This document shows positions 1 through 64,000 of a stretch of DNA of 64,000 bases, piece by piece (the stretch's first letter is position 1; each line of letters opens with the position of its first letter). This stretch comes from Podarcis cretensis. Its lineage: Eukaryota. Below the pieces are notes generated by a model. It worked only from the letters and a program-made list of their open reading frames with translations, made no database searches and had not been told where the DNA came from. A program made the translations under genes and the position numbers. Location: positions 29,822,001-29,886,000 of the forward strand of contig OX638164.1 in assembly GCA_951804945.1 (NCBI GenBank). Direction: 5' to 3'.

Positions 1-755
1 GTTCCACCACTCATTTAGCAAACACAATTCATCTTGCCCAAAACAACCTGTTAGTAATCTGAGTGCAGCCTTTTTTCATTGTTGTTCATTTACAAACTCA
101 CACATTGTCTGGACTTCCCAATTTAATTCCAATTCAGAAGAAAGGGTTTTTTTTAACAGTTTAAAGCAATTTCTGAGCATGCAAAATGGATAGGGTGATT
201 GATTAAGAACACGAAAAAGCTGCCACGGCCACTAGCTGCAACTGCTGGCAGTTGCAGGACAGCAGCCCAAGCTGCCACCTGTGATTGTGACTTCCTATAC
301 TTCAGGCCACTGAGAGTCCACAGAAGACACTCCTTCCTAATCATTACAAGGAGACGCGGGCACTTGCTCACATCTGTCTGCTGCAGAAGCCAGGTGATGA
401 TCTGGTTCACATGCTACTATAATAGAGCTGCTTGTGAATGTCCAAGTAACCAGTGCTTTTGATTCTTTGCAGTCTGGTACTGCTGGAAGCTGAATTCAAG
501 GATCTCTGTCTTTTTCAGATACAACATCCTGTGAAGCCCATTACTTCTACTGTGGAGAATCATGTGAGGCTTTTGCTCTTTTTAAAGTTGGGCCATTAAC
601 ATCAAACCTGAGCTGTCTCTCCATGGAGACATGCTGTGGGCTTTCCAATACTATTCTTTGCTGTTGTAACAGCAGAAGAGCAACATTTTAGTTGCTTTTG
701 AAATGTAAATCCTCATTCCTGAACAGACTCCTGAGCCCAACCTGTTCCTACTCAC

Positions 756-893
756 CAGCTGTTTCCCTCTGATCACTGCCACGTGCACATTCTTCAGGGA
801 GCCATCGTCATCTTCAAAAACTTCAGCTGACCACAGGGCACAGTTCACATGGGTCCACTCATTCTGGCCGATGTAGAGGAGACGGCCAGCATC
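756..893 (-). CDS. KMT2A: KMT2A exon 21 (138 nt; ePHD zinc knuckle)
   Basis: DAGRLLYIGQNEWTHVNCALWSAEVFEDDDGSLKNVHVAVIRGKQL. Confidence 0.96.
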
Positions 894-3800
894 CTGCAAG
901 AAACAGAAAGCCACCAGATACACTCAGAAATCAGTCAAGTGCACTCCCTACCCCACAACTGCTGGGCACATGTTGCAGCAGCCACAGTGAAATAAAAGCT
1001 GGCAAACATAAAGGTGGCTCATGGAATCAGACCGTTTAAAGGGTCTTTGCAGCTGTCTAGTCCAACCCTCTGCTCAGAACAGAACACCCAGTGCTAGGTT
1101 ATTATGATTTATTAATTTTTATACCACCCTTTGCATCCCCAGCAGACAGAGGGCTCTCCAGCCTCTGCTCAAAGACCTCTAGAGGGGGAGTATTTCACCA
1201 CCCCTCCATTGTCCAGCTGCTCTTACTGTCAAGAAATTTCCTCTATTGTTCAATCCAAATCTACCCTCCTGTAACTTAAGTCTAAGAGATATAACCCTTT
1301 GACCCCTGGAGTCATGGAGAACAAGCCTTTGCAAACTCTTGCATGTGACACAGCCCTTTCAAGGATTTGTAGAGTGCTATTAGGTTCCACCTCAGTCTTC
1401 TCTTAGCTAAGCATAACTGGTTCCAGTTATGGACTTGTCTTCCATACTTCTGACCATCTTTACTATCTTCCTCTGATCCCATCCCAATTTGTCTACATCC
1501 TCCTTAATATGTGGAGCTAGAAATGAACATAGTAATCCAGATGAGGTCTGACTACTGCAGAATAAAGTCAGTTATTCCGTCTTGTGACTTGATGATGGCT
1601 CTGTTAATGCGGACTAAGATCTCACTGCAGCCACATCACACCCCTGACTTGTGTTCTGCTTTGTGATAAGCTACAGTCCTGAGATACTTTTCACATACCC
1701 TTCTGCCGGGCCATGTATTGCCCATTCTATCCTTGTGCATCTGATTCCTCCCACACTTGTTCAGAACTTTGCATTTGTCCCTACTGAATTTCTTTTTGTT
1801 GGGTTCTGCCTATTTTCCCTTCTGTCTTCTGGGGTCCTAGCTGTCCCTCAAAGTTCAGTGCCATTTGGAACTCTGGTAAGGATTCCCTCTATGCCCTCAT
1901 CCAATATTTAAATCCTTATCAGATTTCCAGTTCCCCCCAAAAGTCATTGATTGTTGGAAGAATGCCAGGCCCAGAACAGAAGCCTGCAGCACTCCACTCA
2001 AAACATCCCTCCAGTTTCATGAGGAACCACTGAAAAGTGCCTCTTGACAGGGCACTTTTCTAACCAGCTGTGAAACCACCTGATATTATCACCTGTCCCC
2101 ATTTACAGAGTTTGCTAATCAAAATATCACAAGGAGCTTTGTAAAATGCTTTGCTGCTATCAGCTAAATTATGCCCGCAGCATTTCCACAATTCACTAAG
2201 ATAGTAACCTGCTTTTGCTTTTTTAAGAAAGGTAATATCAGTCTGGCTCAGCTGGACTGAGTGTGCAACAAGGATCAAGCCTGCCTTTCAACCTTAACTA
2301 GAACCAGAAGGCAAAGCCGCTACAGCTCACAACACACATTCTTGACAGAGCCACTTACATTCCCACCATCATCGCCATACTTCAAGCAAAGTGCACACTG
2401 CCGGTTATCCTCCACATCTGGAGGAGGGGTAAGTTCTGGGCTGTCCTCCAAGCTTCTGTCAGAACCTCAGAACAGAGAGTGAAAGAGAGAGAGAGAGAGA
2501 AAGGACTGATCACTCCTGAGAAAAAATGTTTGGAAGAAAATGTGGGCTGGGAACTGATTACTGGAGAATAAAGTAGCTTGCAAATGCCCAGAGCAGAAAA
2601 CAGTTTCAGCTTCTCGCTTGAATTGAAAAGGTTTTACTTCACTTTAAAACAAAACACAATTTAACGAACCATGCAGATGTAAGGGGGAGGCAGAGAAAGA
2701 GGCTTGGTTCAGACTTCGAAGTCCCGGCAGATGGTAGGTAAGGCAAGGAGCCTCTCTGTACCCTACTCTGGCGGGCCCAGACTTTCCCCAGAGTCTAAAG
2801 CCTGCCTCCCCCAGTGTCACCCTCATTCCCTAGCACTTCCCCCAGACAAAAAGGCTCAGTTTCTCACTGGATATAGGTGGTGTAGAAGGATGCAGTGGAG
2901 TTGGAGAGTCTGGCTCTCCAGGACCTTTGGGTTTTGGTGCTGGAATGATTTTCTTCATAAGAGGAGGTTGTTGAGCACAACTGTTTTCTTCACGCTCCTG
3001 CCACTGTGCGTAGTTATGGTCGAGTGATGGCGGCAAGACAGCATTAGGCAGCATCCCACTGCTAGAAATGAACAAAAGGTAGCATCAGGTAGCACCTAGG
3101 AGGCCCCAACTATAGCCCTTAGGCAGGTAAAGCTCCTTCATTCACTGCAAAGCCATCTCTGCAGGGCAAGGGGCAGGACTAAAACACAGATTGGTACAAG
3201 AAGGACCACAACCCACTTCTACTTTCTAGATCAGGAACTAATTGCAGCCAGTTGCTTTGAGAAGCAGGAGAGGCCCATCTGGAAATTCAATTCTGATCTT
3301 GTTTCCAAGGGGCAAGAGCGCTGGCACCACCTTTGGCTGAAACAGGCAGGTCAATTGCAGCAAGTGAGTGCTGGAAGTGGAACAAGTTACTTACTTGGTT
3401 GTAACTTTATTAGGTTCCCAAAATCTTGATTTCTTTACACTGAACCATGGAAAAACGCGTTCCATTTGCTTAAAAACAAACAAAACACCCACAAATGTAT
3501 TAGAAATGCTTTACAGGACTCAACACTAAACACTTGAAGAAGTCTACTGTCCAAGATCTCTGCAAATTTACAGTCAGGAATGATTTATAATGAACTTAAA
3601 GGTCTACCCAGACAAGATCCTAATTTGTTTCACAGACAGCCACACAGTAGCTTGAAGAGAAATATGGGCTCCTTGGGGAGTATTAAAGAAGCAATTTCAG
3701 TGCACCAGTTGCCAATTTATTGAAAATAAGATGCAGCTTGGCTTACCCGAATGAAGAAGGACTTCACCATGCTGTTGGCCTTCTTAAGTTCTGGCTGCCC

Positions 3801-6800
3801 TCCATCAGCATTCATGGCTGCTTGGATTATCTTTACAATATCATCACTAAACTCCAGCTGCAAGATAGACACACACAGAAATCAGCTTACTATCCTCTTC
3901 TGTGATATACTTTATCCACCCCTTTTCCCCACCCACAGGTGCTGAACATCAAGTGGCAGAAGTTCACCTTTTCCTTTTCAGTTTTTGAACTCCTTTTTAT
4001 TCCCTGCCTATGTTTCAGAAGAGCAGCATGGCCAACATAAAACACTGTAGCGTGGCCAAAACATCCATGCACCTTCAAGGCACCAGGGGGGAATTTATAG
4101 CAAAAATGTAGCATTTTAGGACCACCTCAATGCAGTTCACAACAGCAAACTGATTTGTATATCCCATCATTTCCCTCTCCTCATGGAAGCTATGATGAAA
4201 GCAAGAAGGGGATGCTGACTTAATTGTTAACGCACCACAGAAATGTAGCCTCCTTGCTCCATTTTTCTTTTCACTCCTTCCAGGTCCAGCAGCTGCTGTT
4301 CTTCTTGCTTGCTGACTTCAGTGAGCACAGGAGGGTCTGGGCCTTCTGGGGAACTTCGGGATGGGACGCTCTCTTCCGTCTCAGGATTTAAGTCAGGGGG
4401 TTTGGCCGCCTGGAGACACAACAGTAAGAGAGTACAACAATTTTTGAGCCCAGCACAAAGCATTTCTTTAGTAGGTCTGTGGATAGAGGTTAAGAGCCAA
4501 AGAGCCTGCAGGATCAGGCCAATAGTCCCATCTAGTCCAACATTCTGTTCTGATGGTGGCCAACCAGATGCCTTTGGGAAGCCTGCAAGCACTACCTGAA
4601 CACAAGGATCTAGTTGACTGGAAGGAGGTGCAGAAAAGTACAGCATAACAGAGGACTGGAGGAAACAGGCCCCCTTCATGTCTCAATTGTGGGAGAGGGC
4701 AACATGTCTTGGAAGGGGCTGCACTGCACCCCAGGTCACCAAGTTTGGCCCTCACATTCACACCATAGGTGGGAGCATCTGCAGGGGAAATGCCTCTACC
4801 TTGGTAATACTCTAGCTCTAGACACAGACATTCACATAGAGCTCTATANNNNNNNNNNNNNNNNNNNNNNNNNNNNNNNNNNNNNNNNNNNNNNNNNNNN
4901 NNNNNNNNNNNNNNNNNNNNNNNNNNNNNNNNNNNNNNNNNNNNNNNNNNNNNNNNNNNNNNNNNNNNNNNNNNNNNGACATCCACATCTAATGCATGAA
5001 TTCTAAAGCCCTTGGAGGTAGAGCCGCCCTGCAGGCCCTTTCTGGCTATAGTCTCCTCGGTTGGAAAAAAGGCTTAGGGAAAACAAAAACAGCAGAAGGG
5101 GCGTGATGGAAGTTTATACAACCTTGAGTGGTGCAGAAAGCACGAAAGGGGGAAGCATTTCTTTTCAAGGCCCAAAATGACAGTTAGCAGTCAAGACACA
5201 GGCAAGGTAGTAATTCTTCACATCATGAATGTAAAACTCTAGGCAAAAATGCTTTAAGGAATAAACACGAGGAGAGGTCCACGGTGAATGGCACTTATGG
5301 AGGGTCCTTCCTGGTTGATATGGAGCAAGGGCCACAAGTGAGGCCACAGAGAAGGGCAGCCAGTGCTGTGCAAGCTTGACCAATGGCCTGGCCCAGGTCA
5401 GGCAGATACAGATGTTCCTATAGACTCCCTCCTGCCCGGAACATACTCCCTCTCACATGCTGGCAATTAGCAAGGCAGAGTGGTAGCCATTGCCATATGG
5501 GTTCTGCTCATGTTATGGGTTCCTCTGTGATATCCATTGCAAGACAGAATATCAAACATTTGGTTGGAACCTTTGGCTTGTCACCCTCTCTCCCTCTCCC
5601 CACCCCCTCCCCCCCACACCTGCCACTGCATTTCTAATGCTGTCTTTCTTCTAGAAACACTAGGAAGAATATTGTGCTTTCAAGTCCAACAGCACCACTC
5701 TGAACAGCCAGAATTCAGGTACATTTGTATGGTTCATAGAAGGAGGCCCACCTGTCTATAACGCAGCAAATGGCTGGATGTCCTGGAATTTAATAGGGCT
5801 GTTAGAACCTGCTTCAAAGAAAGCTGCAGCTCTTTTTCCAGTGCTAGCCGCCATTCAGCAGGAGGTTGTTCTGTGCAGTTAATGCAGGTGTAAGCCACAC
5901 TCTCCGGCAGGTTGGAGAGGATCTCGTACATCTCATCTGAAGGGAGACAGGGCAAGCATTAGGGGCAGAGGGCAAGCCTCGGGAGGCTAAAAGTGTCAGA
6001 TCTGTGGGGAATCTGGCAGCATGGTAGGAGGTTACATTGTGCAAAGGGGCTCAGCTGCAGGGATTCCAATGCCTGTCTTGGGAAGTGATTCAACAGGGAG
6101 AGTGTCTCTCTGCACACTCTCAGGAACCCACAGCACAACTGCTGCCTGCAAAGCTGAGTTCCGAAGTCCACAGCTAAGCGCGATTAGCTCAGGATATTCA
6201 CCTCCTTGGCTTCTGCACCCTAGTCTAAGAAGAAACAACCCACCCATTAGACCAAGATGAAATTGCAAAAAGGATCTCAAGCACAAGGTTCCTAGTTGTA
6301 AATGTTCATCCTACTCCTCCATATATGTAGGGTTGGAAGCAGTCCTCACCGGAGAGGTTTTCACACTTGGAGTGGACCCAGCGGTCACATTTCGCACACT
6401 GCATCATTTTGCTCTCATAGTCGTCGTCATCGTAGCATTTGTCACAGACGGGGCAGAAGTTCCCTACAAGCAAAACAGATAGGCGGTCCAAATCTCCCAC
6501 CATCAGTATACAGAGCCAAACACTCAGGGCTGGCTAGCGGTCAGGGGACTCCACGCAAAGGGCAAGAATGGCTATCAGTCACTACCACTGTTAACAGCCA
6601 GCAGCAAGTACTATACTTGCCCCCTTTCAGTGTGAAGGTGCTCCCTGCTGCCGTCCCCCGCTTCCCTAGAGGAAATACTGGAATTTAGCAAAGCAAGGGC
6701 TGCATCTGCACATGGAACTGCAGCTGCCAGCATTTCCTAGGCCATTCAGCATGATACAGCATACTTCCGCAGCAGACCAGACCTATCATGCACCCAGCCT

Positions 6801-9800
6801 CTCCACACCTTTAGCGAAGAGTTTGGCACAATCGTGACACAGAGAGAAGTCGTGAGACCATTGGGCATCCCACCCTTTGCCTGGCGTTGTCGCTCCACAG
6901 CTCTTGCAACGGACACATTTCGTGCAGATCTGGAAAGACAGACAAGGAATAAAGGGCTGCACAGCCTCTCTCTGGGATCATAGAATTCAGTCATAGCAGG
7001 CACCAAAGATGCTTCCCTCTACAGGTGAGCCATGGAACAGAAAACCATGCCTCAGCCTGCCTCTTTTGCAATGGCCAGTTGATGGGGTTGCCATATCCAG
7101 CAGTTTATGATTCAGACCGATTTTATTGCATATCCTTGTAAACAATGGACCACTTTCAACATCAGGCTAAGACACCTGGCAGTCTGATTATAATAAGAGG
7201 GGAAGGTATCCCTGCCTTACAAGTGTCCCCACGATGCAACAGAACTCACCCAAACCTTCTTTTTCTTCGTAGGTTTTGTTGGGTAATTTGGTCCCAGGCA
7301 CTCTGGGTGATAGCTGTTTCGGCACTTGTTACACTCCAGCAACTGCTATGGAAACATGGAAAACAGCAGCAAGTCAAGCCTAGACGCTCCAGTAGTTGCT
7401 TTAGACCAGAGCTTTCCAAACTGTGTGTCATGACACATTAGTGTGTCAGCTGCAGTGTGTAGGTGTGTTGTACGAACACTCCCCATGCTTTTCCCGGGGC
7501 TGGAAAGGGGATAGTTTAACCTCCAGTTTGCTAGTAAAACTGAATTACTATGTTGCAAAATGATGTATGTCTAAAAAGTGTGTCACCAACATGAAAAGTT
7601 TGGAAAGCTCTGCTTTAGACATTTGATGACTCCTAGTTCAACATAAGGAAGCTGTGTTGGGGAAACTGAGCATCCCCGGCGGCCATCCCTTGCGATGCCA
7701 CAAACCCCACATTCCAGAGGGACAAAAGGAGACAGGCAAGCTCATCAAGGGACTCCGACTACCTTGGTGGCCTGATGCTGCCTCCCACACACATGGCAGA
7801 ACTTGCAGCGACGACAGCACCAGTTTTCCAACTGGTCCTCCAGGGGGCGCTCACTGTCCTCCAAACAGAACTTGTGGAAAGGCTCACAGCACACCTGGCA
7901 ATACACAAACTACAAGGGAAGGGGCAAGTCAGCAGGTCAGCCGCATCCTGCAGCAGTTGTGCACTTCAACTTGCCCCAGATGGCTGGTTCCAGAGGGAGA
8001 GGGAGGAGGAGGAGAAAGTCTTTGGTCACCCCACCCTCATGGTTTAGCCCCCAGTTTCACATAACAGTTGCTTCAAAGAGGCTTAGAGAGCCCTCTTCCA
8101 CCACCAAGTTCTGCACCATTTGTCTGTGGGCTGTTTTATCTCCAGAGCCCCTCTGCAAGAGCAGCATGTATTAGTGAAGCTACAAAAGGTCAACTGGTGC
8201 CTAGAGACATAAGTGCTTATCTGACACCACACCTCCTGCTTTGAGAGGCAGGTAAAGCAGCATTTCAAATGGTAGTTGAAGCTGCAGCTCTAACTGATGG
8301 CCTTTATCAGGATTCAATTCCAGCTTCAGATTTACTTTCGTTTTAGATGGCTGAAATAATATCACACACACACATACACCAAACAGCTTGGTGTGGACTG
8401 TCCCTGTGGGACCTCACCCTTACCTCCACATGCCCACTGCTGGCACAGAGGAAGCAGACCACCCTGGGAGTTATCGGGACAGAGGTCAGGATACCCAAAC
8501 CGCCCATTTCCCAAACGTTCTCAGCCTCACAGTCCTCCTAAAAAACACAAAAGGAAGAACATGGAAAGGGAATTATCCTTACACCAGGCCCAGGGGTGGT
8601 GGAAATGACAAGAACTGGAGCAAAGCACGAAGATCCTGTACAAATCACTATGAAAATGTTTTGTTTGCCAAAGCTTTTGTTACATACAAAGGAATGTGCT
8701 GGATGGACTTACTTAACCTCGGTTCTCTCCACACCAGTGATACATACCTAGACATCTTCTAAAGGGCACGTGGCAGCAGCATATGCATGCCGATGTACTG
8801 CCTAACTAATGCTGTTGCTAACAATAAAGACTCTCCTAGGGTATTAAGAGCCTCAGGAGGCTGCCTCGGTTTACGGAAACTGCTGGTATTCCCTTTTGTA
8901 TTCATCACTCTTTCTCATCCTCCTGTGTGCTATCTTAAGAAGCAACAGGCTCTACAGAAAACTAAACAACTTTCACCAGAACAGCTCTTTGTAGAAAGAT
9001 GGGAGTTTCAAGGAAGAGATGTCACCACATCCTACAAACCCCCAAGGCCAGGTTTCTGGCGGAGAAAGGCAGGGGCAGCTCCCCAAACCACCCTGTTACC
9101 TTGAAGTCTACTCGGATCCTGTGGACTCCATCTATGAGGGGTTTCTGTTTGGAGCTGTTCCCATTTGATAAAGTGCTCAACAGGTTGAGGGTACCATTAT
9201 CTGGCTTGCTGACTGGGGGTGGTCTCTCCTGGTGAAAGAGGGCAAAAAAAAATGGCATTTTCTTTGCTCAAGCAGCAGAAGGAAAACCAACATTCAATAT
9301 ATATGCAGTTAGTTATGGGCTGGAATCTAAGGAGGACTCTCTTCTTTCACATTTTGAAAAGCAAAGAGCAACAGGGGTTTCAGAAACTGGAAAGCAAAAT
9401 CTGAAATTTTTAACTGGTCAGTCTTGTTTTGAAAGCAAACTCAATCCAGTAGGTATCCACCCCCAAACATGAATTGGAATCTATTAGTGTTAAAAGGTGC
9501 ATGGCCTTGTCTTTTCTGGAGGGGAAGGCCATTCCATGCACAAACTATTGGCGGGGGGGGGGGGGGGGGCGGCGGAGAGAAGAAAAAAAAACCATAGTAA
9601 GAAGCATCATCATCTGCACACCAACCTGAACTTTGGAGAGTCAAGCAAAAGGACCCCTAAGAGCCTAGAGCCACTGTAAAAGCAGCCCATCTGTAGGTGG
9701 TGCCATCACAGGGTCAGAACTTGTACCAAAGGGCATCCTCAACTTGTGCTGTCTTCATGGGCTCTCTAAAAGCCAGGAGAGCTACATGCAAGGAACCAAC

Positions 9801-12800
9801 TATGAAAAAAGCTCTTTCTGTTCACTGAAGACATAGAGCAACTTGCAGGTTACCTTTTCTTTTGGCTTCTGTTTCACTGGTAAGCTTGGACGAGGAGTTA
9901 TTTTCTTCTGTCTGCTTTGCTCGATCCCTAGGAAAAGTACAAATGCAGTTTGTTAAAAGCCAAGAGTTGCTTCTAGCAGTCAAACAGAATTTGGGGACTT
10001 AAGGAGACAACAGCAACCTCTTAAGACACTGTTGTGGAAAGCTGAAAACAAAACACAGTGAACTAGCAATTCCAATTTGTTAGGGAGGAGTGGGCACTAT
10101 AGGATTTCCTGCAGCTTGCCACACACTTGCTAACCTGCCCAGGTGTGTCCAAGGCTGCTCTTTCCTGACCCACTTAAGAGCCCAATTAGTACAGCAGATG
10201 TGTTCACATCTCTTCCATGAAGTCCAGAGGTGGGCTGCTTGACTTTGCAGAGGCAGCTAACAACTACCTTTGCTGCAATTGAATACCTACCCACTTCTGG
10301 TGGTGGAGCTGCCTTCTTCTTGGGCTCAGCAGGGATGGTTTTGGGGGCTTCCTTTTTTGGTGGGCCTGTACTAGGCGGTGGGGTGGGGGGCACCTGCGTG
10401 GGGGGCAGTGCCTGCTGCTTGCCAGCCTTCCGGGCTGCAGGGGGAGGGGCCTGCTTGGTGTCTGGGGGAGGCGGAGTCAATGGTGGTGGGCCCTCCTCAC
10501 TCTTCTCCTCACTGGGCTTCCGGGCAGGTTCACTGCCCCTTTTGGAGGCATGATCCTCTTTCGCCAAGGTGAGCTGAGGAGCAGCTGCTTTCTGTCCAGC
10601 CTCTGGCTGGCTCTTCCCAGCATGGATCTCTTTCTTTTCACTGGACTTGGATTTCTTCTCTTTCTTTTTCACAGCTGTAAAGCAAAAGCAGCACCTCAGA
10701 TGCAATGACCGGTAGCGCAGCCTATGGCACTGGCCTCCCCAAGTGACGGATGGCCAGAGGGGAGGGTGGTGCCTGAGGAGTATACGCCAGCCTGCCCACG
10801 GCCTCACTGCCTAGATGGAGCTGAGGCTGAAGCTGAAGCAAAGACTCTGCAGCTGTTAACTATGCCTTTCTCTCCCCATCGCAATAGAAATAATGAAAAA
10901 AAGGCACCTACCTTTGGCTTGCTTCTGGAGATAGGCTTTTGATGGCATCCACTGCAAATTCTGACACTTCCTCATCCTAGGGGGGAATAAAGGAAGGAGA
11001 TGGCAAGATGCATCACCCGACACAAACAAGCCTTTGGATTCCCAGGCATGTTGCAGGCTGCTGCATCTCAAGTGGAAAGATATCTGCTTTGGAGCCATGC
11101 CAAAGTTTGAGATCAATGGCAGGCCAATCTGGCTAAAAGGATGAGAAAGATCGCCCCAGCAGACCAGCTCTGCTATGTCAGCCTTTCTGCTATGCCGAAA
11201 AGCAACTAGTTTTGAAGCATCTTCAAAAAGCCTTACTTTCAAGATGCGAAGAAGATTAACTGTTCTCCCTCTTTGTTTAAGATCTGAAACTTTTTCTGAG
11301 GTTTGGCCAAGCCACTGTGAGAAGGCTGCTCAGAGGAAGCATGCTGTGGCACATATTCAGCCAAGGGATCAACTCTCCACACTACACTTTCGTTTTCACG
11401 TTCAGCAGACTACACAGCAGGGTAAACTCAAAACCTGAAAAGGCTGAAGAAAAGAGGAGGTAGATCTCTCCACTGTCCCACCCAACCCTGCCCATTTCCC
11501 TGCCACTCTCTTGAGAGCCCCCAACTGCCACTTTGAACTCCAAGAGGAAGGAAAGGCAGCAGCCAAGCTCAGAGGATGACAAAGTCACTAGTCTTCTGCT
11601 CCTTAGCTCTTCTTTGATGCAAGTGAAAGGATCTTCCTCTGGCTAAATCTTTTATAGGAAGACAGGGTAGAAGCACCACAAACCAACAACGGAGGGCCTT
11701 ATTCCCAGAACAACGGGAGGGCAGAGGCAGGCTTCATACCCACACACTTACTTGCAGCACTGCTTCTTGATGTTCCGCCCACCAAACTTTGGCTTATCCA
11801 GGCAATTTGTGCAGACACCACAGTCCTCTGGGACCTGGCAGCCTGGGCACTGCCCACAGCGCCTTGACCGCCGGCCTTTCTTCACAGGGGGCTCCTGGGG
11901 GGCCTTGTTTCTGGTAACTGGCTTGATAGGTTTGATGGGAGGTGCAAGGGGCTCGGCATCTTCTGAACCTGCAACCGAGGACTTGTCTGTGAAATGAAAG
12001 ACCAGCTATTAATTCAGCAATCAATAAAGGAGACGTGAGTCCTCAACAGAACTGACTTTGCTGGCCATCGCTGGTTTCTCAGAACAGCTTCACAGCGGGG
12101 CCCATCCAGATTTCCTAGAAACACAACTCCTTCATCCTACAGCCTCACATACCTTCCCCTGCCACCGATGCACCCTTGGAGAAAACAGCACCCTTCAGCA
12201 TAAATTCAGACACTTACCATCGTTCCCCATGGAAGACAGTATCTTCTCTCGTTCTTCCCATGGTAAGGCACTCAGAGTGGGCATGTCATCTGGAAAGACG
12301 GCTCGCTTGCGGCCTAGTGCTACAGCTGCCCTTCTGCAAACATGCTTTATGCGTGGCCCTCGCACGGAGGTCTCCGAAGAATCACTCTCTTGACCCTAAA
12401 TTCCAAGCAGGGCAAGAACACAGGAAAAGGCTGTTAAGACATAATCAACCATCCCACAGGGAGCAATTCAAGTTCAAAAGCAAAAAGCAGTTTGTCCAGC
12501 AGAAGGTTAAAGATCTCTGAACCTTCTCTAAATGTGTTTTCAAATGGAGGACACAGCAAAAATCAGAAGTAGTTTTTTTCTTCTAATGAACAGTAACCTT
12601 TTAAGTGTAAAAATATTTAACTAGGGCTAAGACTTGCAAAAAAAGGAACAATTCCTGCCACTACTTACATAAAATGCATCAAACAGCTAGTTATGCACCT
12701 CATGCGTGACCAAAAGCCCACCAAATCCTGTTAGAAAAGTGCAACAGCTTTGGGGAGACATCTGGCAATTGCCATGCATCCCTCGGCTATTGTATATTTG

Positions 12801-12872
12801 TTTGTATGCGCATGTGTGTATATGTCTGGCCAGGGTGGGTTGAGATTGTCTTTGGTAAAAGGTAAGCGGAAG

Positions 12873-12912
<40 letters not shown>

Positions 12913-15900
12913 TTATTTATACCCCGCCCATCTGGCTGAGTTTCCCCAGCCACTCTGGGTGGCTCCCAATCAAGTGTTAAAAACAATTCAGCATGAAGGT
13001 AAAAGGCTGCAGTGAGAAAACTCTCACCAGTAATTCAAAAAGGAAGGAGCCATTGCTTTCCCTTGGGATGGGCAAGACATGAGATCAAGGCAACAGGAAG
13101 CTTCAAAAAGACACCTCAGTGGGAACTGTGACTCCTAAGCAGAGGCAGCTAAATGATGATCTGAGGTCACGCTCTGGTTTGCTTACAGGGACCTAGAAAC
13201 CTGAGACGCTGCACCGACTCAGGCCACTTATATCAAGAGCTTTGTCCTCCCCCTCATGGTGCCAGCCAGGCACTGCATGGTCTTCTATTGTCATAGTTAT
13301 TTCCCTTCATGTGCTACCTCTTTTCCAAACCACTAGTTTGGGGGTAAATACCTGTCCTTTTGGCTGATCCACCTGCTTCATGGACTTGCTCTTCTCAATC
13401 TTATACAGCTGGGCTTTTGCTTTCTTGAGGAGGCTGGCCACCCTCTTGTCAGTCATTGGAAGTTTGTCTGCATGAGCCAGCACTGAGCTGATGGAGGAAT
13501 GTTTCACAATGTTGACTGAAGCAGCAGCTGGGAGACGCAGGGATTCTTCCTTTTCCATGGAAGGAGCAACCAATCCAAGTTCCAGACTGGATTTCTCTAA
13601 CCCCCCTCGGCCTTTCTTGGGCAGTTTGGTCTTGATGATGGCTGCTGCTGAGTCTACAAGAACCACAGCAGGCACATCTGCTGCTGGATCAGCAGTCGCC
13701 GATTTCTTCCGGCCTGCAGTTTTTTTGGCAGAAGAGGAAATGGCTACATCTTCACGGACAACTTTTCCTTTGGAAACTCGAGTCAGTGGGAACAAAGTTG
13801 AGCTGCTCTGAATCTCTGGAGCCTTTTTCCTTTTCTCTTTCCTGGACTCCCGCTTATTCTCTTTCTCCCTCTCTCTATCCCTCTCTCTGCTCTTCTCCTT
13901 CTCAAGACCTTTGTCACTTTCTTTATCTTTGGATGGTTCCTCACTGGAGGCTTTGTCTCTGTTCTTGCCCCTCTCCGTTTGGGGACTTGGTGTGAACCAT
14001 GGAAAGAGGGGAGTGGGGCTTCCGGATGAGAAAGGCTCAGCCGGAATGCTTGCCTGCTTCCTCGGTCTCTGGCTTTTCTCTGCCGACTCCCCAGGATGGG
14101 AGAGAGAATGGGAAGGAAAAGCAAAAGTGGAGTTTAAGGCACTGGTGGTAAGGGAACCCACAGGAATGCTTGTCAGCGAGGAAGAAACTGATGAGGATGG
14201 AGTGAGAGTGGACAGGTCAGAGGTGCTTAGTCTTCCACTTCTCGTCCTCATGGAGTGCGAAGGAGATCTGGGTTCTGATCGAATTGGGCTGAACCCTCTC
14301 TTCTTCCGCTTCTTTGAAGAGGATGCTGCTGCAGTGCTTCCTGCTGCTGATCGACTAACAGAAGAAGGCAAAGTTACAGACTCAAAGATGCGTGAGTGGG
14401 CCTCACTTGGAGTGAACCTTGGAGCTCGTAGCAAGGGGCTCCTTTTGTGTAGGTCGAATCTTGTTCCAGAGTGAAGAGGAGAAAACAAGCGGGCTGGAGC
14501 TGCAGCTCCAGGCGTTGAAAAACCAGAGGCAAAGCCAACATCCTCAGGGGTCAGTGGAGGAGGCCTGAAGTTATCAAAGATGGGCTTGCGGATGAGACCT
14601 TCTTTGGCATACTTGGCTGAGGAAAAGTACTGGGGTTCGGACCGAGAGTGCTTTAGAGAGGTCCAACGGAATGTTGGCTCTCGAAGAATCGACTTCCGCT
14701 TTTCTTGCATGGGAGCAGCTGAGGAGGGCAGAAAGGGCGATGCCAAAGGGATGGTGGGGGGCATAAGCCAAGGGGCATGGTCTGAAATGCCGGCAGCTGG
14801 CTGGAGCGGTGGCGGTGGGGTGAGAAGCGGTGGAGGAGGAGAGGAAGACGATGACTGCTGCTGCTGGGACACACTTTGGAGACTGGGCAGTTTTTTAGCT
14901 GCTTTGGGCACAAAATTTCTCTCTGCCATAGAAAACCTCCTCCTCCTCCTCTCGCCACTCTCGTTATCAGGGGAAGGGGATGTGGGCAACGGAGGGTGAA
15001 CTTCTGGAGTATTGCTGCGTTCTTCAGATAAGGCCTGCATCTCTTCTGAGGCCTGAGAATCTGTGGATGTGTCAACACTGGGACTGCTGGACCGTGAGGA
15101 ATCTGAAGACACCTGAGAGGAGTGCTGAGAGGCGCCGCTGGACTTCTCACTGGACCCACAAGAGGGAGCACTGAAGCGGCTATTTGGTGTGGATTCCGGA
15201 CGGGCTATTTTGATTGGTGGATCATAGTCTTCATCTTCAATGAAGCGCTTGGGAGTTTTAATGATCCGCGAAGAGATCGCACTCACCACTGGCATGATGA
15301 ACTGCCGGATGTTTTTGAGCTGCGTCCTCCCCTTCCGGCCTTGAAGCTTTGCTGCTTCTTTCTCGATCTTCTTCTGGGCCCCCTTTTTAGCCCTCTGCAA
15401 GAGTTGCTTGGCAATCGTGGCATCCGTCCTCTTGGAGGAAGGGATGATCCTCACAGGCCTGCGGGGGCTCTGCCTCACAGCTGGCTTCTCATCCTTCGAC
15501 AGGGGCGAGACCCCATCTTTCTCCTTTCGCACCTTCTGGGCCTTCTCTAATGGAGAACTCACAACTAGAGCTGGTGCAGTCTTCAAGCGATCGGAAGATG
15601 GTGGCCTTCCTCTCCTGCGTACAATCTGAACCCCTTTTCTTCCAATCTGGAGCTTTCCAGATTTGAATTTAGACTTCAGTGGAGAGAGTTTTCCTGCTCT
15701 TAGTTTCTTAATTTTTGCAGCATGCTGAAATGTAGTGGAAGGTGCTCGCTTTATTTTCTTTAGATTCTCTTTTTCCTCCTTGCCTCCTTTCTGAGCATCT
15801 GGAATGACCTCTTTGCGGGTGATCTTGAACTTCACACTGCTAAGTGCAGGAGGCCTCCCTCGTCGCTTTTCTGCACATTTCAATTCTTTCCTCTTTAATT

Positions 15901-18900
15901 TTTCCATGGAGATGGGTTCTGGTTTGCTTGAAGGTGAATACACAGGTGAGGACTCTGAGAGCACAACTGAACTTCGGTCTGAGCTGTTTCGGGGTCTCCC
16001 ACGAGGTTTGCGTGCGCTAGGCTTGACTGAGGCTGCAGGTAAAGTGAAGGAAGGGGAAAGAAAGTGCACATTCAGCTTCTCTGCAAGATGGGAATAAGTT
16101 TGTGCATTTCAAAGTCACACGGTATGCAAACAGGCTATTGAAAACAAAGAAAACAAAAGTATTTAAACAAGCATTATACATAATGCTTGTTAATTGCTGG
16201 AACCAATAGCTTCTGCTACAGGAAAAGGATTTCTCTCCAGTTGACTGTTAAAGTACTTAAGTTTTCCCTACCATGAAAGCTAGTAGCTCTGGAGATTTGT
16301 TGGTCAGTTCCACTTGTTTCTTTCCAAAAATGTAGACTAAGGATAGTATTCAGGATAAACCAAATTGAAAGCCCACTATGTATTGTTGCATTGTTTACTT
16401 TTAAAACGTTGCTCATGTTAAAGACAAATGAGAGGTATTATACAATATGCACTTGATTTGACACCTATTTAAGTACTCAACCCATCAATCCTTGCAAGCC
16501 AAAGGCCCCCCATCCCTGTAGCAGAGCTTAGTCACATCCCTACAGATAAGGCAGAGAGAGATAACATGTGTTACCTCAATTATTTGCGGCACTAGTGCAG
16601 TCTTCAGACCAGGCCCATGTAGACCGTTTTAAGAAAAAACTCCCATGAACCTGACAAGACAGTAGCAAACTGAACATACCTGTGGGAGATTTGGTGGGAC
16701 TTTGTCCTTTGGCCTCATCATCTGAACCAAAGCCTATGAACTGCTCATCCTGCAAAAGAGAGAGAGGGGCAGTTTAATAGACTGGAAATATCTACAGCAA
16801 TGCTGATTTCTTGGTCCCGGGTAAGTGGAGGATGAAAATAAGTAGTAACAAGCCCCATGGGGTGTGTGTGCTAGAGTACCACCAATGTAAGGCTATCAGT
16901 TGCTACTAGTCATGATGGCTGTAGACTAGTTCCAGTATAGGAATCAGCATACTTTTGAATACTACTGTCTGGGCAGCTGAAGAAGGACTTTGCATAAGAA
17001 TCTAGTTGGCCCCTGTGAGAATTGATGTTCTAGATGAGCCTTTGGTCTGATCCAGCTGCAGGGCTCTTTTTGTGTTCTTAATGTGCACTCAGCTATATAT
17101 GATAATGAAACTGTGTCTTACAAACCACAAGGGAAATGCTGGATAAAATCTAGGACTGAAGGGCAGGACATGAAAACGCATGAATGAAACTGAAAAGCAC
17201 CACACTGAGGCTGCCCTCTCTGGAAAGGCTATCTGACGATCACCAGCCTATGGCCACTTCTGCTGGATGGACCACATGGCAGCCACACTCCTCTTCTACA
17301 GTAACCACTTCTGCTCACCAGCACAGAACTAAATGATCAAACTCAAGGTGTGGTGTTGACCGCATCCTAAAAAGGATTATACAAACTCATTGAGGGAAGG
17401 CTTATCAATAGCTACTAGTCAGGATGGCTAAAATGGAGCTTCTGTGTCCCTGGATGCCAGTTGCTGAGAAATAATCAAGAGGGAGGGGGGTGGAGCTGCT
17501 CCCTGCATATGGGTTCCCAGGAGCATCTGAATGACTGCCAGTTACTATTATGCCAGACTAGATCCAATTCTTGTGGCCTTAACCTGAAGCTAAAAGGACA
17601 CCAGCCATCCCATCCTGCAGGTGCTAGTTCTCCCATATTTCAGGGGTGGGGGAACTCCTCTACTTGCCTGTGACATTAAACACTGCCAAAAATGAGATAG
17701 GCCACCCAAGGTCAGCATAGCAGGGAAATCCCTGTACCAACTGCGACAAGGATCCTACTTCCCCCAAGTGTAGCTCCCTAAGCAGGAAGTGGCAACTGTT
17801 CAATTATCTGAATGGAAAGAGGTGTGCTTTGGGACAAATGAGGCGGCTGACAAACCTTGCTGGCTCTGCTCATTTGTGTTCCCAGTTGCAGGCATTTTAC
17901 TTGCCCCATAAACCTTAATGGAAGAATCAACTGCAGGATTCAAACTGGATGGGAAGAGTTCACCGCTGGCAACCATTCCAAGCAGAACACCATGCACAGG
18001 GTGAAGTGGCAGGAGGGTCCCCTCTACCTCAAGCAGAAAGAAGCCACTATGGTGTCAGGACCAGGATAGCCTAAACTGGAAGTGCCATTCCTGCCTGCTA
18101 GGTCTGACAGGAGGAGGGCTGGAACTACACCCCCAATGAAAGAAAGAGAGGAGGAGGCACCTGTGGCAGCCTTTGACTCATACAGTGGTACCTCAGGTTA
18201 CATATGCTTCAGGTTACAGACTTTGCTAACCCAGAAATAGTACCTCAGGTTAAGAACTTTGCTTCAGGATGAGAACAGAAATCGTGCTCTGGCGGTGAGG
18301 CGGCAGCAGGAGGCCCCATTAGCTAAAGTGGTGCTTCAGGTTAAGAACAGTTTCAGGTTAAGAATGGACCTCTGGAACGAATTAAGTACTTTAACCCAAG
18401 GTACCACTGTATTCCAAGCTCTTTACATCTAGCAAGCCTGGAGGCTTATGGTGATCACTTAACTCAAGGTCATCCAGAGGACCAGCCTTCATTTTTGTGT
18501 GTGCACTCCTTCAGCATACTTTTTTGGGGTAAATGGAGTACCCTGGCTTTGCCCAGAACTACAGGTGTTGCTTCCAGTTCTCCATGTTTAACTATAGCAG
18601 GTCACCCTTGCAATCTGTTGTTCCCAGGGAATGCAGATCATTCCATTGCCACCTAAAGGATTTTCCAGAATACAGCTCTGTGTATGTGCACAAACATACC
18701 CCCCCACACACGTGTACTTGATATAGGAAGAAACATTAATTCTGGGAAGAGCTGTGCTGCAGGCCATAGCTAGGAACAGCTGATTCAAGATGAGAGTCAT
18801 CTGCTGGAAGTCAGTTCTAGAAAAGCAACTTGAGGAACAGCTGCTTTTGGGCTGCCTTTCTTCAAAATTCACAACACTGGACTGCAAAGAGGTGGCTTGT

Positions 18901-21900
18901 TTTTCAGCATTACGTCAAGCAGCAAATTCTCTTACTAGCATTGGCAGGAGGGAGGGGTAGGATGTGTACAGAAAAGCAGGCAACATGCCTGCAGATTTCT
19001 CTAAAGCAGAATATTTCATGAAGGATAAATTCAGCTGCAGCCTCTGCATCTGAGCTGAATCAAGCAGAGCTGCGTAAAGAGAATTGCTGTGGTGAAAGCG
19101 CATCACTCACAGGCCCTGGTTTTGCACACAGCACTGCAAAGAGCAGCAGCTTCATCATATCTCCTCTGCCAGCCACTCCCCTTGGACACGTGGGGCTCCC
19201 TGCAAGAAGTAAACAATGTTCGGCTGAGGAAGGACTGAGGCTTCCTCTACAAAGCTGGCCGAAAATTACAGCTGGTTAATATCAACAGAGACTGCTCTGC
19301 AAAGCACAAGGGTAGCCTTTGTAGCTGCTAAGCTGGGAGAAAGATCCATGGACAAGCAAGCAGGGAGAGAAGTTTGGGCATGTGACCAAAGCTTCAATTC
19401 TTCCATTTCCCCCTTCCTAGAAAGCAAGTACATCAGCCCCAGGTATCCTGAAAGGAACAGCAGCCTTGACTAACAGCTGGAAAGCCAAAGTTGGGCTCTA
19501 ACCAGCTTCAAGGGAGGCAAAAAGATCAAAGGCTGTAAATCCTCCAGCCACTCTTTGCAATGATTTCCTGCTGTTGTGAGTCCAACTTAATGAGGAAGAG
19601 AGGGAAGCAGAAAGGCAAAGCAATTCCAGACTATCTAGGGATGGAATCTGGTTATCCCAGTCCTCAGCTCTGTCTCAAAACACTTCAACAACACTTTGTG
19701 CCTTCATATTTCAGCAACTCATCTTAATCCCTCCAAGCAACAAATTCTGGATCACAACCGCATATCACTGAATTTCTGGCCTGCAGTACTGTTCCGTGCT
19801 CAGCCACTGAAATCTTTTCTGTTTTGATCGCCAGCCACCAAGAAGCAGAACCCTGAGCCTAGTTGCAGCTTTCTACATTAAGAATGGGATAGGTGTTTGA
19901 ACAATTAAAGAATGCAATGTAAGGGCATATATTTAAACTGTTACATAAATTATGATATAACATTTGGCCAGACCATATAGAAATCTTTCCTCTAGAGCCT
20001 TGTCAACCATCTTGAACATAATCATTTTTATGCATAAGTCTTCTTATTCTACTGGGTATAAAATGATCCCAAAGTGAAAGTTTGATATTTTTCTTCTTTA
20101 CCAGTAAGCATCCCACACCTAAGCTCTGTAATATACAACCCCTTTATATTGTTTTTGCATGATTTCATTGGTGTAGGTTGTTAAATACTGTGACCTTATC
20201 TGACAGAGATCCTTTCGGAAAGACTCTTTCTCTTGTATATTACAAGTGCACCAGAGTTGCCCCCTTCTTATTTATACCAAGTTGTGTGGGAAGAAGGTTT
20301 GCCATGGCACTATCCCACTGCCCGTGGGGGTGTATGTATGAAAACATCACAAACATGTCAGTTCTCTTCTATCTGATCAGCTGGTGAGAAATAGACAATA
20401 GACCAAAAACAAAACAAAACAACCCAAAAAACCCCCACAACCAACCCAAAAAACATTCCTTGACCTAACCTTTCCTTCCATGGTTCCTTTTATCCTCCTT
20501 TCCCCATGTTTTCTCAGTTCACTTTGTCTATCGCAACAACCTTTATATACTTTATTATTTCTTACTCTGCTGAAAATCTTCCCATCCTGATAGGTAAATT
20601 GTTTACTTATAGTACTTTCCCATATATTCCATAAACAACATCCAGTCCTCTTTATAGATTTTGCCATTTTGGTTTCTTATTCTAGTGGTCATCCCTGCTA
20701 GCTCTGCATATAACAGTTTAATGTGCCATTCACTCAGCAGTAGGTTAGAGGGCCGAACACCCTCTTTTACAAAATATGAAAATGGAGATTCATCAGCTTC
20801 TGTCTGATGTGACAGATTCTTTCACTTTCAAGGGGCCTTATATAATAATTCCTGTCTTGGGTGAAGCCAACATAGCCGTGGATTGGGTGAAGCTGCAATT
20901 TTCTTTTAATCAGTCAAGAGCTTCATGGTCTGAGTATACGGAGGCTGCACTCCTGGATCTCAAAGCCTTTTTCTGCAGCCACTCAAGTCACCAGGCTTGA
21001 AAAGAGTCTCCCTTCTTTCCCTTCCCTTGCTTTGTAAGAGACAATTCCTCCATCCCTACCCACAAGCATCTCCAGTGGGAATCTAGTGAACGATGACTCA
21101 GGAGCCAGTGATTTAAGGTGGAAAAATTCCCAGTGCTTTTATTTTTCCACAGAAACTCTTCCGTTTCATAAGTTCACTATTAACAACGAACAGATGCCAA
21201 CTGCAAACAAAACATTAGGCAAGATTGACAGTTTCAACATTTTTAGCTTTGCTTCCTAAACACAAGTAAAACAGACATGATGAATTCGATTAGTCTCTAG
21301 GGCATCAGAAAATTTTCTGATTCCAACTGATTTTTTCTCTCTAATGCAAACACCTTATGCAAATCTGGGTAATTTGTACAGGATCCCCCCCCCCATAAAA
21401 CTCAAATCACTCCCAGGGACTGTTGTGTCTTCTTAGAACTGAGACAAAAGTGGAACCCATCTAGCTATGTTCCTTAAGCTTTAAAACAGGACAACTGTAG
21501 AAGGCTCTCCACCCTATCTGAGTGACCCAACAGCAAAATAAAGTCAATTGGGATTACAAAACGGTTGAGTATATATCATGCTGACCCCCCAAGTAAGTTA
21601 GAAATGGAAAAAGAGATTGCAAGTCTGTAAGGCTTTGGGAGGCTTTAGAAAAACAACATGGCCCAAGCTGAGCTTTGCAGACAGACCAGAAGCACTCCAT
21701 GTTTAAGGAGGCCATAGATTTGCTGAAGAAAGCCAGTCCAAGTTACCAGAGAAACAGGTGCATGAGACAAGGATCTTATTGTGCCAGCACTTAGAGGATT
21801 TATCAGTTTCAATGTAAAAGCATTCCCTCAACATACCTTGGCTTTTTGTTTCTCCTTCAGGAGCCAAGAGGAAAATGCAGCACCTTCTATATTAGATGAA

Positions 21901-24900
21901 GCAGCAATGAACCTAACTGACAGAGAAGCTCCAGAAAGAACAGCCTTTGCAGTAGCAGCAGCATTGCAACAGGGAGCCTGCTTCCCACCTACTTAAGAAG
22001 CTGGGGCTATGATACGGGTCTGTGCTACAGCAGAAGCCAGGCAGCCCAAGGAAAAGCAAAGGGGAATAAGTAGGCTACACTGCTTTATAGCCCCCACAAG
22101 TCGTGACTCCAGTTTGGGTGCTGTCCCTTCCTGCAGAAAGTGTCAGTTGGGAAGGGCTTTCCCCCAGCCTTCTCATATCTTTTGGCATTATTGTCTTCAG
22201 ACTTCCCCATTTTCTGAGGCTCTTCATCCTGGCTTTTAACACCTGAGGTGTACATTTTAGGACATGCATTATTTCTGTAATCTTAAGTTGTTTTAAATTA
22301 TTTTTAACATCGTGTTTTAATAGCTGTAATGAAAATGGGTAATAAATTATAATGCTAATAATAATAGCATGCAAACCTTTCACTAATTAAGTTTTTCAGA
22401 TGATTCAAATAGTTATGCAGAAATGATAATTCTCCCAAGATCCATCTAGAGTCCTGGCAGACTTTCCTCTCTTAAAGGATTAACTTCCATCACAAAGGAT
22501 AAGTCTTCTTCCCTGTTTCCTGATTTCTAATCTTTATGTATCACTTTTTGGTGTAAGTGCATAAAAGGGAGGAAATAAAAGAAAACCACCCTAAATATTT
22601 TTTTTTAAAAAAACTATAAATAATAAAAACAAAGGTCAATAGTTAAGACTTAGCTAAATACAAATAAAGAGAGTGTGCGTCTTTAAATGGTATTTGGGGG
22701 CCAATCCAAAGCTTCAGAAATCCAAAGATTCCTGGTTGCAGCCTAGGGGCTTCTGACAGCCCAAAACAACTGCCCCCACTTCTTGTCCCCAGGTTCCCAA
22801 CTAACCGTGCAGCCACAAAAGAATGCCAAAGCCACAGCAAGGAACACAACTTATATATAAATGACATACACAGTGGAGCTCCATCACTTGAAATAGACAA
22901 CAAGCAGCCAAGACTAATAACAAAGTAGGAATAATGTTAAGTCTTCTATCAGAACCCTTACACTTCTAGACTCCCCCTGGAGTCCAGACACAAACACACC
23001 CCAGGAAGCTCCTTCAACAGGGACTGCAAGGATAAGGGATCCCACAGGTGTGCAAAGGAGTGCGGAGCCGGTGCTTAAAAAGTTTACGCAATTATTCCCA
23101 GGTGTTTACAATGCAATTTAAAATACATAAACATCAACAATATTCAAGAAAGGCAATACAAAACAACAACATGTTAACACAATTCAGCTATCACCCTGAG
23201 AAAGCATCAGAGAAGGAAACCATCATACCAGTGGCTAAATTATCATTTCATTAAAATGGTAAGAGAATCAGATATTGGCTGTTTATTGTCTATGCCAAGT
23301 TAAAACCTGATAAAGCTTTTTTTTGGGGGGGGACACTGTAATTATGATTATTTTATTATTATGCTGTTTGCTATTATGCTTTTTGTTATGTTTTTATTTT
23401 TACGCTCCATAAAATGTTTTCTTAATGTTGTACACTGCCCTTGGATCTTTGGATCAAGAGTGGTATATAAATTGAATTAATCGTCGTTGTCATCCTGGGA
23501 TAGCTCAGTGAGTAAAGCATGAGACTCATCTCTGCGTTGTAGGTGGACTAGATGACCCTCATGGTCCCTTCTAACCCTATGATTCTAATAAGCTGGGCAT
23601 CTGGTAGAATTTGTGGAGGGTGTTCCATAGATAAAAACGTTCTAGCTTCTGTTGCCTTTCCAGTCTGTGCGACAGACAGTCATGCAACGGGTGCAGGAAT
23701 CTGCAGCATGCAGACAAAGTAATAGAAACTTCTGCATTTGTTACTTCTCTACCTGTCATGCAGCTTTCAAGAGCACAGCACAGGAATCTTGCAAGACCAA
23801 TACTACTGGTGAGCCCATTCACCTAAACCCTTCCACAACTGGCACATTTCAACAAAAGCTGTGCCTCTGCTCTTGTGATAGTTAACAAATAAGGAACCAG
23901 CACCCCCTACAGCTGTCATGTGCTAAAGAGAAAAAACTCCACCAGCCCAGGCCAAGGAGGGTCTGCATATCCTGATTAACATCTTGCATCAGCCATGCTG
24001 AGGGACACCCCACTCACCCAGAGAATCCAAAGGCGGAAGACCCAACGACACTTGGATACCTCCTTCCCTGCTCCAACAGCAGAGACAGTGATGAACCTGA
24101 ACTGAAGGCAGAGCAAATGGTTCAACACACATCTAGCAAAATGAGACCAACCATCCCTGGGCCCTACTCAGGAGGACAAAGGGGGAAAAACCTGAAACAT
24201 ACTCCAGATCTAGAGGGCAGCTATAATAACTATTGCATGCTGCCTGTCCTTGCTGCTGCAACACCCTTTTCTTTCTCTAGCTTGAATCCTTGGCTGGACA
24301 GCTCCCTGCCTGCTTTGGCACACCTTGCATTCATTGCCTGACCAGCTTCCCAGCCTCATATGACAGGAAATCCATCCACCCCACTCATGGTTGCTGAGGA
24401 GACAGCAATTCAGTCCCCTCCCAGCCTTGTCCAGCCCAGTTAACTCCTGGTGCGATAATTAACGTAGCAGCTGGGCTCAGTTTTGGAGGGTCCTAACAGT
24501 GCTTTGAGAAAATCGTCAGCAGACATTGGTAATTATCCTAACAAAAAGGGTATGTCAATGAACCGGATGTCGGGACAGGGTATCTTGTGGCATGAATGAG
24601 TCAGTTATCTGAACAAGGCTATTGGAGAGTAATTTCAGTTGCTGCACTATCTGGTATGAGTCTAACCCAGCAGACTGGTACCAGGAATTGAACCCATGAT
24701 CTCATGTATGCTAAACAGCGCAATGCCACAACATAGGCACTTTTAAGATTGGGGTGGAAGACATCTCATGGATGGAGTGGGGGGTAGGAAGAGGTACATG
24801 CCAGGAGCTTGGCCCCAGAAGATCAAAACGTCCCAACCATAGTTGTTGTTTTTTCTTCTCATTTACAGGCTCCTGCATTATGTGAGTATGGCAGGGATAG

Positions 24901-27900
24901 CCAATGTGGTGCCCTCCAGATATTGCTAGACTCCCAACTCCCATCAGCCCCATTCAGCTTAGTCCATGGTCAAGGATGATGAGAGTTGTAGTTCAACTAA
25001 TGTCCAGAGGGTAGTATTGGTTATCTCTGGGTTAGGTTATCCCTCTCTGGTCCAGGAAGCCCCACCCCTAGTACTGCTACCTCACCCTTTTCCCCATCTA
25101 AAGTTACTGCTGCTCACAAAGGGGAGCTTCCCCCCTTGTGGAGGTCACAAACACATTGCTCCTGGGAAGCTCAAAGGGTGGCTTCCTGCAAGCTTGCTGA
25201 TATAGCTTCCATTCTTGTTTGTCTGCTTGGTTCTTCCTAGCCAAAAACACCCCTCACCTCACAATACAAACATATTTTGTGCAGCATTACTTGTATTGCC
25301 TATGTAGTATTGCTGGCCCCATAGCAGGACTTAACCTTACTCCTGGGAAGCCTCTTATTGCTGAGCACTGGGATGCCTTTACTGGAGGAGGTGCTCTATT
25401 TCTGGGAACTAGAATATGACTATGGGGTGGAAAGAGTGTTTCTGCTGGTTCCTGTAAGTTGATTGGTGCATTGTGTGCATTGCTAATGAGGGGATCTCAT
25501 CACCAATTGATGGACGGCACCAGAGCTTTTACGGATGCTCTGGGAGTTCTGTCAGTGTCATTACATTTTTGTATTTGTTTGCACAGTTGTTGTTGTGCCA
25601 CTGATTGTTGTTGTGTTACTGACTAGGCATAGAAACATAACTATATTAAACCAGCACTGAGTTTAATGTGCCGAGTTTAACTCTTTCCCAGAACAATCTC
25701 ATGTAGCAGGAGCATAGAATGGGAGCCCCTACCCATTATGACCTTGATAAATTATTTTGGGGGGGAAGGGGGGGAACAGTCTTTTGGCTTTCTTGGTCTC
25801 CAGGAATGCTGTTTAAGATAAGACAAGATACTCTTTATGTTGGTTGTTTTTACTTTGAGCAACTCATAAGTTTTACAAATAAATAAATTCCTCTTTCTTC
25901 AAAGATGCTCTATTAATTTTACTCCAGCAAAGTCCTATTGGACAGAGGTAGCACCTTTCATTTGTCTGCCATAAAGCACCTTTTTTGCAGAAGTCAATAC
26001 AAGCCCAAGTGATAAAGACTGACTTGCCACTCACATATTCCCCTGTTCCCCAAGTGCCAAGATCTTCTTTGGAAACGAAGTCTGCAGAGCCTGAGAAGGT
26101 GTTTTGTACACAGAAAGCTGCAAGGTTCCAGGGAAGACTGGGGGCTGATGTTTTACTAACAGGAGCCAATAACACATCCAGCAGCTTAGCGCTTGAGGTT
26201 TAATTATGCAGGATGCTGCCAGATGGACTTTGGTAATATAGTGCCCTGAGCAGGGACAAAATCCTCCCCAAGTATTTCTTATTTTCACAAAAATTCCTTT
26301 TAGAACAGTTGCTTTTTAATGGATATTCTCAATATTATTATTATTTTGCAATCCCTTGGCTTGGCACTCTAAGCGAGGGAACTGGCTGCAGCACCCTAAA
26401 CCCAGCGCTGATGCCAACTGAGAACATACTACCAGCTGACCAGAAGTACAGCATACCAAGCAACAAAGTTGCTATGCTGTCAGTGTAAAATGTACAATTC
26501 TGACTGGCAACATATCAAAATTATGAAAGAAAAATATATTCAAACACAGTTCTGACCATCCCTTCCTGCAATGATTTCAATAAAGTTCTTTAGCTTGCCT
26601 CCTAAAAAATTATGATCCATTCACAATTACAGTGCAATAGTGACATCACTGTTTTAGGTTACTTGTTTGTTTGATATCCTGTCCTTCAGTTGAACTTTGA
26701 AGGGGGAATTACAGCATATAATGGTAATAAAAAAGAAAAACATAACAGCTGCAAAAAATTAATAAGATTCCCAATGGAATAGCCTAAAAAGAAAGTAGTA
26801 TTAAAAGACCTCTGATGGGTACCAGAAAGGCAATTCAGATGTCATTTACATGCTAAGCTTCTTTCTCAAATACTTAAAACTCAGATGAAATAGCAAAAAT
26901 TAATTTTTTCATCAATGTTGACTTAAAGTTGTATGAAACAAGTTCAGCATTCTTAAACTTAAGTTTTTATGGGGGAGAAATAAACAGATGTGGGTTATAA
27001 CATCTGTTGCTGAAAGAGAACAGAAGCTGCTCTGCTGCTCAGAGCACTTAAGTGGCCAATTCTCTGCTATATCACTGAAAGGCCTCAGAAAGGAAATAGG
27101 CTCTGCCAGAACAAAAGATGCAGGACCATCAAAATCTCTGTCACTAAGGAAGGTGTGGCATATTGATATTAATATCAAATAATTTGAAATGAGTGGGACA
27201 TGCCCCCGTCATTCAAATAATTTTGCATGCAATTAATTTTAGAAAAGTTGCGATAACATCAAGCACCCCAGTGGCAACTTCAGTCTAAATTTCTTCAAGC
27301 CCTACCTGAATAAAACAAATCCAAACTGGAAGATCTAAGATAATAAGTGACATATTCGCAAGAAAGGTTCCTTATCAAGTATGTGCCGCTGCATTGATGT
27401 GTACTGATTCATCTGTAAATAACTAGGGCTCCATATTTTACATGAGCAGAGGTCCACATATTTTTAAAAATTACTACATCTACACAATTTGGTTAAATCA
27501 AATGTATTCTGTCTCTGAATAGGACCACTTTACTGAGCATATGTCCAAAGTTTATTTTAAAAATGTAAAATGGAAAGTTTTTTTCTTAAAACATGTAACT
27601 GCCCTAATATGTCTCAGCTAGGTTAGTCCAGCTATCCTAATAGCAACACAGCTGTTTTAACAATGTTTTCACTAGAACACCCCACTTTCCCCCAAAAGAG
27701 TAATGACTGAAAGAGCTGCCTATTTGAAGGACTCCTTTAGGAAAGAAAGAACAATAAACTCAATAAAGTGGTTGGGACTGGATGTATGAAAAACCCAAGT
27801 TCAATTGTCTGGGCCTGGAAGCTAATCTTTCTCATTTATAAGCTATTTTTAAGAAATGAAGTGATACTAAAATGAGCCCCGTACCCATTTCTCTTGAGCT

Positions 27901-30490
27901 TCTTTGAGACTTGGTAAAGTCAGTTCTCAGCCTTGCGGTTTATTAATCTTTGCTTAGTTACAACAATTCCATGCACACATTTTCACATGTAAATAAATCT
28001 GGAAAAGACCTGATTTAAAACCTGTTTACATAAAATTATTGCATCCAATTGCTAAATTCATGAGGGAGATGGCACCTAGCACTGTCTAGGGCTTACCTCA
28101 AACTGCACAAGAGGCTCATTCAAGAGAGGAGCAGAGGCAGGTGCCTTGTCATTAGGTAGGAGAAGGTAAGCAGCAGGTTGTATCAACCACAGTAAAATCA
28201 TAAATAAGTGCTGCATAACTGTTTACAGCCTTTGATTAATCAAACAATCTATGGTCTTTTAAACTGTGGCCTTTTAAACTTTTAAACTGGAGGAGTTATT
28301 GTTTTTGTTTGGTATTATGTTATATATAATCTATATTATGAAATATTATATATAGAGAGAGTGTGTGTGATTTTATATTGTAAACCACTCTGTTATCTTT
28401 GGAAGAAAGGCAGAACAGAAATTCAATAAACTAAACTAAACAAAACAAACAAACAAGCATAGGAAGCTGCCTTATATTGTCAGACCACTTAATCCATCTA
28501 GCTCAGTATTCTCTACAATGAATAGCAGGAGCTCTCCATGGTTTCAGGCAGGCAACATTCCCAGTCCTACCTAGCGATGCCACTGGGGCTTGAACCAGGG
28601 ACCTTGTGCATACAAGCCAGATGCTCTACCACTGAGCATCTATGGCCATTCCCATATAGAAAGATTTTGGGGAACAACTGTATAACAACCTTCTTCAGCC
28701 TGGAGCCTTCCAGATGTTTTGGACTGCAACTATGCACAACCATACAGGCTGGGGCTGATAGGAGTTGTAGCTCTACAGGCTATCAGATTGGGGAACACTG
28801 CCGCAAAGCAAGCTACTTAGTCAGCCTCCCAACCTAAGCAATAGAAATACCCCATGGTATTGTAGTCCAATATCTGAAAGGCCAATAGATTGAACATTCC
28901 TGCTTTACAGGAATATAGGAAGGTAGGGAAAGTACTGAACAGAAGAAAGAGAAAACAATATAATTGTAGAGTTGGAAGAGATTCCTGAGGATCATCTAGT
29001 CCAACCTCCTGAAATGCAGGCATTTCAACCACATCATATATAACAGATGGCCATTCAACTTCTGCTTAAAAACCTACGTGGAAGGAGAGTCCACCGCCTC
29101 CCGAGGGAGACTGTTCTACTATCAAATACTGTAGCTCTGTCAGAAAGTTATTCCTGATGTTTAGTTGGAATATCCTTTCCTGTAACTTGAAGCCATTGAT
29201 TCAGGTCCTAGCCTCCTGAAAGGTCTTTAGGTATTTGAAGATGGCTATCATATCTCCTGCCAGTCTCTTCTTCTCCAGGATAAATATGCTCCCTTAACCA
29301 GTGATGCCTGACCACCTAGACACCCTTGCTTGCAGGGAGGCCGGCAAGCAGACAGAAGAGCGCCGGGCAAGGACACATCCCTACGCAAAGTGCATTGCAA
29401 CTGTGGCGAGATTGCTTCCCTGCAGGAGGAGTGCGGAGGCAGGCAAGATCGTGGCCCCGCGGCTTTGATAGTCGGGAGGAGGGGGGGGGGAGAGAGCTCT
29501 TCTTCCCCTCCCAGCGGGCAGAAATGCAGGTGCGAGCGGGCCTTGCCGCTCCCGCTCCCTCCCCGGCGAGAAGCGCGGATGCTTCCAAGGAGAGAGCGAG
29601 AGAAGGGAGAGGGTGGCGCTGGCGTCCTCGCTCGCTCGCTGCTTCTCCCGCCTCGCCGTTCTTCGCGCGCAGCAGCAGCATCTCCTCCCGGGGAGGCGAG
29701 GTGGGCGTGCCTGTCAAGTCTCCCGCGGCTGCCCAGGCTGCTGGTTGCGAGGCGGGCACGAGGTGGGCGGATCCCCTCCGGGAGGTGGTGGTTGTAGAAA
29801 GGGGGGGGGGGGAGGTAAAAAGAAAGCCTCCGCCTTCTCCCGCTCCATCCATCCCGAGGCGGCTCGTTTCCCGCCGGGCGCGAGCGCAGGCACGCCCCCC
29901 ATCTCCTGCCGCCCCGCGTGCGCGCGCGCTTCTCTCTTCCCCCGCCACACACGCGAGCGAGCGAGCGCGCGTGCTAGGGAAGTCTCCCCCCGCGCCCCCC
30001 CCCGCACACATCCCGCTCCCCTCCCCCGCGCGCCCGGCCGCCTGCTCCTCACCTCTCCACTGCCCGCCTCAGCACCGCAGGCCGCCCGGAACCGGCGCAG
30101 GTTGATGCCGATGGTGGCCGAGACCTGGAGCGCCGCGTCGAAGCCCGGGGCCACCCCGGCACTGGCCGCCGTCGCCGCTACCGAGGAGGCGGCAGCGGCG
30201 GCGGCGGCGCCCGAGCCAGGAGCAGCAGCGGGTGGAGGCGGAGGAGGCGGCGGGCCGAGGGCGGCGGCGGCGGCGGCGGAGGCCGAGGAAGAGCCGCCCG
30301 CCCCGCCCCCTCCACCGCTGTTTCCCGCCGGCGCGGCCGCTCCTCCGCCGCCAGCCGGGCGCTCCTCGGGCGGCTCCCCGCGCAGGCTGCGCACGGCCGG
30401 CACCCGCACGCGGCAGCCCCCGAGCCCGCGGCGGCCCCAGCCACAGCTGCCGGGCCGGGCCGGGAAGCGCCACCGACCGCTGTGCGCCAT
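756..30490 (-). CDS. KMT2A: Histone-lysine N-methyltransferase 2A (MLL1), exons 1-21; gene continues beyond window start
   Basis: Spliced ORF has menin-binding RWRFPARP, LEDGF-binding FIGFGSD, AT-hooks, CXXC, PHD1-3, bromodomain and start of ePHD; all 21 exons GT-AG with consistent phases. Confidence 0.98.
1021..2250 (-). mobile_element. Degraded CR1 LINE 3' portion
   Basis: RT-like remnant ADSSKAFYKAPCDILISKL (cf. LDFSKAFDKVPH) and CR1 3' tail tctagtccaaccc. Confidence 0.75.
2359..2465 (-). CDS. KMT2A: KMT2A exon 20 (107 nt)
   Basis: SDRSLEDSPELTPPPDVEDNRQCALCLKYGDDGGN. Confidence 0.94.
2868..3061 (-). CDS. KMT2A: KMT2A exon 19 (194 nt; HCF1-binding DHNY)
   Basis: SGMLPNAVLPPSLDHNYAQWQERE...PTPLHPSTPPIS. 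Confidence 0.95.
3395..3468 (-). CDS. KMT2A: KMT2A exon 18 (74 nt)
   Basis: QMERVFPWFSVKKSRFWEPNKVTT. Confidence 0.95.
3747..3857 (-). CDS. KMT2A: KMT2A exon 17 (111 nt)
   Basis: LEFSDDIVKIIQAAMNADGGQPELKKANSMVKSFFIR. Confidence 0.95.
4236..4409 (-). CDS. KMT2A: KMT2A exon 16 (174 nt)
   Basis: AAKPPDLNPETEESVPSRSSPEGPDPPVLTEV...GGYISV. Confidence 0.95.
4849..4977. other. Assembly gap (129 N) in KMT2A intron 15
   Basis: Run of N. Confidence 1.
5752..5936 (-). CDS. KMT2A: KMT2A exon 15 (185 nt; PHD3/bromo)
   Basis: EMYEILSNLPESVAYTCINC...LLNSRTSSHLLRYRQ. Confidence 0.96.
6350..6463 (-). CDS. KMT2A: KMT2A exon 14 (114 nt; PHD3)
   Basis: NFCPVCDKCYDDDDYESKMMQCAKCDRWVHSKCENLS. Confidence 0.95.
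6809..6929 (-). CDS. KMT2A: KMT2A exon 13 (121 nt)
   Basis: ICTKCVRCKSCGATTPGKGWDAQWSHDFSLCHDCAKLFAK. Confidence 0.96.
7250..7345 (-). CDS. KMT2A: KMT2A exon 12 (96 nt; PHD2)
   Basis: QLLECNKCRNSYHPECLGPNYPTKPTKKKKVW. Confidence 0.95.
7407..7612. mobile_element. hAT-family MITE (young)
   Basis: Perfect 16-bp TIR CAGAGCTTTCCAAACT and perfect 8-bp TSD ctttagac. Confidence 0.92.
7763..7909 (-). CDS. KMT2A: KMT2A exon 11 (147 nt; PHD1/2)
   Basis: FVYCQVCCEPFHKFCLEDSERPLEDQLENWCCRRCKFCHVCGRQHQATK. Confidence 0.96.
8424..8537 (-). CDS. KMT2A: KMT2A exon 10 (114 nt; PHD1 start)
   Basis: EDCEAENVWEMGGLGILTSVPITPRVVCFLCASSGHVE. Confidence 0.96.
9100..9228 (-). CDS. KMT2A: KMT2A exon 9 (129 nt)
   Basis: ERPPPVSKPDNGTLNLLSTLSNGNSSKQKPLIDGVHRIRVDFK. 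Confidence 0.94.
9854..9927 (-). CDS. KMT2A: KMT2A exon 8 (74 nt)
   Basis: IEQSRQKKITPRPSLPVKQKPKEK. Confidence 0.92.
10291..10674 (-). CDS. KMT2A: KMT2A exon 7 (384 nt)
   Basis: AVKKKEKKSKSSEKK...PPSTGPPKKEAPK; phase 1-1. Confidence 0.9.
10912..10976 (-). CDS. KMT2A: KMT2A exon 6 (65 nt)
   Basis: MRKCQNLQWMPSKAYLQKQAK. Confidence 0.95.
11752..11986 (-). CDS. KMT2A: KMT2A exon 5 (235 nt; CXXC domain)
   Basis: RRCGQCPGCQVPEDCGVCTNCLDKPKFGGRNIKKQCC. Confidence 0.96.
12218..12395 (-). CDS. KMT2A: KMT2A exon 4 (178 nt)
   Basis: GQESDSSETSVRGPRIKHVCRRAAVALGRKRAVFPDDMPTLSALPWEEREKILSSMGND. Confidence 0.95.
12876..12985 (-). repeat. (TAA)n microsatellite with adjoining LINE (L2-like) 3' end
   Basis: ~12 TAA units then ttatttataccccgccc. 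Confidence 0.7.
13352..16032 (-). CDS. KMT2A: KMT2A exon 3 (2681 nt; AT-hooks, SNL1/2)
   Basis: 920-aa ORF with RKPRGRP, KRRGRPP, RRRGRPP and IRQFIMPVVSAISSRIIKTPKRF. Confidence 0.97.
16680..16749 (-). CDS. KMT2A: KMT2A exon 2 (70 nt)
   Basis: DEQFIGFGSDDEAKGQSPTKSPT; AG/GT boundaries. Confidence 0.93.
18183..18409 (+). mobile_element. Tc1/mariner-pogo (Tigger-like) MITE, copy 1
   Basis: TIR CAGTGGTACCT...AGGTACCACTG with TA target duplication. Confidence 0.9.
23497..23587 (+). mobile_element. tRNA-head / CR1-tail SINE fragment
   Basis: gggatagctcagt...ggactagatgaccctc..ggtcccttc..tatgattcta. Confidence 0.6.
28962..29320 (-). mobile_element. CR1 LINE 3' fragment
   Basis: tagagttggaagag...catctagtccaacc tail; similar to 1021-1400. 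Confidence 0.75.
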
Positions 30491-31100
30491 CTTTACTGTG
30501 AGGCGACGAGCCAGAGAGCGGGGCCGGGCCGCGCCCGGGAACCTGCCTGGCGCACAACCCGCCCCTAGGGGCGCTGCAGACACGCGGCTCCCATCCAGGT
30601 TCCGGGGCTCCGCCAGAGCGCCGCCCCGCGCCTCGCCTGAGCCATGGCTCGCCGCAGCAGCCGCGGCATAACAGCGGAGCCTATACAGGGGCCGGGGCTC
30701 CCGCCCGGGAAGCGGGACACCTCAAAAGCCCGGCCGGACTGCGCGGCATAACTTTGGGCGGCATGCTCGGCGCGGGGCCCCCGGCTGGGGCGGGCCTTCA
30801 GCTTCACTGCGGCCGCCTGGTCCGCCCAGTGGCCACTGGCGGGGACCGCAGCAAACGGCGGCGGCAGGAGCAGCAGCTGCTCCTACAGCCGCCCTTGCGA
30901 GGATGCCCGCCCGCGGCAGCCTCCTGCAACGGGACAAGGGCAGCAGGTGCAGCGCGGCTGGAGGCGCTGCAAGGCGGCCGCCCCAGATCAAGAGCAGGCG
31001 CGGGTGGGGCCTCGCTCGCGTGCCAAAACTTAGCCTGGCGGCAAAACAGCGAAAAAAGGCGCTTAGAGAAAAGAGCATCCTGGTGGCGCACCCTGCTAAG
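29330..31100. promoter_or_regulatory. CpG island / KMT2A promoter
   Basis: Very GC- and CpG-rich around exon 1; YY1-type AAGATGGCG overlaps the start codon. Confidence 0.9.
30053..30490 (-). CDS. KMT2A: KMT2A exon 1 (438 nt coding; MBM1/MBM2, LEDGF-binding helix)
   Basis: MAHSGRWRFPARPG...PGFDAALQVSATIGINLRRFRA; donor GTGAG. Confidence 0.95.
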
Positions 31101-31301
31101 CCCTTCTTCTTTCTAAGGGTGCAAGGCCAGCTTTGCTTTGCAACTGGAAGTCTCCGCTTCTCCCCCTCTAGTAAGGCTGCTCTCTTGCCCTCCCTTCTCT
31201 TCACTTGGCACCAGTGCGAATTGCCCCTCTTCCCTGGGGGCGGCGGCAAGGAAAGCTTCACACCAGCTTTGCTGATGAAACCCAAATTTGGCAGACGTAT
31301 C

Positions 31302-31580
31302 CGGTTCGAATCCCCGCGCCGGGGTGAGCTCCCGTTGCTCTGTCCCTGCTCCTGCCAACCTAGCAGTTTGAAAGCACGTGAAAGTGCAAGTAGATAAATA
31401 GGTACCGCTCCGGCGGGAAGGTAAATGGCACTGCTCTGGTTTGCCAGAAGCGGCTTAGTCATGCTGGCCACATGACCCGGAAGCTGGACGCCGGCCCCCT
31501 CAGCCAGTAAAGCGAGATGAGCGCCGCAACCCCAGAGTCGGTCACGACTGGACCTAATGGTCAGGGGTCCCTTTACCTTT
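31302..31580 (+). mobile_element. Sauria SINE, 5'-truncated
   Basis: B-box ggttcgaatccc, body cctgccaacctagcag...catgctggccacatgacc, (ACCTTT)n tail. Confidence 0.9.
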
Positions 31581-34500
31581 ATCTGCTTTGGCCACATGCT
31601 GTGCAGGAGCAAAGTGGGAAATAGCATCACTCGTCCAACTTCCTGCTTCAGCTTAATGTACCCATTCTGGGACTAAAAGGAAGCTACCCTCAACACCACA
31701 TAACAAAGTTGGTGGGTATTCGGCTTTGTGGTTACCAGAGGAAGCCCTCAATGGCCACATTTCCCATATTGGCCTTTCTTTAAAGACAGCCACAGCCTGG
31801 CAGACTAAGCAGCATAAGCCTAGCTGGACTGATGGTGTGACTCACTCTTAAATTTCTGTAGCTGGGGAGGCTGGGATAGGCTAAGCCAAGGACTCGCCTG
31901 AATGGATTCCCTTGGACTGAATGTGCTGTTTGGGTGTCCATATATTGCTTTCACCATTGCTGAAGGCTGGGCCTGCTCATCCATGAAAATCCAACATCCC
32001 CCTTTGTAACCATGAAAACTTCGGGGTGCTGGGCCTGCACTTAACAGAACTGGTTAAGGGGAACACAGGGCAAATAATAACGGACCAGCAGGTCATGTAG
32101 TCCAACCCCTAGATAGATGTTATTATCCAGGCATAACAAAAACAAGACTCGATTTTGCTGTTGGACCACACAAACAACAGCATTATTGACCAGGCCATCG
32201 TAATACAAACTCTATTCTCTGCCATTGACTTCTCTAGTGGCAGACAGCGGATACGTAGCAAAGCCCACCAGGGAGCTGCAGAAATTGGTGTTACCGTGCT
32301 GTTGCTGCTGCTTCCAATCCCTTTCTGTGGTCTATCAATCCTGGGGTCTCTCACCAGCAAGCCACAATTAAGTTCAGTGTAGGCATTGCCTGCTGGGATG
32401 CTAAGCAACTACACTGAAACAATACTGTGATTTCTCAGCTGGAAACAGGTGGGGCGGGGAGGAGAGGGAGGTTGGAAAGCCTCTGCACCAGAGACCCAAG
32501 TCTTTGTAAAGCTGTGCCAGTACTTAGTTTGTGGTGCACATTCAGATTCCTGGGCCCCTAGTAGAGAGCATTCCTTGCTGTCAAGCAAACTGGTGGGTTT
32601 TTCTACATCAACTCCATTATAAACATTAATATTCCTACCCACCTATGTTTTAAAACTTTGGGAGTCCTAGAAAGTGGAGTGCTGTAGTTCCAAACAAGGG
32701 CAAGGAAGGGAACCATCACTCCAGTCATGCACCTCTGAATATACATCCTTACAGACTGCACTCACCAGAGGGGTGGATTCCCTTGCCTTACCTTCCCTGG
32801 ATCGTAGGCCCCAAGTGCTAACTCTGACAGCCTCCTCACAAACTGCAGAAAGATGTTCAGAACTAGAACTGCCACCTCTACGGGTACAACCCATATTAGG
32901 CATAATTAAGCAGCACATTGTGCCACCTGGTCTGCTATCAGACTGTGCAACTAAGGCTCATCTTTCTCTAAAAACCGAGGCATTCCTTTGGCACAGATCC
33001 ACATCTATATATAGCTGGACACTGCTAACGTATTAATAGTTAGGAAATGACTAAAGGGAAGACAACGTTTCTTGGGAGTTTTTGATCTATAAAAGACACT
33101 AAATTTCAAGGATCAAAACCCACACTAACTTTACTGAGGATGCCTTGTTAAGGGGCACTACCATATATCCGATCCAAATAACTTTATTGTACTAGCCCCT
33201 GGCCATGACAAATCTGAATCAAAAATACAAACAAAAGGGGTGTCGCGCTAGAAATAATGGTCTCTTATTTGGATCTCTGTGTTTCCCTTACAGTTCACTA
33301 TGTTGTCCAGGGTCGTCTTTCTGATCTTTTTGGCAGCCAAAGCAAAAAGGATGACTTTATGAGTCAGTGGAGCACTTACATTGCTAAGAAGCCATAGGAC
33401 TTTCTCTGCCAGGAAGAGACATCTTTCTTATACAGACAGTAAAGTGAGAAATCGCCTCCTGGGTCCCACTACCATATAGACCAGGACACTTTGATCAAGA
33501 TGTGTATTTCTGGCATTTTACCCAGTTTAGCAATGCTGATGGACAAATATGTTCCATTCCTCTTTGCAACACAGGAGACTGGGAAGGACTGTGGCCATAC
33601 TTGCCTTCAGGTGCTCCTGACTAGGAAAAGGATTAAATATTCATTTGGAATTCTGGCCTACTGTTTTTAGGAGCAAGCTGCAATACAACAGCACATAAAA
33701 AGAAATGCCTGCTAAAACCTCATGCTCATTAACAACCAAGCTTCATCCATCACAACGTGTTTCTTCCTGTAAGGTCTGTACTCCAGCAGACCTGCCAGAG
33801 TAAGGAAAGCCATAGTTTGCTGCACTTCCACACAAAGTTAAATACAAAGTCATGCAATAATGAGGTTATATTTAAAGCAAGACAGGTTGAGTAAAGTTAT
33901 CCTTCCAACAGCCCAGTCACATTGGTTTTCAAGGAATTAGCATGATAGGTTTGGTGGCTTTTTTTTTAAGTCGTGAAACCACTTCCACAGCTGGCAGCAC
34001 TAATCTGCTGCATTTATAAACGTGTCAATGGTGTCACACAGACCCTAGCACAAAGCTAAGGCCAGTATAACGTTCACTCACTGCTAGGCAACCAAAACAT
34101 TATTGAAGCATTAGTTGATCAAAGGCTATTTAACATGGATACACAAATCAATCTTTGTTTCACAATTCCCCCCCTTGCTATTAGTGACTCCACTCCATTT
34201 TAGGAAGCAGCTAATATTTCAGAAGGCAAGTACTAGAAGTGGTACCTGAGCAGGGCTTTTCTCAGTGGTTGCCTTGCCACTGGACACCTGGCTGGATGCA
34301 ACCCAGTTAAGTTTGCCTCCTTCATATTCTTTTAAGCTTTCTGGGAGGAGTAATTAATGCCCAAACAGTATTTTCACCCAGTACTTTAAGGATATGCTAT
34401 TTTAAGTCATATTCTAATTGGTATTTAAAAAACCATGTGAAAAAAATGAAGAATGGGTTTTTGCTAGGAAACTTATATTGTTGTAGGGTGCCCAAACAGT

Positions 34501-34715
34501 AGAGCTTCAGAGGGAATCATCCCACCTACCTGCAATTTTGGACTGAAACAGGATCCAGGAGAGGCCAAGGTTACAGTATTTGGGTAAACTGCCTCAACTT
34601 AAGAGCCTGGTATTTCTACAAACTCTAGCATCAGGACAGTATAAAGGCACTTCAAAATATAGGGCAACAATCAAGAGATACTCCCATTCACTTCCGAGTC
34701 ATTCTTTGTATAGCA

Positions 34716-34721
34716 TTTATT
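34716..34721 (-). terminator. Candidate ATP5MG polyadenylation signal AATAAA
   Basis: tttatt on plus strand ~200 nt past the stop. Confidence 0.5.
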
Positions 34722-34920
34722 TGAACAGCCAACCACTGGTGCCCACCCTATCCCCCAACAGGAGGAAGAGTAGGAATATTTTAGGGATCCTTGTCTGCAT
34801 TCATGTCACCATCATCTGATTCTGCCCCAATCTGAATGATATTTGTAGAGGCCACCACAATTTCATCTCAGCACTGTAATTTAAAACTACGACACTGTTA
34901 GGAGTAGAAACCAAAAACTT

Positions 34921-35019
34921 TCAAACATCATAGCCAATCAGGCCACGTTTGCCTATGATTTCGCCGATGTAAAACCACATTAGCACTTCAGTAGCCACCA
35001 AGCCGTTCCTCAGAGCTTC
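34921..35019 (-). CDS. ATP5MG: ATP5MG exon 3 coding part
   Basis: [32 protein letters not shown]; GxxxG motif. Confidence 0.96.
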   Translation of the reverse strand, partial: EALRNGLVATEVLMWFYIGEIIGKRGLIGYDV

Positions 35020-37700
35020 CTGAAAGAAAAGAGAAATATTTCACAACTTTTGCCACTTTAGCGAATCATCCCTTCAATACACAAACCCCATTCCAGAAGC
35101 TTCCTTATGATCCATGACAGGGTGCATTACATGGCACACTCTAGTTCCTAGAAAATATCTGTGCCCATGCTTCCTCCACAGGACTGAGAAAGAAGGGGCA
35201 GATATTTTAGCATTTCAGGGTTCGGCCCCCAAATTCATCCAAGATTCCAGCCTCAGGAATAGGAGCTCCTATGAACCAAGTAAAGCTTTGCAAGTTACAT
35301 CACCTACGATAAAAGAATGAAAATGCAACTGCATGCCAGTTTACAAACAACTTTGAGACTATGACTGACTGTTGCAGGCATCACTGTTCTGGACAAAGAA
35401 GCAACCAGCCAGGATGAGGTCAGAGGCCCAGCCCACAATCTCAGGAGTTTTTTTTTTTTTAAAAAAAAACTTTAATGATTTACAAGTTGTAATGTTTTAG
35501 AAGAGTCACAATTTTTGTATCAGGGTAATGTACCAACAAGGTGTTCAATTGGTCTTTTGCTTAATATTGACTGAGTCCACTTTTTACATTCAGCCAGATA
35601 TAACCTATTATAGATATGTTACAGATAGGTAGCCGTGTTGGTCTGCCATAGTCAAAAAAAAAAAATTCCTTCCAGTAGCACCTTAAAGACCAACTAAGTC
35701 AGTTCTTGGTATGAGCTTTCGTGTGCATGCTCATACCAAGAACTGACTTAGTTGGTCTTTAAGGTGCTACTGGAAGGAATTTTTTTGTTTTGACTATGGC
35801 AGACCAACACGGCTACCTATCTGTAACTGGAACTATGGAAGGCACCACATTGAGCCGCATGAAATGGAAGTCTATCAACCGGTATCTGAAGAAGTGTGCA
35901 TGCACACGAAAGCTCATACCAAGAACTGACTTAGTTGGTCTTTAAGGTGCTACTGGAAGGAATTTTTTTGTTTTTATTATAGATATGAACAGCTATAGCT
36001 TAGGGTAATGACTTTCACTTCTGGCTTGCAGTTACCTTGACAGTGAGCTGTTTGATGCGGCCAGTCTGCATGCTCTTCAGCAATCCTTTCATGCCATCAA
36101 TGGCCTTAGGAATTTCAGCAGGAGTTGGGGGAACCAATTCAACTTTAGCATAGTACAAAAAAGTGGCCAGGCGAGGCTTTGAATAAGTGATAGCAGCTGA
36201 AAGAGATAAGAGTGGGATGAGATGAGAGCAAAAGCAGGTGTGTGCAAAGCAGACATCTACAAATCACCATAAACTGATGTCCCACTGTGCCAAAAGTGGC
36301 AGTTTCCTGACAGCAGGTAAAACTACTGTCATTAAACACCTGCGTCCAGTGGGGGAATCACTGTTCTCAATCTGCACACAATGGCCATTTAATATGAACT
36401 CTTGAGTGAATAACCAAGGTTAGAAAAGTAGTCCAAATCCCCAGCACTGGCACATTTTTAAGCACCAGGGCAAAGCAGCACTTGGAATTTTTCCAACTCT
36501 CTAGGTAACTATTCGCACATGTAGGTCAAAACCTGCAGCATCCAAATATTCAGTGCCAGAACTCACTTGAGTGTTTAAGTACATTTAAAATAATTTAAGC
36601 ATTTGAAGTAAGTGCAATTCTGGTCCCTACTGGCAACAATGGTAAGTGCCTTTAACAGTTTGGAATACCATTCAATAAGTAAAGCTCCCACACAGGTGAT
36701 GGCGACTAAGAAAAGAGCCATCTCTGTAGTGTTGCTACGTTGGTAAGAATCCCCCCCCCCAGCACGGCATTGTTTGCCAGGTGTCATCATGGTATGGTTC
36801 ATGGGCGTAGCCAGGGGTGGCAGCTGGCCCCCCTAAATCAAGTCAATAAATAAAAAAAACTAAGAGTAGAAATTGGAGAAAGATTTTGACAGATTTCTCT
36901 GAGCAGCTGGGGTCAAAAGAAAATAATTTAAAACAACTGTTGAGACATTTCAGCCCGAATCTGCTAAACAGAGCCAGACAGAGGATGATGACAGGTCGTG
37001 CCCCCTCATAATCCTGACTACTTTTCACCCTCCCAACATAAATCCTGGCTTTGCCCACGGTATGGTTTTAGATGCTAGGTTAAGACCGCCTTATTCTTCT
37101 GGGCATGCAAAGGTCAGTCCCACTGCATGCATATCAAACAGTTTTATTGAACTGCTGCTTGATTAAATTTTATACATGCTCTGCCATGAGCTCCAGTATT
37201 ACTTGCTGCACGGTATTACCGTGGGATGGGATTTAAAGCCACAGTGCGACTAAGCAGCAAACTCGTTCCTTTGGCAGAAGCCAGGGCAGGACGTCAGGTT
37301 CCCTTAGGGCAATTCACCGGTTCGACGCAAGCCTCAAATGAAACCCCTTCCCCGCCCGACCTTCGGCCCCACAGCTCTCGGAGCGGCCGCCCCCAGCACC
37401 GAGGCTGGGGAAGGAGCAGCGGGAGTAGGGCAAAGCGAAGGGCCGCCCCTTGCCAAGAGCGGCGACGGCTCGTCGCCCGCCCCTTAACAGGGGGCAGGCT
37501 CCGTGGCCGGCGCCGCCTGCCCTTCCTCTTCCAGCGCGGACGGGAAAGCGGCGGCAGCCTGGAGAAAGAGAAGCGCTTCTTCTTCAGCGGCCCCTGAAGG
37601 AAACTCGCCCGAACCGGCGCCCGTCCCCTGACTGACCAGAAACAAGCTTGGGCCCTTGGGTGGTGATGGCCGTCACCAGCTTCTGCGCAGCCTGCGCCAT
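34921..37700 (-). CDS. ATP5MG: ATP synthase membrane subunit g (ATP5L), 3 exons, 107 aa
   Basis: Exons of 64+161+99 nt; [13 protein letters not shown] and [22 protein letters not shown]; syntenic between UBE4A and KMT2A. Confidence 0.97.
35619..35974 (+). mobile_element. Non-autonomous Penelope-like element: inverted plus tandem pseudo-LTRs
   Basis: TSD tattatagatatg at 35606-35618 and 35975-35987; inverted arms 35618-35716 / 35729-35827; 183-nt direct repeat period. Confidence 0.85.
35881..35920 (+). ncRNA. Minimal type I hammerhead ribozyme (PLE-type)
   Basis: GGUAU-CUGAAGA-A-GUGUGC(AU)GCACAC-GAAA-GC-UC^AUACC: stem I, conserved core, stem II, palindromic AGCU mini stem III. Confidence 0.8.
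36036..36196 (-). CDS. ATP5MG: ATP5MG exon 2 (161 nt)
   Basis: [53 protein letters not shown]. Confidence 0.96.
36800..37059. mobile_element. hAT-family MITE in ATP5MG intron 1
   Basis: Imperfect TIR catgggcgtagccagg / cctggctttgcccacg; 8-bp TSD gtatggtt. Confidence 0.85.
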
Positions 37701-38290
37701 CCCGGGAGCGAGCAGCGGACGGAGGAGGACCGGAGAGGAATGAGGAGGAGGAACAGCGGACAAGCAGGAGCCGCTCGAAAGAAGCCCCCTGAAGGTCACA
37801 GCCGGGCGGAGTGTAAGGACCCCGCCGCAGCTGCCCAAGCTGTGCCAGTCTCGCTCGCGCCGCCCACGCACTCAGGCCGGAGGAAGCCGCCGAGCTGCTG
37901 GGAGGGCGGACGTGCCTGCCGGCCTTTCTCAGTGGCTGCTGTCTTCGCTGCCTTACCCGCGATTTTTAAAATATTTTTTCCTCTTTTCTTTCCAGCAGGC
38001 GTTTATCGAAGACAACTGTCTATGGGGGTGGAGAGAATGCTTGTGCGCGTGCGCCCTTCGCAGGCGCTGACGGAAGGAGGGTGAACGAAGTCCGTGAAAA
38101 AAGGCAAGGAGCCGCTTCCAGCGAAGCGCACGCGCAGAAGCGGAACGCGGCCCCAGGCTGGCTTCCCCGGAGAGGTAGCAGCGGGCTTTTTCTTTTTGTC
38201 CGCAGCCTGGACAGGGAAAGCCGAAAAGAAAAAAAAAGAGCCCGTGGCAGGCAACGAGGGCACCCTTAGAAGGCAGCCGTCATAACACAC
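37290..38290. promoter_or_regulatory. CpG island / ATP5MG promoter with two NRF1 sites and an ERR-type half-site
   Basis: GCGCACGCGCA at 38044-38054 (minus) and 38126-38136 (plus); TGAAGGTCA at 37790-37798. Confidence 0.8.
37637..37700 (-). CDS. ATP5MG: ATP5MG exon 1 coding part
   Basis: [21 protein letters not shown]; donor GTCAGT; inside CpG island. Confidence 0.88.
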
Positions 38291-39717
38291 GTTCCTAATA
38301 CATAGATATTTGCGTGCAGGTTATGGGTTGGGGGCGTTACAGTTAAATAACAGCTGGTGCCCGTGAAAGAGTTTTTGAAACCATCATAGTTACTTGACTG
38401 TACAGATAAAGGCAGATCCAAGAGCACTTTTTGCATGCAGAAGGCCCCAAATTAAGTGCTTAACCTTTCCAGGCAAGTCTTAGATCCCTGCCTCAAACCA
38501 TGGAAAGTTGCCACCAATGTAGACAACTCTGAGCTAGGTGGACTTTATAAACCCGACATCATAATAAATCTGACTTTATTTAAGGCAGCTTCTGACATTC
38601 CTAAAGCTGAGCTTTCGCAGCAGAATACAGCCCCATCCATCACTGGCGGAACACTCCCTAAGCCAGGGTTTCCCAAACTTGGGTCTCTAGCTGTCTTTGG
38701 ACTACAATTTCCATCATTCCATTGTCCTGCCAGCTAGGGATGATGGGAGTTGTAGTCCAACAACAGTTAGAGACACAAATTTGGGAAACCGTATCCTAGA
38801 CAAACCACCCACAGTGCCCCACTTCAATGTAGTGGGAGTAGCAGCATGCTTTTTACCCCCCCCCCCCCCATTACCTGCTTCTTCAAATTCAGGTCTTCTT
38901 CCATGGGGAGTGGTTCAAAAAAACAGATTGTGTAGGGGGAGATACTGTGGGACACATTTAGACAGACCCTGTCATGGAGCCCTATCCAATTAATTAAATT
39001 TCTCCAAGCCAATGCACCCCTGAATACAGGCAAGTTGTGGAAGGAAGGGGAGGTGGTTATGGAAGCTATGGATAGGAGGAAGAAAGTGTCACAGGGTATA
39101 AAAAGACGGGCCTGTGACAAGCATGTTGCCTGCTTTGGGGGTATCTGGATATCACACACTGCGAAATGGGGTGAGAAGAAGCACTTTTGGTGCACCACTG
39201 ATATTGGGAAACCAGTCGTGCAACCCTAAAAAGAAAGAAAAGAAAAATTAGGAAGCCCAAGGACCTCAAGAAAGCAGTTTCATAATTGTTCTTTATCTCC
39301 TTACACAGGACCAGCTAGACAGCTCAAAGTGTAGGATCTCCACTGGGAAGATTTAAATGTGTTTAGGCCCTGAGGAAGGATTGTGGAATCTTCTATAGGG
39401 TTAGGGTTTTCTACACCAGGCTGGAGGGGAGGAAAGCCAACAAGAATATACGAAAAGCGTCTACTTCTGGAGAGCTGATCAAGTATATGCTCTACCTCAT
39501 TTAAATGGAGCAGGATAGAATATTTAAAACAAAAATACATAATTGTTTTGAAATGGAAATACTGAAGAGTTAAACAAAGAGCAGCCAAGGGGCATGTTTA
39601 GCACACCAACTCCAATAAGGTTGCAGCAGTGACCCTGGTAGAGAGGAAGTGGTTGAAGGTAGGTGGCTACAGGATCAACAGGCATACAACACCAAAGAAA
39701 CATGGACACCTGACACT

Positions 39718-39723
39718 TTTATT
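39718..39723 (-). terminator. Candidate UBE4A polyadenylation signal AATAAA
   Basis: tttatt on plus strand ~700 nt past the stop. Confidence 0.45.
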
Positions 39724-40426
39724 GGTCTAAAGTGAATGTCATACTATATACACACTGCATACATATTGACATGCAACAGGCACAGTATAAATGCAGGCAG
39801 GATTTATAGGGCACCTGCATGAACATGTACACAGTGCTTTGGGCGCAGGCCCACCAGCCCAGAAGACTTAAGTCATTGCCAGCAAAAGCAACAACGGGGG
39901 CTCATCACCACAGTATGATATGTCAAGCTCGGGGAGGGGGCAAATGCTACAGCAAACATTCACCCAGCCTCTTGGCATCAGCTTCCTCTAACCAAAGGCT
40001 GTTGGTGGATAATAGTCCCCCTGTGTGGACCAAAGTGAGTTGCAGATCTCCACCAATAGTGTCAGGATTGCATAAAGAAAGGTCTGTCCAATGGGGAGAG
40101 TGCAGCTTTTGCCTTCACATTAAAACAGAAAAAAAGTTTCTGGCACGAGAAATGCTGCTGCAACAGAAGGGAAACCTATCTGGGCAGGGATACGGGGAAG
40201 GACAGTTGCTGTGGAAACCAGACAGCAGGTGAACCAAAAAGGCAGGGAGCAGCTAAAGATTCCTGACAAAAGTCCTAACGGCAAAAAACCCAAAACCAAA
40301 AACAGGCCCATAGAACCCCCACACTTCTCCCCTCACAACTCTGCAGTGGTAGCGCAAAAGAGGGAAGGAGCAGGCAGCTTAAAGGTCCTGGGGGTTGCGG
40401 AAGCCCAGCCAGGGCCACAATCCAGG

Positions 40427-40562
40427 TCACAGAGTCCCTTCCAACTGCTCCTTTTCTTTCTTCCGCTCTGCGAGCCACTGCTGGATCCGCTCCTTGAGTT
40501 CAGTATTTGGTCTGATCTGGTCCATGGTGAGGGGGCTCCGGTTGAAAGGATCAGTCTGGTCA
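40427..40562 (-). CDS. UBE4A: UBE4A last coding exon (U-box end, stop)
   Basis: [44 protein letters not shown]. Confidence 0.96.
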
Positions 40563-43500
40563 CTACAAGGGGAAAAAACACCAGGAAGCAGGTAAAGGAG
40601 AGTCTAGCTAGTAGCACAGATATGTGGGCAGGAGGCAGTGCCACCAACCTTTGGAGATGGACACACAGGCCCACCGCCACCCCACCAGATGGATATCAAA
40701 TCAAGGAGGAAGTCATCTGGCAGACCAAGACTGCCTTTGATTTGGCCACAGTTGTGGAAGCCCAATATGGTGCTCTGACAGACCCCCAATGTGCAACCAT
40801 TGCTGTGAGGCAGCCTTTTGTAGTGAAAGGAATTTGCTTATTTTAGAAAATTGGGTATGCCTGGAACAGTAGAGCTAAGTGAGGCAGACTCAGGGATAAA
40901 TTGGGCTACCTTAACATCAAATGACTTTGGGCAAGGGGAGGTGCTTGGAGCTAAAGCCACCTAATATTTTCCTAGAAGAGATAAGCAATCAGTTGTTCAG
41001 CCTTGACCCTGATCCCTTCCCAGCCTTGTGAATACCTTAGGAGGTGCCTTGCAATTGTCGATCTATCCACAGTGACCCGAGAGGAAGGCAGCAGCACCGG
41101 GTCCATCATTAAAGTACTCATGATAGGGTCCAGAAACTCATCACAGGCATCCGCATAGGTCTCCTCTTCCTGCAGTTGGCGGTCTGCAAGGGACTAGAAG
41201 AAAGCCCAACAATTGTTAGAGAGGTCCCTGCCTGCTCAGGTCAATGGTGGGATGGATGACAGAAGGAAACTTCTCCCCAACACACCCAAGAAGCTCAGCA
41301 GACGACTAGTTGCCACCGAGCCTTTGTTTAAGGGCAACAAATGAGAGCAAAGTTGTATTCTTGGGCCTGGCTTAGCTCCAGGAAGCAGCAAGGAATGTAA
41401 TTCTGGCTTATGGAAGGGGCTAATGCTCCCACTACACTCAGTTTTGTTTCCTTCCCTTTCCTTTCATGGAGGGACTTAGTGAAAGCCTATAGCTCAGAGG
41501 GTCTGCTCCTTGCACATGCTACTAGGTAGAGAAAGCCTCCTTCTTGCAAGAGCATACACAAGCTGCCCAGCTCAAAATGCCAACAGCAGAGGATGAGGCA
41601 CCAACATGCAGCTCTCCAAAAAGGAGGGTTCCTTTGTGGAAAGCAGGGAGGAAGCTAGCGCCAGCTCCCCTCCACCACCCCTCACCTTGATCCTCTCTGC
41701 CAGGTTGCTAAATGCCACAATCATGTTGCCAGGCTTGTTAATCTTCTTCAGGACTCTGACTGTCTGAGCAAAAAGAGTTGGGGAATACGATCGCCCGTCC
41801 TTGGGCACTGTGGCACAAAAGTTCTCCTCGTCCCTGAAAGAGAAGAGGGATAAGACAACACTGGGAGCGGCAAGGCCCTTCTGCACATTCAAGCAAGGAA
41901 GGGAGCTTCTCTGCTCTCTTCCCTAGGCAAGCCCAGTCAGTCTGCCTTACAGCCTTCCACCTTTGGCATTCTCTTGCTCTCTCACACTTCCACAAGCATA
42001 CCAATGCCCTTGGCTTGGACAGACCAAAGGCTCAGCTGGCCCTGCCCTCTTTTTGCAACCGTGGTCAACGGAATGCTCCAGAAAAGGGAATGATGAGGGA
42101 AAGCATTCACTGATTTCCCCTGATACTCAGAAGGCTGCTGTCACCACCACCAAGTTGCCCTCTCCTTCCCAATACACATACCCCAGATTTAAGTAGATGG
42201 TGCAGATGTCAGAAACCAGCTGTTGGGGTTTGAAGTCAAACTCGCTGAAGTCTTTGACCTTTAAAGCCCCCATTTTGGGGCCCACCAAGTGCTGCAGGAA
42301 GTAGTTGAGCATGGAGATAATGCGCTCAGCCAGAAAGGGGTGCACAAAGAGGGACTTGATCTCTGCAATGTAAACCAGGTCTCTGTGAGGTCCCCTGAAC
42401 AGCCCAGCTCCCCTCCTCACTCCTAGCTGGAGAGTTCTGTCTTTACCTGAAGTCAGGAAGGCCAGGGTCCCAATGGTCTCATTGGACATGATGTTGTGGA
42501 AGCGAGCCAGCTGCCCAAACATCTGCAGGCTGGCTTCCTTCTCACGCCGCAGCTCTGTAGACAGGGCATCCCACTCACCCCGGTCCTTCTCAATCTGCTG
42601 GATCTTGATCTTACTCAGGTACTGCAGAGCAATTTGAGGTGGGGGAGAAAGGGAGAGAAGGAAGAAGGTGTATGAAGCACACGTAACCATAGCTCAGTAG
42701 TCCTCTGGCCCATTTTCCACAATCTTCTATTAAGGAGGTGGACAGCAGCTGAGAGGGGCAACAGCAACAGATCAGCCAGACTGAATTTCCGGAATGGGCC
42801 TCTTTCCTCAACACAGGCCAGATGCAGTTCTTCCAGACAGGCATGGCAGAATAGAGTTCTCCAGCTCACACCAGCAGAGGAAAGGATGAGAAAGAGCAGT
42901 AGAGCAAGTGAAGAACACACAACAGTATTCAGTAGGGGCAGGGGGAATGAATCTTACAAGCATGGGTAATGCAAATGAAGTTGGTCTAAAGCAGTGTTTC
43001 GCAAAGTGGGTGGTACCACCCCCAGGGATGAGGGTGGGATTACCTAGGGGGCTGCTAAGAGGCAAGGGGCATTGGTGGGGGGGGCACTGAAGGTGTAAAT
43101 TACTATCAAACTTTGAAAAGTTGGCATCACTGGATCTTGCTCATCAATTTTGTTGCATTAATTAAACTAAACAGTTTTAATTGGGCTCTGAACAAATATG
43201 CAATTAATTGCTCCTGCTCTGAATTTCGTTGTGTTGTAATTTTCCTTAGTGGACCACTATTTCGAATAATGCTTTTTAAAGGGGGGGGGTTGGCACTGGA
43301 GATGAGTCCATGGAACTGAAGGGGTGGTGACCCAAAAAAGTTAGGGAACCACTGGTTTAAAGTGTCTCCACGCACACAAACCCTTCGGGGGAACTGGCCT
43401 TAGTGCCACAGAGGCTGTCAGAGAAACTTCCTTTCACTCCCTCTCCTGAGCTAGTTTACAACGATCAGTTCAGAGACAGATAATCTTCCTAGAACTTTCA

Positions 43501-46500
43501 AGAACTCTCCTCCCACCCCCTCTCTCACACACAAACAAACAACCTTCCTGGTACAATCAGGGTAACTGCAGGTGGCAATTCCATTCATGGCTATGAGAAA
43601 TTCTTGTTTCATAGATCTTGGGACCATTTTATTTTCCTCTTTGGTGCTCCCTCCCATCATCAAAAAATAAATAAAAATGCTTTACCTGAATGGCTTCATC
43701 CAACAGGAAGATGGCATCATTCATGAGTAAGTTTAGGAAGCGCAAAAAGAGAGGGGGATTCATTGCTTCTAGGTTCTTTGAGGCATAGTCGGCAAGTGCC
43801 TGCAAGAAGAGGGAGGGAGAGAAAGAGATGTTTCCCACCCAGAGATGATTGCTGTCCTGGCTGAAGCAACTCGTGTACCTCCCAAGCCTTACCTTGATGC
43901 TTTCCCGGTAGGAATCAATGCCCCACATATACCTGAGGATGGGGTACATAGGCCTGCGATAGTTGAACTTCTGCTCGAACTGATGGGGATCCCCTAGGCA
44001 GGAGGAAAAGAACAGGCCAAGCCAAAATGAATGCCAGGATCTGGCAGCACCACAAGACCAAGGAAGGGATGTTTTGCTCACAATATGGCAGGTCCTCATG
44101 CTTCAAAGCTGCATCTTGGCATGGCAGTGTGCTACTGAATGTCCAGAGAGAACAGCAAAGGGCTGGCTCTTTCCACCCTCCACTTTCATGGTTTACACTC
44201 AAGAAAAAGCATGGACAGCTCAAAAATGTGCCCTGAGCCATGAATGGTACAGGGAGAGACGTCACCCATGTCTGGTGCATCACAAGGTGCTCAGAGGACT
44301 TGGGAGAAAAGGAAAGCCCCCTCGCCCCTGAGCGCTGCTATCACAGATGCAAAGCATGCGACTGGGAGGATGGCTCTGTTCAGCAGGAATGGAAATGGCA
44401 GCAGCTCAAGGAGGAGGAAGATGATGAAAGTGGCACCACTAGAGCAAGGTCCCTCTCTCCCACTGCCCCCTTACCAGTGAACTCAATGTCCACAAAGACC
44501 TTGATGAGTGCCTCGGCAAGGTAGGCAGCATGCCGGTAGGAGCAGAAGACCCTCTTGCGATGGAAGACACTGGAGACAAGGGGATTCTGCACCTGGTCCA
44601 TGTGAGGCATTACAGCCTCTAACACTTCAGCCAGCTTGGCTCGCAGGTGTGGGTTCTTCATCCTGCAGGAGGGCAAATTAGGATCAACCACCTGGGAGGA
44701 CATTCAAGGATGACTGTTAGCCCTGCCAACATATCCTGGAAGCTTTGCTTCTTAGTGGCTTCCTCTTTGTCTGCTGTTGACCGCAATTCAGAGACACCAA
44801 CTGGGGCAGAACTTGGAAGATGCCAGAACCATGAGGCAAGTGCCCCAACTTCTGCAAGTGTTACCTGATTTCTTCCTGGCTCAAGTGGAAATGTGGAATT
44901 TGATCTCATAAAACCCCAAAAGCTTGGACACTGAGGACCTTAGAGGATAACCTTATAATCAGCAGGGAAAGCCCTGCTGGTGGTGCCATTGCTGGCGGTG
45001 ACCCAAAACAAGACCTTCTTAGTGGCAGTTACCCTTTAGTGGAATACCCTCCCTTGTGAGGTTCATTTGTCTTCCTTACGATTAACTTTTATGAAAAAAA
45101 TTAAAACCTTCCTGTTTGCCCTGGCATTTCATGGCTGAAAGTTTTGTCCCCAGTAACCTTGAAATTATTAGTCTGAGTATAGGTAATTAATTTTAGGCAT
45201 TTTTAACTGTTCTTAGAAGTTTCAGTTGCGCTGTTTGACTACGGACATGCTTGCCACCCTGGGCTCCTTTGGAGGAAGGTGCATGATATAAATGGAATAA
45301 ACAAATAAACAAAAATAAATAGCTATCTCACAATGCAACAGTCAATATAGTTGTTAGAGCGAGGGTGGGGAAGCTCCAACCTACTGACCAAACATGGATC
45401 TGTAGGTATCTTTAGACCTGCCACGCCATTTTCAGAAAGCCACACCTGACAGGTAAGGATAGGACTTCAAAGACCCTTTGTTCAAGAATACAGAGGGAGG
45501 CAGAACAGGAAAGCATTACCAGCTGCCTGAATGGCTTAAGCTTTCTGCACCGCCATGCTAAGGTGCAGGAGCTGTAGCATCACTGCTTGGCTCAAAGGGG
45601 ATTGATTTGATCTGGCCATAACCTCTCTCCCTGCCTTTGTACTCCCAAATATTTACTGGTGACCACCCTTGAAGCCTGGATGAAGGACAATGAGGTGGAT
45701 AAGTGGCTGGAGAGGCCATTACCTGTCCACATCCCCAGTGAAGATAGTCACAAAATGAAGGATGTGCTCCAGGGAGTCAGCTGACGTTTCCAGAAGATCA
45801 TCAGCAAAGCGGCGCAAGAATATAAAGAAGTCACCCAAGTTGTCAGCAAAAAATTCTGCAAATACAAAGCTCCAAATGAGGTGCTTGCTGGGAAAATGTT
45901 CATACCCAGCCCTTGACCAGGAATAAAGAACTTACTTAATAGTACAAAGACTCCTCTAGAGCAGGACAGCATTTTAGCTTCTCCAGGGTCAAACTAAGCA
46001 TACTCCAATACACTACAACCTGGCCTTGCCTAAAGGTCACAGGAAGAGAAACCTATTTGTCAACATGGAAGGTGTTGGAAATGGATGCACACTTGCAGCT
46101 ATTTCACATCTAAGGATAGAGACAGATGTGTTTGTGTGTCCCCATCCACTTCACTGTCTCTCTAAGTTTAGCTTTTTAGGTAGCATACACCATCACTGCC
46201 AGCAAAACAGACTCCTCTTCTGGAATTGTACATCTTTCTGGCACCAAGGGAGAAGGTCCCTAAGATGTAGCAGGGGAATCTTTTAGAGCAATGTGGAATC
46301 TGTACAGCAAGTGATGTCCAATTCAGGTATTTTGTGTGGTGTCCTGGGAAGCACAGCTGGTTTGTATTTTTGGAAAAAGATACATTTGTCCTTAATTGCA
46401 AAGTCAAGCCTAAAACCACCTGGGCCTTCAGTGCCTGCTCGTGTGGGCTTCCATGTCTGGTGTTTCTCCTGCCAGCATAATTCTCAGACCCTCTTATACA

Positions 46501-49500
46501 TCAGCATCTCTTCCCTTCACAACTCCAGAAGCCTCAACCTTCCATCTCTAGACTGGAACTATAGACTGCACACAAGCACAGCCAATGCAATGTTTTGCCC
46601 CGATTAATTCAGCGATGGTGCATGGATGTTTTTTGGGTTGCCGGACTTAAGAATCCTAGACCATGGTCACCACTGCCACCTACCTACCTACCCAGGGATG
46701 CTGCAATAAACCAGCTAGGCCTGCTCCAGAGAGAGCAGAACTATAGGCCCCTGCTTGTAAACTATTTTGCTCCATCCCAGAACTTTTCTAGGTCAACTAA
46801 ACCCCGATGAGAACTACACAAGGGTATATTTTATAATTCTCTAGATGCCCATCATCAGACTAGAACAGCAAGGGTGCTCTTAACTTTCAGGAAACTGCTG
46901 GAGGAAAAGAGGTGTTCAAAATCTTTTGATGCCAATATAGGCCAAAGAGATAAGCCCAACATTTCTGAAGGGGAAACCCCTTGCTGGTCACCTGGGACAT
47001 AGGCCAGAGCATTCTTCTCCACCTCAGACAGAGGGAATGTCAGGTCTACCAGCTCGGTCCCTTGGTTTCCAATGGCCAGCTGGACCAGGAGAACAGCCAT
47101 GGAGACCTGCAGGTGAAGACAGTTCTGCAACATCTGCGGCTCTGTCATAGCTGTTTTGGTGGAGAGATAGATGGTCATGAGACGCTCAAACTGCTCCCGA
47201 AGGTTGTCTGCTGAAGGGCTGGAGCTCTGCTGAGCCTCTCGCCAGGCCACCTGCAGCCGGTGAAGGCTTTGGTTTAGTTTGATCATCTGGTCATGCAACC
47301 TGTACAAGCAACAGAAATACATACATTAACCAGAAGGACAGAAGCAAAGTGGGGTGTACAAGATAGCCTCTGTGAGTATCGGGGGGAGATGTCCAAGGCT
47401 CCCCCATTGAACTAGAGATGCAACAAACTCAGGTTCCCCAGGAACAGAACCAATTCTCTCTTCTGGATCACACAAGCAGCAAACTGGAACAAACTACTGC
47501 ATCCAGAGGCTTTTTGCAATCATTTATTTGATAGCTGCTTTGATTTGAGGGGGTTTCCACATCAAGGAGGGGGGCTTCAAGGGGACAGCTGGAAATCACG
47601 TGCATTGGCTTTACTGGTTTAGCTTCTTCATTATACCAGTAAAATCCCCTTTCCCCAAATCAATATCTGCTTAAACAAATTTGATTGGGGTGCTCTCATA
47701 TCACTGTTCTCGTTACAGGCTTTGCCTGTCAGTAGGATATCTCAGGTCACCTCAGCTTGCAAAGGCTGCCAACCAGGCTTTTACAGCCCAATCCTGCTGT
47801 AGGCAAATTTTCAGTGTCTAAGGAAGAGGCACCTGCAAGGCCTTGCCATTCCCACACACCCATATACCCTCTGGAGGCAGTACCTGTGAAATCCTAAATG
47901 GAGGGTATACTGGGTCAACACCAAGTTCTCCGTCACGAGGTTGTAGCTGGGGGCAAACTCTGGCTCCTGCTCAGTTGTGGCTGGGATCAAGCAGGTTTCT
48001 TTCTCCAAACCTTGAAGGAAGTTAACAGGAATTGCTTCCCCACCAAGCAACACCTACCAGGAGGATGCCAGAGCCAATGGGAGCACTCTGGTTTCCTCCA
48101 GCTCTTCCTCTGCCCTTGGCCAGCAGCCTCCTCCCTTACAGGCTGCCTTGCCAAGAGTATGAGGACAAGATTTGGGCACCTGCAAAGTCGTGGCTCACCT
48201 TTCATATGCACATTCTTGCTCCGCTGCTCTTCCTCATTCAGCTCTTTCAGCGCACAGTAGGTAGGGTCAAATGTGAGGAGCCGGGGCGATCTGGGCTTAC
48301 AAAAGGGCTGGCATAGCCTGAGGAGGGCGGCTCCCAAGTTCAGGAAGAAGGCATCCGAGGCATACATCTGGAAGAAAATCTCTGGCATCTGGTTGGCCCA
48401 TATCTTCGTGCGGCCTGCATTAGCATGGAGACAGTTTCCCAGCCAGGACAGGATTCGGTGCTTTGTTTGTGGTGATAGCTGCAGCAGGTTCTTGAGCATC
48501 TGGTAGATCTTCTCATGGAACTGAGCCATGAACTGTTACCAAAACATCAGAAGTCTTAAGATGTGTACAACACACACACTTGCTCAGTCAACTTAAACTG
48601 GGATCTTCCACATGCAGTATCTGTGCTCTACCCACTGAGCTATGCCTCCTCTCTCCTAAATGCCTTAACTTTCAGCAGTTAATGGGTCTTGGTCTTCTCA
48701 AATACCCCAAGCATCATGAATTTCCTGCAGAGGTTTTCACTATACTTTGATGTTGACAATCTGTGACTTAAGGAACAACCAAGAACCCACCAAATCACAC
48801 TAGAGAGATAAATTTAAGAGACAGAAGCTGTCATTTTCCGCCGCTGTCCCCTCTACTCTGCCTGGTTAAGCTACACTGGTATGAAATGTGCACCTCCACA
48901 CACCTGATGGATGTTGGATTCCTGCACCTTGATCTCCTGAGGGCTGGACCGAGAGGGATTCAAGAAGTAATCATGGTTCTCTACCACACCTGGGGTCTTC
49001 AACAAGCATGAGATGCTCAAGATAGCTCCCAGCAAAGTCTTCTGGTAGAGCTGCCCATTGGCTGGGTCCTTTGGCTGGATGTACTCTACAAAAACCTGAA
49101 CAAACAGAAATAGAAGGTACTGCTGGTCAGCCAGTACAGGTAAAGCCCCGATGTAAGTAGTGGAATGAAGGACACCCTTTTATGGAATGATGGCTCTGCC
49201 ATATTGGCCAGCCTATCATTGATGCATGTTGCAACCGCAGCACAGAATCAGGAAGACCATGCTTCCTTCACAGTGAAGAGAACAAGCAACTACCCCTCTG
49301 CCCAGGAGGGAAGCTGAAAATGGCCATGGCTAATTGCTTTGCTGCTCCCTGGCACCCTGAAGAGGCTAGCCAAATGCTCACTTTTGCTATATCTTTCTGC
49401 CTAGTGAAGTACAGGAGCATGTCCAGGTAGGAGTAGAGCAGGATCTGGCAAAGGTGCAGCTCTCGGATCCGTCCCAAGAGGATATCAAAGACAGGCACCA

Positions 49501-52500
49501 TTACTTCCTCAAAGGTCTTCACTTCCTCATCCATAGTGAGGCCTTCTATGACTTCCTCCAGGAACTCAGTTACATCTTCAAAGCCTACAGTAAGAGAGTA
49601 GGAGAGAAGTGAACACCAATCCTTTATGCATTCTCATAGAAAGATACAGGCACCCCAACACATTTACAACTATAATAAAAAGGTGGGGTATCTTTGAGGG
49701 ACCTCCTGCAGTTGTAGCCCATTATCTTCTTCTAGGGTGCCCAGCTCTGCCTCTGTAACTTACGGGCTCCTCTAAGGGACTCCAGCATCAAGTCCACTAG
49801 CTGCTCGTAGACATTTTGGTTGATATAGATCTCCGGGGTGAGGAGGACCGTGCGAGTGTTGGACACAGAAAGGTTTCGGCAGCGCATGGCAAAGGGCAAC
49901 AGGTTCTCTGGCACTTTGGTAATCTAGGAGAACAGAGGAGAGCACTTTGTCTCTGGTCTGCTGGGCTGCTCTGCTTAGGCAGTCAGACTTGCTGACAGGG
50001 ATGTGGGGCATTGACCCACCTCCTCCTTTGCCCTCTGGAAGCTGGCAAAGAGGTAGCGAAATATGTGCTTCTCCCCTGCATCTCTTTCAGCTGATAGATT
50101 CTGTATGCCAGCCGAGGTCATGTGAATCAGGTGATTCCCTGGTTCAGGGAGGAGTAGCCGGGTAAAGAGAGCCTGGAGAGACATGCCAAGCCAGACATAA
50201 ATGGTCAGTACACAACCCTGCCCACCCACCAGCCACAGAGGGCAAGTGTCCAACTATGTATCAAAAACAAACAGTAAGACCAGAAGGTCATCCAAGACAA
50301 CTTCTGTGGCTAAGGCCAGATCCTTCACCCACTTTATCATGAGTTGTAAGCAAATGGGTGATAGGATTCAGGCACCCAGGTCAGACAAGTCTGCTTGATT
50401 AAACAAAAAGTCCAAAATGCAACGTTGGTGGCTCTAGAACAGGGGTGGCTAACTTGTGCCCCTCCAGATGCTGTTGGACTATAACTCCCATCAGCCCCAA
50501 ACCAGTATGGCTAGTGGTTGAGGATTATTCAAGCTAAAGTCTAACAACATTTGCAGGTCCATAGGTTAGTCAGCCTTGCTCTATAAAGTGAGCACTACAA
50601 AAGGAGAGAAGGCAAATGTCTTCCATTCACAAGACTGATCCAGCTGAAGGGTCCTTCAAGAACATCAGCACAGAGAAGAGTGTGTCCTGAAGGGCAAAGC
50701 TTGCATCCTTCACCAAGGCTCACGGACGCTCTGCCAAGCCCTCAGTCAGGCAGAAAAATCAACTGCATTTGCATATGCACAGATACCTGCTCCACATTCT
50801 CCATGTCAAGCCAATCCTGATCCTCCAAGTCTGTTGCCATTTCCTCCAAGTACACACAGCGTGCAGGAATCCCATTGCCACTTTTGAGATTGGGGTCACC
50901 TGCAGGTTGGGAATCATCAAACCAGCAACATCAGTAACACCACAAGCATGAATCTGTGTCCCTACAAGCCCAAGCCCCCAACCCAGACATCATCCTCCCG
51001 CCCCATCTTTCTATTTATTTATTTATTTATTGAATTTATATACCGCCCTGTACCCAGAAGTCTCAGGGTGGTTTATAGAACAAAATCAACATATAAAACC
51101 ATAAAATATATAATCAAAATAAAAACAACAACCCAATAACCCCCCTCCCTAGTTTGGAAGACGTTAACTTCATTTTTCCTAAAGGCAGAATTTATTTTTA
51201 TCAGTTCACTGGCGAAGAGGAAGGGAGAGATTTAAGCTTTCTTTTATTGAGTGCCAGTGGCACAGCACATGCCTGAAGGGACACAGCCATTCCAGCATTT
51301 TGGAACAGTTTGAGAGACTTTTAAGGCAACTGATGCACATAGGAATCCAAGCTTGAGGGGTTTTCTTGCCTCACACAAATCATTGTGCAGCAGAATAGAG
51401 CAGCACTATTACAGGAAACACTACTCCCTGCCACCAAACTTAATGTGCCAGGAAAGTGACAAGCATAGTGTAAGAGAAACCGCACAGAGCCAAGTTCTTC
51501 TTTAGGAGATTCTGCAGCACATAGTACAGCAAAAGGAACTACAAGTGGAAGATTATCTGTGTTGAGTCTACAGCCACCATAGAACACTGCAGCCCTACTC
51601 TCAGGAAGCTGCAAAAATCCTAGTATAACTGAGAGTTCCTCCTAGTCTGGATCCCAGGAACTAACTCCCCATACTCACTGTTGTCAAGTGTGATCAGGAA
51701 GATTCTCTGGATCATGTGGTTGATGTTGAGCTGCTCACAGAGCTCCTGCTGGGAACGGAATGAGCGGCTGATCTCAGCCACGGAGTAGTCACAATCATCC
51801 AGGCTTTCAGACACGCTGTTGTCAGAATCATCTTGGCTGGCCGAGGTTTCCTCCACTGGAGAAGTAGAACTAGTTAAGAAGCAGCCTAACTTGGCCCCAC
51901 CAGGCACCAGCCATGCACCCTGGCCTTTTGCCCTGGAGGGCTCAGTGTCAAGAAGAAGGAGGGACCAGCATGGCCTTTGCCTCAGATTTGGCTTCTTGAT
52001 AACATGTCAGGCATCAGGCAAATATAGCTACCAGCCACAAAGTCAGCTTACCACAAATCACAAACATGTTGTTGTCGCCTCTAGAAAATGCGTGGAGACT
52101 GGTTGCCAGCCCCACATGGGTACCACTTGAACCTTATCACCCAAACACAATTTGTTTGCCTATCTGGGCCAACCAAGACACAGAAAGGCTGCCTCAGTGA
52201 CTATCGCGTCACAACGAACTCTCTCTGCTCTTCCAAAGATTTGCACAACCTGAAGCAGAGGAAAAACCCTTCCATTTGGAAGCCTGCAGTTAAGCCAGTG
52301 AAAAACTGAGGATTTCAGCACCTACTAGTTTTTATCCATTTTAATCCAATTCTTCTTTGCACCAATTCCTTAAAATCTGGATTAGTTCTTGCAAGCTATG
52401 GTTACTGACGCCCAACGTGTTTTTTTTTTGGGGGGGGGTGTAAAATGGTCTGTCTTTTAAAATAAGGACAGGGAGGGATGGGGGGTACAGACAAGATCAG

Positions 52501-52743
52501 CCAAGTGCTTTCAGCAATGCCTCCACGCGGGATTCAACCTTCGATCTGACCCAATGTTTCCTAGGCCAGGGGCGTCAACCCCCCCCCCCCCAAAGCGAGG
52601 CTGCCTCTCCCCCTCTCACCAACGGGCGGCGTCAGTTGCTGCTGCTTCTGGATCTCGGCGAAGTGCTTGGCGTCGGCGACGGAGCCGAAGAGGGCGGCGA
52701 AGGGGTTACTGGAGATACTGTTGTTGTTCTCCTGGTCGGTCAT
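40427..52743 (-). CDS. UBE4A: Ubiquitin conjugation factor E4 A (U-box E3/E4 ligase), 19 coding exons, 1074 aa
   Basis: [19 protein letters not shown] start, Ufd2 core and C-terminal U-box; exon lengths sum to 3225 nt in frame. Confidence 0.98.
41036..41193 (-). CDS. UBE4A: UBE4A coding exon 18 (U-box)
   Basis: [52 protein letters not shown]. Confidence 0.96.
41686..41833 (-). CDS. UBE4A: UBE4A coding exon 17
   Basis: [21 protein letters not shown]...LAERIK. Confidence 0.96.
42182..42362 (-). CDS. UBE4A: UBE4A coding exon 16
   Basis: [29 protein letters not shown]...ICTIYLNL. Confidence 0.96.
42447..42621 (-). CDS. UBE4A: UBE4A coding exon 15
   Basis: [18 protein letters not shown]...[12 protein letters not shown]. 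Confidence 0.96.
42992..43354. mobile_element. hAT (Charlie-like) MITE in a UBE4A intron
   Basis: TIR cagtgtttcgcaaagt / agttagggaaccactg; TSD gtctaaag / gtttaaag. Confidence 0.82.
43686..43799 (-). CDS. UBE4A: UBE4A coding exon 14
   Basis: [38 protein letters not shown]. Confidence 0.96.
43893..43993 (-). CDS. UBE4A: UBE4A coding exon 13
   Basis: [33 protein letters not shown]. Confidence 0.96.
44475..44662 (-). CDS. UBE4A: UBE4A coding exon 12
   Basis: [20 protein letters not shown]...VFVDIEFT. Confidence 0.96.
45723..45855 (-). CDS. UBE4A: UBE4A coding exon 11
   Basis: [43 protein letters not shown]. Confidence 0.95.
46992..47299 (-). CDS. UBE4A: UBE4A coding exon 10
   Basis: [24 protein letters not shown]...ALAYVP. 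Confidence 0.95.
47884..48010 (-). CDS. UBE4A: UBE4A coding exon 9
   Basis: [10 protein letters not shown]...[20 protein letters not shown]. Confidence 0.94.
48199..48532 (-). CDS. UBE4A: UBE4A coding exon 8
   Basis: [17 protein letters not shown]...KNVHMK. Confidence 0.96.
48904..49095 (-). CDS. UBE4A: UBE4A coding exon 7
   Basis: [23 protein letters not shown]...ESNIHQ. Confidence 0.95.
49382..49584 (-). CDS. UBE4A: UBE4A coding exon 6
   Basis: [13 protein letters not shown]...[10 protein letters not shown]. Confidence 0.95.
49764..49923 (-). CDS. UBE4A: UBE4A coding exon 5
   Basis: [33 protein letters not shown]. Confidence 0.95.
50020..50172 (-). CDS. UBE4A: UBE4A coding exon 4
   Basis: [20 protein letters not shown]...FQRAKEE. 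Confidence 0.95.
50440..50578. mobile_element. Short palindromic hAT-type MITE; related copies ~24890-25015, ~28680-28800, ~38664-38793, ~61475-61600
   Basis: Shared ggacta(c/t)aactcccatc / gatgggagttgtagt core; TSD ctctagaa / ctctataa. Confidence 0.75.
50787..50899 (-). CDS. UBE4A: UBE4A coding exon 3
   Basis: [37 protein letters not shown]. Confidence 0.95.
51679..51855 (-). CDS. UBE4A: UBE4A coding exon 2
   Basis: [19 protein letters not shown]...[13 protein letters not shown]. Confidence 0.94.
52620..52743 (-). CDS. UBE4A: UBE4A first coding exon
   Basis: [41 protein letters not shown]. Confidence 0.94.
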
Positions 52744-53070
52744 TTCCCCGCCAGGCGAACTCCATCCAGGGCTGGGGACCAAAGCGAGAGAAGGGCCTCA
52801 GAGGCCGCCTCAGAAGCCCTCTTTCCAGGGCCCGAGGAGGGAGCCTAGGAAGGCCCGACGCCGCTGACCCCCAGCTGCGGCAGAAGCGCCGGGCCAGGAG
52901 GCGACGGTGACGGTGATGGCGGCTCCCGCGCACGGAGGGCCTGCCGGCTGGGCCGAGCGACCCGCACCGCACCAAGGCTCCCCCAAACCAGGGCAACCCC
53001 ACCGGCCTGGCCTGGCCCTTCCAGCCCAAGGCTCGCAGCCACGGGACCCGCCGCTTCTTCGCCTGCTTAC

Positions 53071-53130
53071 CGGTCCGCGACCGCTTCGAGACCACTTCCC
53101 AGTCAGTAAACTTGACAACGCGTGACGCCA
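53071..53130 (-). other. UBE4A: UBE4A putative non-coding exon 1 (5' end approximate)
   Basis: Strong donor CCG|GTAAGC at 53070 in CpG island; next acceptor at 52772-52773. Confidence 0.6.
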
Positions 53131-53499
53131 CTGGATCGCGCCAACACGTCATCCTACAGGGTCGGAAGCGGGCCCCACCAATGGAAGAAGGGGAGGCGGG
53201 AACGCATGGGGGCGGGGCGGGGGGGGAGAGAGAAATTAGAGCCACAGAGATAGGAAAAAGTAGAAGAGGACTACGTGGTTGTGTTCTTAGCTCGCTTCCT
53301 ATTTCCCGTTTTGAGATGTGTAAACTCCAAGCTTTTTAATACAGCTGTTGGCTGGGCAGCAGCCATCCGTTGCACTGCGCCCCGAAGGTAGCAGAAGACC
53401 CGAGTGTCGCCTCGTAGGAAACGTTTGCTTCTCCCACAACCTGCCACCCGTAAGCGCCAGTATTTGCAATATTAGCCAACACCAGTTCCAAAACAAATA

Positions 53500-53711
53500 C
53501 AGTGGTACCTCGGGTTACATACGCTTCAGGTTACACACTCCGCTAATCCAGAAATAGTGCTTCAGGTTAAGAACTTTGCTTCAGGATGAGAACAAAATCG
53601 TGCAGCGGCAGCAGGAGGCCCCATTAGCTAAAGTGGTGCTTCAGGTTAAGAACAGTTTCAGGTTAAGTACGGACCTCCGGAACGAACTGAGTATTTACGG
53701 TAACTGTACTG
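53500..53711 (+). mobile_element. Same MITE family, copy 2 (right TIR degraded)
   Basis: TA-CAGTGGTACCTCGGGTTAC start and shared internal sequence. Confidence 0.85.
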
Positions 53712-53944
53712 TACATTCTGCCGTCCTCACGCCGCAAGTTGTAGAGAGGGGGCTGTGGCCGAAGGATCACATCTCGTGAAAGGCTTGCAGGGCCGTTTGC
53801 TCTGAATAGGGACAGCTGGGAGGGGGAAATCGCCCCCTCTGACTCGCAACAGCTCTCCTAAGAATGGCAGGAGGTCGTGCCCCGCAGCTTCCCTGGACAC
53901 AAGTCGTCCCCCGCCCCCGCTTACAGCCATGATGATGTGTGTTT

Positions 53945-54060
53945 AAGACAGGATTGATGGAAGTCAAAAATTTGAATAAGATGTAAAAGTATGTTTAATT
54001 ACTGTTGAAAATGATATGTTAAAAAAACTAATAAAAATTTATATATATATATATATATAT
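53945..54060 (+). mobile_element. 5'-truncated L1-type 3' end with (TA)n tail and 16-bp TSD
   Basis: atgatgatgtgtgttt duplicated at 53929-53944 and 54061-54076; AATAAA before the tail. Confidence 0.75.
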
Positions 54061-54104
54061 ATGATGATGTGTGTTTCATATCCCTGCAATTGCAACTGAG
54101 GGTG

Positions 54105-54201
54105 ATGCATCCGAGGAAGTGGCCTCTTGCCCCCGAAAGATTATAGCATAAGGATATTTGTTGGAACACGAGGAGCCACGGGCCTCTTCGTTGCTTTTTG
54201 C
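54105..54201 (+). mobile_element. Degenerate Penelope pLTR relic with decayed hammerhead core
   Basis: gcat-CCGAGGAAG-tggc...cccc-GAAAG-attatagc followed by a pLTR-like tail. Confidence 0.5.
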
Positions 54202-55543
54202 TTGCAACCGATGCTACAGAAGCTCAATAACCGCTCTGAAGGTTCTTTAAACTGTAAACACTTTGAAATCGTAGCTCTGTAATAGGATCAGACTGACCGT
54301 TCACGTTTCTGAAGGCGGGACTTCCTGGCTGTATTTGAAGCCCTGCTTTCCCACTTGGTCCACCAAGTTAAAAGTGACAGCTGTTCATATGAAACAGTGG
54401 AGAGAGATCCAGTTTTGTTTTGTTTTTGTGTAGCTCTGTTTGGACAGCAGCATATCCATCCTTACCCGCTGCCCACACATAAAGAAGTGGTGGTGGAAGT
54501 TCATACACACTCTTTCTATATCTATATTTCAGTTCTAGCACTGCAGCCGAGTTCATTCTGTTTCATACTCAGATATTCTTGTGAAAAATCAATGCAGTTT
54601 TAAATGGTTCTTTAAAATATCTCAGAAATGAAAATCAAATCCACAAGTATTATCTCCATGTTGCAGTATGAGAGCTGTGGCCAAACTTAAGTAGAGCTGT
54701 GTTGCTGGACCAGCCCCAATGGGGATCCATCTTATTCAGCCTCCTGTTTTCCACAGTCATCAATCAGATGCCTTCTTGGGAAGCCCACACACAGGACATG
54801 GAGAAAACCGCCCTATCCAATGGAGAGGAGAGGGGGAGTTATACAACAACCCTGCAATGCAATCCATCTTTCTCATATACTAGACAGTGCTTTGTAATGC
54901 CACAGGGGAAGTTATATCCCGCCCAGCCCCGGCCCACAATTGTCATTTTCTGCCAGCGGCTGTTTCAGGTTTCCAGAATTCACCTCACCATTGGCCCCAC
55001 CAAAATACCCACCCTCTGATGGTGTGATGGCTGCATGCCACCCCTAGCGAGTACACCATTTCTCTAGACAACAGTTCATGAAGTTGGCAGATCTGGTAGT
55101 GGGGGGGAAATAGTGTGTGGTGAGGAATCAGTTAAATTTCCATGTTCTGCAGGCTATTTCCTTCCATTTAAGAACATAAGAAGATCAATGGCCTTTCAAG
55201 TCCAGCATCCTATTCACATACAATCCTACCTGCCTGTGAGAAACCCTCAAGCAGGACTCAAACACAAGAGCACCCCTCCCCTGTAATTCTCTTCGGAAAT
55301 TGTACTCTTTCTTAACATCTATTCACTCATTCGTTTCCATGCACAGTGGGGACAGAGAGGCCTCCCACCCACAGGTTTCCTGTTCCTAGCTGACTACAGA
55401 GGTGTTTTCTTCTACTTTCATATCCAGCTCAGCACAGTACTGAGCAAAGGGCACTTCTTTGTGGGTGTCTTTTTGCAAAGTGAGCAATTTCATTTCAAGG
55501 GAAAGAATAAGCAGGTTATCAGCACACACTCTGAAGAAGGGTC

Positions 55544-55604
55544 ATGGGACGCAGCCAGCATCTCTTGTGTGCAACCTTCCTCTTTGGATTGCTCTTCTCC
55601 AAAG
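55544..55604 (+). CDS. CD3D: CD3gamma/delta exon 1 (signal peptide)
   Basis: MGRSQHLLCATFLFGLLFSK; phase-1 donor AAG|GTAGGA matches the Ig exon. Confidence 0.8.
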
Positions 55605-56154
55605 GTAGGACCTCGTTCAAAGGCCCTTGAGTCCAGCCTCAGGAAAGGACCTGACATTTGTGGAGGTGGGGGAACAAAGACAGAAAAGTGAGAAGTCGGG
55701 TCCTTGAGTGGGAAGAGAAAGAGAGGCAACTAACCAACTCACCTTAAAATGTTCATTGACAGATCCTTTCCCATATTATTTTTGCCTGTAATTGTGCTCT
55801 AAAACGCTTCCAAAAACCTGTATGTATCAAATGCTTGGAAAGCAGATGCTCGCCACATTTACCTTCTGTGTCCCACCCTGAAAGGCATCAGGCCTCACTG
55901 GCTGGACTCTGTTGTTGGACCCTATGAAATGTCAGTGCCTTGTTCAGAGGATAAAGCAGAACCACCAACCACAGGAGACAGGTTCCATTTGGCCATCAGG
56001 ATCAATCACCAATCTACGTTAATAATAGCTGTCATCACCATATCTTGTACCAGAGAATTCCACAAGAAATATATTCTTCTGCGTCTCTGTCTCCCTCTCC
56101 CTCTCTGCTGAATGTCCCACTCTTCCACTTCATTGTACGACTCTGGGTTGTAGT

Positions 56155-56201
<47 letters not shown>

Positions 56202-59200
56202 GTGTATGTGTGAGTGTCTGTTTGTGTTTGTATGAGAGAGAGGAGCAGAAGCAGACTTTCCTCTGTCCAATGTGCATAATTTCATATACCTCAATCATGT
56301 CCCATCTCCCCATCATCATTTTTTTAAAACTAAGACACCACAAATACATTAGCCTTTCCTTGTGACTGAGGGTGTTCTGGCCTCTTAATCATTTTGGCTG
56401 CCCCCACTTTTTTTTCTTTAGCTCTTTGGTGTCCTTATCGAGATGTGGCAGCCAGTAGTTCAAATGCAGCCACACTAGATTTACACAATGCTGTGTCCAT
56501 CTTATTGTCCCTTTCCTAGCTGTCTCTAGTGTGGTATTTGTCCTTTTCATTCTGCCACTGCTGCTGAACACCGAGTGATTGCTTCCATTGTTTTGCAGTG
56601 GGAAGGTGCAGGTGTTTGAGTTTGGGCTGCAGACATTGTCCTGACGTCTGTGTCCAGATGTGGGCATCGTTACCACTCCTTGACACCAATAAGCCCCTTC
56701 CCACAAAACATTTAAAATGTCTTGTTTCTGTTTCAGAAGTGGGTGAAGTAGTGCAATGTTGTGGCTGACTATTGGCACAACTTAACGTAATTCCCTCTTT
56801 TATTGGACAGTGGAATGACTTACCTTTCTTCATAGCTCAGTTGGTTAGAGGGTGGGTGCTGATAACGCCAGGGTTGCAGGTTTGATCCCCATATGGGACA
56901 GCTGTATATTCCTGCATTGCAGGAGGGAGTCAGCTTAATACTGTGGTACCTCAGGTTAAGAACTTAATTCGTTCTGGAGGTCTGTTCTTAACCTGAAACT
57001 GTTCTTAACCTGAAGCACCACTTTAGCTAATGGGGCCTCCCGCTGCCGCCACGCTGCTGCTACACAATTTCTGTTCTCATCCTGAAGTAAAGTTCTTTAC
57101 CCGAGGTAATATTTCTGGGTTAGCGGAGTCTGTAACCTGAAGCATATGTAACCCGAGGTACCACTGTAGCTTCCTCCTCTTCCAGCACAAGCAATATGGT
57201 CCATGTTTTTCATCACTTATGGGTGTTCCTGTGAAAGGGCCTTTACCTTACGGTTGTGGTCTTCCTTCGTGCATCCCAGCTGTGGCTGATCTTGGGTCCT
57301 TCTGAGTGCTAGATGGACCCAAGGGCTCTGTTCGGGTGTTTTCCTCCACCTTGTCATTCCTTCCTCATAGGTATTGCTGAGGAATCCATCACAGTGAAGC
57401 AGCAAAAGAATGACATTGTCCTCTACTGTGAAGCGGAGGGTAAAAACCTCCCAATAAGCTGGAATAAAGATGGGAATGCATTAAACCATGGAAACTCTAG
57501 TCTGTCTTTGGGTGCCATCCTGGATGACCCGAGAGGTGTCTTCGAGTGCAATAGCGCACGTCTTCAGGTGTTCGTCCGAAGTGCGTGAGCCCTTCCTCCC
57601 CCATGTGAAGGGACATGAAAGCAGTGCTACTCCAGAGTCACACAACTGAGGGGGTGGTGGGAAGGGGACACACCCAGATTTGTGGCCACTTGGTGGGGAC
57701 CATGACAACCCTGTCCAGTATGAATGTGCTTAGCCTGGCAGTTGTGATGTTGTCAATGGCCCTGGTGGAGCCTGCTTTCTTTGTTTCCTTTTATATATAT
57801 ATATATAAATTTTATGTTTTGGTTTTTCAATTTATTTATTTTTGCAAACATACAAATTGCAAAAACACAAATTACACACATTTCTAATGCACATATATTT
57901 GACTTCCTCCCTTTTGTGGTTTCCTTTTGATTTTAATTTTCATGCTGCATTTTCCACATTACTCCATCTAAAGTTATTCTTTAGTTTCTCATAATCATAC
58001 GTTTAACCACTTGTTTTACATTAATCCTGCTAATGAGGTATTTGTATACATAAGTTTTTCAAATTTTCCACAAATTTTCCCCAATCTTTAGGAATTTCTT
58101 CTTCTTCTTGGTTTCTTATTACACCCGTTAACCTTGCCATTTCGGCATAATCCATTAAGCCACTTTTCCAGGGTTGGTACTACATCTTCTTTCCATCTCT
58201 GGGCAAAAACCATTCTAGCTGCAGTTGTGGCATACATAAACAATTTTTTAGGGGGTCTTTTGGTATCTTACTATCTACTATCCCTAAAAGAAAAGCTTCT
58301 GTTTTTTTGTTAAAAGTTGTCTTAAACATTTTCTTCAATTCGTTATAAATCATTTCCCATAAAGCTTTTACTCTCTTACAAGATCACCACATATGGTAGA
58401 GAGTACTATCTTTTTCTGGGGCTTGTTTCCTAATTAATTGGTTAAATTAAATGAACAATCTTGTTTCAAAAGCAAACATTTTACTACCTGCTGTTGCATG
58501 GAAGATCTCAGACACCACTGGCAGCATTCATGGGAGCTGTCAAATACTAAATGCCTTTGCTCACATCAGATCTGACTGTGATTTCATTTTTTAAAGAAGT
58601 TGAAATCAAATATCAAATATCATTGGACGTCACACAATGACATCAAACTTAGAATACTTTTCAAATGAGAATTTTGAGTGACAAAATTTGTTTCTGTTCC
58701 ACTTTTAAGCCTCTTGGCTGGCTTGTTCTTTTGTTAGTGGTAAGTATCCTTCTAAGCATATTGCGCAGGTCTCTCTGCTGGTTCTGGTGCAGCAACAGTC
58801 CCTGGGCTCCGGGGTTTGTTTTGTTGGGTTGATGGGCTGTTTGGATGTTAGGAGTTGTGTTTAGCTAGAAAACCCACCCTACAAGCAGAAGTGCTTTTCA
58901 TTTAGTCCCAGATGGCAAATTGCTGTTTCCAGTGCTTTTTTCCCCCCAAAGCAAAACAAATATGTTTAGGGTTACTCTCATTTTGACTCCAGAAAATCAC
59001 CATTTTATAGTTCAAATCGTGGAAAATAAATACAGTAAATGGACAAAAGTACAAAGATTCACAAAATGTTTAGGGGTATGCATACCCCTGCATTCACCCC
59101 CCCCCCAAAAAAGCGCTGGCTGTTTCTAGTCACTCAGTGGCGAGGGACCATCCATTTACAGTGGTACCTCGAGTTAAAAACTTAATTTGTTCTGGAGGTC

Positions 59201-62200
59201 CGTTCTTAACCTGAAACTGTTATTAACCTGAAGCACCACTCTAGCTAATGGGGCCTCCCGCTGCCGCTGCGCCGCTGCTGCACGATTTCTGTTCTCATCC
59301 TGAAGCAAAGTTCTTAACCCGAGATACTATTTCTGGGTTAGCCGAGTCTGTAACCTGAAGTGTCTGTAACGTGATGTACCACTGTATTGATTATTCTTGT
59401 CGTTTATTAAATTTCTATCCTGCCTGTCCCCCCAAAGGAGCCCAGGGTGGCAAACATCAAAATTAGCACAGTTTCCATGTGCTCAGAGGCACACTCTATT
59501 CAAATCAAGCCACATGTGGACAAAACTCAGGTGTGCTTGTGAGCATAGGATGCATGTTGAGTTCTTTCCCTCTTGACACAGTGTGCCAGAATTGTATTCG
59601 TCTGGACGTTGCCGCGATCATGGGGATTCTGCTGGCCAGCATTGTGGCTACGTTTTTCCTGGCTGTTGGCGTATACTGCATTGCTGCGGGGGAGCCGGGC
59701 CGACGATCTCAGGGTGAGCATTGGGGGACAGGCAGTTGCTGGGAGATGGGGAAACAGCCTTGAAAAAGGGAGCAATGTCCATGTTGGCATCCACGTTCCC
59801 ATACCTGGTATATTTAATTTTTAATTCTGTTAATCACCCATTTGGAGTCATCCTGAAATTTCCTTTTTTGACTTTGCAGCTTCTGACAAGCAGACCCTAT
59901 TAGCCAATGAGCAGCTCTACCAGGTGAGTGGGTGCCTGTGGTCAGTCTCTTCCTCTCCTCCATGGTGGTGTTTTCCTGGACAGCTCCTCCCAAGCTGTGA
60001 AATGAGGGGCCCTTTGCATCCAAGAATTCCTTGACTTCTGCAAAGCTTCTTCTGCCTCAGCCTAGGGTGCTGCTTTGCAGAGGCAATATATTCTTCTGGG
60101 AATCATGATTCTGTCTGTGTGTTCTTTTAAAAAGCTAGTTTCTAGCCCTCATGGCCAGAGATTAGCCTCCCAATGGGGTAAAATGAAGAGACTGTGGTGG
60201 CAGAAAATCCCCAAAGCAACTTCATTTGGAAAAAAAATATATATTAAAGGAAGAATAAATGGATGATGAGAACACCTGCAGTCCTTTCTGGACAACTGAA
60301 GTTTGCTGTGATGTGGGGCTTGTAGCAGGAAGCAGGGAGAGTCCTCCATCCCTTGAAACAGGAGCAGCAGCTGGTTCCAAATATGAGGTGTGTTGGTGCT
60401 CCCAGCCCTTTCCTCTCTGGCTTGGAATCAAAGGCCATTCTTAAGCCTCCATTCTTAAGTGGAAGAAGCACTCAGCCTACACCTATCCTTCCATAGGAAA
60501 CAGAGCAGCTTTCTTTTCTTCCCTAGATAGCAGCCTCCTCGGACACAAATGCGTAAGCTGAATCCAAGAGGTCTAGGCACACAATCTCTCCCATGAGTAA
60601 GCAGCACTAGATTTAGGGTGGTGGCACTGAGTCAAGGGGGCGCATGATAGTGCTGTTGTTAATACCTATATTTATATAGGTAACTACAGTGGTACCTCGG
60701 GTTAAGTACTTAATTCATTCCGGAGGTCCGTTCTTAACCTGAAACTGTTCTTAACCTGAAGCACCACTTTAGCTAATGGGGCCTCCTGCTGCCGCTGCGC
60801 TGCCGGAGCCCAATTTCTGTTCTCATCCTGAAGCAAAGTTCTTAACCTGAAGCACTATTTCTGGGTTAGCGGAGTGTGTAACCTGAAGCATATGTAACCT
60901 GAAGCATGTGTAGCCTGAGGTACCACTGTACTAAGAAGATTCACGAAAAATCAGCTGCACCAAAATGAATTGTTGGGAAAATAAGATGGGGGGGGGCGGG
61001 CGCCAAATTTTGTCCTTGCTCAGGGCACCATATTACCAAAGTTCGCCCCCGGAGTGAGCAGTTGCAAACGGACATCAAACTCCAGTGGCACAATTTTAAG
61101 AGAGTTTATTTTGAATGAGGTTTACGAAATAAGCATTTCAAGTCTATTGACATTCTTCAGCTTACAAGCAAGTTTCCACACTCTTCAGCAGTAACGTGGC
61201 ATCATTGTGTGTGGTCTGATTGTTGGCAATGTTCTGTTTTTAAGAGCTCTTGGTTCAGGTGGGTTCTGATTGATCGGTGGCTCTAATTAGCTGATAGGAA
61301 GAGAAGCATAGTGCCAGGGTGGGTGCCACCTTTTGGAAGTGGGTAGACTGGGCTTTCATGACTTCATCACTGCAGGAGTTGCCCAACTTCCCTCTGCTTG
61401 TGCATTGGAGGGGAGACTAGGGTGGGGTGGGGTAGGGTGCAGGCTCCCCACTTAACACGACAGAGGATCAGAGCAGCTGTGGGGAACCTTTGGTACTCTA
61501 ATACGGCTGAACTAAAACTCCCACCATCCCTGTCCATTAGCCAGGCTTGCTGGGGCTGATGGGAGTTGTAGTTCAGCAAAGGCAGGGGAGGGGTGAGATT
61601 CCCAGCTCCTGGTCTAGAAAAACTGGGTACTCTTAAAGGGACAGGCTAGGTCAGAACCAGGTTAGCCCAGCATTGAGACATTTCAAGTGGTCAGGGGACT
61701 ACAGGGTGAGCAGCCCTTGCAGCAACTCTTTCATACAGAGCCTGCTGTAAGGTCTGTGCATGTTTGTTTCTACTCTGGGTGTTCATTGGGATAGCTGCTG
61801 GATTTCCTGGTCTTTTTAAAAAAACAAAGAGTAGACAGAGAAAGTGAATCTAAGGTTGCAGAAGCTTCTGCTCTGGTAAACCTGCTAAATCTTTTAACGT
61901 GCCATGAAAAGGCAGGCAGTAGTACTAAGAAAGAAGTGATTGTGCTGCTGGTTCCACAGAAACTGTCATATTTTTTTGTGAGATGGAAGAAATATTGGGA
62001 AAACTCCGATCTGTCATGGGCAGGTCATGACACCACGCAACCTCTTGCCATAAAAAAATGAATAAACAAAGGGCAGGGACTCCAGGCTGGGCAGCTGAAA
62101 TAGATCCAGCCTTTGCTTGTTTTGCTGCAGCAGACTAACCCAGCTGCCCCCATGGAAATCCCTGCAGCCTCCAGATAGCTAACAGGAACCCCCATCTCCA

Positions 62201-62452
62201 GTGGCGTCAGGATGGGTCAAGTGCAGCCGGGGGTGGGGGGGCTTTCAATGCAGACGCGGTCCGCTAGCAGTCCCATGAGCCAGACCAGCCTTGCCCAAAT
62301 CCTCCTCGGTCAACCTGCAAGTTCCTAGGGCAGGTTAAGAAAAGTACAGACCCCTGTTCTAACTTCAGGCCTCTCTTCCCCTCCAGCCTCTCGGAGAACG
62401 CAACAATGGGCAGTACAGCCACATCGGAGTGGCCAAGACCCGCCACCGGTGA
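55544..62452 (+). CDS. CD3D: T-cell surface glycoprotein CD3 gamma/delta chain (non-mammalian CD3G/D type), 5 exons, 170 aa
   Basis: Signal peptide, Ig domain (C..W..DPRG..C), RMCQNC stalk, TM helix, SDKQTLL motif, ITAM YQPL-x7-YSHI; exons 61/210/132/44/66 nt; syntenic with UBE4A. Confidence 0.93.
56156..56201. repeat. Compound (GT)n(GA)n microsatellite
   Basis: Seen directly. Confidence 0.95.
56833..56922 (+). mobile_element. tRNA-derived SINE head (tRNA-Ile-like)
   Basis: TAGCTCAGTTGGTTAGAG A-box, GGTTTGATCCCC B-box, then non-tRNA body. Confidence 0.7.
56941..57166 (-). mobile_element. Same MITE family, copy 3 (CD3 intron 1)
   Basis: TIRs and TA TSD. Confidence 0.9.
57371..57580 (+). CDS. 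CD3D: CD3gamma/delta Ig-domain exon
   Basis: IAEESITVKQQKNDIVLYCEAEGKNLPISWNKDG...DDPRGVFECNSARLQVFVR. Confidence 0.92.
57790..58416 (-). mobile_element. L1-clade LINE 3' fragment (ORF2 C-terminus and 3' UTR)
   Basis: Minus strand reads approx. TLYHMW*SCKRVKALWEMIYNELKKMFK...EAFLLG and FMYATTAAR...AQRWK. Confidence 0.8.
59159..59384 (-). mobile_element. Same MITE family, copy 4 (CD3 intron 2)
   Basis: TIRs and TA TSD. Confidence 0.9.
59582..59713 (+). CDS. CD3D: CD3gamma/delta stalk and transmembrane exon
   Basis: MCQNCIRLDVAAIMGILLASIVATFFLAVGVYCIAAGEPGRRSQ. Confidence 0.94.
59880..59923 (+). CDS. CD3D: CD3gamma/delta cytoplasmic exon (44 nt)
   Basis: ASDKQTLLANEQLYQ; donor CAG|GTGAGT. 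Confidence 0.95.
60687..60928 (-). mobile_element. Same MITE family, copy 5 (CD3 intron 4)
   Basis: TIRs and TA TSD; possibly nested in an older element at ~60602-61051. Confidence 0.9.
62111..62158 (+). mobile_element. Short Penelope pLTR fragment
   Basis: ttttgctgcagcagactaacccagctgcccc resembles ttttgactatggcagaccaacacggctacct of the 35.7-kb element. Confidence 0.4.
62387..62452 (+). CDS. CD3D: CD3gamma/delta last coding exon (ITAM end)
   Basis: PLGERNNGQYSHIGVAKTRHR*. Confidence 0.93.
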   Translation, partial: PLGERNNGQYSHIGVAKTRHR

Positions 62453-62810
62453 GAAGGGGACAAAGCGTTCTTCCTCTGATGTGGCAGCGAAGAGTGAATT
62501 GCTGATGGCTCCTCCTTTGGCCGTGGGGAGCTCAAAAGGGAAGGTTGCTTCAAGCTATAGTGAAGGGTGTAGAAATAGTTTGACTCTTGCTGTGCTTTCA
62601 TTTCAAAATGTAACCCCTGTCCCTACTATTGAGCTGGCCTCCCTTTGTTCTTCCTTCCCCACGACTTTCCCCTCCGATTTGGAGGGGCTCCAATAACTAA
62701 GAAAGCCAAAAGGGCTTTTGTTGTTTCTGCAGCGATCCACTTTGAATATGGTCTGTTCGCTCTCAGCTGTTTTATAGCAAGCAATGCATCAATAGAATGA
62801 AATCAATAAT

Positions 62811-62816
62811 AATAAA
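62811..62816 (+). terminator. Candidate CD3gamma/delta polyadenylation signal
   Basis: First AATAAA I found after the stop codon. Confidence 0.55.
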
Positions 62817-62999
62817 GGAAATGCAGCTCTAGTTTCCAACGAAACTGCATCTCATCTGTCTGCGGCGGATACCTTTCTAAATTACTTATTTTACTGAAAA
62901 CAAATTGCAGTCTTTCGAGTGGTGTGTGGCTGAATGTGTTTTGAAGGAAGATCGGTAGTTTGCTCTGAGAGTTGAAGCTCCACACGAAGTCAGCAACTT

Positions 63000-63190
63000 G
63001 CACAAAGGCGCAGACACACATTGGACGTTGACTCACATGCCTTTTGCACGTGGGAGCTGTTTTTCGCCTTTCTTGAAAACGCAGCTGCGCTTGCCTTGAC
63101 CACATCCTGCGGAACAAGTGCCGTGGTAGCTGAGTGCTGAGCGCTCTTACGTGGGACCACAGCTCTTCCCGCAACTGCCACTTCCTTTGG
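63000..63190. promoter_or_regulatory. Candidate T-cell enhancer 3' of CD3gamma/delta
   Basis: ETS:RUNX GCAGGATGTGGT (63099-63110, minus), RUNX 63156-63161, E-boxes 63047 and 63082, AP-1 63029, ETS 63179. Confidence 0.5.
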
Positions 63191-63524
63191 GGCGAGGGAA
63201 TGAGTGTTTGCTACTTGCCCTTCCCCATCAAGCAGTCCCTGGGCAGCAGAGAGAATTGAGGGGCTCCCAAGAGGGTGCTGAGGGGCTACTCAGCCAGAGT
63301 TTCTGGCCCATGGCATTAATGCAGTCCTGCCTTCTGCTGCCGCCGCTCTGACTAGCGTATCTTCCTCACCTGTCTTCCTGACAGCTTTAAAGTCTTCCCA
63401 CCCCGGGCATAACCAGTAATCCCTGCCTTTTCTGCCCTGCCTTTTCCCATTATGCTACATCCGTAAATTTTCTTGAGTCCCCTGTTAGTTACAAAGTCAT
63501 CAGGATTTCCCAGCAAAGAACATA

Positions 63525-63834
63525 AAAAGGTAAAGGGACCCCTGACCATTAGGTCCAGTCGCGGACGACTCTGGGGTTGCGGCGCTCATCTCGCTTTACT
63601 GGCCAAGGGAGCCAGTGTACAGCTTCCGGGTCCTGTGGCCAGCATGACTAAGTCACTTCTGGCAAACCAGAGCAGCGCATGGAAACGCCGTTTACCTTCC
63701 AGCCGGAGTGGTACCTATTTATCTACTTGCACTTTGACGTGCTTTCGAACTGCTAGGTTGGCAGGAGCTGGGACCGAGCAACGGGAGCTCACCCCGTTGT
63801 GGGGATTCGAACCGCCGACCTTCCGATCCCCCTT
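63525..63834 (-). mobile_element. Sauria SINE with 13-bp TSD
   Basis: Reverse-strand copy of the 31.3-kb element; TSD agcaaagaacata at 63512-63524 and 63835-63847. Confidence 0.92.
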
Positions 63835-64000
63835 AGCAAAGAACATACCAACCCATTAAAGAAAGAGAGCCAGTGTGATGCAGCACGCTGGCCTGGAAGG
63901 CACTTTATTAGAATTCCCTGCAAACACAACCAAAACAAAATACATACAATTCTGTCCCCCAAGAGGTCAGCGCATCTGCTGTGATGCCCAAACACAGCAT

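Follow-up and report, generated by a model that had tools for sequence, protein, structure and literature searches.

A short insert in intron 2 of the ATP5MG gene of the lizard Podarcis cretensis combines a hammerhead ribozyme with a 183-nt repeat, which raises the question of whether it belongs to a ribozyme family that spreads on its own or is a by-product of an autonomous retroelement. The locus lies in a stretch of 64,000 nt (the window, to which all coordinates without a locus label refer). The initial annotation had assigned it to a young non-autonomous family that could yield ~183-nt monomers or circles.

The insert and its source element

Sequence comparison confirms the architecture first described: a 13-bp target-site duplication (TSD), 356 bp between the TSD copies, an inverted arm and a 183-nt repeat (Table 1). 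We number the element from +1, the G four bases ahead of the hammerhead core (window 35882); on this scale the ribozyme is predicted to cut after +34 and the ORF opens with its ATG at +138, and further upstream lie a TATA box, beginning at -33, and a CCAAT motif, at -87. In these terms the insert reads inverted +130 to ~+17, forward +31 to +183, one G, and forward +1 to ~+95, and every part comes from within element +1 to +183. Over 99 nt the inverted arms (35618-35716 and 35729-35827) are 99% complementary, and the direct repeat comprises 69 nt at 35729 and 35912, 97% identical at a spacing of 183; Tandem Repeats Finder did not report the insert locus. The inverted arm, which includes the 36-nt ‘tail’ end but of the hammerhead only its 3′ half, meets the forward piece at a 2-nt GC microhomology, and the T-rich tract at ~+95 is one of two preferred insertion ends.

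Table 1. Features of the insert, its host intron and the source locus (window coordinates unless a locus is named).
Feature	Position	Strand	Description
Left target-site duplication	35606..35618	.	13 bp, exact repeat of 35975-35987
Inverted pLTR arm	35619..35730	-	element ~+130 back to ~+17; 97% to L033; 99-nt inverted repeat
Forward pLTR piece	35729..35834	+	element +31 to the base preceding the ATG
Start of the autonomous element's ORF	35835..35880	+	first 46 nt, 15 codons; element +138 to +183
Seam G	35881..35881	+	non-native; intact element has T
Minimal type I hammerhead, start of second pLTR copy	35882..35919	+	+1 = 35882; predicted cut after 35915
pLTR beyond the predicted cut site	35916..35974	+	stops in T-rich tract at ~+95
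Right target-site duplication	35975..35987	.	48 nt from exon 2 splice donor
ATP5MG intron 2 (host)	35020..36035	-	exons on either side encode ATP synthase subunit g, PF04718
L033 tandem	L033:1978-8894 (G000:C14, ~51.055-51.062 Mb)		two intact units and a 5′-truncated third

An intact 3,011-bp element in the same genome matches 35729-35880 at 98% identity, over the tail of its pLTR and the opening 46 nt of its ORF, and the young age first proposed is borne out by 2 substitutions and 1 gap over 153 columns relative to that element. At locus L033 the 3,011-bp unit is present as two identical copies, both with an open frame of 925 aa (RVT_1 + GIY-YIG). This tandem is probably very recent, and it constitutes a natural reagent for the biochemistry of Penelope-like elements (PLEs). 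The source ORF matches RT (PF00078, E 1e-11) and GIY-YIG (PF01541, E 1.4e-4, at its cut-off), with a single CX4CxxC linker match at residue 785. A CX2-5CxxC linker between RT and EN defines Neptune/Nematis in the accessible text of PMC8557442 and, as judged by its sequence, the source is an EN+ Penelope-like element of Neptune/Nematis layout. The Penelope-like origin originally assigned to the insert thus holds.

In the accessible parts of PMC8557442 and PMC3846280, EN+ PLEs of this type share with the source the RT, the CX4CxxC linker and the C-terminal GIY-YIG, and with the insert the TSD, the inverted arm, the 36-nt tail at one end, a TATA/Inr-like pLTR and a partial tandem. A pLTR from partial tandems, an inverted 5′ copy, a one-sided tail of 30-40 bp and a TSD are all present here. 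The insert differs from these elements in that its tandem unit measures only 183 nt, the ORF being cut after 46 nt and joined to +1, and the same parts of both papers describe no such breakpoint hot spot.

The 53-nt spacer consists of the pLTR end and the first 46 nt of the ORF; its segment 35835-35880 matches the start of the L033 open frame, and an in-frame ATG lies upstream of the ORF piece, at 35796. The earlier statement that the insert has no ORF is misleading, as 35835-35880 is the ORF start of the autonomous element. The initial annotation had also set its proposal against the case that 35828-35880 is ordinary 5′ sequence of a full-length element, with no tandem monomers elsewhere; the former applies, as this segment is an ordinary pLTR and ORF start, but short tandem units do exist elsewhere.

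ATP5MG is encoded on the minus strand, with PF04718 matches in both exon 2 (36036-36196) and exon 3 (from 35019), and the complete hammerhead lies on the plus strand, so that the ribozyme is antisense to the gene, as first noted. The insert is probably a passenger in the ATP5MG pre-mRNA, which would form the 99-bp hairpin and remain uncut, and apart from this added intronic hairpin it probably has no effect on ATP5MG. The near-perfect hairpin (35618-35827) would lie ~200 nt from the exon 2 donor in the pre-mRNA, and is a possible editing substrate or influence on splicing. Elsewhere in the window, 38675-38790 forms a hairpin with weak Rfam miRNA-type matches and is probably a small inverted-repeat element, ~31290-31580 is a SINE-like repeat resembling inserts nested in L020 and L031, and 30188-30283 is a degenerate GGC repeat inside a GC-rich stretch.

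Seams and breakpoints at related loci

A genome search with a spacer motif gave 79 exact matches to the ORF start, all of which we examined; the fate, seam and anchor counts that follow cover exact-match (young) copies only. The hammerhead start is joined by 38 matches, the TATA region by 3 and the pLTR tail by 6; of the remainder, 9 join another part of the element, 12 join host DNA and 11 are still within the ORF where the retrieved DNA ends. The short-join pattern has 35 matches, spread over 33 loci, and a hand count gives 25 different seams among them. The commonest seam is common to at most three loci, that of the insert is unique among the 33, and a non-native G precedes +1 in 16/33 seams. 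The short units were made anew many times, with no single copied master. Since the seam differs at most sister sites, the insert is likely a recurring by-product rather than a member of a self-spreading ribozyme family.

On the strength of this seam diversity we reject a fixed-monomer family, and the young non-autonomous family with a 183-nt unit first proposed is not upheld: the seam is unique, the spacer is an ordinary ORF start and units range from 170 to >840 nt. Similar units do occur elsewhere in the genome, as had been anticipated, with ~170-200-nt units and two short arrays (L006 and L126), but their seams are of 25 kinds. That model, taken as a non-autonomous retrozyme family that propagates a 183-nt unit through dimeric hammerhead cleavage, circularisation and re-insertion, could draw on the 170-200-nt units at 37 loci, on the two or three complete hammerheads one unit apart at six of the 37 (L002, L006, L009, L016, L022 and L126), on the eight loci that repeat the seam of another locus and on the mean of 176 bp given for the reptile retrozyme consensus in the accessible part of a preprint (bioRxiv 10.64898/2026.07.22.740005). 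We nevertheless regard such a family as very unlikely, given the private seam of the insert and the continuous unit lengths. The nine shared-seam loci carry differing variants in the scored segments or match the intact element, and no common mini-master is seen in the four shared-seam groups compared, a comparison of low power that covers 9 loci in 4/5 shared groups, the first segment of L085 not being comparable. One variant position is common to L010 and L030, and the singleton L017 has the same position.

The positions of the breaks carry further information. The right break falls exactly at +1 in 22/34 joins, a set that includes loci picked by similarity to the insert's seam and is therefore biased toward ~183; the fate, seam and anchor counts do not share this bias. 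Left breaks have their onset at ~+170 (the shortest being +170 and +172), peak at +175-183 and tail to +848; among the 38 hammerhead-start joins, the left break lies at +178-196 in 23 and at +209-848 in 15. A genome search with upstream anchors returned 0 matches with left breaks from +134 to ~+163, and these anchors rule out that the peak is an artefact of the motif end at +178. A small hairpin is predicted at ~+170. None of the joins found lies at the ribozyme cut site: the joints are 34 nt upstream of it, at +1, and in the insert's seam the ORF piece is followed by one non-native G and then by +1, 33 nt below the TATA box. The accessible text of the literature searched holds no description of this breakpoint window.

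Ordinary stubs stop at the same place. A non-native base stands at -1 in 2,483 copies (1,618 G and 865 A plus C, the native base being T) and at -3 in 1,544, and native sequence reads on to -8 in 3,521; +1 is a general stopping point. G makes up 65% of the non-T bases at -1, against ~31% expected if a GC content of 44% is assumed. The first 100 bases at -3 among the matches listed are 81 T, 10 G and 9 C, and this prevalence of T does not support cap-G as a general rule at the -2 start; the extra G may have been copied from a cap or may come from a one-base snap-back on stem I. The 5′ breaks form a second, minor cluster that coincides with the TATA box or falls immediately below it (-33 to -24; L035, L036, L057, L031, L103 and L114).

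These breakpoints bear on three further explanations. (i) Loss of the interior of a longer pLTR-ORF-pLTR insertion, at the DNA level and once it had integrated, accords with the long internally deleted copies (left breaks to +848) and with the 1-3 nt of microhomology at some joins to the TATA region or -5. Random loss, however, would neither fix +1 (22/34) nor add a G, and would not empty +134 to +163 yet peak at +175-183; the insert copy is also very young, and we find this origin most improbable. (ii) Back-splicing to the acceptor-like CAG just before the hammerhead would give a circle that is later copied. In its favour, the native bases preceding -1 look like a 3′ splice site and, according to the accessible text of PMC4209133, helix I is where the intron of the D. 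virilis Penelope ends. Left breaks are scattered rather than placed at GT donors, the T at -1, which splicing would retain, is missing from most seams, and seam diversity largely refutes this route, to which we give hardly any credence. (iii) A promoter-started short RNA could be ligated from +1 to ~+180 into a circle without ribozyme cleavage, with RT rolling on the circle. The fixed right break and narrow left break suit this explanation, as do the seams repeated within L006 and L126 and the one L126 variant common to 3/3 copies. Yet repetition of a seam within a locus is seen at 2/37 loci only (L006, 3 x 182 nt; L126, 2 x 170 nt), the non-native seam bases (G in 16/33) resemble RT additions, a capped end is not directly ligatable, and the CpG pattern of L006 is simply explained by DNA duplication after insertion, so that ligation appears unlikely.

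In L006 a CpG C>T change is found in 3/3 forward copies and is absent from the inverted arm. The three-hammerhead arrays at L006:1283-2039 and L126:421-971, with their repeated seams (182 and 170 nt), are the best circle candidates; the insert locus is in neither the multi-hammerhead nor the repeated-seam set.

The outer ends of head-to-head inserts follow a rule of their own, with ~+95 at one end and ~+131 at the other. An end at +80-106 is paired with one at +122-140 in 32/34 classifiable cases among 68 examined, the other 34/68 having an end outside both classes or being unscorable with the short reference. This pairing is the known one-sided tail.

Hammerhead fold and RNA reads

Stems I and II of 35881-35920 are recovered as first described (-10.1 kcal/mol, RNAfold). 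The core has an unpaired base between 9 and 10.1, a G10.1-C11.1 pair and a palindromic 15.2-16.2, which are the marks of PLE min-HHRs in the accessible text of PMC4209133, and the fold and these marks fit the minimal dimer-type hammerhead of the initial annotation. The metazoan PLE min-HHRs of that text are also alike in their short helix I, long helix II and thousands of dispersed copies; the 30-nt core has 7,956 exact matches in the 1.5-Gb genome, with 0 for the reversed control. All pairs of the 5-bp stem I are present, but the fifth needs the non-native G35881; the intact element has T at this position, hence a 4-bp stem I. In the suggested search with hammerhead models, Rfam gave no hammerhead family at E<=1 for the insert. 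The Rfam matches obtained, of miRNA type and to lactis-plasmid, fall short of the gathering threshold and stem from the long inverted repeat, and we reject them as an identity for the insert.

Only one complete hammerhead is present at the insert locus, so the two sites for the usual release of a monomer are absent; the upstream half-site would be buried in the 99-bp hairpin. When two copies are cofolded, the AGCU palindromes pair, but stems II merge too. As far as the accessible sections report, min-HHRs cleave poorly in vitro (PMC4209133), and dimer cleavage was seen in 1/9 tested, 8/9 Xenopus dimers staying uncleaved (bioRxiv 10.64898/2026.07.22.740005); both observations count against a self-propagating retrozyme family. 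The forward pLTR piece does start near the predicted cut site, as first noted, at +31 and thus 4 nt ahead of it, but its junction shows the 2-nt microhomology and sister loci invert at many other points, which makes this closeness weak evidence of cleavage. In the read-through context (L033:2734-2751), the models pair the CUGA core with bases just ahead of +1, which would block the hammerhead, and in an RNA beginning at +1 stems I and II are predicted to fold; according to these models, transcription start is a possible on/off switch of the hammerhead.

We mapped RNA from four raw runs with the same species label (other individuals, standard libraries; 6-12% of each run read) to L033:2560-3400. 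Depth is high across the pLTR and near zero across the ORF, and 87-91% of the reads continue into unrelated sequence, as expected for stubs inside host transcripts. No pile-up of read begins or ends at the cut site or +1 is listed in the four runs, whose standard libraries may miss cut-site ends, and the lack of cut-site ends speaks against the retrozyme family; the insert's own join is absent among the joints listed for the four runs. A go-back join from +191 to -3 (L033:2932 to 2739, 194 nt) appears in two single-cell runs from a single study, with 7 and 12 reads. It has no exact match in the assembly, where 3 genomic joins sharing its left side differ, and may reflect a genomic copy in those animals or a circle: its presence in two runs and absence from the assembly favour the retrozyme family, but the identity of the join in two samples fits a genomic copy.

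A proposed template jump and the origin of retrozymes

Taken together, we think it reasonably probable that an intact Neptune/Nematis-type PLE gave rise to the insert as a one-off by-product, and that the insert's 183-nt repeat likely stems from an end-to-end template jump of the RT, during insertion, off the 5′ end of a short RNA begun at the promoter. The CCAAT and TATA motifs at -87/-33 would start the transcript at or just before +1, so that the RNA opens with an uncut hammerhead. By analogy with the PAc element (Poseidon, Anolis), the element protein would nick both target strands and prime internally at +95 and +131. The +95-primed cDNA would reach +1, gain one C (a cap copy or a 1-nt stem I snap-back) and jump to the 3′ end of a ~180-nt RNA, at +183; trimming from the 3′ side may be halted there by a protein footprint, as suggested by analogy with a different clade. 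Joining of this cDNA to the +131-primed inverted arm at the GC microhomology would complete the insert, and ribozyme cleavage would be needed in none of these steps. The +170 lower bound may, by the same analogy, mark the minimum RNA still bound by protein. In L124:1373-1610, a 17-nt patch (element +176 to +192) lies between the inverted arm and a G plus +1 start, and looks like a jump abandoned after 17 nt.

The steps have precedents in other elements. In the accessible text of PMC11167929, PAc nicks and extends both strands and initiates internally at two tail-defining sites; uncut RNA is used, and ORF sequence downstream of the initiation sites is needed. Two preferred tail-defining ends are found here as well, and the two-strand model on uncut RNA fits the 32/34 mixed-end inserts. 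PAc belongs, however, to a different clade, its initiation sites are inside the ORF whereas both ends here precede the ATG, and a jump from 5′ end to 3′ end is not reported in that text. R2 RT jumps in vivo from an RNA 5′ end onto another RNA and adds non-templated bases, as in the present reading (PMC3414825, accessible part). The R2 SIDEs of the same source are likewise short, internally deleted, ribozyme-bearing derivatives, but they are propagating families with one seam, whereas the units described here are mostly single events.

Several observations weigh against the template jump. RNA reads of other individuals show no begin pile-up at +1. The extra G is not general, T prevailing at -3, so that a copied cap is one option among others; a G can come from microhomology with the stem I complement as well. 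The seams repeated in L006 (three times) and L126 (twice) are equally explained by a closed circle or by DNA duplication, half of the head-to-head inserts (34/68) lie outside the two-end classes or are unscorable, and the idea of a protein footprint rests on an analogy with a different clade. The inverted arm may instead derive from an antisense template, as argued for inverted PLE inserts in the accessible text of PMC3846280.

For the origin of PLE tandems, ribozyme cleavage followed by ligation has been proposed (Cervera and De la Pena 2014, PMC4209133, accessible text), whereas the new joint of the insert lies at +1, 34 nt upstream of the cut site. Animal non-LTR retrozymes, as described in the accessible parts of PMC7229834 and bioRxiv 10.64898/2026.07.22.740005, resemble the insert in unit size, type I hammerhead, pLTR origin, long TSD and lack of protein; its 183-nt unit, 15 leftover codons and 13-bp TSD fit the ~150-450 nt, noncoding nature and long TSD of this class. 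Those retrozymes form tandem families that share a unit, and the coral ones have a canonical ribozyme and demonstrated circles, whereas the insert, known from DNA, has one complete minimal ribozyme and a private seam. Under the rule of at least two consecutive complete hammerheads in the preprint, six sister loci (6/37) would pass and the insert would not, and a shared monomer is likewise lacking, with 25 seams at 33 loci and a continuum of lengths. The preprint derives retrozymes from pLTRs and proposes local amplification, in the part accessible.

The insert locus is real, young and ordinary. It is one of ~8,000 Penelope hammerhead stubs, and its value is in the family data, which bear on PLE tandem formation, on the role of the hammerhead and on the origin of retrozymes from pLTRs. 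A genome that combines an intact element, apparently a recent one, with +1/+180 seams formed independently dozens of times leads to sharp predictions: (i) a start at +1, (ii) short RNAs ending at +170-200 and (iii) joints made by RT, not by the ribozyme. Circles should be sought at the six loci with two or three ribozymes. On retrozyme origin the sharp breakpoint window offers a modest amount of information, and by-products of this kind may show how ribozyme families begin. More tentatively, and with somewhat less than even confidence, we suggest that the pLTR promoter gives a ~170-185-nt RNP with an uncut hammerhead, and that repeated RT jumps from 5′ end to protected 3′ end, with no covalent circle, mint hammerhead tandems of retrozyme size. 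If true, the +170 lower bound would map an RNA element that the protein must bind, and animal non-LTR retrozymes would have a birth route without ribozyme cleavage.

What the first reader, a model, noticed from the sequence alone, without database searches (positions are those of the whole stretch)
59582..59713. Intact CD3gamma/delta chain lacks the conserved transmembrane acidic residue (Asp/Glu to Ser) and has CxxCxE changed to CxxCxR
Seen: the exon translates [35 protein letters not shown]. Position 20 from the stalk Met is Ser (AGC, 59638-59640) and there is no acidic residue inside the hydrophobic stretch. Position 7 is Arg (CGT, 59599-59601). Established: human CD3D ([20 protein letters not shown]), human CD3G ([20 protein letters not shown]) and chicken CD3gamma/delta have D/E at position 20 and E at position 7. 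With the CD3epsilon Asp, this residue pairs with the TCR alpha/beta TM lysines during receptor assembly. AGC is at least two substitutions from any Asp or Glu codon, so a single-base error is unlikely, and splice sites, the dileucine motif and the ITAM are intact. Inference: this lizard may build its TCR with altered intramembrane chemistry, or this may be a diverged paralogue acting as a signalling adaptor. Squamates are reported to have lost gamma-delta TCR loci, so their TCR system is already unusual. I cannot tell whether this is lineage-wide or already described.
Basis: partly seen in the sequence, partly recalled or inferred. Interest (0 to 1): 0.85.

Follow-up and report, generated by a model that had tools for sequence, protein, structure and literature searches.

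The report
Lizard CD3 chain lacking membrane acid
This lizard's only CD3 gamma/delta gene, like that of every non-gecko lizard and snake sampled, has serine (asparagine in one cordylid) where other vertebrates keep a membrane-buried acidic residue held to be essential for T-cell-receptor assembly, so these animals are a natural test of that rule.

Summary
Exon 59582-59713 (+) is the stalk/transmembrane exon of a complete five-exon CD3 gamma/delta gene lying head-to-head with a UBE4A-type gene. AGC (Ser, 59638-59640) replaces the conserved Asp/Glu, and CGT (Arg, 59599-59601) replaces the Glu of CxxCxE. Contigs from two samples of the same species match the exon exactly. Spliced, RNA-like contigs from two related species keep both codons.

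The change is lineage-wide:
- 22 named non-gekkotan squamate species have Ser, and one cordylid has Asn.
- Seven named geckos keep Asp or Glu, and tuatara keeps Asp.
- Of 175 non-squamate sequences, 172 have Asp or Glu.

The gene tree follows the species tree and needs only one change within squamates. Ser20 is among the slowest-evolving sites (relative rate 0.15), and Thr24 is invariant.

This is the functional orthologue, not a paralogue or an error. My best reading is that the TCR lysine now meets one Asp (presumably from CD3 epsilon) plus Ser/Thr hydroxyls. That step is inferred, because CD3 epsilon could not be fetched.

A 2026 review calls both acids "absolutely required" and conserved in all vertebrates with T cells. 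I found no paper describing this exception.

The parts
55544..55604 (+). CD3 gamma/delta exon 1 (start codon and signal peptide)
   Evidence: tblastn of the Podarcis and Zootoca orthologues. ATG and a gt donor are read directly.
57371..57580 (+). Exon 2, the Ig ectodomain. Its last base, A, starts the Met codon completed by exon 3.
   Evidence: Pfam PF16680 Ig_4 (CD3 delta), 33.6 bits against a cut-off of 30.1. Joined directly to exon 3 in spliced contigs X16 record 17 and X15 record 9.
59582..59713 (+). Exon 3: stalk CxxC motif, transmembrane helix and start of the cytoplasmic tail
   Evidence: PDB matches to CD3 delta and gamma. 100% identical to the Podarcis muralis protein P0001.
59584..59595 (+). 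CxxC stalk motif (TGC CAG AAT TGT), intact
   Evidence: Read directly. Invariant in 21 non-gekkotan squamates.
59599..59601 (+). CGT Arg at the CxxCxE position, where Glu is canonical
   Evidence: Unchanged in four runs. Squamates have Q, H, R or L here, and only Varanus and Elgaria have E. Of 175 non-squamate sequences, 163 have E.
59638..59640 (+). AGC Ser at the transmembrane position that is Asp or Glu in other vertebrates
   Evidence: Unchanged in four runs. Ser in 22 named non-gekkotan squamate species and Asn in one. Among 175 non-squamate sequences, 155 have D and 17 have E. Relative site rate 0.15.
59650..59652 (+). ACG Thr four residues after the Ser. This is the Thr of the canonical DxxxT motif, here SxxxT.
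   Evidence: Read directly. Invariant in the 21 aligned non-gekkotan squamates, rate 0.12. The truncated Phrynocephalus model, not in that alignment, has Ile here and Ser at +3. The DxxxT motif is described in PMC13107469.
59880..59923 (+). Exon 4: dileucine motif SDKQTLL and the first ITAM tyrosine (YQ)
   Evidence: tblastn and boundaries ag/gt. A 41-nt stretch of spliced contig X16 record 17 lies between exons 3 and 5.
62387..62452 (+). Exon 5: rest of the ITAM (PL ... YSHI), C-terminus, and stop TGA at 62450-62452
   Evidence: tblastn, 100% to P0073. Boundary read. Weak ITAM match for this half-motif (17 bits); the full motif scores 27.7 bits in P0073.
41572..52782 (-). Neighbouring UBE4A-type ubiquitin elongation factor gene, head-to-head with CD3 gamma/delta (synteny context)
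   Evidence: Six minus-strand ORFs match Pfam PF10408 Ufd2P_core. Profile positions fall from 575-627 at 41.6 kb to 45-144 at 48 kb. An N-terminal exon-like ORF lies at 52561-52782. The name UBE4A rests on my memory of the human locus.

Best explanation
This is the single, orthologous, functional CD3 gamma/delta gene of a lacertid lizard.

In the common ancestor of non-gekkotan squamates (NCBI clade Unidentata), the membrane-embedded Asp of the DxxxT assembly motif was replaced by Ser. The route was probably GAY to AAY (Asn) to AGY. The Ser has since been held by purifying selection.

The chain most likely still pairs with CD3 epsilon and still docks on the transmembrane lysines of the TCR chains through the same helix face. 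The contact would then be one lysine, one aspartate (from CD3 epsilon) and the Ser and Thr hydroxyls, instead of one lysine and two carboxylates.

Shown: gene identity, synteny, spliced transcript-like contigs in two related lacertids, lineage-wide distribution, and constraint on Ser20, Thr24 and the surrounding helix stripe.

Inferred: that CD3 epsilon keeps its Asp, that the interface is the same, and that Ser acts as a hydrogen-bond partner.
For: Sequence and reads:
- establish the codons, the exon structure and agreement with four runs.
- Spliced contigs in related lacertids and a Crotalus horridus entry named 'CD3 gamma/delta' (T1E6Z3), which I take to come from a transcriptome, indicate expression.

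Orthology:
- There is one copy and one TM exon in the window.
- A UBE4A-type gene lies next door.
- In the tree, squamates form a clade (100/98), and geckos (100/100) are sister to a clade holding all Ser/Asn sequences (93/75). Only one change is needed inside squamates.

Distribution:
- Ser in 22 named species across lacertids, an amphisbaenian, agamids, anoles, Sceloporus, Varanus, Elgaria, ten snakes and two skinks.
- Asn in the cordylid Hemicordylus.
- Asp or Glu in 7 named geckos, Asp in tuatara, and Asp or Glu in 172 of 175 other sequences.

Constraint:
- The tree of the 21 non-gekkotan sequences is 7.17 substitutions per site long.
- Ser20 has a relative rate of 0.15, in the lowest 14% of sites; the TM mean is 0.77.
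- The slow sites 19, 20, 23, 24, 26, 27, 28, 30 and 31 form two adjacent helical stripes.
- The tail with the dileucine motif and ITAM is conserved throughout.

The lysines are still there. The skink Tiliqua rugosa is reported to keep Arg/Lys in TCR alpha and Lys in TCR beta and TRE (PMC11754216), and Tiliqua scincoides CD3 gamma/delta has Ser.
Against: - In human DAP12 with KIR, an Asp/Ser pair reduced assembly 'to very low levels' (PMC1440944).
- A 2026 review says both acids of each CD3 pair are absolutely required and that even Asp-to-Asn compromises assembly (PMC13107469). A simple swap should therefore not work without compensation, and I could not look for that compensation.
- No squamate CD3 epsilon, zeta or TCR constant-region sequence was examined here.
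- The TM region is less conserved relative to the tail in all squamates (0.61 vs 0.75; geckos 0.62 vs 0.89; turtles, crocodilians and birds 0.82 vs 0.83). This could mean a loosened interface rather than a remodelled one.
- There are no biochemical data.
Confidence: 0.6

Rival explanations
1. Compensation elsewhere. The lost negative charge or binding energy is supplied by another part of the complex. Candidates are a second acidic or polar residue in CD3 epsilon or a TCR chain, a changed TCR lysine environment, or stronger ectodomain and connecting-peptide contacts. In that case Ser20 is only a tolerated small polar residue, not an active partner.
For: Mutagenesis in mammalian systems says an Asp/Ser pair alone is insufficient. 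The stalk Glu of CxxCxE also changed in squamates, and the whole TM evolves faster relative to the tail. Both suggest a broader remodelling of the membrane-proximal interface. Clade-specific changes occur near the cytoplasmic end of the helix: His33 in all ten snakes, and Lys or Arg33 in skinks and the cordylid.
Against: Ser20 and Thr24 are among the most conserved sites. This argues that the position still matters in its own right. T. rugosa TCR chains are reported to keep the canonical basic residues. No compensating residue has been identified.
Confidence: 0.28
2. Uncoupling. In non-gekkotan squamates CD3 gamma/delta no longer docks on the TCR through the membrane. It acts as a TCR-independent or loosely associated ITAM adaptor, which is the reader's second idea but applied to the orthologue.
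For: Both charged hallmarks (the TM acid and the CxxCxE Glu) are lost. Pogona has a predicted isoform without the TM exon.
Against: The Ig domain, the CxxC stalk, the helix face, the dileucine motif and the ITAM are all conserved over a tree of 7.2 substitutions per site. No other gamma/delta-type chain that could take its place was found. By established knowledge, T cells need CD3 heterodimers to put the TCR on the surface.
Confidence: 0.06
3. Artefact, private mutation or decaying gene copy.
For: None found. X1 may be the sample the assembly came from, so it is not independent.
Against: A second sample of the species and two related species carry the same codons. 22 other species have Ser. 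The frame, splice sites and motifs are intact, and spliced contigs exist.
Confidence: 0.01

Closest known systems
CD3 gamma/delta of non-mammalian vertebrates
   Same: Same gene by tree and by neighbourhood. Same architecture: signal peptide, one Ig domain, CxxC stalk, one TM helix, dileucine motif and one ITAM.
   Different: The TM Asp is replaced by Ser, and the Glu of CxxCxE by Arg. The TM is more variable relative to the tail.
Human CD3 delta and CD3 gamma in the TCR-CD3 cryo-EM structures (for example 6jxr chains d and g)
   Same: The exon aligns end to end without gaps to CD3 delta, and with one single-residue gap to CD3 gamma (E 8e-9 and 4e-8). CxxC, Gly15, Ala/Thr19, Thr/Ser24 and the small-residue pattern are shared.
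   Different: Human delta has Asp and human gamma has Glu opposite lizard Ser20. Both have Glu opposite Arg7.
Engineered Asp/Ser and Asp/Asn pairs in DAP12 dimers (PMC1440944)
   Same: If CD3 epsilon keeps its Asp, the lizard CD3 epsilon-gamma/delta dimer would present the same Asp/Ser combination to a receptor lysine.
   Different: In DAP12 with KIR the Asp/Ser pair reduced assembly to very low levels. In squamates the combination is fixed and conserved, so the natural context must tolerate or compensate for it.
Gecko CD3 gamma/delta (Gekko, Heteronotia, Paroedura, Eublepharis, Sphaerodactylus)
   Same: Squamate orthologues. They have already lost the CxxCxE Glu (all have Gln) and have a fast-evolving TM.
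   Different: They keep Asp or Glu at the TM site. One unnamed gecko-like sequence (P0053) has Asn.

Membership tests
CD3 gamma/delta subunit (membership by descent) | CD3-type Ig ectodomain (Pfam PF16680 Ig_4) | tested here: met
   Exon 2 scores 33.6 bits against a cut-off of 30.1. The P. muralis orthologue scores 56.8 bits.
CD3 gamma/delta subunit (membership by descent) | Groups with CD3 gamma/delta orthologues in a tree that follows the species tree | tested here: met
   using database orthologues. P. muralis P0073 is 89-100% identical to the window exon by exon.
CD3 gamma/delta subunit (membership by descent) | Conserved neighbourhood next to UBE4A | tested here: met
   A Ufd2P_core gene lies on the minus strand at 41.6-52.8 kb, head-to-head with the CD3 gene. 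The name UBE4A and the human gene order come from memory.
CD3 gamma/delta subunit (membership by descent) | Membrane-proximal CxxC stalk motif | tested here: met
   TGC CAG AAT TGT at 59584-59595.
CD3 gamma/delta subunit (membership by descent) | Cytoplasmic dileucine motif and one ITAM | tested here: met
   SDKQTLL, and YQPL followed by 7 residues and YSHI. PF02189 scores 27.7 bits in P0073.
Canonical TCR-CD3 intramembrane assembly module (one basic and two acidic residues, DxxxT) | Acidic residue (Asp or Glu) in the TM helix of the gamma/delta-type chain | tested here: not met
   Ser (AGC, 59638-59640), with no acidic residue in the helix.
Canonical TCR-CD3 intramembrane assembly module (one basic and two acidic residues, DxxxT) | Thr or Ser one helical turn below the acid | tested here: met
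   Thr24 (ACG, 59650-59652), invariant in the 21 aligned non-gekkotan squamates.
Canonical TCR-CD3 intramembrane assembly module (one basic and two acidic residues, DxxxT) | Glu of the stalk CxxCxE motif | tested here: not met
   Arg (CGT, 59599-59601).
Canonical TCR-CD3 intramembrane assembly module (one basic and two acidic residues, DxxxT) | Partner CD3 epsilon with a TM Asp, and TCR chains with a TM Lys | not testable with these tools
   CD3E lies outside the window. The lysines in T. rugosa TCR chains are known only from a paper.
Canonical TCR-CD3 intramembrane assembly module (one basic and two acidic residues, DxxxT) | Physical assembly with TCR and CD3 epsilon | not testable with these tools
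   This needs reconstitution or co-immunoprecipitation.

The most novel reading that the evidence does not exclude
Most squamates (all lizards and snakes outside geckos) assemble their TCR-CD3 complex with only one acidic residue per TCR lysine, in a Lys-Asp-Ser/Thr network. This would break the two-acid rule that is held to be universal and indispensable for activating immunoreceptors. The changes that make it possible, in CD3 epsilon, the TCR chains or the stalk, could be found by comparing geckos and tuatara with the other squamates.
Probability: 0.5. Interest if true: 0.85.

Novelty: new variant of a known kind. Interest (0 to 1): 0.78.

Why it matters
The rule of one basic and two acidic residues is the textbook organising principle of the TCR-CD3 complex and of many other activating immunoreceptors. 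It rests on mutagenesis in human and mouse proteins and on the belief that the residues are conserved in every vertebrate with T cells (PMC13107469).

A clade of roughly ten thousand species (figure from the abstract of PMC11754216) has kept Ser at one of these positions. By my memory of published dates, this has lasted on the order of 150-200 million years. It is a natural counter-example. It has built-in controls: geckos and tuatara keep the acid, and a cordylid has the Asn that could be the intermediate.

It makes a long-standing question directly testable: how much of the assembly energy really comes from the second carboxylate, and what can replace it? It also adds a second oddity to squamate T-cell biology, after the loss of the gamma-delta TCR and the TRB-like TRE locus.

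It bears on engineered receptors as well, because they reuse CD3 transmembrane domains.

Tried and rejected
- **Neighbouring locus.** I could not fetch the P. muralis locus to look downstream for CD3E or a second gamma/delta copy.
- **CD3 epsilon.** No seed sequence was available from any tool. The protein atlas lists CD3 epsilon clusters but gives no usable ids.
- **Joined protein.** Exons were searched by reference, and database orthologues stood in for the whole protein.
- **dN/dS and codon history.** Neither dN/dS nor ancestral codon reconstruction was run, because no coding DNA of other squamates was reachable. Protein site rates were used instead.
- **Hidden exon or copy.** A sensitive tblastn with TM exons of tuatara, geckos, turtle, crocodile, pheasant, axolotl and the cordylid found only 59581-59712 in the window.
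- **Earlier scan notes.** They hold nothing on CD3.
- **Literature.** Ten full-text searches found no paper describing the squamate substitution. Morrissey et al. 2022 (PMC9012676) is not held, and subscription journals are not covered.
- **Complex prediction.** Not used, because I had no partner sequences.
- **Assembly gap.** The N run at 4849-4977 was left alone.
Full report
**1. What is at the coordinates**

The + strand from 59582 to 59713 is an exon with an ag acceptor (59580-59581) and a gt donor (59714-59715). With the last base of the preceding exon (A at 57580), it reads Met-Cys-Gln-Asn-Cys-Ile-Arg-Leu-Asp. A hydrophobic helix follows, and then Gly-Glu-Pro-Gly-Arg-Arg-Ser-Gln.

Arg7 is CGT (59599-59601), Ser20 is AGC (59638-59640) and Thr24 is ACG (59650-59652). 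No acidic residue lies between Asp9 and Glu38.

Against the sequences of solved structures, the exon matches only CD3 delta and CD3 gamma chains (best E 8e-9). The match to delta has no gaps, and the match to gamma has one single-residue gap after the helix. In those alignments Ser20 lies opposite Asp (delta) or Glu (gamma), and Arg7 lies opposite Glu.

**2. The whole gene and its setting**

tblastn with the closest database proteins and direct reading give five exons on the + strand:

| Exon | Coordinates | Content |
|---|---|---|
| 1 | 55544-55604 | signal peptide |
| 2 | 57371-57580 | Ig domain |
| 3 | 59582-59713 | stalk and transmembrane helix |
| 4 | 59880-59923 | SDKQTLL and the first ITAM tyrosine |
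| 5 | 62387-62452 | rest of the ITAM and the stop |

All splice sites are canonical. Exon 2 passes Pfam's threshold for the CD3 delta-type Ig domain.

Upstream, on the minus strand from about 41.6 to 52.8 kb, lies a gene with a Ufd2P_core domain in the expected exon order. By my memory of the human 11q23 locus, this is UBE4A. An earlier scan note places ATP5MG further left. This is the conserved CD3 neighbourhood.

The window holds one CD3 gamma/delta copy and one TM exon. A sensitive search with acid-bearing TM exons of other species found nothing else. CD3E would lie beyond the window's end.

I did not build or search the joined protein.

**3. Is it an error, and is it expressed?**

Contigs from two samples of the same species cover 59434-60632 or further with no difference in the exon. 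The first sample may be the one the assembly came from.

Two runs from related species behave like RNA. They cover the exons but not the unique parts of the introns. X16 record 17 is a single 926-nt contig that joins exon 2, exon 3, a 41-nt stretch fitting exon 4, and exon 5. X15 record 9 joins exon 2 to exon 3.

In exon 3, X16 differs only by a synonymous change at 59643. X15 differs at 59628 (synonymous), 59632 (Leu18Val), 59643 (synonymous) and 59678 (Cys33Tyr). Neither codon in question differs anywhere.

**4. How widespread it is**

A phmmer search of the exon against 1.84 billion cluster representatives gave 57 hits, of which 56 are CD3 gamma/delta-type. Cluster look-ups and three homologue searches put names on them. 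I read the residue 18 positions after the first Cys of CxxC.

| Group | Residue at the TM site |
|---|---|
| Non-gekkotan squamates, 22 named species | Ser |
| Cordylid *Hemicordylus capensis* | Asn |
| Geckos, 7 named species | Asp in *Gekko kuhli*, *G. japonicus*, *Heteronotia*, *Paroedura*; Glu in *Sphaerodactylus*, *Eublepharis* |
| Unnamed gecko-like sequences | one Asp, one Asn |
| Tuatara | Asp |
| All 175 non-squamate sequences (tuatara included) | 155 Asp, 17 Glu, 2 Asn (shrew CD3 delta, round goby), 1 Ser (a sawshark chain) |

The 22 Ser species are two lacertids, *Rhineura*, two agamids, two anoles, *Sceloporus*, *Varanus*, *Elgaria*, ten snakes and two skinks.

At the CxxCxE position, squamates have Gln (all geckos, skinks, *Pogona*), His, Arg or Leu. 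Only the two anguimorphs have Glu. Of the 175 non-squamate sequences, 163 have Glu.

**5. One event, in the orthologue**

A maximum-likelihood tree of 49 full-length proteins follows the species tree. Squamates form a clade (100/98). Geckos (100/100) are sister to a clade that holds every Ser or Asn sequence (93/75). The cordylid groups with the skinks (99/91).

The acid/non-acid label needs two changes on the whole tree, one inside squamates and one for the sawshark. NCBI taxonomy calls the non-gekkotan clade Unidentata.

The substitution therefore arose once, after geckos split off, in the orthologue and not in a paralogue. No squamate yielded a second, acid-bearing protein. Those searches are not exhaustive, however.

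Asp (GAY) to Ser (AGY) needs two base changes, and Asn (AAY) is one possible intermediate. The cordylid Asn could be a retained intermediate or a reversal. Both histories cost three base changes, so I cannot choose between them without coding DNA.

**6. Is the Ser constrained?**

The tree of the 21 non-gekkotan sequences is 7.17 substitutions per site long.

- Ser20 has a relative rate of 0.15, in the lowest 14% of all sites. The mean over the helix is 0.77.
- Thr24 is invariant (rate 0.12).
- The slow sites are 19, 20, 23, 24, 26, 27, 28, 30 and 31. They form two adjacent stripes with the spacing expected for a helix-helix interface.
- The neighbouring positions 17, 18, 21, 22 and 25 each take five or six different residues.

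The tail with the dileucine motif and ITAM is conserved in all full-length sequences.

At the same time, the TM region as a whole is less conserved relative to the tail in squamates. Mean pairwise identity is 0.61 vs 0.75, and in geckos 0.62 vs 0.89. In turtles, crocodilians and birds it is 0.82 vs 0.83. So the membrane-proximal part began to evolve faster in the squamate stem, together with the loss of the stalk Glu. The acid was replaced later.

**7. How it most likely works**

Established knowledge, as summarised in a 2026 review (PMC13107469):

- Each CD3 heterodimer presents two acidic residues, each within a DxxxT motif, to one TCR lysine.
- Both acids are "absolutely required", and even Asp to Asn compromises assembly.

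In DAP12 with KIR, an Asp/Ser pair reduced assembly to very low levels (PMC1440944).

For the skink *Tiliqua rugosa*, TCR alpha is reported to keep Arg and Lys, and TCR beta and the TRB-like TRE chain to keep Lys (PMC11754216). *Tiliqua scincoides* CD3 gamma/delta has Ser.

My best reading (confidence 0.6) is that the chain still docks on the TCR lysines through the same face. The polar cluster would now be Lys, one Asp from CD3 epsilon, and the Ser20 and Thr24 hydroxyls. That is a neutral ion pair with hydrogen-bond support rather than a net negative triad.

The main rival (0.28) is that the missing energy comes from changes elsewhere, in CD3 epsilon, the TCR chains, the stalk or the ectodomains. 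The two are not exclusive.

Uncoupling from the TCR (0.06) and an artefact (0.01) are unlikely.

A possible side effect is speculation only. Unpaired charged TM residues are known signals for retention and degradation of unassembled chains, so a Ser chain might escape that control.

**8. Relation to loss of the gamma-delta TCR**

The loss is described as universal in squamates (abstract of PMC11754216). Geckos keep the acid, so the Ser is not a direct correlate of that loss.

The stalk Glu loss and the faster TM evolution do coincide with the squamate stem. This fits a relaxation of constraint that later allowed Asp to change. That is an inference.

**9. Novelty**

The sequences are public and annotated as CD3 gamma- or delta-like. 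Ten full-text searches found no paper that mentions the substitution. The most recent specialist review states universal conservation.

The library lacks most subscription journals, and Morrissey et al. 2022 is not held. An earlier remark elsewhere therefore cannot be excluded; I put that chance at roughly one in four.

I class it as a new variant of a known kind. It is a member of the CD3 gamma/delta family by descent, but it fails two hallmarks of the canonical assembly module.

**10. Limits**

- There is no coding DNA of other species, so no dN/dS.
- The RNA nature of X15 and X16 is inferred from spliced contigs and exon-only coverage.
- Species labels of Logan-derived proteins are unknown.

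Noticed in passing
P0098 (Hemicordylus capensis), P0053 (unnamed gecko-like Logan contig): Asn occupies the TM site in a cordylid and in one gecko-like sequence. Asn (AAY) is the one-step intermediate between Asp (GAY) and Ser (AGY). Geckos as a group show Asp, Glu and Asn at a site that is otherwise almost invariant.
   Followed up: partly
P0047 (Pristiophorus sawshark), P0006 (Sorex araneus CD3 delta), P0055 (Neogobius melanostomus): These are the only three non-squamate exceptions among 175 sequences: Ser in a sawshark 'CD3 delta chain-like' protein, and Asn in shrew CD3 delta and in a goby CD3 gamma/delta. Sharks are reported to have two CD3 copies (PMC6795676), so the sawshark chain may be a paralogue.
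   Followed up: no
P0132 versus P0076 (Pogona vitticeps isoforms X2 and X1): The predicted isoform X2 joins the Ig exon directly to the SDKQTLL exon. It skips the stalk/TM exon, which would give a chain with no membrane anchor.
   Followed up: no
Position 33 of the exon (window 59677-59679, Cys) in relatives: Clade-specific residues sit near the cytoplasmic end of the helix. All ten snakes have His. Skinks and the cordylid have Lys or Arg. Geckos have Trp at position 32. Snakes also have an extra Ser at position 17.
   Followed up: no
window 59924-60028; P0001 and P0002: The UniRef models for Podarcis muralis (P0001) and Anolis carolinensis (P0002) read through the exon 4 donor into the intron. 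They therefore lack the second half of the ITAM. The same read-through frame is open in the window. These look like annotation artefacts, and the NCBI model P0073 is spliced correctly.
   Followed up: partly
window 58170-58517, 58866-59387, 60606-60953, 61476-61649; also 53576-53779: Very high-copy interspersed repeats lie in the CD3 introns, with contig depths up to millions. A recurring ORF peptide beginning MLQDENR appears at 53576-53779 (+), 59174-59308 (-) and 60702-60836 (-). These are probably SINE or LINE fragments.
   Followed up: no
P0046 and P0059 (Gekko kuhli): Two proteins differing by one residue carry different locus tags on the same 85-Mb contig. Both are flagged UNVERIFIED_CONTAM. 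This may be an assembly duplication or a real recent duplicate.
   Followed up: no
window 56035-56365: Dinucleotide microsatellites (CA/TG and CT/AG runs) lie in intron 1 of the CD3 gene. They are visible as His-Thr and Ser-Leu repeat ORFs.
   Followed up: no
window 4849-4977: A run of 129 N, which is an assembly gap.
   Followed up: no
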